32,000 bases of DNA, taken from positions 90,001-122,000 of the forward strand of contig NZ_LGHJ01000012.1 in NCBI RefSeq assembly GCF_001306055.1, in the 5' to 3' direction. How positions within the stretch are numbered: the first letter of the stretch is position 1; the number at the start of each line of letters is the position of its first letter. The notes under the pieces were generated by a model, which did not search any database, had not been told where the DNA came from, and saw only the letters and a list, made by a program, of their open reading frames with translations. Below are positions 1 through 32,000 of the stretch, piece after piece. The translations under genes and the position numbers were made by a program. This DNA comes from Bellilinea caldifistulae (lineage in GTDB: Bacteria; Chloroflexota; Anaerolineae; Anaerolineales; Anaerolineaceae).

Positions 1-671
1 GAACCGGCTTCGTTGCCGCCGCCCGCCAGCAAATTGCCGTTACTGTCCACCACCACCACATTTTCAGGCTGCAAACCTTCCACACTGCTAGCCACCAGAT
101 GGGTGATCGCCCGTACTTGAGCCGCATCCAGCGCCTGTCCCATGCGTTCCTTGATGGTAATCGAGGCGGTCGTGGGCGATTGCTCGCTGCTCAACAGGGT
201 GCGTTCGGGGCGTACCACATGTACCCGCACGGCTTCCACAGCTTCCAGGCTGCCAATCGTGCGTTCCAGTTCGCCTTCCAGAGCGCGCTGGTAATTGACT
301 TTTTGTGTGAATTCGGTCATGCCCAGCGTATTACCGCTGAATAATTCGTAACCGACCGTCCCGCTTTTGGGCAGTCCTTCGCGCGCCATGCGCAGACGCA
401 CCTCGTAAACTTGTTCGCTGGGGACGAGAATGGTGCCGCTGTCCCGCAGGCGATAGGGGATGCGGTTTTCGTCCAGTTTCTGCACAATTTGGGCAGCGTC
501 ATTTTCGCTTAAGCCGCTGTAAGCCACTGAATACGAAGGGGTATTCGCCCAGTTGATCAGCACCGGTACCAGAATCAGCGCCGCCAGCAGCAAAGAGATG
601 ATCACAATCCGCTGGGATTGACTTTGTTTCTTCCAGTAATTCAGAAATTGGTTTTGCAGGGGTACCATCAT
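1..671 (-). CDS. fliF: Flagellar M-ring protein FliF, N-terminal part (gene continues past the window start)
   Basis: Absent from the ORF track because it runs off the window edge. Minus-strand translation from ATG 671 reads MMVPLQNQFLNYWKKQSQSQRIVIISLLLAALILVPVLINWANTPSYSVAYSGLSENDAAQIVQKLDENRIPYRLRDSGTILVPSEQVYEVRLRMAREGLPKSG... This is an N-terminal TM helix followed by the FliF/YscJ-type ring region. It lies 17 nt after the fliE stop, as in flgBC-fliEF operons. Confidence 0.85.
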   Translation of the reverse strand, partial: MMVPLQNQFLNYWKKQSQSQRIVIISLLLAALILVPVLINWANTPSYSVAYSGLSENDAAQIVQKLDENRIPYRLRDSGTILVPSEQVYEVRLRMAREGLPKSGTVGYELFSGNTLGMTEFTQKVNYQRALEGELERTIGSLEAVEAVRVHVVRPERTLLSSEQSPTTASITIKERMGQALDAAQVRAITHLVASSVEGLQPENVVVVDSNGNLLAGGGNEAG

Positions 672-688
672 AAGCGTTTCTCACCCGT

Positions 689-991
689 TTAGACTTGCAT
701 GCGCATGATTTCGTGATAGGCTTCCACCAGTTTGTCGCGGATTGCCAGCGCCACACGGAAATTGACATCGTTTTCTTCCAGCCCAATCATCACCGTGTGC
801 AGGTCAACATTCTCGCCCAGCGCCAGTTTCTGCACCAGATCATCCGCCTTCAGCTGCGATTCGTTGAGCGAATTGAGCATTTCCTCGAACGTCTTGGTGA
901 CCGACTGCAGGCTGGCGGAAGCCGGTTTGGGAACACCCTGCGGCTCACTGGCACGATAGACCGATGAAATGGAAACCGGCGGTATGTTCAC
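689..991 (-). CDS. fliE: Flagellar hook-basal body complex protein FliE
   Basis: 100-aa ORF. The C-terminus ...NFRVALAIRDKLVEAYHEIMRMQV matches the conserved FliE C-terminal signature. GTG start with a GGGAGG SD, 2 nt after the flgC stop. Confidence 0.85.
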   Translation of the reverse strand: MNIPPVSISSVYRASEPQGVPKPASASLQSVTKTFEEMLNSLNESQLKADDLVQKLALGENVDLHTVMIGLEENDVNFRVALAIRDKLVEAYHEIMRMQV

Positions 992-993
992 GG

Positions 994-1440
994 CTACCTC
1001 CCAATATCCAGCGCCCTCAGCGCCATGCGCTTGGCAGCTTCGATCAGCGTTAGGTTGGCTTCGTAGGAACGGGTTGCCGAGATCATGTTGGTCATTTCCA
1101 CCAGCGGGTTGACATTGGGATAGGTAACATAGCCTTCCTCATCCGCGTCCGGGTGGGTGGGATCATAGACCCGCGGGCCGGGTTCGGGATCGGTGATGAT
1201 TTGGGCAACCCGAACGCCACCTTGAACAGCAGCCGGCTCGCCGCGCCGCGCTGCCACAAACGGTGGCAGAAAGCCGCGTTTGTTCTCCGGCATGAAAACC
1301 ACATCCTTACGCTGATACGGCCCGCCCTGGGCTGTACGTGTGGTTTGGGCGTTGGCAATGTTGTTGGCAATCGTATCCAGCCTTAAACGTTGAGCCAACA
1401 GGCCCGATGCACCAATTCGTAGAGACTCCCAGAAACTCAT
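994..1440 (-). CDS. flgC: Flagellar basal-body rod protein FlgC
   Basis: MSFWESLRIGASGLLAQRLRLDTIANNIANAQTT... and ...GYVTYPNVNPLVEMTNMISATRSYEANLTLIEAAKRM are the conserved N- and C-terminal rod-protein segments of FlgC. An AAGGAG SD lies 8 nt before ATG 1440. The ORF-track start at 1476 is an upstream in-frame ATG without an SD. Confidence 0.85.
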   Translation of the reverse strand: MSFWESLRIGASGLLAQRLRLDTIANNIANAQTTRTAQGGPYQRKDVVFMPENKRGFLPPFVAARRGEPAAVQGGVRVAQIITDPEPGPRVYDPTHPDADEEGYVTYPNVNPLVEMTNMISATRSYEANLTLIEAAKRMALRALDIGR

Positions 1441-1538
1441 AGCACCACTCCTTGACTCCTGACAGCAGGATAGCACAAGCCGAAACGAATTTCCGTAAAG
1501 TTGAGATGAAGGCTGAATAAAAAAGGCGTTAAAAACGT

Positions 1539-1571
1539 AAAATACACCACCGGTGAAGGGGGGTGTATTTT
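1539..1571 (-). terminator. Intrinsic terminator after fliS
   Basis: The minus strand reads AAAATACACC-(13 nt loop)-GGTGTATTTT followed by ACGTTTTTAACGCCTTTTTTATT. This is a 10-bp stem with a U-rich tail, about 70 nt downstream of the fliS stop. Confidence 0.7.
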
Positions 1572-1640
1572 ACTGTGGGAGAAACGCTATGCAATTGTTT
1601 GGAGTGGCACTACCGATAAGCCGATCGCAGGGTGTGGGAG

Positions 1641-2015
1641 TCAGGCTGCCTGCGTAATCGTCGAGGTATAGGCGGTTGCCGGAACGCTGGGCTGGGGCGG
1701 CGGCGCAAAACGTTTTTCGGTCATCTTCCACGCGTCTCGCAATTCTTTCAGCACGTGAATCGCTTCGTCATAATCACCCTTGCGGATGCAGTCCAGACAC
1801 CACTGGTACAGGCGGAACAGACCAACCGCCACTTCGGGATAATCAAAGTTGAGGGCATCGCGCAGGACGCTGATGGCTTTAGTCGCTTTCTCAAAGTCCT
1901 TGACTTCGCAGGACTGAATCGCCAGGTCGTACGCCATGATCACCAGACGGAGCGGGCTGGCGCCCATCACATCTTGCTGCCGGTATTCTTGAGTGCGGTA
2001 TGCAGTCTGGTACAT
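1641..2015 (-). CDS. fliS: Flagellin-specific chaperone FliS
   Basis: MYQTAYRTQEYRQQDVMGASPLRLVIMAYDLAIQSC...FDYPEVAVGLFRLYQWCLDCIRKGDYDEAIHVLKELRDAW is a typical FliS four-helix pattern. I prefer the internal ATG at 2015 (GAGGAG SD upstream). The 168-aa ORF-track version (to 2147) would overlap flaG. Confidence 0.8.
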   Translation of the reverse strand: MYQTAYRTQEYRQQDVMGASPLRLVIMAYDLAIQSCEVKDFEKATKAISVLRDALNFDYPEVAVGLFRLYQWCLDCIRKGDYDEAIHVLKELRDAWKMTEKRFAPPPQPSVPATAYTSTITQAA

Positions 2016-2074
2016 GATTCGGGTCTCCTCTGAATTCGTTCTTGCCGGGGTGATTTTGGTATTGACTACCCTTA

Positions 2075-2101
2075 GTTTCGACTGACCGGCGGCAAACTTT
2101 A
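2075..2101 (-). promoter_or_regulatory. Possible weak sigma-28-type promoter in front of fliS
   Basis: The minus strand reads TAAAGTTT...(TAAA-N15)-GTCGAAAC. The -35 part matches the extended TAAAGTTT consensus exactly. The -10 matches GCCGATAA at only 5 of 8 positions. Confidence 0.25.
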
Positions 2102-2130
2102 GCCCTGCGCGGTAAATTCTGCGTAAAAAC

Positions 2131-2439
2131 TCACGCCAGCAGTTCAATCAAATCGCCGGCTTTGAGTTTACTCAATTCATCCGGCGGGATGGTGCGGATA
2201 ATCTGGCGCGAGGCGCGGTCCATAATGTACACCGTCACTTCGTGGGTTTCGCGGTTCACATTAAAGCGCAAAACCACGTCCGAGGTACGCGGTTGGGAAG
2301 AAGGGCTGGGGGATGACTCGCCTATTTCGCTGCGGCGTGGAGCAGCTGCCTTTTCGCTGTAAAAATCCACCACCTGCTGAATCCGTGCGGACGAATCGCC
2401 AGCCGGTGGGGAAACCGGGGTAACGTTCATTTCGTTCAT
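2131..2439 (-). CDS. flaG: FlaG family flagellar protein
   Basis: 102 aa. The C-terminal LRFNVNRETHEVTVYIMDRASRQIIRTIPPDELSKLKAGDLIELL matches the FlaG family pattern (...v.v.Vvd..tgevIRqiPpee.l.l...). It lies between fliD and fliS. Confidence 0.75.
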   Translation of the reverse strand: MNEMNVTPVSPPAGDSSARIQQVVDFYSEKAAAPRRSEIGESSPSPSSQPRTSDVVLRFNVNRETHEVTVYIMDRASRQIIRTIPPDELSKLKAGDLIELLA

Positions 2440-2509
2440 CTCGTCACCTCATTTCTTGCATCCTTGCATGTCCAAAAATTCGGTTCAACGGTTCCATCCG
2501 TCCCGCAGA

Positions 2510-4225
2510 TCAACCGCTGCGGAAGAAATTGCCGTAGATACTGTTCATTTGTTGAGAGGTGTACAGCATCAGCGTCATTTGAGTTTGCATTTCGGCAAAC
2601 TGTTGAATCAGGGTCTGTTCGCGCTGCGCCAACCGTTCGTTCATCTGGTCAATGGCTTTGCGGGTCAATTCAATCTGGCTTTCAACCGACTCCTGAGATT
2701 TCTTGACGTAACCATCCGCGCCGGTAAACTGGTTCAGGCGGCTGTCCAGGGCTCCAAGCGCCGCATCCAGCAGGGCTTTCACGGCGTTACGGTCGCTACG
2801 CAGGGCGTTTTCCAGCGCGCTGCGGTCGCTGATGCCGGCTTTCAGGTCGCCGTCCAGTTTCAGCCCAATGTCTTCCAGTCGGCTGAATGATTGACCGGTG
2901 GCGTAAGAAGCCTGAAACTGACGCAGCAGGTCGAAACGCAGATTGCGGAACATGCCATCTCCCACCAGCGCGCCGCGTGTGTAGGTGTTGTCGCTGTTCT
3001 TGACGGTGGCGGTTTTATCCGCCAGATACTTTTGCAGCGCGTTGAATTGATCCAGAAAAGACTGGACGGCTTTGACATCCGCGCTCAGGTCATCCTCAAT
3101 AACGAGGGTTGCAGCCTTGCCTTCCGCATCGGCGCTCAACGAGAGGCTGACTCCGTAGATTACATCGCTCAGGTTATCATTACGCCCGCGCTGGACGGTC
3201 AGACCGTTGACGGTGAAGACCGCATCACTTGGGGTTTGCAGCACGGTTTTGAACGCCCCGCCCTGCAGCACACCCAGCGACTCCAGTACCGTGCCGCTCT
3301 CATCGGCGGCTTGAAGCAAAATGTCCGCCCCGCTGCGTTGATGGGTCAGTACCAGATGATTGTTGACAATCGAAGCGCTAACGCGGTTGCCCTCAGCGTA
3401 CACCGCCTGATTGATCTTAAGCGCCAGATCGGCGAGGCTGTCGCCGGCGCTGACGGTGATGGCAACCCCCTGCGGGGTGTAGGTGACCGAAGCCGCTCCA
3501 CTGCTGCGCGAACGCGCCTGCAAAGCCGCCGGGTTGAACTCAATTTGCAGGCCACGGCCGGTATCCACCCAACCGGCTTCCGTGGGAGCGGACTGCCACT
3601 CGCTGGTGTAACTACCGTCCGCCCGGCGGATGGACTGCGCCTCGCCGCGACTGTTGACCAGCCGGAACTGCCAGACGCCGTCCTGCTGGCGGGTCTCAAC
3701 AAAGTAGGTATCGCTACCCAAAGCCGTTTTACCGTCCAGTGTCGCAGCGGTTTGGAAGCCGAGAATGCCTTCCGCCGTCGTTACCCCCGAAACCTGCGCA
3801 GATGCCAGCCCACCCAGGCGAAATGTGCCGCTCAACCCCAGCGCCTGGTTGACGTACTCCACCGCATCCGAGCGGACGCGGTGCGCTCTGGCCAGCGAGG
3901 TCACGCTGACTTCGTACTGACCAGCCGCCGCAGTGCTGCCGGCGCTGGCAGCCAGCACCGTGCTGCCTGCAACCGAGGGAGTCACCTTGACCGAACGCGC
4001 GCCGCCGAGCGTGTAAGACGGCTGGCTGCTGATCAGATTGCGCAGCGCGCTTTGCAGGTTGTTGAGCAGGTTGCCCAGATCGGTGTAAATGCCCTTTTGC
4101 ACCTGCAATTCATCGCGCCGGGCGGTTAAACGCTTCAACGGCTGGCGTTCGGCTTCCAGCGTCTGCTGAATGATGGTGCGAAAGGTCGGGTCTAAATTGG
4201 TTGCGGAAATTGTGTTACTGCTCAT
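2510..4225 (-). CDS. fliD: Flagellar filament cap protein FliD
   Basis: 571 aa counted from ATG 4225 (AGGGAG SD 6 nt upstream). The N-terminus has IQQTLEAERQPLKRLTARRDELQVQKGIYTDLGNLL. The C-terminus has GALDSRLNQFTGADGYVKKSQESVESQIELTRKAIDQMNERLAQREQTLIQQFAEMQTQM. These are the FliD N- and C-terminal domains. Confidence 0.85.
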   Translation of the reverse strand: MSSNTISATNLDPTFRTIIQQTLEAERQPLKRLTARRDELQVQKGIYTDLGNLLNNLQSALRNLISSQPSYTLGGARSVKVTPSVAGSTVLAASAGSTAAAGQYEVSVTSLARAHRVRSDAVEYVNQALGLSGTFRLGGLASAQVSGVTTAEGILGFQTAATLDGKTALGSDTYFVETRQQDGVWQFRLVNSRGEAQSIRRADGSYTSEWQSAPTEAGWVDTGRGLQIEFNPAALQARSRSSGAASVTYTPQGVAITVSAGDSLADLALKINQAVYAEGNRVSASIVNNHLVLTHQRSGADILLQAADESGTVLESLGVLQGGAFKTVLQTPSDAVFTVNGLTVQRGRNDNLSDVIYGVSLSLSADAEGKAATLVIEDDLSADVKAVQSFLDQFNALQKYLADKTATVKNSDNTYTRGALVGDGMFRNLRFDLLRQFQASYATGQSFSRLEDIGLKLDGDLKAGISDRSALENALRSDRNAVKALLDAALGALDSRLNQFTGADGYVKKSQESVESQIELTRKAIDQMNERLAQREQTLIQQFAEMQTQMTLMLYTSQQMNSIYGNFFRSG

Positions 4226-4250
4226 GGGCATCTCCCTCATTCAGGGGGTG

Positions 4251-4285
4251 AGCGGGGGGCGGCTCACTTACGGCTGCCCCCCGCT
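4251..4285 (-). terminator. GC-rich stem-loop between fliC and fliD (possible partial terminator or 3' stabiliser; no U-tract)
   Basis: AGCGGGGGGC (4251-4260) pairs with GCCCCCCGCT (4276-4285), giving a 10-bp G/C stem with a 15-nt loop. It starts 33 nt after the fliC stop. An alternative GTGAGC/GCTCAC helix overlaps it. Confidence 0.35.
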
Positions 4286-4317
4286 TGCTGCCATCGGCGG
4301 ACGGTCAGGTCCGGGGT

Positions 4318-5574
4318 TTAGCGGAACAGCGAGAGCAGGAACTGCGGAGCAGTGTTGGCCTGCGCCAGCATCGCGGTTGCCGTCTGTTGCAGGATCAGGT
4401 ACTTGCTGGCATTGACCTGTTCTTCGGCCATGTTGGCGTTCATGATGCGGTTGTAAGCGGCTTCAACGTTGATCTGGGCAGCCGCCACCTGGTCTTCCTT
4501 GAAATTCAAGCGGCCGATGAATGCACCGAGGGTTGACATTTGCTGTGCGACATAGTCCAGCTTGCCGTCCAGGTAGGTCATGTAGTCACGGAAATCCTGG
4601 GCGGACACCAAAGCGCCACCCGTATCGCCGTTCTTCTGCACATCATACGTGCCGGCTTTGGTGTAGTTCACTGTGGCAGTGTAAGTACCATTTGCCAGGC
4701 CGCCGTTCAAATTCACGACCAGACCATTACCAAAGTTGACGGCAACATCACCACCACTCAGATCAACCGTTAATCCATAACCAACGGCACCAGTCCCATT
4801 GGCATTTTGAGCAATCAGGTATTGGGTTGAGCCACTAGCGTCAAACAGGCGAACCACCGAGCTGGCTCCATTGGCTTGTACTTGCACCGTATAGGTACCG
4901 GATTGGAGTTCACTCAAGTTAGAGTTAATCGTTCCGCTGGTGCTGACACCATTGGTATTGTCAATGATGTCGCTGGCATCGGCAGAAACTGAGGCAGATG
5001 AGGTACCCGTCTTGAGTGCCAGTTTCAGACTGTCTCGCCCATTGTTAATGCCGGTTGCTGCAAGGTTGTCCAAACCGCTGACGGATGTGAAATCATTCTG
5101 CCCATAACCGGTCTGGAAGGTCAACGCTGTGGAGTAGTAGCTGGCGTCAATGAGTTTGTTGCCATTCCACTCTGTCTGAGCGGCAATGTCATCAATTTGA
5201 GCAGCGTAGGCAGCCAGTTGGGTCTTGATGATCTGGCGCTCGGCAGACCCCATCGTGTCGCTGGCAGCCTGAGCGGCTTTGTTGCGCATCTGTACCAGGA
5301 TGTCATTGATCCGGCTTACGCCTGCTTCTGCCACGGCCAGCAGGTTCTTGGCATCGCCGATGTTGCCAAGGGCAACTTTCAAACCTTCTGAACGGAACTG
5401 CAATTTGCTGGCGATGGACAAGCCGGCCGGGTCATCCGCTGCGGAGTTAATCCGTTTACCGGTTGCCAGACGGGTCTGGTAGATCGCCAGTTGCTTGTTG
5501 ATGCCCTGCAAAGAATTGAGGGCGTTCATTGCGCCGATATTACCGGCAATTCGAGTGATATCTATCTCAGCCAT
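4318..5574 (-). CDS. fliC: Flagellin
   Basis: 418 aa. The N-terminal IGAMNALNSLQGINKQLAIYQTRLATGKRINSAADDPAGLSIASKL and the C-terminal NRIMNANMAEEQVNASKYLILQQTATAMLAQANTAPQFLLSLFR are the canonical flagellin D0/D1 segments. AAGGAGG SD 7 nt before the ATG. Confidence 0.95.
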   Translation of the reverse strand: MAEIDITRIAGNIGAMNALNSLQGINKQLAIYQTRLATGKRINSAADDPAGLSIASKLQFRSEGLKVALGNIGDAKNLLAVAEAGVSRINDILVQMRNKAAQAASDTMGSAERQIIKTQLAAYAAQIDDIAAQTEWNGNKLIDASYYSTALTFQTGYGQNDFTSVSGLDNLAATGINNGRDSLKLALKTGTSSASVSADASDIIDNTNGVSTSGTINSNLSELQSGTYTVQVQANGASSVVRLFDASGSTQYLIAQNANGTGAVGYGLTVDLSGGDVAVNFGNGLVVNLNGGLANGTYTATVNYTKAGTYDVQKNGDTGGALVSAQDFRDYMTYLDGKLDYVAQQMSTLGAFIGRLNFKEDQVAAAQINVEAAYNRIMNANMAEEQVNASKYLILQQTATAMLAQANTAPQFLLSLFR

Positions 5575-5600
5575 TTCAAACCTCCTTGTTTGTGTGTGGC

Positions 5601-5614
5601 GGGGATCCTTCCCC
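5601..5614 (-). promoter_or_regulatory. GGA-presenting hairpin in the fliC leader (candidate CsrA-type binding site)
   Basis: The minus strand reads GGGG-AAGGAT-CCCC. A second GGA lies in the SD (ACAAGGAGG) 23 nt downstream. This arrangement resembles the two-site CsrA target in the Bacillus hag leader. Confidence 0.35.
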
Positions 5615-5780
5615 TTGTGGATTAAGATTTGGAAAACGATTGTGATTTTTGGGTTACCGCCGGGTTCTTTCTACCGTTCCGGCGCTGGGCGTGGAACCCG
5701 GTACCAGCGCACTCCGCCGATTGGTTACCTATCCGTTGCTCCTCATCTGTTCGATATTTCAACACCTCCGTCTTTCAATT

Positions 5781-5789
5781 TGCTATAAT
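5781..5789 (+). promoter_or_regulatory. Extended -10 promoter (TGCTATAAT) for the MmpS-like gene
   Basis: TGnTATAAT on the plus strand, about 58 nt upstream of ATG 5847. There is no good -35, which is acceptable for extended -10 promoters. Confidence 0.4.
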
Positions 5790-5791
5790 AG

Positions 5792-5818
5792 TTATCGTCC
5801 GATGCGCTTTTTTCTTTA
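5792..5818 (-). promoter_or_regulatory. Sigma-28 (FliA/SigD)-type promoter of fliC
   Basis: The minus strand reads TAAA-GAAAAAAGCGCATCG(15 nt)-GACGATAA, against the consensus TAAA-N15-GCCGATAA (one mismatch). It lies about 210 nt upstream of the fliC ATG. Confidence 0.6.
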
Positions 5819-5846
5819 GCCGCTGGCGTTAAAAAGGCGTAAAAAA

Positions 5847-6245
5847 ATGCAATCATCCCCCCGTCCCATCTCCCGCCCGGTCCTGTTGCAAATTATGCTG
5901 GTGATCGCTCTGTGCGCAGCCTCGCTCTGGTTGTTGAATTTTTTAGGCGTCTTCCGCCCCCCGCCAACCGAAGCGGTGCTGGTCTTCCGGGTGGAAGCCA
6001 CCGGCGGTTATGCCAACATCACCCTGCAGGCCGGCAAAGAGGTGATTTCCAAAACCACCACCGTAACGACGCCGTGGGAAAAGCGGGTGGTAGTGGCGCG
6101 CGGTGAGGAAGTTTACCTGACTGCCTCCAACCCCAGCCAGACCGGTCAGCTGTCCTGCACCATCACCCTCGACGGGCGGGTTTGGAAGCGCGAACGCACC
6201 GAAGCCCCCAAAGATGGCGTCGCCTGTGCCGGCATCGTCCCGTAA
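5847..6245 (+). CDS. MmpS-like small membrane-anchored protein
   Basis: 132 aa. An N-terminal TM anchor (VLLQIMLVIALCAASLWLLNFL) is followed by a beta-rich domain with the MmpS pattern (...V.F.VEATGG.ANITL......TPWEK.V....GEEVYLTA.......LSCTITLDGRV......C). No MmpL/RND partner is nearby. Confidence 0.6.
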   Translation: MQSSPRPISRPVLLQIMLVIALCAASLWLLNFLGVFRPPPTEAVLVFRVEATGGYANITLQAGKEVISKTTTVTTPWEKRVVVARGEEVYLTASNPSQTGQLSCTITLDGRVWKRERTEAPKDGVACAGIVP

Positions 6246-6480
6246 GGAGATAGGATTTTCTGAGTGTGGGTTCAGGCTCAAACAATCCTGGGAGGGGACA
6301 GTCTCCCCTGTACTCGGCATGGCCTTAACAAGATCAGCTCACCGCGAACGAGCGCGGCGGCGTGGCAATCTCCCGCAAAGCCGGGTTCTCACACACTGGC
6401 AACTGGCGCTTCGTTCCGGGACGAATGATGATGATGGCATGGAATTTCTCCTGAACGGACGATAGAAAAACAATAGATTG

Positions 6481-6596
6481 TGCCCCCAAGGGAATTCGAA
6501 CAACGTCCCCTTCCGGGGATCACGGTTTGAACAATCTGTGCCCCCAAGGAAATTCGAACAACGTCCCCTTCCGGGGATCACGGTTTGAACAATCTG
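6481..6596 (-). repeat. Two tandem 58-bp units, each ending (minus strand) in a copy of the last 20 nt of the adjacent tRNA-Glu
   Basis: Unit 1 (6481-6538) and unit 2 (6539-6596) differ at a single position. On the minus strand each reads CAGATTGTTCAAACCGTGATCCCCGGAAGGGGACGTTG + TTCGAATT(C/T)CCTTGGGGGCA. The 20-mer equals the tRNA T-loop through to the discriminator. Confidence 0.9.
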
Positions 6597-6669
6597 TGCC
6601 CCCAAGGGAATTCGAATCCCTGTTTGAGCCTTGAGAGGGCTCCGTCCTAGGCCGCTAGACGATGGGGGC
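6597..6669 (-). tRNA. tRNA-Glu (anticodon CUC)
   Basis: Cloverleaf folded by hand: acceptor GCCCCCA/TGGGGGC, D-arm GTCT-AGCGGCCTA-GGAC, anticodon arm GAGCC-CTCTCAA-GGCTC (anticodon CTC), variable AAAC, T-arm AGGGA-TTCGAAT-TCCCT, discriminator A. 73 nt, with no encoded CCA. Confidence 0.9.
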
Positions 6670-6684
6670 GGTCAGAACGGCTAC

Positions 6685-6713
6685 ATTCTATCACGCCATG
6701 AAGCGCCTGTCAA
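6685..6713 (-). promoter_or_regulatory. Sigma-70-type promoter of tRNA-Glu
   Basis: The minus strand reads TTGACA-(17 nt)-TAGAAT, with the -10 ending 15 nt upstream of the mature tRNA 5' end. Confidence 0.7.
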
Positions 6714-6919
6714 TTAAACCAGCGATTTTTTTCCAACCCTTTGATCAAAATGGTCTATACTTATATGTGTTACTTGTCTCTCAATCGGGGGATGGGGTGA
6801 ATATTGGCGCAGTACGCTACCGGCGTCGCTTTGCTTGAAAAGATCTCAACAACCTCATCTCGCATTCGGGTGTACGCAAAAACGGGGAAAAAACCGACAC
6901 AACCACTGAGTCCACTCCC

Positions 6920-8350
6920 ATGAACATCGGCAGGAAAAACTCTCATCCCCATCCGACCGGGGAAAATCTGCTCGGCCAGATCACCCTCAACATGCGAGGG
7001 ATCTGGCAGCGCCAATCCCCCCGCCAGCAAGCCGGATTGTTGATTCTGGTGCTTGCCGCGTTGTTGCTTTCAACCCTGCCGCTTGCCAGCCTGGCGCTTT
7101 CCTTAAATCCCTATCTTCCGGTCATCGAGCGGGTTAGCGGACTGCTCGCCTCTCAACCCGGTTTTGAAGACAAACTCGCCGCCCTGGAACAATTCAAAAC
7201 CACCTTGCTGCCAGCCGACCTGGTTCAGTCCGTCAGTGAGCAGCTCATCCTGCCGGAGGAAAGCACGCCCGGCTTGTCCGACCCCACCCCAGAGCAACTG
7301 CAGACCAACACCCCTGACCGGCAGCAGCTTTCAGCAATCGCCCACTCGATTTTAACCCTGCAAAAGTCCTTCGAAATTCCGCTCAACACCCCTCAACTTG
7401 CGGTCTGGCTTCGTCAATTAAACAGCGAGGATGCGCTGCTCAGGCTGCAAGCCGTTGAAGGGATTTACCGCAATACCCCAGCCGTCTTGCGTAGATTGTA
7501 CGACGTTCGGCGTGCCAACCTGACTCTCATCCGTCAGATCAACAGTTTGACGGGCGACAACGGGTTGAATGCTTTTACCCTGAAACAGCCCATCTCTTCA
7601 CCGGTCAGTTCCTTGCCGGATTCAACCTACATCAGCTTAATCCGCTTAAGTCGCGCCTGCCAGTCGGTCGAAATTCAACTGGCTAACACCACCTACCTGC
7701 TCAATCAAATCTTTCAGGAAATTGAGCCGGTTTACCGTCAGGACCTCCTCTGGGGATTTTCCATCTGGCTGAAGGCAGCCGGCTGGATCTGGCAGCAACG
7801 AATGACCTTGCTCATCCTCTCCTTGGGGTTACTGGTGTGTTCCGGTTTGCTGTTATTTTGGCAGTCCTTGTCCAAAAATCTGCGGCCAGGCAGTCTGCTC
7901 GTTCGATTCGGCTTCCCCAGGGAAACTCCCCGTCCGCACGCCGAGAGCCGGAAAGCCGGCCATTCCTTTGCCGCACAAAGCAACTGGCTGGTGAATGACC
8001 TTGCCCGGAGGCATGGGGGAAAACCGCTGCAAATCTCGCGGAGGGGCAGCATCCAGCGTCCGCATCTGCTCATCCCCGTCAGCGGTAAAGCGCCGATTGA
8101 AAAGCCGCTGCCGGCCGATGGAATCGTGCGCATCGGGAACGACCCCGCTTTCCCGGTCAAGATTCCACTTTCCGGTGCGGAATATATCGAACTGTGGATC
8201 CGCAAGGCCAGGAAAGGGTATTATCTGGAAGTTATGTTCAGCGACATCCCGGTGTTGATCAATCAAGAACCGGTCAAATCTGCCCGCACGCTGAATGATG
8301 GAGATACCATCCAGATTCATGATAGCCTGCTCGTATTTCGAGAGCGCTGA
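6920..8350 (+). CDS. Membrane protein with a C-terminal FHA-like domain
   Basis: 476 aa. TM helices are at LLILVLAALLLSTLPLASLAL and LLILSLGLLVCSGLLLFW. The C-terminus IVRIGNDPAFPVKIPLSGAEYIELWIRKARKGYYLEVMFSDIPVLINQEPVKSARTLNDGDTIQIHDSLLVFRE follows the FHA pattern, with degenerate GR/S..H positions. The start is uncertain; ATG 6992 (MRGIWQ...) is an alternative. Confidence 0.6.
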   Translation: MNIGRKNSHPHPTGENLLGQITLNMRGIWQRQSPRQQAGLLILVLAALLLSTLPLASLALSLNPYLPVIERVSGLLASQPGFEDKLAALEQFKTTLLPADLVQSVSEQLILPEESTPGLSDPTPEQLQTNTPDRQQLSAIAHSILTLQKSFEIPLNTPQLAVWLRQLNSEDALLRLQAVEGIYRNTPAVLRRLYDVRRANLTLIRQINSLTGDNGLNAFTLKQPISSPVSSLPDSTYISLIRLSRACQSVEIQLANTTYLLNQIFQEIEPVYRQDLLWGFSIWLKAAGWIWQQRMTLLILSLGLLVCSGLLLFWQSLSKNLRPGSLLVRFGFPRETPRPHAESRKAGHSFAAQSNWLVNDLARRHGGKPLQISRRGSIQRPHLLIPVSGKAPIEKPLPADGIVRIGNDPAFPVKIPLSGAEYIELWIRKARKGYYLEVMFSDIPVLINQEPVKSARTLNDGDTIQIHDSLLVFRER

Positions 8351-8440
8351 TCGAGAGTGGTTATTTTTATCACTAACAAAATAATCCCGAATTGGCTACA
8401 ATAAATTAGCCATCCCCAGTCAGAAAATCAGGAGGAATTC

Positions 8441-10531
8441 ATGCAGCACGGCTTAAAATCCTTCTTCGCGCCGCGCGGCGTTGCCATTATTGGCGCATCG
8501 GCCACACCCAATAAATTAAGCTACGGCATCCTTCGTAACATGACCCTGTATGGCTATCAGGGACAGATTGCCCCGGTCAACCCCAAAGCCGATCAAATTC
8601 TCGGTTTGAAGTGTTACCCGGATATTACCTCCGTTCCCGACCCGCTGGATCTGGCTGTGATCGTCTTGCCGGCCCCGGCTATTCCCGCCACCCTGGAAGC
8701 CTGCGGCCAGCGCGGCATTCGGGCCGTGATCATCATTTCCGGCGGCTTCAAGGAGGTGGGCGAGCAAGGGGCAGCCCTGGAAAGACAGATTTTGGAAATT
8801 GCCTCCCGCTATCAAATGCGGTTGATCGGCCCGAACTGTGTCGGTACGCTCGATTTGTATTCCGGGTTGAACACCACCTTCATTCAAGGCGTGCCCGAAC
8901 GGGGTGGCATCGGTTTTATCTCCCAATCGGGGGCTGTTGGCGGTGGAGTGGTAGATTACATCCGGGACAAGTTCATCGGTTTTGCCAATTTTGCCAGTCT
9001 CGGAAACGAAGCCGACATCACCGAAACGGACGTCATCGAATACCTGAGTGAAGAAGAGCATACCCGCGTCATCGCCGTATATGTGGAGATGATTCGCGAT
9101 GGTCAGCGGTTTATGCAGGCAGCCCGGCGGGTCACCCCGCAAAAACCGATTGTTCTGCTGAAAGCCGGACGCACCGGCGCAGGTGCGCGGGCGGTTTCCT
9201 CACACACCGGTTCACTGGCGGGTTCCCATGCCGCCTATCGGGCCGCCTTTCAGCAATCTGGCGTCATCGAAGCCCAAACGGTCAGCGACCTGTTCGATAT
9301 TTCCATGGCACTTGCCCATCAGCCTCTGCCCCAAGGTAATCGGGTTGCGATCATTACCAACGCCGGAGGGCCAGCAGCCCTGCTCTCCGACAGCCTGGCA
9401 GAAAACGGTTTGCAAATTGCCGATCTGGAAGAACACACCCGCTCGGCGCTGCGCGGGCGGCTTAACCCGGCCGCTCAGGTTGCCAACCCAATTGACATGC
9501 TTGGCGGGGCTGAGCCGCCGGAGTACGAATTCGCCCTGCAGCAAGCCCTCGCCGACCCCAATGTGGATGCGGCGGTGGTCATCCTCGTACCGCAGGCTCT
9601 GGTTAACCCACTGGAAGTAGCCGAAAAGATTATTCATGTCAGCGGTTCCCGCCAAAAACCGGTGCTGACCTGTTTCATGGGTGAATGGAGTGTACAACAA
9701 GCCCGCCAGCGATTGCACAGCAGTGGCATTCCAATGTACGTCTTCCCGGAAATTCCCGGGCGAGTCTTGGGCGCCATGCTCCAATATGCACGCTGGCGGC
9801 AGCAGTCGGAATTTGAAGCCGCCCAATTCAATGAATTTGACCGCGCCGCAGCCGCCCAAATTTTAGGCCAGGCTGGCGGGCAGGAGGCCCTCGGTGAGGC
9901 TCAAACCCGCCCGCTGTTCGAGGCTTACGGCATCCCGCTGGTTGCCGGTCAAGCCGCCCACAGCCCTGAAGAAGCCGCTGAGGCTGCTCGCCGGCTCGGA
10001 TTTCCGGTCGCCCTCAAAATCATTTCCCCGGATATCCTGCACAAATCGGATTTTGGCGGAATCCGCCTGAATCTGAACGATCCGCAGGAGGTCAGAACAG
10101 CCTATCAGGAAATGATGGAAAGCATCGCCAACCGCCTGCCCCAGGCACGCCTTGAAGGGGTGCTGGTCGAGCGGATGGCGGACAAAGGGCAGGAAGTCAT
10201 CATCGGCATGCGCCGCGACCCCAATTTTGGGCCGCTGATCATGTTCGGGCTGGGGGGTGTTTATGTGGAATTGTTTGGGGATGTATCCTTCCGGGTTGCC
10301 CCCCTCACCCGCCGCGAGGCGCTGGACATGATTCACCAGACTCATGCCGGAAAACTGCTCAGCGGCTTTCGTGGAGAAGAACCCTATGATTTGCAGGCCG
10401 TGGTGGATGTCATCCTGCGCCTCAGTCAGCTGGCATTGGACTTTCCCCAAATTGCTGAAATGGAAATCAATCCGTTGCGGGTCTTCCGGCAGGGCGCGCT
10501 TGCGCTGGATGGGCGGATCATTCTTTCCTGA
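8441..10531 (+). CDS. ADP-forming acetyl-CoA synthetase / acetate-CoA ligase (fused alpha-beta, NDP-forming acyl-CoA synthetase family)
   Basis: 696 aa. It contains an N-terminal CoA-binding region (PRGVAIIGAS...KLSYGILRNM), a succinyl-CoA-synthetase-like ligase-CoA domain (SQSGAVGGG, HTGSLAG) and a C-terminal ATP-grasp (FPVALKIISPDILHKSDFGGIRLNL). No GNAT domain, so it is not Pat-type. AGGAGG SD. Confidence 0.85.
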   Translation: MQHGLKSFFAPRGVAIIGASATPNKLSYGILRNMTLYGYQGQIAPVNPKADQILGLKCYPDITSVPDPLDLAVIVLPAPAIPATLEACGQRGIRAVIIISGGFKEVGEQGAALERQILEIASRYQMRLIGPNCVGTLDLYSGLNTTFIQGVPERGGIGFISQSGAVGGGVVDYIRDKFIGFANFASLGNEADITETDVIEYLSEEEHTRVIAVYVEMIRDGQRFMQAARRVTPQKPIVLLKAGRTGAGARAVSSHTGSLAGSHAAYRAAFQQSGVIEAQTVSDLFDISMALAHQPLPQGNRVAIITNAGGPAALLSDSLAENGLQIADLEEHTRSALRGRLNPAAQVANPIDMLGGAEPPEYEFALQQALADPNVDAAVVILVPQALVNPLEVAEKIIHVSGSRQKPVLTCFMGEWSVQQARQRLHSSGIPMYVFPEIPGRVLGAMLQYARWRQQSEFEAAQFNEFDRAAAAQILGQAGGQEALGEAQTRPLFEAYGIPLVAGQAAHSPEEAAEAARRLGFPVALKIISPDILHKSDFGGIRLNLNDPQEVRTAYQEMMESIANRLPQARLEGVLVERMADKGQEVIIGMRRDPNFGPLIMFGLGGVYVELFGDVSFRVAPLTRREALDMIHQTHAGKLLSGFRGEEPYDLQAVVDVILRLSQLALDFPQIAEMEINPLRVFRQGALALDGRIILS

Positions 10532-10561
10532 TTATCCGCTTCGGCTACAGGTGTTTAAAGC

Positions 10562-10591
10562 GCTGAGCCGTCCATCTAAGGACGGCTCAGC
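10562..10591 (+). terminator. Stem-loop terminator after the acetyl-CoA synthetase gene
   Basis: GCTGAGCCGTCC-ATCTAA-GGACGGCTCAGC is a perfect 12-bp stem 31 nt after the stop codon. The tail is only weakly U-rich (ATTCC). Confidence 0.55.
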
Positions 10592-10862
10592 ATTCCAAAC
10601 CCAACCCGCGGCTTCCCATTTTTCACCGCTTCACCCAGGAGGAGCAATTGGCAATTGAACCAACTACACCTCTATTTTACGAAGAGGGTGGCGATCAGGG
10701 AAGAGACCCTCGACGCTTGTACAAGGTTTTCCGGGTAAATCAGACCATACATTAAAAAAAACCTCCACACAGGCAAATAAACCTCCCCGAATGACGGGCG
10801 TAAAAATCTTCACAAACCGGTATAATCTCTGAGCAAGTTTCTGAAATTGAAAGCGTGAAAGA

Positions 10863-13800
10863 TTGAACTTCCGAAATTTTCTACGCGGTTTGATTTTCCT
10901 GCTGGTGTCCATTGTCTCATTGGGGACGCCAGCATACCCCGCTCAAGCGTACACCGGTCAGATCCGCTTCGATCATCTGACGGTTGAAGACGGTCTTTCG
11001 CAAAGTTCTGTTTGGGCAATTGTTCAGGACCGGCAGGGTTTCCTCTGGTTTGGCACCGAGGAAGGGCTGAACCGCTACGACGGTCTTGGTTTTGAAATCT
11101 TCAAACACGACCCTCAAAACCCGAACAGCCTGCAATCGAACGTTATTTCCAGCCTGTACCTTGACCGCAGCGGCGACCTGTGGATTGGCACCACCAGCGG
11201 TCTGGATCGCTATCGCATCAGCCAGAATGAATTCGATCACTACCCGCTGGTTGAAATCGGCCAGGCTGGCTTATGGGGCAGCACGATTGAAGCCGTGTTA
11301 CAAGATGAACACGGCATTCTTTGGGTGGCAACCCAGGCCGGCGGGTTGAACCGCCTCAACCCCGCAAACGGAGAAATTCTCCACTTCATGCCGGTTGAAA
11401 ACGACCCCAAAAGCCTGCCCAGTCGGGATGTTTACGACCTTGCTCCTGATGGATTGGGCGGTTTGTGGCTGGCAACCGATGGGGGTTTGAGCCATTACGA
11501 CCCGACCAGCGGCTATTTCACGCATTATCGTTACAACCGCTTCAACCCCTACTCGCTCAGCGATAATCGCTGCCGTTCGCTTTTCGTTGACCATGAGGGA
11601 ACTTTATGGATTGGCACGGAGCGCGGCGGCTTGAATCGGATGATTTCGGCAACCGGACGATTCGAGCGCTACCAGAACGACCCCGATGATCCGGCTTCTT
11701 TGATTTCCAATCAGGTGTTCGATATTCTTCAGGACGAGCGGGGAGTTATTTGGGTTGCCACCCGCGAGGGAATCAGCCTGCTGCAACCGGGCAGCACCCA
11801 ATTCAGCCACCTTCGCAAAGACCGTAACGACTCTGCCAGTTTAAACAACAACGTGGTCACTGCCCTTTATGAAGACCGCGGCGCGGTGATGTGGGTGGGG
11901 ACATTTGGCGGGGGTGTCAATCGGTTTGCACCTTTCGCCAATAAGTTTCAGCGCTACACCCAGCGCCCCGGCGACCTCTCCAGTCTGAGCGACAGCACAG
12001 TTTTCGCCATCAGCCAGACGCCGGATGGGACAATCTGGATTGGCACGCTTTCCGGTGGTCTGAACCGCTTGGAACGAGAAAGCGGGCGGATGCGTTACTA
12101 CTATCACCTGCCAAACAACCCGGAAAGCATTGCCAGCAACGATATTCGCGCATTGTTCACCGATCACACAGGCACACTCTGGATTGGCACAGCCAACGCC
12201 GGCGTTGACCGGTTCGACCCCGTAACCAACTCCTTCATCCACTATATGCTGGATCCACAAAACCGCAATCAAACGGCTCAGTATTCCATTACCACCTTCT
12301 TCGAAGACTCCCAGATGCGGCTTTGGGTGGGCACCCGAGGTTATGGATTCCACCGCTTTGAACCCGAAAGCCAGACCTTCGTGCGTTACACACTTCCATC
12401 TGCGAACAATTCCGCTCAATTGATACGGTCAATCCGCGAAGATGAAAACGGCTACCTGTGGATTGCCACATATGACGGCGTTTTTGTCTTTGATCCGCGC
12501 ACGGAACAATTCGTCCGCCAATACCACGCCGGGGATCGCCAGAACGGTTCACTTTCGTCGAATACCGTCCTCAGCATGTATCTTCAAGATGAAGAGACGG
12601 CCTGGTTCGGCACATGGAGCGGCGGTTTGAACCGGCTTGACCGTCAAACCGGCGTCTTCACCGTCTTCACCGAGAAGGACGGCCTCGCCAATGACACCGT
12701 CTATGCCATCCTGCCCGATTCGAGCGGTAATTTGTGGCTAAGCACCAACCGCGGACTTTCGCGTTTCGATCCGGTGACCCGCAACTTTCGGAATTATGAT
12801 GTCAGTGATGGACTGACCGGCAACGAATTCAACGCCGGGGCAGCCTTTATATCCCCTCAGGGAGAATTCTTTTTCGGCGGCGTCAACGGAATGATCAGTT
12901 TTTACCCCGATCAAGTTAAGGATAATCCCTTCCCGCCGCCGGTCATAATCCGTTCCTTCTCTCTCTACAATCAGGTTGAGCGGACAAACCTGCCGGATGG
13001 CGAAACCATCTCATTGAGTTATCGGGACACCTTCATCAGTTTTGAATTTGCCGCCCTTGACTTTACCGCCCCGCACAAAAATCGGTTTGCCTACAAACTG
13101 GAAGGTTTCGACAGTGACTGGAATGATTTGGGCAATCGCAATTTTGTGACCTTCACCAATCTGCGCGGCGGCGATTATGTCCTGCGGGTCAAAGCCGCCA
13201 ACAATGACGGAGTCTGGAATGAAGCGGGCATTGCCGTAAATCTTCAGGTAACTCCCCCGTTTTACACACGCGGCTGGTTCATCCTGCTCAGCGGGCTGGG
13301 CGTGCTGGGACTGGTTTATGCCGGTTACCGCTTACGCCTGCAGCGGGTCGAAAGCCAGAAACGCGCCCTGGAACAGATCATCCTGGAACGCACCCACGAA
13401 ATTGAGCGCCGCCGAGAAGTTGCCGAGGGCCTGCGCGAAATCATCGCCATCCTGAATACCAACCAGTCCCTCCAGGAAAGCCTGGATTACATCATCCATC
13501 AGGCTCTCCAATTGGTAAATGCCCGCCATGCGCTGATTTTTTACCACCCTCCCGGTGAGCCGCCTCAGGAAATGGCCGGAGAACTGCCCCCGAACCTGCA
13601 AGCCTACGCGGCTTTGGTGGAAGAAACCCTCAAAGGACAGATCACCTTAATCAAGGACATGCGCGAGTACCGCCAGCAGCATCCCCGAAAAGCCTTGTTC
13701 CCCGGCGAAAATGGGGCTTTGCTGGCCATTCCTCTTGCAAGCGGTGATCATGTGGATGGCGGGTTGATCCTTTCCTTTTCTCAACCGGGGGCTCTCTCCG

Positions 13801-14498
13801 AAGAAGATTATAAAACCGCCCTGACGCTTGCCGATCAGGCTGCCCTGGCCATCGGCAATGCCAATTTACGCCGGCAGGCAGAGGAACTGGCCAAAATCAG
13901 CGAGCGCAGCCGAATCGCCCGCGACCTGCATGACGCCGTGACCCAGACCCTGTTTGCCAGCACGCTGATTGCCGATGTGCTGCCCCGCCTCTGGCAGCGT
14001 AATCCCCAGGAAGGCCTGCGCAGGTTGGAAGAACTACGCCTGCTCAGTCGTGGCGCCCTGGCGGAGATGCGTTCCCTGCTGGTGGAATTACGCCCCGGCT
14101 CACTGTTGGAGGCCGACTTGTCGGAGTTGATTCAGCAATTGTGTGATGCATTCACCAGCCGTACCCGGCTTCAAATCACCTGCAGCATTCAACCGGTGGC
14201 AAAGCAGCCCGCCGATGTGCAAATTGCCTTTTACCGCATCGCTCAGGAAGCCCTGAACAACATCGCCCGCCACGCTCACGCCCAACGGGTAGGAGTAGAT
14301 CTTATCCATGATGGAGACAGCCTGAGGTTGACCATACGCGATGACGGCCACGGCTTTGACCAGCACAACGTACCACCGGCTCATTTTGGGCTGGAAATTA
14401 TGCGGGAGAGAGCCCTGTCCATCAAAGCCGACCTGCAAGTCCAAAGCGCACCTGGGAAGGGCACCTGCATCCGCCTGACCTATCGGTACGCCAAATAG
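10863..14498 (+). CDS. Sensor histidine kinase: signal peptide, two-component-regulator propeller repeats, Y_Y_Y domain, TM, GAF, HisKA_3, HATPase_c
   Basis: 1211 aa with a TTG start. There are many repeats of the type LWIGT..GLNRY/F. A Y_Y_Y-like segment reads YKLEGFDSDWNDLGNRNFVTFTNLRGGDYVLRVKAANNDGVWN, and a TM helix reads WFILLSGLGVLGLVYAGY. A GAF-like region follows. The HisKA_3 H-box is RSRIARDLHDAVTQTLF, and the ATPase has an N-box (QEALNNIARHA) and a G-box (DDGHGF). No response regulator gene is adjacent. Confidence 0.85.
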   Translation: MNFRNFLRGLIFLLVSIVSLGTPAYPAQAYTGQIRFDHLTVEDGLSQSSVWAIVQDRQGFLWFGTEEGLNRYDGLGFEIFKHDPQNPNSLQSNVISSLYLDRSGDLWIGTTSGLDRYRISQNEFDHYPLVEIGQAGLWGSTIEAVLQDEHGILWVATQAGGLNRLNPANGEILHFMPVENDPKSLPSRDVYDLAPDGLGGLWLATDGGLSHYDPTSGYFTHYRYNRFNPYSLSDNRCRSLFVDHEGTLWIGTERGGLNRMISATGRFERYQNDPDDPASLISNQVFDILQDERGVIWVATREGISLLQPGSTQFSHLRKDRNDSASLNNNVVTALYEDRGAVMWVGTFGGGVNRFAPFANKFQRYTQRPGDLSSLSDSTVFAISQTPDGTIWIGTLSGGLNRLERESGRMRYYYHLPNNPESIASNDIRALFTDHTGTLWIGTANAGVDRFDPVTNSFIHYMLDPQNRNQTAQYSITTFFEDSQMRLWVGTRGYGFHRFEPESQTFVRYTLPSANNSAQLIRSIREDENGYLWIATYDGVFVFDPRTEQFVRQYHAGDRQNGSLSSNTVLSMYLQDEETAWFGTWSGGLNRLDRQTGVFTVFTEKDGLANDTVYAILPDSSGNLWLSTNRGLSRFDPVTRNFRNYDVSDGLTGNEFNAGAAFISPQGEFFFGGVNGMISFYPDQVKDNPFPPPVIIRSFSLYNQVERTNLPDGETISLSYRDTFISFEFAALDFTAPHKNRFAYKLEGFDSDWNDLGNRNFVTFTNLRGGDYVLRVKAANNDGVWNEAGIAVNLQVTPPFYTRGWFILLSGLGVLGLVYAGYRLRLQRVESQKRALEQIILERTHEIERRREVAEGLREIIAILNTNQSLQESLDYIIHQALQLVNARHALIFYHPPGEPPQEMAGELPPNLQAYAALVEETLKGQITLIKDMREYRQQHPRKALFPGENGALLAIPLASGDHVDGGLILSFSQPGALSEEDYKTALTLADQAALAIGNANLRRQAEELAKISERSRIARDLHDAVTQTLFASTLIADVLPRLWQRNPQEGLRRLEELRLLSRGALAEMRSLLVELRPGSLLEADLSELIQQLCDAFTSRTRLQITCSIQPVAKQPADVQIAFYRIAQEALNNIARHAHAQRVGVDLIHDGDSLRLTIRDDGHGFDQHNVPPAHFGLEIMRERALSIKADLQVQSAPGKGTCIRLTYRYAK

Positions 14499-14546
14499 GG
14501 TTATAATTCAGGTCAACCCACAACCACCGACCCAAAAGTCTCACCA

Positions 14547-14978
14547 ATGGAAATTTTTAACGTTGGATTTGGCGAATTACTGTTTATCTTCCTGCTGGCC
14601 TTGATTTTGCTGGGGCCGGAAGGGATGAAAAAAGCCGGCCTGACCATCGGCAAAGGTGTGCGCGCCATCATTCGTTCGCCATTTTGGAAAATTTTTATGG
14701 ATACCACCCGCGAAATCCGCGAAATGCCAACCATCCTGGTTCGAGAAGCGGGGCTGGAAGAATTTAACGAAAAAACCCGCAAATCCTTGCGGGAGTTTTC
14801 AGAGGAATTGCCTCAAGAGAGCCAACTCACCGAGGCAGATTTTCAACAATTAGACCCGCGCCTGCGGCCGATCCCATGGGACGCCAAACCGTCCTCCTCC
14901 AACCCTCCTTCACCGGCTGATGCGTCTGAGCAGCCGGCCGAAAGATCCACACCCCCCTCTGACGAAAGTCAGGGCTGA
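14547..14978 (+). CDS. Twin-arginine translocase TatB-like (TatA/B family) protein
   Basis: 143 aa. MEIFNVGFGELLFIFLLALILLGPEGMKKAGLTIGKGVR is the TatA/B N-terminal TM plus hinge plus amphipathic helix. The long acidic and Pro-rich tail is typical of TatB. Confidence 0.75.
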   Translation: MEIFNVGFGELLFIFLLALILLGPEGMKKAGLTIGKGVRAIIRSPFWKIFMDTTREIREMPTILVREAGLEEFNEKTRKSLREFSEELPQESQLTEADFQQLDPRLRPIPWDAKPSSSNPPSPADASEQPAERSTPPSDESQG

Positions 14979-14996
14979 GAGGGAAAATCCCCTCTC
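14977..14996. terminator. Short hairpin shared by the convergent tatB-like and tatA genes
   Basis: GAGAGGG-AAAATC-CCCTCTC overlaps both stop codons. The stem is only 7 bp and there is no U-tract. Confidence 0.25.
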
Positions 14997-15174
14997 ACTC
15001 CGTATCGCTTTTATCCCTGTCTGGCTGTTCTTCTTCGCCTTTCAAACCTTCCCGAAAGGCGCGGATACCACTGCCTAACTCTTTGGCAATTTTAGAAATT
15101 CGTCCCACTCCAAACAGCAGCAGCACAATCACCAGAACGACAAGTAATTCCCAACCGCTGAAATTCCGAATCAT
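14995..15174 (-). CDS. tatA: Twin-arginine translocase subunit TatA (59 aa; below the ORF-track length cut-off)
   Basis: My translation is MIRNFSGWELLVVLVIVLLLFGVGRISKIAKELGSGIRAFREGLKGEEEQPDRDKSDTE. It shows the TatA/E signature (TM helix, FG hinge, amphipathic helix). AAGGAG SD 8 nt upstream. It lies 41 nt downstream of tatC. Confidence 0.85.
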   Translation of the reverse strand: MIRNFSGWELLVVLVIVLLLFGVGRISKIAKELGSGIRAFREGLKGEEEQPDRDKSDTE

Positions 15175-15215
15175 CTCTCACGCTCCTTCTTCCTGAATTC
15201 TAACACAAAAAACGA

Positions 15216-15986
15216 TCATTTCTCCGCCCCGGCAGGCCTTGCAATTTTAGCCATAAGAATACTCAATCCGTATAGCACCAACAGCGGGATCATCAACAGT
15301 CCCATGTTGACCGGGTCGGGAGTCGGAGTAACGAAAGCCGCCAGCACAGCAATGACCACCACTGCAATCCGCCATTGCTTAGCCAGTACCTCCGCCGTCA
15401 CCAATCGGAAACGCGCCATTAGATATACTGCCAGCGGCGTTTCAAAGCTGACCCCAATCCAGAACAACAAACCGGTAACAAAGCTGAAATAATTGGATAA
15501 ACGCGGTGTGGTGGTAATACCGATAAAACTGATCAAAAAGGGCAAAGCCGCCGGTAGCATCACAAAATAGGCAAACAACACACCGCTGACGAATAAAAGG
15601 GTGGCAAACGGAATGGCTATCAGCAAACCACGCCATTCGTGATCTTCCAGTGCCGGACGAATGTAAGCCAACGCTTCATACAAAATGTAAGGAAAGGCCA
15701 GGATAAAACCGCCCAACAGCGAAACCCGCATAAAAACCGAAACATTTTCGGTGACTTCAATCGAAATCAGCCGGTCAATTCCCCCAATCGGGTAGGCGAG
15801 AATGGCGATCAGTCGCTCGCCAAAGGCAAAACAGATCAATACCGCAACAATCATCGCCAGCAGCCCGCGCAGCAAACGCTGACGTAATTCATTGAGATGT
15901 TCCGGGATGGTCAAATCCGCCCGGTTGACCTTCTTCTTAGGAGGAAGGGGCGGTTTTACGCCTCTTTTTTTACCGAATTTCAACAT
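15216..15986 (-). CDS. tatC: Twin-arginine translocase subunit TatC
   Basis: 256 aa. LTIPEHLNELRQRLLRGLLAMIVAV... is followed by six predicted TM helices, matching the TatC family pattern. Confidence 0.85.
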   Translation of the reverse strand: MLKFGKKRGVKPPLPPKKKVNRADLTIPEHLNELRQRLLRGLLAMIVAVLICFAFGERLIAILAYPIGGIDRLISIEVTENVSVFMRVSLLGGFILAFPYILYEALAYIRPALEDHEWRGLLIAIPFATLLFVSGVLFAYFVMLPAALPFLISFIGITTTPRLSNYFSFVTGLLFWIGVSFETPLAVYLMARFRLVTAEVLAKQWRIAVVVIAVLAAFVTPTPDPVNMGLLMIPLLVLYGLSILMAKIARPAGAEK

Positions 15987-16055
15987 GCCATTTCTCTGAA
16001 TCCGTGCAAGGGAGTGAACAGGCTTGTTCGGGGCGGTCGAGATTCAATCTGGCGG

Positions 16056-17030
16056 TTAATGATCAGCCAGCGCCGCATCCAGAAAACGGATTTTTTCAAT
16101 ATCGTGATGAGCGCCACCACCCTCATGATGATTATAGGTATAAATGCGCATCTCTTTGGGAGCCGTAATGCGGTTATAAGCCGCAAAAATTGTCGAGGGA
16201 GGACAAATCTCATCCATCAGCGCCACCGAAAACAAACAACGGGCTCGGATACGGGTTGCAAAAAAGACATTATCGAAATATGCCAGGGTTTTGAAAACCT
16301 GTTCGGTACGCTGACGATGCACCTGACAGAACTGAGCAATTTCCTGATACGGCCCGGAGGGGGTAATTTCTATCGCCCGCTGATAGTGGCACAGGTACGG
16401 CACATCCGGCATGCACACCCTCACCTCGGGCATCAAGCCGGCCACCGCCAGGCTGATACCACCCCCCTGACTACCTCCCGTCACTGCCACCCGTTTGGCA
16501 TCCACCAGCGGAAAACTGCGTCCAGCCTGTACCGCGCGGACGGCATCCACAAACACCCGCCGGTAATAATAGGTCTCGGGAGAAAGCACACCCAAAGTCA
16601 TAAACCCCGGCGAATGCGGGCTGCTACCTTCGGCTACATCCGGTGTATCTCCCTGCCGCCAGACACTGCCCTGTCCGCGCGTATCCATGACCAGATGAGC
16701 ATACCCCGCACTGGACCAGAGCAGCCATTCGGTAGGAAAACCGCGCCCGCCGCCGTAGCCCACATATTCGACCACCAGCGGCAATGGTTGGGCGGCGTTA
16801 GCCGGCAGCATCAGCCATCCCTTGATCGGTTGTCCGCCGTAACCGTTGAAAGTCACATCATAAGTTTTGACCGTGCGCAAGCCAAAATCAACCGCTTCAA
16901 AGCGGGCATCCAGCGCATACCGCTCAGCCTGTTCCAGAGTGGCCGCCCAAAACGCATCAAAATCCGGTGGCTCGCTCACAGCCGGCTGATAGCGGCGCAA
17001 TTCGTCCAAAGGCAGATCAAAAAAAGCCAT
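16056..17030 (-). CDS. CE7-family acetyl xylan esterase / cephalosporin-C deacetylase
   Basis: 324 aa. MAFFDLPLDELRRYQP...DFDAFW is the typical AXE1 N-terminus. The nucleophile motif is GGSQGGG, and the C-terminus has YNHHEGGG. Confidence 0.8.
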   Translation of the reverse strand: MAFFDLPLDELRRYQPAVSEPPDFDAFWAATLEQAERYALDARFEAVDFGLRTVKTYDVTFNGYGGQPIKGWLMLPANAAQPLPLVVEYVGYGGGRGFPTEWLLWSSAGYAHLVMDTRGQGSVWRQGDTPDVAEGSSPHSPGFMTLGVLSPETYYYRRVFVDAVRAVQAGRSFPLVDAKRVAVTGGSQGGGISLAVAGLMPEVRVCMPDVPYLCHYQRAIEITPSGPYQEIAQFCQVHRQRTEQVFKTLAYFDNVFFATRIRARCLFSVALMDEICPPSTIFAAYNRITAPKEMRIYTYNHHEGGGAHHDIEKIRFLDAALADH

Positions 17031-17061
17031 GTTTCACCATGTAAATGGTCAAAAACACGCC

Positions 17062-17691
17062 TTATTCGGCTTCGGATTGGATGTTTTCAAGGATGTGCTT
17101 GAATTCGGCGGCCTTGTCACCCTCGGCATGACACGAGATCACAACAATCGCCGTACAAACCACCGGCCCAGGATTGCGCCAGCGGTGAGGCAGGTGAGCC
17201 GCAAAAATCAGGCTGTCGCCTGCCTCCAGCTGATAGCGATCATTATCCACTTCGTACTCCAGATGCCCGCGCAGGCAGAATACAAACTCGGAACCGGTGT
17301 GGACGATGGGATGCGGGCCGCTGTTGGCGCCGTTTTCCAATGTGATCGTAAAGGCGTTCAATCGCCCGCTGAAGGATTCACTGCCCATACCCTCCCACAC
17401 CCCCCGTAAGAAGGGAATGCGGGTTCGCTCGTGGGCCTTGCTGAACACCACTTTTTTACGCTCGGCACCCTCGCGGAAAAAATCGGTGATCGGCACACCC
17501 AGTGCCGTAGCAATTTTGAACAGAGTACTCACCGATGGGGATGTCAAGCCACGCTCAATCATGCTCAACGCATTGGCCGAAAGGCCACTGTTACGCGCCA
17601 GCGTGCGCATGGAAATACCGCGTTCTTCCCGCAACGCCTTCAATCGCTGCCCCACATCCACCGAAATGGCTTCCTTACCGAATAAATCCAC
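17062..17691 (-). CDS. XRE-family HTH transcriptional regulator with a C-terminal cupin domain
   Basis: The HTH is VGQRLKALREERGISMRTLARNSGLSANALSMIERG. The cupin segment is H..SEFVFCLRGHLEYEVD...L.AGDSLIF....PHRWRN. I prefer GTG 17691 (AGGAGG SD 7 nt upstream) over the ORF-track ATG 17709, which contains that SD. It is probably co-transcribed with the esterase. Confidence 0.75.
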   Translation of the reverse strand: MDLFGKEAISVDVGQRLKALREERGISMRTLARNSGLSANALSMIERGLTSPSVSTLFKIATALGVPITDFFREGAERKKVVFSKAHERTRIPFLRGVWEGMGSESFSGRLNAFTITLENGANSGPHPIVHTGSEFVFCLRGHLEYEVDNDRYQLEAGDSLIFAAHLPHRWRNPGPVVCTAIVVISCHAEGDKAAEFKHILENIQSEAE

Positions 17692-17753
17692 TCGGGCACC
17701 TCCTGACAAAAGGTCAGCAACCTGCCACGCAGGTCACATGGCCTATTTTACCG

Positions 17754-19664
17754 TTAAAACAAGCCGATGACCCGGCCGGTTTCCAGATCCAGATCCACAT
17801 CATAAAAAGCAGGGCGGGTCGGAAGACCGGGCATGGTGCTCATCGTTCCCAATAAGGGGTAAAGGAAACCAGCCCCCACCGAAGCCCGTATATCCCGCAC
17901 CGGAATGCGGAAACCCTTGGGTACACCTTTCAGTTCCGCATTGTGGCTCAGGCTGAGGTGGGTTTTTGCCATGCAAATGGGCAGGCGGTCGAAACCCAGG
18001 CGGGTGTACTCGGCAATTCGCTGTTCGGCCAACGGCTCGTAATCCACACCGTCCGCTCCGTAAACTTCGCGGGCGATGATTTCAATTTTTTCCTTTATCG
18101 GTATATCCAACGGGTAAAGGAAACGGAACTGGGAAGGCTTTTCGGCAGCTTTGACAACTGCCCTGGCCAGTTCGACGGCGCCCTCACCGCCCAAAGCCCA
18201 GTGATTGCAAATCACCGCATCCTCCGCACCGCCTTCCTCCACCGCCACCTTGCGAATCAGGTCCAATTCTGCCTGGGTATCGGTGGCAAAAGCGTTGATG
18301 GCGACCACAACCGGCACACCAAATTTGCGCGCAATCCCAATGTGCGCCAGTAAATTACCCAAACCTGCCCGCAGCAATTCCAGGTTTTCATTGGTGTAGG
18401 CGTGGTCGAGCGGTTTACCCGCCACCACCTTTGGCCCGCCGCCGTGCATTTTGAGAGCGCGGACGGTTGCCACCATCACCACCACGTTGGGAATCAGGCC
18501 GGAGTAACGGCACTTTATATTGAAGAATTTTTCCATGCCCATATCCGAGCCAAAACCGGATTCGGTCACCACATAATCGGCCAGTTTTAAGCCGATCATA
18601 TCGGCAATGATAGAACTGTTACCGTGGGCGATATTGGCAAACGGCCCGGCATGGACGAACACCGGAGTACCTTCCAGTGTCTGCATCAAAGTCGGCTTGA
18701 TAGCATCTTTCATCAGGACGGTCATCGCCCCGGCCACCCCCAGGTCATCGGCGTTGATCGCCTCACCCTTGCGGTTGGTACCGATAACCATTTCCCCAAA
18801 GCGACGGCGCATGTCAGCCAGGGAGGTTGTCAGCGCCAGGACGGCCATAATCTCACTGGCAACGGTAATATCGAATCCGGTTTTGCGTTCCATGCCTTTC
18901 TCATTCGGCCCCTGCCCAATCGTAATTCCGCGCAAAAAGCGATCGCTGGTATCAATCACCCGCCGCCAGGTGATCGAATCGGGGTCAATGTCCAGCCGGA
19001 CGAAACGGCTGCGTTCTTCCGGCGTCATTTCATCCGGATCGGTTTTATCTATTCCCAATTTTTTCAGGCGGTTGAGCATGTTCACTGCAAAATGACGCTT
19101 GCCCTGTTTATCCTTGGGGAAAAGGCGCTCGAACAACTGCTCATCGGTGGCTTCGGATTCGTGCAGCATCCGTACATCAATCGCCGCCGCAAGCAGGTTG
19201 TTCGCCGCCGTGATGGCGTGAATATCGCCGGTAAGGTGCAGATTAAAATCCTCCATCGGCACCACCTGACTGTAACCGCCGCCGGCCGCTCCGCCTTTGA
19301 TGCCGAAGGTCGGCCCCTGACTGGGCTGGCGGATGCAGGTCATCACCGACTTGCCAAGGTGCGCCCCCAGCGCCTGACTCAGACCGATGGTGGTGGTCGT
19401 TTTTCCCTCTCCTAGGGGCGTTGGGGTGATGGCCGTCACATCAATGTACTTGCCGTTCGGTACATCCCGCAGCCGCTCTAAAACTTCCAGTTTGACCTTG
19501 GCTTTGTAAGGGCCGTACAGCTCAATCTCATCGGGCTGCAGGCCCAGTTCTTCGGCCAGTTCAGTAATCGGTTTCAGAAAGGCCTGCTGGGCAATTTCAA
19601 TATCCGCCGGTACAGGGGTCTGGCGTTCAAGTCGAGTGGGTTTGACAGCCTGCTTGACAGCCAT
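17754..19664 (-). CDS. fhs: Formate--tetrahydrofolate ligase (long form)
   Basis: 636 aa from ATG 19664 (GAGGAGG SD). Supporting segments are [45 protein letters not shown] and [14 protein letters not shown]. The ORF-track start at 19739 lies upstream of the promoter called below. Confidence 0.9.
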
Positions 19665-19710
19665 TCTTTTCCTCCTCAGGTGATCCAAGAAAATGGGGAC
19701 AATCCCCTTT

Positions 19711-19739
19711 ATTATGGACGAATTAAAGGGGAAACGCAA
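19711..19739 (-). promoter_or_regulatory. Sigma-70-type promoter of fhs
   Basis: The minus strand reads TTGCGT-(17 nt)-CATAAT, about 47 nt upstream of ATG 19664. Confidence 0.5.
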
Positions 19740-19774
19740 GCATTTTGGGCTGCTTTTCGGCTGAATTGTCAGAC

Positions 19775-19800
19775 AAAAGCAGGGTTCAGAGAACCCTGCC
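19775..19800 (-). terminator. Intrinsic terminator after the desaturase gene
   Basis: The minus strand reads GCAGGGTTC-TCT-GAACCCTGC followed by TTTTGTCTG. It lies about 45 nt after the stop at 19843. Confidence 0.75.
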
Positions 19801-19842
19801 GGATGGTAAGATTTTGCCTGATTTTCAGAAGGACGGAGAAAT

Positions 19843-20934
19843 CTACTGACTTTCCAGTTCGGCTTTCTCCAACGGCTTTTCGATTAACCCTTCGGTCAGG
19901 TTGCGTTCAACTTTCACGCGCGGAAAGCCAACCAGTTTCTTGCGCGGCTCATCCCACACCTTCAATCTTACGGTTTTGATACTATCCGGAATGGTAATGA
20001 CCCTCGCCCACTGCTGCATGATCGGTGAATTGCGCTGACATTCTGCCAGATAGTAATTGGGGATGCGCGGGCTTAAGTGATGGATGTGGTGATAACCGAT
20101 GCTGCCGGTGAACCATTCCAAAATTTTTGGCAGTTTGAAATACGAAGCCCCCAGCAGACCGGCTGCCACATAATTCCAGTTTTCCTGACGCTCCCAGTAA
20201 GTATCCTCAAACTGGTGCTGGACGTAGAACAGGAAAATTCCCATCGAACCGGCAAAGAAGATCAACGGCAGTTGAATCATCAAATAAGCCTGCCAGCCGA
20301 TGATCAGGCTGATGCCGACCGCAATCCCCAGCATAGCGAGATTGGTCAACCATACGCTGCGGGTCTGGCGCTTGCCGTAATTGGGCAAAGGCAGGCGGTG
20401 CATGATCACAAACATGAAAATCGGGCCTAGGATGAACATCACCAGTGGATTGCGAAAGAAGCGGTAACCCAATCGCTGCAACCAGTGCCGGTCGTAAAAT
20501 TCTTCTAACGTGAGCGTGGTTACATCCCCCACCCCGCGTTTATCGAGATTGCCGCTGGTAGCATGATGGATCGAATGGGAATGCCACCATTGTTCACCGG
20601 GGGTAAACACCAGCACCCCCAGCCAGAATCCTACCAATCGGTTCAGTCGGGTGGACGGGAAAAAGGAATTGTGTCCACAATCATGAAAGAAAATAAACAC
20701 CCGCACCAGAAACAAAGCCGCAATGAACGCCAGCGCCAGGGTCAGCAGGTAAGAAATTTGCAGCGAGTAGACCATCAAAACCCACAAACCCACATACGGC
20801 ACCAGCGTATTCACCAGCTGCCAGATACTGCGGCGGGTGTCCGCTTTCTGGTAGGGGGCAATTTCGCGGTTGATTTCACTCATGCTCGGCAAGGGTTTTC
20901 CATTAATAACCAATGGGGCTGTTGCTTTTGCCAT
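19843..20934 (-). CDS. Membrane fatty-acid desaturase (di-iron, three His boxes)
   Basis: His boxes are [15 protein letters not shown] and HHIHH, with multiple TM helices. I prefer ATG 20934 (MAKATAPL..., AGGAG SD 9 nt upstream) over 20976. Confidence 0.8.
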
Positions 20935-21023
20935 TTTTTGATTCTCCTGGTGATGAAGTTTTCTCCGTGCGTTCATTCTAACCCGCCGTAATCAACGATA
21001 AAATAGATAAATAGGGTGTAATG

Positions 21024-21044
21024 GGTCATATTTTTGGTCATATT
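21024..21044. repeat. Direct repeat GGTCATATT-ttt-GGTCATATT in the divergent desaturase / secreted-protein intergenic region
   Basis: Two identical 9-mers with a 12-bp centre-to-centre spacing, about 90 nt upstream of the desaturase start. Confidence 0.6.
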
Positions 21045-21111
21045 CCCGCCCTTCACGCCATCCTTTCAATTACCCATCAGCCCGTCACAAATCGGTATAA
21101 TTAAAGGGACA

Positions 21112-22512
21112 ATGCCAATAATTCTCAAGCGCATCCTGAACCTGCTACTTGTTCTTCCAGTCATCCTGCTGAACGCTGCCCCCGCCGCGGCAAGCCATGT
21201 TGCCCAAGATGCTCCACCCGGTTTTTACCCGGTTGCCGAAGCGCCTGCCGTAACCCTCTTTCGCAAAGAATATCCCGGCGGCACACCGGATTATGTACTG
21301 GTCGTAAATCTCGCTCACCACGCCGCCCTGCAGGTATTGACCGGCGAGACTTCCGCCGCCAACGATCCCAACGCTGGCGCTTCTTTCGTCCCGCAACCCA
21401 TGGATACCTTTTGGGAACAATTTGCCAACAACAACAAGGACGCCTTTTGTGTAATTGGCGGGCCTTTCTTCCCTGATGCTCCATTCAACGACCGTTTGGG
21501 CCTGAAAGCCAACAGCGTCGTGCGCCGTGCCGACAATTCCGCCGGCGAGTCGCTTCCACCGCTGGTCATGCTGGAAGTGTGGGATGATTCTGCCCGTCTC
21601 AGTCCCTACACCGACACCGCCTTTCAGCAGTCACCTGCCCCGCTGGTCATCGTCGGCCTTAGCCCGCAAGCCGAACGACAGCCCCAGGCCTTCCTCAGCC
21701 GCAGTCTGGCAGGTGTACAAGACCGGGACGGGGATGGAGCCTTTGAAACGGTGTTGTTCTTTGCGTCCAAAACCACCCGTCAGTCGGATGCCGTCGAGGT
21801 TTTGCGATCTTTTGGCGCCCAGGAAATTTTCCTGCTGGCGGATGGGGAGGCGGCTCAAATCAATTGTCAGGGTGTTCCCTTTGTCTTTGCCGAGCGCCAG
21901 TTGCCGGTCGGATTAGGGATTTCAGCCGGATTCATCGCCGATTACGAATCGGTTCTCGTCCGGCACACCGAATGGCCGATTGCCACCCAAGGCGAATCGG
22001 TACAGGTGGAAATTGTGGTACGCAATAACGGCAGCCAGGTCTGGCAGCCGGGAGAAGTGTACCTTGCCAACCTGCGCAACGATTGGGGCATCGGCAATCG
22101 CCTTGAAATCGGTACACCGGTCGCCCCCGGTCAAACGGCCACGTTCTCCTTCACCAGCCAGCCCTTCAAGCGGCCGGGTGTGTACACCTCCCAGTGGGCA
22201 ATTCAACGTGGGGGGCAAAACATCAGCGCCCGGCCAATTTTGGTCAATGCCGTCGTTCTACCGCAGGAGCTGGCCGCCCGTAAGCAGGAATTGGAAGCTC
22301 AAATTCAGGAATGGGCACGCCAGAAATTGGAAAATATCGAAGAAATGATCTTGAACTGGATTGAAAGTCAGATCCGCCGTGGTTTTGACCGCATCTGTCC
22401 CTCTGCCGCCCTGCTACCGGGCTTTGCTCTGCTGGCGGGATGGGTCAACAGCCGTTTGAGTCGTTCACAAAAGGAAAACGGAGATGAAAAACTCACTATC
22501 CGGAGTCGTTGA
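21112..22512 (+). CDS. Secreted/anchored protein: signal peptide, phosphodiester-glycosidase (NAGPA/DUF2233)-like region, NBR1-like Ig domain, coiled coil, C-terminal TM
   Basis: The start is MPIILKRILNLLLVLPVILLNAAPAAAS (signal peptide). FCVIGGPFF ... ETVLFFASK...EVLRSFGAQEIFLLADGEAAQ resembles the NAGPA fold. SVQVEIVVRNNGSQVWQPGEVYLANL...PGQTATFSFTSQPFKRPGVYTSQWAI resembles NBR1-type Ig domains. A TATAAT box lies 10 nt before the ATG. The functional assignment is tentative. Confidence 0.5.
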   Translation: MPIILKRILNLLLVLPVILLNAAPAAASHVAQDAPPGFYPVAEAPAVTLFRKEYPGGTPDYVLVVNLAHHAALQVLTGETSAANDPNAGASFVPQPMDTFWEQFANNNKDAFCVIGGPFFPDAPFNDRLGLKANSVVRRADNSAGESLPPLVMLEVWDDSARLSPYTDTAFQQSPAPLVIVGLSPQAERQPQAFLSRSLAGVQDRDGDGAFETVLFFASKTTRQSDAVEVLRSFGAQEIFLLADGEAAQINCQGVPFVFAERQLPVGLGISAGFIADYESVLVRHTEWPIATQGESVQVEIVVRNNGSQVWQPGEVYLANLRNDWGIGNRLEIGTPVAPGQTATFSFTSQPFKRPGVYTSQWAIQRGGQNISARPILVNAVVLPQELAARKQELEAQIQEWARQKLENIEEMILNWIESQIRRGFDRICPSAALLPGFALLAGWVNSRLSRSQKENGDEKLTIRSR

Positions 22513-23053
22513 GGGGTTGTTTCTCGGCCTGCATGCTGACTCGCTGGTGACCACACCGGTCAGTGAAGTTCAGGTCACCTTTGAGGGATTTGTGGGGGAT
22601 AAACACGCCGGCTGGACGCGTCTTTCCGACAGTCGCACCCCGCATTACGAGCGTGGCACGCTAATTCGCAATGACCGCCAGGTTTCTCTGGTTTCCAGCG
22701 AAGAACTGTCGGAAATTGCCCAAAGGCTGAGCATTTTGACCGTACAGCCGGAATGGCTGGGAGCCAACCTTCTTCTCAGCGGCATTCCAAACCTGACCCG
22801 CCTGCCTCCGCCGGCGCGTCTGTTCTTTGAGCAGGGGGTGGTACTGGCCGTCAGCGCCGAAAACCTGCCCTGCACCGGCCCCGGCCGCGTGATTCAGCAG
22901 AACTACCCCGAACGAGAGGGCCTTGCCCCGCAATTTGTCAAAGCAGCCCGCGGTCTGCGCGGGTTAGTCGCCGTGGTTGAACACCCCGGCGTGATTACGC
23001 TGGGAGAAAAAGTACGTGCAGAAATCCCTTCCCAATATCAATACCGGCTTTAG
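22484..23053 (+). CDS. MOSC domain-containing protein
   Basis: 189 aa. GFVGDKHAG...RQVSLVSSEELSEIAQ...LGANLLLSGIPNLTRLPPPARL...AENLPCTGPG fits the MOSC pattern with its conserved Cys. It overlaps the upstream gene by 29 nt. Confidence 0.7.
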   Translation: MKNSLSGVVEGLFLGLHADSLVTTPVSEVQVTFEGFVGDKHAGWTRLSDSRTPHYERGTLIRNDRQVSLVSSEELSEIAQRLSILTVQPEWLGANLLLSGIPNLTRLPPPARLFFEQGVVLAVSAENLPCTGPGRVIQQNYPEREGLAPQFVKAARGLRGLVAVVEHPGVITLGEKVRAEIPSQYQYRL

Positions 23054-23071
23054 CCAGAGAGGAAACCTTCT

Positions 23072-23455
23072 GTGAACCCATCCCAAGTGCTGAACATCCT
23101 GCCCCAACGGCTGGTCGTCTGCCGGTTGGAGGCAGGTGAGCCCATCCCCGACTGGGCACAAAACGGCTCCTTCTTCTCCATCACCCGCACCGCAGAAGAA
23201 CTTTCCATCGTCTGTGAAGAGGGACTGAACCCGCCCGGCATCCTTTGCGAAAGCAGCTGGCGGGCGCTGATGCTGGAAGGCCCATTTGATTTTGACCAGA
23301 TTGGCATCTTGAAGTCCATGTTGGATGCGCTTGCTGAGGCGCGCATCAGCATCTTCGCCATTTCCACCTTTGATACGGATTACATTTTGGTGCGGGCAGC
23401 CGATTTAGAAAAAGCGGTTTCAGCCCTGCGCTTAGCCGGTCATCGCGTCTGTTAA
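23072..23455 (+). CDS. ACT domain-containing protein (ACT_7-like)
   Basis: 127 aa with a GTG start. FFSITRTAEELSIVCEE...WRALMLEGPFDFDQIGILKSMLDALAEARISIFAISTFDTDYILVRAADLEKAV is the typical small ACT-domain protein pattern. Confidence 0.65.
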   Translation: MNPSQVLNILPQRLVVCRLEAGEPIPDWAQNGSFFSITRTAEELSIVCEEGLNPPGILCESSWRALMLEGPFDFDQIGILKSMLDALAEARISIFAISTFDTDYILVRAADLEKAVSALRLAGHRVC

Positions 23456-23464
23456 TATACCTTT

Positions 23465-26344
23465 CTAATTGAGGGACTTACCGGCTGCCTGTACCGCTGC
23501 TTCCAGCCGATCGAGCGCACCGAGAAACTCGGCCGTGACCGCCTCCACCTCGCGGGCTGTGTGTTCAAATTCCTGAAGATTGCCGTTGTGGAAAGTCTCA
23601 ACGGCCTGCCGTGTCAGTTGATGGAAACGAATATGAACCTCTTCCAGCGCTTCAAACTGGGGCAGATTTCCATAATGCTGCTTCCCTGCCCCATAGTACC
23701 AGCGCCCCAGTGAACACTGCTCGTGAGTCACCACGCCGTAGTTGTTCAAGCGATTTTCCAGGCGGGCAATCCGCAAGCGGCGCAGCCAGGCGCTGTGTGC
23801 CTGCCGCACCAGTTGAAAACGCAGTGAGGTATCTCTGCCGTTGTCGGTCTGAAAGTTAGCCACCATTTGAATCAGCGTTTGTGCCAGTTCCGCCAGTAAA
23901 TTCGCCGAACGGGAGACCTCCTCAACCTGTGCGCTCATCTCCTCGGTCGAAGCCGAAACCTCTTCCACCGCAGCGCTGTTCTGCTCACTGATGCTGGCGA
24001 TATTTTCGATGGCCTCGCCCACTTCGCCGGATCCGGCCGCCATTTCTTCGGTGGCCGCCGTGTTCTCCTCTACAATCGCCGAAACGCTGTCCATGGCGCT
24101 GGCGAGTTCCTCCGCCAGTTGATCAATTCTCAAAGTTGCCCGGGCAATTTCCTCACCCGATTGCAGTCCTTGTTGCGAGGCACGCAGCAGCTCATCCAAC
24201 GCCCGGCGCGACTGATCCGCCAACCCCACCCCTTGCTGGACTTCCCGGCCGCTTTCAGCCATGGAACGGACGGCCTCTTCCACCGCTTTTTGAATTTCGC
24301 GAATCAAAGCCGCAATTTCACGGGTTGCCTGGCGGGCTTGTTCGGCCAGCTGGTATACCTCCTGCGCTACCACGGCGAAACCGTTGATTCGTAATTCAAA
24401 CTTCTTCAAACTGGACACATTGAAGCCAATCTGCACAATGCCGGGCCGATCGGCGCGGGAAACGCCGACGAACTTGTACACCTCATCATCAAAAGATCGT
24501 TTTTGCGACTCCTGACATAAAACACCGTCTTTTTGGTGAATCAACTGCCGGAAGGGATAAGCCTGTTCTTTGGGGTCGGTGGGGAATTTCCAACCAATCA
24601 ACTTGGAATCGTTCGACAGCACCACCACGCCGTCCTCATCGGTTGCCAGAATCATATCCAGTTGGGCAGCCTCTCCCAGTCTTTGCCAGTCACTGAGCGG
24701 CCGCTTATCCCACCCTGAAAGCAGCAAGTGGTTGATGATCCGACATTGGGCGGTCATCATGCGGTCGAGCATCACTTCGGTCATTTTCTTGCTTTGCACC
24801 TCGGCATGGGCGGCTTCAATGGCGGCGTTAATCGCAAGGATGTTGGTCTTGGCGGCAATGTCATCAATCGTTTCCAGAATCATGCCAATTTGCCGGGAAC
24901 GGTTGCCCATTTCCTGCACTTTTTGGGTAGATAGATCCACAACGTTTCGAATGCGCTCCATCCCGCGTGCGGTATCTTCCACCACCCGTGCCGTATGCTG
25001 GCTGGTTTCAACTGCACGGCCGGAAGTCAAAACCTGCTGCTCGGCGGAAACCCGAATCTCACGGACTGCCTGGGTGATTTGATTGGCCACTTCAGCCGCT
25101 TTGCCCACGGCTGCCGCCTGTTCCTGCGCCCCTCGCGCCACACCGTCAATTGCCCGTGTCATTTGATGAATAGACGAACTGGTCTGACTGACCGCTGTCG
25201 CCTGCTGGGAAATTCCCTGGGCAACCTGTTGAATGGTCATCGCAATTTGAGAACTGGCCTGTCCGCTTTGATCGGCCGCACCGGATAACTCATCCGAGGC
25301 TTTGCTGACCGTCAAGGCGCTGTTGGCAAACTGACCGATCAGCGTTCGCAGTCTTTCCACCATCTGTTTGAGGGTGTTTCCCAGCAAGTCATCTTCGCCT
25401 TTCGGCTCCAATTGAACGGCAAGGTTGCCCTCCCCCAATGCCTGAGCCACCGCAGCCACATCCTCCAGGTAGGTCTGAGTTTCCAACAAACCCGCAGCCA
25501 GTTTTCCGGCTTCATCTTGCCGGCGCGTCAGCCGGGCAATTTTCTCCATCTGATCGAAGTCCATCTGCAAGGCTCCCCGCGCAATTTCATGCAAATGGGC
25601 AGTTACTTGCTCCAGGGGTCGGGTGATGTGCAGGCTGAGCGACAGGCTGGCAACCAGCGAAAGACCGGCAGCCAACAGACTGGCTATCATCAATACCGCA
25701 GCGGCGGAGCGGTAGGTGCGTTCGCTGGACTGATAGACATTTTCAGCAACGGTTTCACTGGCCTTCACCAGTTCATCGAAGGATTGACTGACCAGTTTCT
25801 TATTCTGAGCCAGGCTGCCGCTATTGAGCGAGTCATACACCACCGAGCGGTTGCCGCTATCGGTCAGGCTCATCGCCTCCAATACCGCACGCTGATACGA
25901 TGACCAGTAAATCTTGAAATTGGTCAACGCCTGCACGGCATCCGGCGGGACTTTTCCCCTCTCGTATTCACCCAAAAAGGCGTTGATGGCATCCATGTTG
26001 CGCTTCAGGGTTTCACGGATTTCAGGACGGTTTTCCGGCAGCATCACATAAGTCAGCAGGTTGCCGTGCAATTCATACAGCGTTTTATGGGCGGTTCCCA
26101 GCGTTTTTATAGGGAGCGTCTGGTCAAGGTAAATCACCTCCACGCTGCGTTGAATTTGTTGCAAATGGAAAAAACCCACGGCTGCAACCAGCAGAACAAA
26201 CACAACCCCCATGATTGCCGATCCAACCAGTTTCGTACGAGTATTGAAGCGACTCAAATCCACCTTTGCGACTCCTTTCCATCCATTGAAAAAGAAGGGG
26301 TTAACGCCATTTAGGTTATAGCGGTTTGACCCGTAAAAATCCAA
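23465..26344 (-). CDS. Methyl-accepting chemotaxis protein: 4HB-type sensor, TM2, HAMP, signalling domain interrupted at the tip, C-terminal CZB domain
   Basis: 959 aa. TM1 is GSAIMGVVFVLLVAAVGFF and TM2 is AAAVLMIASLLAAGLSLVASLSL. The tip motif is split into NILAINAAIEAAHAE (aa 501-515) and GFAVVAQEVYQLAE (aa 655-668). The C-terminus has CZB motifs THEQCSLGRWYY and HIRFH. The true start may be GTG 26263 (GGAG SD 8 nt upstream, giving MDLSRFNTRTKLVG...). Confidence 0.85.
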   Translation of the reverse strand: MDFYGSNRYNLNGVNPFFFNGWKGVAKVDLSRFNTRTKLVGSAIMGVVFVLLVAAVGFFHLQQIQRSVEVIYLDQTLPIKTLGTAHKTLYELHGNLLTYVMLPENRPEIRETLKRNMDAINAFLGEYERGKVPPDAVQALTNFKIYWSSYQRAVLEAMSLTDSGNRSVVYDSLNSGSLAQNKKLVSQSFDELVKASETVAENVYQSSERTYRSAAAVLMIASLLAAGLSLVASLSLSLHITRPLEQVTAHLHEIARGALQMDFDQMEKIARLTRRQDEAGKLAAGLLETQTYLEDVAAVAQALGEGNLAVQLEPKGEDDLLGNTLKQMVERLRTLIGQFANSALTVSKASDELSGAADQSGQASSQIAMTIQQVAQGISQQATAVSQTSSSIHQMTRAIDGVARGAQEQAAAVGKAAEVANQITQAVREIRVSAEQQVLTSGRAVETSQHTARVVEDTARGMERIRNVVDLSTQKVQEMGNRSRQIGMILETIDDIAAKTNILAINAAIEAAHAEVQSKKMTEVMLDRMMTAQCRIINHLLLSGWDKRPLSDWQRLGEAAQLDMILATDEDGVVVLSNDSKLIGWKFPTDPKEQAYPFRQLIHQKDGVLCQESQKRSFDDEVYKFVGVSRADRPGIVQIGFNVSSLKKFELRINGFAVVAQEVYQLAEQARQATREIAALIREIQKAVEEAVRSMAESGREVQQGVGLADQSRRALDELLRASQQGLQSGEEIARATLRIDQLAEELASAMDSVSAIVEENTAATEEMAAGSGEVGEAIENIASISEQNSAAVEEVSASTEEMSAQVEEVSRSANLLAELAQTLIQMVANFQTDNGRDTSLRFQLVRQAHSAWLRRLRIARLENRLNNYGVVTHEQCSLGRWYYGAGKQHYGNLPQFEALEEVHIRFHQLTRQAVETFHNGNLQEFEHTAREVEAVTAEFLGALDRLEAAVQAAGKSLN

Positions 26345-26423
26345 TAAAATCCGTCTGTTGGGCGCGTAAAATTCAGGTAAAATCCGCCTTGTTGTTTAAA
26401 TTCGCTTCTCAGGACTTAATTCG

Positions 26424-27365
26424 ATGACCATCACCGCAAGCGCAGTTGATACCCGCACGGCCAGCAAAGGTTATGCAATTGCCCTGGTCGGAGTGCTGAT
26501 CTGGTCAACCACTGCCATTTTCATCCGTTACCTGACCGCTTATCAGCTCATTCCCCCCATCCTTCTGGCGGCCTGGCGGGATTTGCTCGCCAGCCTGACA
26601 ATGGCGATCGTATTGGGGGTTTTGAAACGCCGTTTGCTTTACCTGCCAAGGTCTCTTTGGGGGTTCATTCTGGGATACGGGGTAGTTCTTTCGCTATTCA
26701 ATGCCCTTTGGACTCTGTCGGTTGCTTTCAACGGAGCAGCCATTTCGGTGGTACTGGTGTATAGCTCGGCTGCTTTCACGGCCATCCTTGCCCGTTTTCT
26801 CTTTGGTGAAAGCCTTTCCATGGCCAAAGGCCTGGCCATTGCCGCCAGCCTGAGCGGATGCGTGCTGGTGGCCGGGGCATTACAGCCGGAAATGTGGCGG
26901 CTAAACCCGCTCGGCATTTTGACCGGACTGCTCTCCGGGCTGGCGATGAGCGGTTACAGCCTGTTCGGCAAAGAATCAGCCCGGCGAGGAATAAGTGCAT
27001 GGACTGCTCTGGCCTATACCTTTGGAACTGCGGCCGTCATTCTTTTCTTTGGCAGCCGCCTCTTGCCGTCTTTTCTGGGGGGTGTGTCAACCGGCGATTC
27101 TCTCATCCCCTCTCTGGAAAATGCCGGTTGGGCAGCATTGATTTTACTGGCAGTTGGCCCGACCATTGGCGGTTACGGCCTCTACACCCTCAGCATGAGT
27201 TACCTGCCGGCTTCGGTGGTCAACCTCATCGCCACTTTGGAACCGACTTTTACCACCGTTCAGGCTTACTTTCTGCTGGGTGAGCGTTTCAGCGCTGAGC
27301 AGGTGGTGGGCAGCCTGTTGATTCTGGGCGGGGTAATCGCCTTGCGGTTTCACGAAAAAGGCTGA
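26424..27365 (+). CDS. EamA/DMT-family transporter
   Basis: 313 aa with about 10 TM helices. It shows the two EamA repeats (GVLIWSTTAIFIRYL..., ...LEPTFTTVQAYFLLGERFSAEQVVGSLLILGGV). Confidence 0.8.
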   Translation: MTITASAVDTRTASKGYAIALVGVLIWSTTAIFIRYLTAYQLIPPILLAAWRDLLASLTMAIVLGVLKRRLLYLPRSLWGFILGYGVVLSLFNALWTLSVAFNGAAISVVLVYSSAAFTAILARFLFGESLSMAKGLAIAASLSGCVLVAGALQPEMWRLNPLGILTGLLSGLAMSGYSLFGKESARRGISAWTALAYTFGTAAVILFFGSRLLPSFLGGVSTGDSLIPSLENAGWAALILLAVGPTIGGYGLYTLSMSYLPASVVNLIATLEPTFTTVQAYFLLGERFSAEQVVGSLLILGGVIALRFHEKG

Positions 27366-27371
27366 TGCGCC

Positions 27372-28409
27372 TCAACTGGCCGCTGCGCGGTCTTTGCGCG
27401 CCACCCGCAGAACAGCGATTTTGGTGGGGTGGTTGAATGGGGATGGATCAACCGGTGGAGGAGAAACCCGCGTTTTTGGAAAACCGGTCACGTCTTCCGG
27501 TACGGGGATGATCTCCTCCAGCCAGAGATAGCCGCTCCGGGAAATCTCATCAAAAATGCGGATCAGACCCGTCCCGCTCATAAAAAGGGCATTATTGACC
27601 ACGATCAAAACGCCGTCATGGGCAACCAGCGGACGAACTTTATTGAGCAGCGGCAGGGTTTTCTCGTTGAGGAAAATCTCACCGTTGAAACCAGTGGAGA
27701 AGAAAGGCGGGTCGAGAATCACGCAGTCAAACAACTGTTTGCGGCGCTTCAGGCCATCTACCACCTTGAAGAAATCCCCAATCAGGAAGTCCTCATCGTT
27801 AACCGGCCAGCCGTTCAAACGGTAAGTTTCCCGCGCCACTTCCAAAAAACGCGGGTTGTGATCGGTCTGCACAACCCGCCGGGCGCCGCCCGCCAGCGCC
27901 GCCGCCCCCAGGCTGCCGGTATAGGCAAAAGTGTTCAACACACTTTTCCCGGCCATGTGTTCTTTCAGCCATCCGCGCAAATTGCGGGTATCCAGATAAA
28001 AACTGGCATCCTGATTCAGGCGCAGGTTGATCGCATACGACACACCGTGTTCAACAATCCGGGTAGCAAGTGCCTGCTCATCCCCAAACCGAATCACCCC
28101 CAAACGCGAAGCCATGTTGCGCAGGCTGCGGGTTTTATGCACCACCGCGGTAATCCACGGGAATTGCCGGATGAACCATTTTTGCAATTCGATCAGCAGC
28201 GGACGCAGAACCACCGGATTCTCGTGGTAGTTGAAAATCACCAGTGTGGTGGCATACAGGTCAATCAGCACATCCGCAAAACCCTCATAAAAGCCACTGA
28301 AGAGGCGCAGCGCGGTTTGATGCTGATCGTCCATTCGCGGCAAACGTTCTTGCAGGGCCTTCTCCACCCTTTCAAATAAAATCTCACCATCCACGGAAAA
28401 ATTACTCAT
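27372..28409 (-). CDS. Class I SAM-dependent methyltransferase (RlmI/RlmK-like, PF10672-type)
   Basis: 345 aa. The SAM motif is VLNTFAYTGSLGAAALAGGARRVVQTD, followed by FDCVILDPPFF, as in RlmI-type 23S rRNA m5C methyltransferases. The exact substrate is unknown. Confidence 0.7.
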   Translation of the reverse strand: MSNFSVDGEILFERVEKALQERLPRMDDQHQTALRLFSGFYEGFADVLIDLYATTLVIFNYHENPVVLRPLLIELQKWFIRQFPWITAVVHKTRSLRNMASRLGVIRFGDEQALATRIVEHGVSYAINLRLNQDASFYLDTRNLRGWLKEHMAGKSVLNTFAYTGSLGAAALAGGARRVVQTDHNPRFLEVARETYRLNGWPVNDEDFLIGDFFKVVDGLKRRKQLFDCVILDPPFFSTGFNGEIFLNEKTLPLLNKVRPLVAHDGVLIVVNNALFMSGTGLIRIFDEISRSGYLWLEEIIPVPEDVTGFPKTRVSPPPVDPSPFNHPTKIAVLRVARKDRAAAS

Positions 28410-28416
28410 CTTGTGT

Positions 28417-28422
28417 ATTATA
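28417..28422 (-). promoter_or_regulatory. TATAAT box 7 nt upstream of the methyltransferase ATG (leaderless-type arrangement)
   Basis: The minus strand reads GGTTATAAT-ACACAAG-ATG with no SD sequence. There is no convincing -35. Confidence 0.35.
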
Positions 28423-28648
28423 ACCAGCCCGTGGGTATAAACCTAACAGTTTTCTTAATCCAATTTTTACCAGTTATTGATTGCATTTTTACATAAATCC
28501 TGCATAATCATAGATAAGTGAAGCAACTGAAAACTCACGCAGGCTGCACAGGCAAACCAATGAGGTCTTCACTCAACCAACACGCAACAAGATTCAACCT
28601 TTCATCTTCTTCCTTCCCTCTGGCTCACAATGAGCCCTCTTCTTCCCG

Positions 28649-28676
28649 ACCGGCGATGGAAATCTCCATCGCCGGT
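28649..28676 (+). promoter_or_regulatory. Perfect 12-bp hairpin in the leader of the RNase H-like gene (attenuator- or terminator-like)
   Basis: ACCGGCGATGGA-AATC-TCCATCGCCGGT is followed by TTGCGTT. It ends 20 nt before ATG 28697 and just upstream of the GAGGA SD. Confidence 0.5.
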
Positions 28677-28696
28677 TTGCGTTCAGCGAGGAAACC

Positions 28697-29245
28697 ATGA
28701 CACTCACACTGTACTTTGACGGTCTCTTTATGGGCATTCCCAAAAAGAATTGCCCCGCCCACGGCGCCGGCTTCATGTGTTACGGTTGGATTGCCTGGCG
28801 CGGCAGCCGCATTATTGCTCGCGGGCACGGCGGCTACCTGCGCGGCCGGGATGCCAGCAGTAACATTGCTGAATACCTGGCGTTGATTGAAGGGCTGGAA
28901 GCGCTGCGGGATATGGGCGTGGAAGGTGAAACCATCCACATCATCGGGGATGCCAAATCGGTCATTGAGCAAATGGAAGGGGTCGCCTCGGTTCATTCCG
29001 ACCAGATTCGCCCCTTGTACGAAAAGGCTCAGCGCATCGCAGCCGGATTTGCCCATTTAGATTGGCGCTGGATTCCACGCAAGCACAACCGCGAAGCCGA
29101 TGCCCTCACCCGCCGGGCACTGCGTCAGATTCGCTCCAATCCGAACAGTTATTCGGCGGCATTGAAAGCCATCAACCCGGCCCTGCCCGGCAGTCACCCC
29201 ACCCGCAAGTTCTGGCCGGTACTGGATTTACGAATCTACTGCTGA
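28697..29245 (+). CDS. RNase H-like protein (RNase HI / RVT_3 type)
   Basis: 182 aa. Candidate DEDD residues lie in YFDG, NIAEYLALIEGL, IIGDAKSVI and NREADALT. Confidence 0.7.
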   Translation: MTLTLYFDGLFMGIPKKNCPAHGAGFMCYGWIAWRGSRIIARGHGGYLRGRDASSNIAEYLALIEGLEALRDMGVEGETIHIIGDAKSVIEQMEGVASVHSDQIRPLYEKAQRIAAGFAHLDWRWIPRKHNREADALTRRALRQIRSNPNSYSAALKAINPALPGSHPTRKFWPVLDLRIYC

Positions 29246-29829
29246 GACAGCCTCTCCGCAAAACGCTCAATTTGTTCCTGCTGAACGCGGGTCAGACGAA
29301 TGAAAATCCGCACCTGCCGAATTTTCGCCCACGCCTGAGAGGGCGTTAAACCTTCCGAAATCAAACAGGCGGCTGCCATGCTGGGTGCCCGTCCCACCCC
29401 TGCTCCGCAATGGATATACACCTTACCACCCTCATTCTTGATCTGCCGATAAAACTCAACCCCTGCCTGCAAATCCTCCAGCGAAGGCGCGGCATCGTCC
29501 ACCGTGGGGAGATGAAGGTAAGCGGGAAAATCCAGGCCCAGTTGACGATCATCGAACTCAGCCCGCAGATTGATGACGCCTCGAATGCCCCACCGTTCTA
29601 AAATCCGCCAGCCGCCTTGACGAAACTGCGCCCCGACAAACAGATGGGGGGTAATTTCGCACTGCTCACGAATGGGGCGGTCTAAAACCAGACGGTTGAA
29701 CACATTGAACAACCACCAAAAGGTAGCCCGCACTCCCTGAGTCACCAACCGTACCCGAAACAGGCGTAAAAATTTGGCCAGATCCATGCTTGCTTCGCGG
29801 CTGGTTTTACCCTCTATCTCCACTTTCAT
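29236..29829 (-). CDS. Dual-specificity (Cys-based) protein phosphatase family protein
   Basis: The CX5R P-loop is IHCGAGVGRAPS. The start is ambiguous: ATG 29829, GTG 29823 (AAGGAG 6 nt upstream) or the ORF-track TTG 29847. Its 3' end overlaps the RNase H-like gene convergently by 10 nt. Confidence 0.7.
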   Translation of the reverse strand: MKVEIEGKTSREASMDLAKFLRLFRVRLVTQGVRATFWWLFNVFNRLVLDRPIREQCEITPHLFVGAQFRQGGWRILERWGIRGVINLRAEFDDRQLGLDFPAYLHLPTVDDAAPSLEDLQAGVEFYRQIKNEGGKVYIHCGAGVGRAPSMAAACLISEGLTPSQAWAKIRQVRIFIRLTRVQQEQIERFAERLSQQ

Positions 29830-29895
29830 CTCCTTAACACACAGCAATGCCGCGATTGTAGCCGTTCAGCAGGCAGAAATCAAGTTAAGGTTCGG

Positions 29896-30807
29896 TTAAG
29901 CGGGGTAAACCCGTCGGTACCATTCTTCCAGCCCCGCGGCATCCAGAAACCCATCCGCCGCCGAAACCGCCCCAATCTTATACGAAGCAAACACCACCGC
30001 CTTGCGAAGAGCCGTTTGGGCTGTATCTCCACCAAAATAAGCATGCAGAAAGGCGGCAAAAAGCGCATCGCCTGCGCCAATCGTGTTGCGCACCGGACGG
30101 GTATTCACCGCCGGAACATGGCAGACCTCTCCGGCGTCGCGCTCACCCAGCAGACATCCCTTTTCCCCCAGCCCAATCCCCACAATTTGTGCCGGGTATC
30201 TGGCCTGAATCGCCCGCAGCCACTCCTCCGGCGGTAAGGGCAGCCTTTCATGGCTCATAAAGAGAATATCCGCAAATTGCATAAAATCCCGGTTGTAATC
30301 ATCCTCCAAATCCCCGATGGCGTGTACATCGGTTGCAATCGGTTTGCCCAGACGGCGCGCCTGCACTAGCAACGGGCGGGAAAAATTGATGTTGCAGAGG
30401 ATGGCTGCATCACAAGCCGCCAGAGCCTGTGCGGCGAGCCGGGGCGGGTAAACCTGCTCTTGAATGTCCTTCAAATCCGTGTGAATCTGACGCCTGCCAT
30501 GTGAATCGTAGAGGATCACTGACTGGGGCGTCTCTTCGAGCCGCTCCAGCACACTGGTTGATGGGATGCGGTCTCTCTGTAAGGCATTTTGCACCCGCCG
30601 GCCGGCATCGTCCCTGCCAATCATTGAAAGAAATTCCACTTCGTTCCCCAGGCAGATGAGTGCTTTGGCAAGGTTATAGCCAACCCCTGAAACACTGGAC
30701 TGGATGCCGTAAAAAGGAAAATTAACCGGATTGTAATCCAGCGGGAAGCGTTCAATTCGCAGGGTTGTTTCGATGTTGATCAGGCCCGAAACCAGAAAAC
30801 GAGTCAT
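29896..30807 (-). CDS. PfkB-family carbohydrate kinase
   Basis: 303 aa. The N-terminal beta-sheet region includes GVGYN, and the C-terminal motif is TIGAGDALFAAFL (the GAGD anion hole). Confidence 0.75.
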   Translation of the reverse strand: MTRFLVSGLINIETTLRIERFPLDYNPVNFPFYGIQSSVSGVGYNLAKALICLGNEVEFLSMIGRDDAGRRVQNALQRDRIPSTSVLERLEETPQSVILYDSHGRRQIHTDLKDIQEQVYPPRLAAQALAACDAAILCNINFSRPLLVQARRLGKPIATDVHAIGDLEDDYNRDFMQFADILFMSHERLPLPPEEWLRAIQARYPAQIVGIGLGEKGCLLGERDAGEVCHVPAVNTRPVRNTIGAGDALFAAFLHAYFGGDTAQTALRKAVVFASYKIGAVSAADGFLDAAGLEEWYRRVYPA

Positions 30808-30816
30808 CCGAAAGGC

Positions 30817-31731
30817 TCATACCACCGTTTCCACAATGCGGGTCAGCACATGACGCTCGACCTGCGCATCGTTGTGGGGTGTCGGCACATCCCGGAACAG
30901 ATACCAGTCCTCGACATGCTCGATGAAGCCCTGAGGGGGAATGGTTTGCAGCGGGCCAAGCGTTTCCAGTTCCAAAAAGCGTTCGTTGATAAAAACCTCG
31001 ACATTGCAGCCCAAATCGGGATAGACCGCCTCGCCTGCCACCGCAAAGCGTTTGATGAACAAATGTCCACGGCGGGCATAGGCACACCACCCGCTGGGGA
31101 TGAAGGCGCCAATCTTCTGGGCGATTTTGATCAAGGGGTCTTGGCGCACCAGCAAGTACTGACGGCCCCAAATCAAGCGCGCATCGCTCAGGTCGGTATA
31201 CGGCCACAACGCAAGGGAATTGACCGGCAGTAAACCAGCCGGATCGGTATGCGGCAGGCGCGGCGGCATCGGTAAAATGGCCGTGCCGCCGGAAAGCATC
31301 ACCGAGAGCGCCCAAGGGGCAAGCCGCACATCCCATAACCCGCGGTTATACAACCGATGAATCACCCGTACATGAGTTCCCACCGGCGAAAGGCGGATAT
31401 CCATCTCCTTCTGGATGCCGGTGGTGCGCTCAACCGGTTGAGTAACACGAACACCGTCCCCCAAATCCTGCCAGACGAGAGGTTCATTATCGGGGTAGTA
31501 GGTACGCGGGTCGGCTTCCGGCGCATGCCACAGGCGGTGACCGCCGTACATCCGCCATCCATCCCTGCCCGCTTGGCCCTGGTCTTCCTCGATTTCGGCA
31601 AATTCGTTTTCCTCATCGAGGAAACCGTACCGCAAAATCCGTGGCCCGAATTGAGTAGAGACAATCACATCCACCAGTTCATTTCGAAAGCGGATGCACT
31701 CCTGCCAGCCGTTGAACGATACCATCTCCAT
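30817..31731 (-). CDS. Hypothetical protein, galactose-mutarotase-like (DUF4380-like)
   Basis: About 304 aa from ATG 31731. VDVIVSTQFGPRILRYGF...GGHRLWHAPE...LELETLGPL resembles DUF4380/aldose-epimerase-like proteins. This assignment comes from memory of the family pattern only. It lies 9 nt upstream of the PfkB kinase, so it is probably in the same operon. Confidence 0.5.
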   Translation of the reverse strand: MEMVSFNGWQECIRFRNELVDVIVSTQFGPRILRYGFLDEENEFAEIEEDQGQAGRDGWRMYGGHRLWHAPEADPRTYYPDNEPLVWQDLGDGVRVTQPVERTTGIQKEMDIRLSPVGTHVRVIHRLYNRGLWDVRLAPWALSVMLSGGTAILPMPPRLPHTDPAGLLPVNSLALWPYTDLSDARLIWGRQYLLVRQDPLIKIAQKIGAFIPSGWCAYARRGHLFIKRFAVAGEAVYPDLGCNVEVFINERFLELETLGPLQTIPPQGFIEHVEDWYLFRDVPTPHNDAQVERHVLTRIVETVV

Positions 31732-31770
31732 AAGACCTACCACCCTCACTCCAGGATTCGATGCCGGACT

Positions 31771-32000
31771 CTATCCCAGCGAATTAGCCAGCAACACCAC
31801 ACTACCGATACATAAGATTGTAACCGCAATCACCACCAGGATAATTCCCGCCACCAATTCGGCTTTGCCGGTCTTACCGGCTTCCAAAACCGCCTCGGAT
31901 GGGTTTTGAGGATTGTAGAAGACCGGAACATTTTTCCCGGCGGGGTAATACGCAATCCGCTCTTCAACTTTCCTGCGGTTACTGATGGCAACGCTGGGGC
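31771..32000 (-). CDS. C-terminal part of a DUF3592-like membrane protein (start lies beyond the window end)
   Basis: Absent from the ORF track because it runs off the edge. My translation is ...PSVAISNRRKVEERIAYYPAGKNVPVFYNPQNPSEAVLEAGKTGKAELVAGIILVVIAVTILCIGSVVLLANSLG*. It has a (V.V.YnP.nP..avL)-type motif followed by a C-terminal TM helix. Confidence 0.5.
   Translation of the reverse strand, partial: PSVAISNRRKVEERIAYYPAGKNVPVFYNPQNPSEAVLEAGKTGKAELVAGIILVVIAVTILCIGSVVLLANSLG

What the first reader, a model, noticed from the sequence alone, without database searches (positions are those of the whole stretch)
24383..24799. Chemoreceptor whose signalling hairpin tip is split by a ~139-aa non-coiled-coil insertion (and which also carries a C-terminal CZB domain)
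The most conserved MCP motif is normally contiguous at the cytoplasmic hairpin tip (roughly ..NLLALNAAIEAARAGE-GRGFAVVA-EVR-LAE..). In this protein it is interrupted. Residues 501-515 read NILAINAAIEAAHAE. About 139 aa follow (VQSKKMTEVMLDRMM...LDMILATDEDGVVVLSNDSKLIGWKF...YKFVGVSRADRPGIVQIGFNVSSLKKFELRIN). Residues 655-668 then resume with GFAVVAQEVYQLAE. By my reading the two flanking helical arms are about equal (about 175 aa each, from about 340 to 515 and from 655 to about 830). The insert therefore sits at the U-turn where CheA and CheW normally dock. The insert has an alternating strand/helix pattern reminiscent of PAS/Cache-type ligand-binding modules, not heptads. The reading frame is continuous, composition looks native, and there are no intein hallmarks. 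The same protein ends in a zinc-binding CZB domain (THEQCSLGRWYY, HIRFH). I am not aware of a described receptor class with a globular domain at the hairpin tip. Such a domain would have to change array packing or kinase coupling, or it could serve as a cytoplasmic sensor placed at the output end.
Basis: partly seen in the sequence, partly recalled or inferred. Interest (0 to 1): 0.7.

Follow-up and report, generated by a model that had tools for sequence, protein, structure and literature searches.

The report
Sensor domain inserted at chemoreceptor tip
A bacterial chemotaxis receptor carries a ligand-sensor-type (Cache-like) domain spliced into the hairpin turn that normally controls the kinase; this is a conserved and apparently undescribed receptor class in Chloroflexota, so it raises the question of how signalling arrays accommodate a sensor at the output end.

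Summary
The 959-aa ORF (window 23465-26344, minus strand) is a transmembrane MCP. Its tip motif NAAIEAAHAE / GFAVVAQEV is split by 139 aa (aa 516-654, window 24383-24799), which replace the 4-residue U-turn.

- **Not an artefact.** Three independent MAG assemblies are colinear across both junctions. At least 14 Chloroflexota species genomes and 76 of the top 150 50%-identity clusters carry the same insertion. The spacing is fixed at 147-151 residues, against 15 in normal MCPs.
- **Fold and relatives.** AlphaFold2 (pLDDT about 87) and Foldseek give a Cache/PDC fold. Its N-terminal helix continues the receptor's N-arm, and the MCP hairpin is preserved. The closest sequence relatives are the membrane-distal modules of extracellular dCache-like sensors in Bacillota MCPs with normal tips.
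- **Pathway context.** Kinase- and CheW-contact residues are kept. Homologues lie in complete cheA-cheW-cheY-cheB-cheR operons, and some have no other sensor domain.
- **Free-standing form.** About 220-aa "tip helices + Cache" proteins also exist, often directly downstream of a sensor-less MCP.

Best reading: a cytoplasmic sensor acting directly on the kinase-control tip. The function is inferred. I found no publication or Pfam/NCBIfam model for it.

The parts
23465..26344 (-). Whole MCP ORF (959 aa from TTG; the likely true start is GTG at 26263, giving 932 aa)
   Evidence: orthologues L007/L009 are 932 aa
25712..26248 (-). Periplasmic four-helix-bundle sensor (4HB_MCP_1, aa 33-211), flanked by TM1 (aa 39-57) and TM2 (aa 214-232)
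   Evidence: Pfam E=3.2e-23; hydropathy scan
25319..25636 (-). HAMP region (aa 237-294 plus a second HAMP-like stretch to about aa 342)
   Evidence: Pfam HAMP, 2 stretches; the second boundary is by inspection
24800..25318 (-). N-arm of the signalling hairpin (about aa 343-515), ending in the tip motif KTNILAINAAIEAAHAE
24383..24799 (-). 139-aa Cache/PDC-like domain inserted in place of the U-turn (aa 516-654). Conserved motifs: GWxFPxDPxxQA and [FY]K[FY]VGVSRxDxPGIVQ
23831..24382 (-). C-arm of the signalling hairpin (aa 655 to about 838). It starts with GFAVVAQEVYQLAE (F656 is the Tsr F396 equivalent) and has four methylation-consensus EE/EQ sites at aa 759, 766, 787 and 794
23600..23797 (-). 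C-terminal chemoreceptor zinc-binding (CZB) domain (aa 850-915)
   Evidence: Pfam PF13682 E=5.6e-12, 46.3 bits against a 29.4 cutoff; NCBIfam DgcZ-like stretch at aa 844-953

Best explanation
Shown: the protein is a transmembrane methyl-accepting chemotaxis protein with a long heptad class (about 25-26 heptads per arm). Its four-residue hairpin turn has been replaced by a 139-aa Cache-type (PDC/PAS-like) module. The module's long first helix is a direct continuation of the receptor's N-arm. Its last strand returns through a short linker into the C-arm at the invariant Gly-Phe. The antiparallel hairpin and the residues that contact CheA-P5, CheW and neighbouring dimers are preserved. This is one member of a conserved 'tip-Cache' receptor class in Chloroflexota (Anaerolineae).

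Inferred: the receptor still assembles with CheW and CheA. The tip module is a cytoplasmic small-molecule sensor. Ligand-dependent repacking of its first helix against the beta-sheet changes the N-arm/C-arm packing at the kinase-control tip, around the F396-equivalent stack. This biases CheA directly. The long methylated bundle still provides adaptation, and in this protein it also relays input from the periplasmic 4HB and the C-terminal CZB domains.

The related 220-aa soluble proteins (short tip-like helices plus the same module) are proposed to deliver the same input in trans to sensor-less MCPs encoded immediately upstream.
For: Position
- The PDB alignment breaks exactly at the U-turn. 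BLAST of a canonical MCP against tip-Cache MCPs breaks at the same point, and the 179-aa C-arm aligns without gaps.

Reality and conservation
- Three independent MAGs are colinear over 5-8.5 kb across both junctions.
- At least 14 species genomes carry the insertion.
- 76 of the top 150 50%-identity cluster representatives are tip-insert MCPs.
- 79 distinct sequences have N381-to-F396 spacing of 147-151 residues.

Fold
- AF2 gives pLDDT 86-87, and above 90 in the insert. The N-arm helix runs on for 27 residues into the domain.
- Foldseek's best hits are TlpB, DctB, WalK, DcuS, CitA, Mlp24 and Tlp3 sensor domains.
- The longer model also matches the Tsr hairpin 1QU7_B, with TM 0.74 and rmsd 3.5 A.

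Homology to sensors
- An HMM of the insert matches, end to end (E about 1e-49), the membrane-distal module of TM-flanked N-terminal dCache-like domains. These occur in Bacillota MCPs with normal tips, and also in histidine kinases, GGDEF and SpoIIE proteins.
- The same conserved residue network is kept in all of these contexts.

Still a Che receptor
- The tip consensus IASQTNLLALNAAIEAARA / GFAVVADEVRKLAE is retained. It covers the CheA/CheW contact residues listed in PMC13098124 Table 1.
- F396 is invariant.
- Methylation-consensus sites are present.
- Tip-Cache MCP genes lie next to cheW in 6 loci. In L014 and L017 they sit inside cheA-(cheC)-cheD-cheY-cheB-cheR-HDOD-cheX-cheX-(cheW) operons.
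- Canonical MCPs with the same C-arm length are encoded in the same clusters.

Sensor role
- L013, L014 and L016 have no periplasmic domain, so the insert is their only globular candidate input module.
- L052/L054-type MCPs have the module as their only non-signalling domain, at the C-terminus.

In trans
- In 9 of 22 mini-protein loci the gene lies directly downstream, on the same strand, of a roughly 540-aa sensor-less MCP.
Against: - No ligand, binding pocket or protein partner has been shown.
- The Pfam Cache models do not reach threshold (sCache_3_2 E=0.17).
- The structure is a monomer prediction and I could not inspect coordinates. The geometry in a dimer, a trimer of dimers or an array is unknown.
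- In a trimer of dimers the tips converge. Six extra 15-kDa domains with 27-residue helical extensions may clash unless the helices kink.
- The window's own protein belongs to a subclass with R388H and R404Y. Both are CheA/CheW-contact positions, and its gene is not next to any che gene.
- The strongly conserved SRxDxPG hairpin could be structural rather than ligand-binding.
- The in-trans idea for the mini-proteins rests only on gene adjacency in one subclade. P0060-type loci lack it.
Confidence: 0.6

Rival explanations
1. Architectural role. The tip domain is not a ligand sensor. It is a packing or docking module that reshapes the baseplate, for example by linking neighbouring receptor dimers beneath the CheA/CheW layer, recruiting an accessory protein, or setting a different array lattice.
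For: The domain sits next to the CheW/P5 docking face; the Tsr E391 turn crosslinks to CheW (PMC13098124). The spacing is extremely constrained at 150 +/- 1 residues, which suggests geometric constraint. Mini-proteins keep trimer-contact residues N381 and E385.
Against: The same conserved residue network is kept in extracellular copies, which cannot share a cytoplasmic protein partner. All close structural matches are ligand-binding sensor domains. Receptors exist in which it is the only possible input domain.
Confidence: 0.2
2. Uncoupled or decoy receptor. The insertion blocks kinase or adaptor docking. The protein would then be a non-array MCP-like scaffold or a negative regulator (a tip mimic that titrates CheW/CheA), and the mini-proteins would be soluble inhibitors.
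For: The insert sits at the most conserved, sterically crowded part of the receptor. The window's protein has R388H and R404Y at contact positions, and its gene is an orphan. Mini-proteins have a degenerate C-arm motif.
Against: Two thirds of the class keep R388 and over half keep R404, and the class keeps the full canonical tip consensus. Methylation sites are retained. The genes sit inside complete che operons directly after cheW. The C-arm length is identical to that of co-encoded canonical MCPs.
Confidence: 0.12
3. Artefact or trivial explanation: an assembly chimera, an intein or mobile insertion, or simply extra coiled-coil heptads of a longer receptor class.
For: None beyond prior plausibility for a single metagenome-like sequence.
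Against: Three independent assemblies are colinear across both junctions. There are dozens of diverged homologues with the same insertion point. Composition is native. No Hint/intein or transposase hit was found. The insert is predicted with high confidence as a five-stranded alpha/beta domain, not a helix.
Confidence: 0.01

Closest known systems
Canonical MCP signalling domain (E. coli Tsr 1QU7/8C5V; T. maritima TM1143 2CH7)
   Same: It has an antiparallel coiled-coil hairpin with symmetric arms. The tip consensus includes N381, E385 and the invariant F396, and methylation-consensus sites are present. Homologues are encoded with CheA, CheW, CheR, CheB and CheD.
   Different: The U-turn (Tsr 390-394) is replaced by a 139-aa globular domain. 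N381-to-F396 spacing is about 150 residues instead of 15. The arms are about 3-4 heptads longer than the 44H TM1143.
Extracellular dCache-type ligand-binding domains of MCPs and kinases (structural neighbours TlpB, DctB, Mlp24, Tlp3, DcuS, CitA; sequence neighbours in Bacillota MCPs such as loci L040-L044 and L047)
   Same: The fold is the same, with a long N-terminal helix. The match to the membrane-distal module runs over the full length of the insert HMM (E about 1e-49; 35-43% identity over most of the insert), with shared motifs.
   Different: Here it is a single module in the cytoplasm. It is connected to coiled-coil arms rather than to transmembrane helices and a proximal module. It falls below Pfam Cache thresholds.
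Known intracellular Cache families (YkuI_C, Diacid_rec) and cytoplasmic PAS-containing chemoreceptors (Aer, Aer2)
   Same: These set a precedent for a Cache/PAS-like sensor working on the cytoplasmic side (PMC4822843). YkuI appears among the Foldseek hits.
   Different: Those domains are N- or C-terminal, or lie upstream of HAMP. None is nested in the kinase-control hairpin. There are no Pfam PAS, YkuI_C or Diacid_rec hits here.
Direct cytoplasmic sensing by the signalling domain itself (B. subtilis McpB ethanol sensing, PMC7542364)
   Same: The concept is shared: input enters the receptor on the cytoplasmic coiled coil rather than through the periplasmic domain (abstract only).
   Different: McpB has no added domain, and the ligand acts on the helices. 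Here a dedicated globular module is present at the tip.
CZB-containing chemoreceptors (TlpD-type) and DgcZ
   Same: A C-terminal CZB domain follows the MCP signalling domain.
   Different: CZB is an ordinary C-terminal appendage. It occurs only in the window's orthologue group (F396 to C-terminus 287-304 aa, against about 180 in other class members). It is unrelated to the tip insertion.

Membership tests
Methyl-accepting chemotaxis protein (PF00015 MCPsignal) | Profile match above the curated threshold | tested here: met
   97.3 bits against a 34.6 cutoff, in 4 stretches
Methyl-accepting chemotaxis protein (PF00015 MCPsignal) | Contiguous, highly conserved hairpin tip (NAAIEAARAGExGRGFAVVAxEVR) | tested here: not met
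   Both halves are present but 139 aa apart. Spacing is 147-151 residues against 15 in 94 control MCPs
Methyl-accepting chemotaxis protein (PF00015 MCPsignal) | Invariant Phe (Tsr F396) and the trimer / CheA-CheW contact residues | tested here: met
   The Phe is invariant across the family. I377, L378, N381, A383, E385 and A387 are identical here; L380I and V384I are conservative changes; R388H, R404Y and F373A differ
Methyl-accepting chemotaxis protein (PF00015 MCPsignal) | Symmetric antiparallel arms with heptad periodicity and methylation-consensus sites | tested here: met
   Arms are about 173 and 184 aa. The AF2 hairpin matches Tsr (TM 0.74). There are four consensus sites in the C-arm. 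The formal Alexander-Zhulin class HMMs were not available
Methyl-accepting chemotaxis protein (PF00015 MCPsignal) | Genomic or functional association with CheA/CheW | tested here: inconclusive
   Met for homologues (L014 and L017 operons; cheW adjacent in 6 loci). The window's own gene has no che neighbour within 32 kb, only flagellar genes about 18 kb away
Cache superfamily (sCache/dCache, PDC fold) | PAS-like alpha/beta core preceded by a long N-terminal helix | tested here: met
   AF2 secondary structure with pLDDT above 90 in the insert. Foldseek top hits are all Cache/PDC sensor domains, E down to 9e-5
Cache superfamily (sCache/dCache, PDC fold) | Match to a curated Cache sequence model | tested here: not met
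   Only sCache_3_2 at E=0.17, 12.4 bits against a 28.4 cutoff. Extracellular homologues hit dCache_1 / Cache_3-Cache_2 only through their proximal module
Cache superfamily (sCache/dCache, PDC fold) | Extracytoplasmic location between two transmembrane helices | tested here: not met
   The insert lies after TM2 and HAMP and has no TM segment. Its Bacillota and other homologues do meet this feature
Cache superfamily (sCache/dCache, PDC fold) | Binds a small-molecule ligand | not testable with these tools
   No coordinates or binding assay were available
Cytoplasmic PAS domain | Match to Pfam PAS-clan models | tested here: not met
   No PAS family hit at E up to 10 on the insert
CZB (PF13682) | Profile match above threshold with the His/Cys zinc motif | tested here: met
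   46.3 bits against a 29.4 cutoff at aa 850-915; HEQC and HIRFH are present
Intein / mobile-element insertion | Hint/splicing motifs, endonuclease or transposase domains, foreign composition | tested here: not met
   No such Pfam or NCBIfam hits. GC3 is 0.64 against 0.62

The most novel reading that the evidence does not exclude
Tip-Cache receptors and the free-standing 'tip helices + Cache' mini-proteins define a new signalling logic. A ligand-binding module acts directly on the kinase-control tip, in cis or by plugging into receptor trimers in trans, and so bypasses transmembrane and HAMP signalling. The chemosensory baseplate of these Chloroflexota would then have to be built differently to house six extra domains per trimer of dimers.
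Probability: 0.35. Interest if true: 0.9.

Novelty: new variant of a known kind. Interest (0 to 1): 0.8.

Why it matters
The hairpin tip is the most conserved part of chemoreceptors. It is the site where trimers form and where CheA and CheW dock, and current models treat it as a pure output element. A widespread natural class with a sensor-type domain grafted exactly there, encoded inside ordinary che operons, raises several points.

- **A natural experiment.** It shows how much the tip and the baseplate tolerate.
- **Input at the output end.** It suggests a route for cytoplasmic signals to reach the kinase without passing through the membrane-HAMP-bundle relay.
- **Cache biology.** It extends this Cache-like family to the cytoplasm in three placements: at the tip, at the C-terminus and free-standing.
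- **Engineering.** It points to an insertion site, and to soluble tip-mimic modules, for engineered chemoreceptors.

It would also improve annotation. The 220-aa proteins are currently labelled 'hypothetical', and the insert has no family model.

Tried and rejected
- **Profile searches on the insert.** Pfam and NCBIfam on the insert alone gave no usable hit.
- **Assembly chimera.** Rejected, because three independent MAGs are colinear across both junctions.
- **Intein or mobile element.** Rejected; there are no such domains and the composition is native.
- **Extra heptads of a longer class.** Rejected; the insert is predicted with confidence as a beta-sheet domain and is homologous to sensor modules.
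- **Direction of evolution from a domain tree.**
  - The first bootstrap run timed out.
  - The second had a numerical bug and is void.
  - The corrected runs show only that tip, mini, Bacillota N-terminal and C-terminal copies group together against more distant dCache modules. The main mini clade has 94% support and the Bacillota group 95%. The branching among tip, mini and Bacillota copies is unresolved, so the tidy TIP+MINI clade in the single NJ tree should not be relied on.
- **Recent fission.** I tested whether the sensor-less MCP upstream of the mini-proteins is a recent fission product of a tip-Cache MCP. It is closer to canonical MCPs (56%) than to tip-Cache MCPs (about 35-52%), so there is no support.
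- **Taxonomy of divergent class members.** The listing of cluster members returned almost no names.
- **Literature.** Eight full-text searches found nothing on a domain at the MCP tip. One further query was malformed. Subscription-only papers were not searchable.
Full report
**1. Observation**

NILAINAAIEAAHAE is at aa 501-515 and GFAVVAQEVYQLAE at aa 655-668. The 139 residues between them map to window 24383-24799, exactly as reported.

Pfam gives 4HB_MCP_1 (aa 33-211), HAMP (two stretches), MCPsignal in split stretches (97 bits) and CZB (aa 850-915). Hydropathy places TM1 at aa 39-57 and TM2 at aa 214-232, with no TM segment in the insert, so the insert is cytoplasmic.

phmmer against PDB aligns aa 476-514 to TM1143 (2CH7) residues 116-154, and aa 654-821 to residues 159-305. 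The insert therefore replaces only the four-residue U-turn. The C-arm is about three heptads longer than in this 44H receptor.

The likely true start is the GTG at codon 28, which is preceded by GGAAAGGAG. The 97%-identical orthologues are 932 aa.

**2. It is real and conserved**

- A 10-kb stretch around the gene is colinear, at 78-82% nucleotide identity, with three independent MAG assemblies (Bellilinea sp., Anaerolineaceae UBA9135, Chloroflexota MAG175). The alignment runs across both junctions.
- GC3 of the insert (0.64) matches the rest of the gene (0.62).
- A scan of one genome per species found the same insertion in full-length MCPs of at least 14 Chloroflexota genomes. These MCPs are 684-1013 aa and have various N-terminal sensors or none.
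- phmmer of the insert alone against 1.84 billion cluster representatives found 477 clusters at E<=1e-3. Of the best 150, 76 are MCPs with the domain between the two tip half-motifs.
- In 79 distinct sequences the distance from the N381-equivalent to the F396-equivalent is 147-151 residues (mode 150). It is 15 in 94 control MCPs.

**3. What the insert is**

Curated profiles do not recognise it; the best hit is sCache_3_2 at E=0.17.

AlphaFold2 with a 77-sequence alignment gives pLDDT 86, and above 90 across the insert. A single helix runs from the N-arm 27 residues past the former tip. A five-stranded alpha/beta unit follows, then a short helix and a lower-confidence linker, and then the C-arm helix, which starts at the Gly-Phe.

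Foldseek's best PDB matches are all Cache/PDC sensor domains: TlpB, DctB, WalK, DcuS, CitA, Mlp24 and Tlp3. YkuI also appears among them.

A longer model (aa 416-755, pLDDT 87) gives the same secondary structure. It additionally matches the Tsr cytoplasmic hairpin (1QU7_B, TM 0.74 normalised to Tsr, rmsd 3.5 A), so the predicted hairpin is preserved with the domain at its apex.

**4. Sequence relatives identify the source**

An HMM of the insert matches positions 3-138 of 139 (E about 1e-49) at residues 60-200 of Bacillota MCPs of roughly 610-650 aa. In those proteins the domain lies between TM1 and TM2, is followed by a second module with sub-threshold dCache_1 / Cache_3-Cache_2 similarity, and the signalling tip is normal and contiguous.

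More distant copies occupy the same position in other proteins:
- histidine kinases;
- a GGDEF protein;
- SpoIIE phosphatases;
- 320-aa Chlorobiaceae proteins.

The same conserved residues recur in every context: D..G, G[WFY].F..PQ, F, Q, D and GV.R.D.PGIVQ.G. The insert is therefore a homologue of the membrane-distal module of an unrecognised dCache-like sensor family, relocated to the cytoplasm.

A second cytoplasmic placement exists. MCPs of about 500-550 aa, with two N-terminal TM helices and no periplasmic domain, carry the module at the extreme C-terminus. Examples are Maledivibacter halophilus and a Tissierellia MAG, and at least 12 representative clusters have this form.

Cache families are mostly extracellular. 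Only the small YkuI_C and Diacid_rec families are known to be intracellular (PMC4822843).

**5. Evidence that these are working Che receptors**

The class consensus around the insert is IASQTNLLALNAAIEAARA ... GFAVVADEVRKLAE, essentially the canonical tip. It includes the residues listed as contacting CheA-P5 and CheW in the 6S1K and 8C5V structures: I377, L380, N381, V384, R388 and R404 (PMC13098124). It also includes the Phe that is invariant in all MCPs (PMC6681711).

The window's protein belongs to a subclass with R388H and R404Y. The counts are 20 H/Y and 40 R/R, with a few mixed. It has four methylation-consensus sites in the C-arm.

A CheW probe found cheW next to tip-Cache MCP genes in six loci. 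In L014 and L017 the gene order is cheA-(cheC)-cheD-cheY-cheB-cheR-HDOD-cheX-cheX-(cheW)-tip-Cache MCP. L017 encodes two tip-Cache MCPs and several canonical MCPs in the same cluster. The 179-aa C-arms of both types align without gaps, so they have the same length class, which would allow them to share an array.

The window's gene itself has no che neighbour. Flagellin, FliD and a rod protein lie about 18 kb away.

**6. Evidence for a sensory role**

L013, L014 and L016 have two TM helices joined by a loop too short to hold a sensor domain, and no other globular domain. In these receptors the tip module is the only candidate input. The same argument applies to the C-terminal variants.

The window's protein additionally has a periplasmic 4HB domain and a C-terminal CZB domain, giving three potential inputs.

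**7. Free-standing versions**

About 75 clusters of 205-257-aa soluble proteins have this layout:
- a helix of about 30 residues with the N-arm tip motif (INMIAINAAIESAHA, nearly invariant);
- the same module;
- a helix of about 40 residues with a degenerate C-arm motif (VFGILAxEIKNLG, keeping the Phe and Glu).

They occur mostly in Anaerolineae MAGs and are annotated 'hypothetical'.

In 9 of 22 species loci the gene lies directly downstream, on the same strand, of a roughly 540-aa MCP. That MCP has no periplasmic domain, a double HAMP, a canonical tip and the same 180-aa C-arm. Other loci lack this neighbour.

The genomes carrying tip-Cache MCPs and those carrying mini-proteins did not overlap in the species scan. 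This is suggestive only.

**8. Mechanism**

Shown:
- the architecture, its conservation, the fold and the homology to sensor modules;
- retention of tip contacts and methylation sites;
- che-operon context in homologues.

Inferred:
- the receptor docks CheW and CheA through the retained N-arm surface;
- the module hangs below the baseplate on the 27-residue helical extension;
- ligand-dependent repacking of that helix against the sheet alters N-arm/C-arm packing around the F396 stack and so biases CheA;
- the mini-proteins supply the same input in trans, perhaps by joining trimers through the conserved N381 and E385 contacts.

The main uncertainty is steric. Tips converge in trimers of dimers, so six extensions must kink or splay. 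I had only monomer predictions and could not inspect coordinates.

**9. Rivals**

- **Architectural or docking role.** Possible, but hard to reconcile with the same conserved residues in extracellular copies.
- **Decoy or uncoupled receptor.** Disfavoured by the conserved contacts, the methylation sites and the operon position after cheW. It remains more plausible for the mini-proteins and for the H388/Y404 subclass.
- **Artefact, intein or extra heptads.** Refuted.

**10. Novelty**

MCPs, Cache domains and CZB are all known. What appears new:
- the nesting of a Cache-type module in the kinase-control U-turn;
- its breadth as a class in Chloroflexota;
- the soluble tip-mimic versions.

Eight full-text searches, Pfam 2025 and NCBIfam 2026 gave no description of it. 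Subscription literature and the MiST classification could not be checked. I rate it a new variant of a known kind, with high interest for the chemotaxis field.

Noticed in passing
loci L020-L039, L045, L046, L051; proteins P0002-P0073: There is a family of roughly 220-aa soluble 'tip helices + Cache-like module' proteins in Anaerolineae, annotated as hypothetical. In 9 of 22 species loci the gene lies directly downstream of a roughly 540-aa sensor-less MCP with a canonical tip.
   Followed up: partly
L052 and L054 (Tissierellia MAG; Maledivibacter halophilus), and representatives P0195, P0205, P0209, P0214 and others: These MCPs have no periplasmic domain and carry the same Cache-like module at the extreme C-terminus, after a normal signalling domain. 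This is a third placement of the module.
   Followed up: partly
L014:2-9510 and L017:452-19369: The che operons with tip-Cache MCPs contain an HDOD-domain protein and two CheX genes between cheR and cheW/MCP. L017 has two tip-Cache MCPs plus canonical MCPs in one cluster.
   Followed up: partly
L018 (MFD04716.bin.3.317), insert region of the tip-Cache MCP: Two in-frame stop codons lie inside the insert of this orthologue. This is either a pseudogene or long-read assembly errors.
   Followed up: no
window 994-5574 (-): A flagellar rod protein, FliD (2510-4240) and flagellin (4318-5574) are encoded here, so this Bellilinea-like Anaerolineae genome encodes flagellar motility.
   Followed up: partly
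window 10863-14498 (+): A 1211-aa sensor kinase with Reg_prop/Y_Y_Y beta-propeller repeats, a GAF domain and HisKA_3/HATPase_c.
   Followed up: no
window 6920-8350 (+), 21034-22512 (+), 30817-31749 (-): Three long ORFs (476, 492 and 310 aa) have no Pfam match at E<=1e-5.
   Followed up: no
window 28697-29245 (+) and 29236-29847 (-): A small RVT_3 (RNase H-like) protein lies next to a dual-specificity phosphatase-like protein that matches polymorphic-toxin-associated PTPase models.
   Followed up: no
tip-Cache MCP class: R388H and R404Y tend to occur together (20 H/Y, 40 R/R, 7 R/Y, 6 H/R). Both positions contact CheA/CheW in E. coli structures. All mini-proteins have H388.
   Followed up: partly
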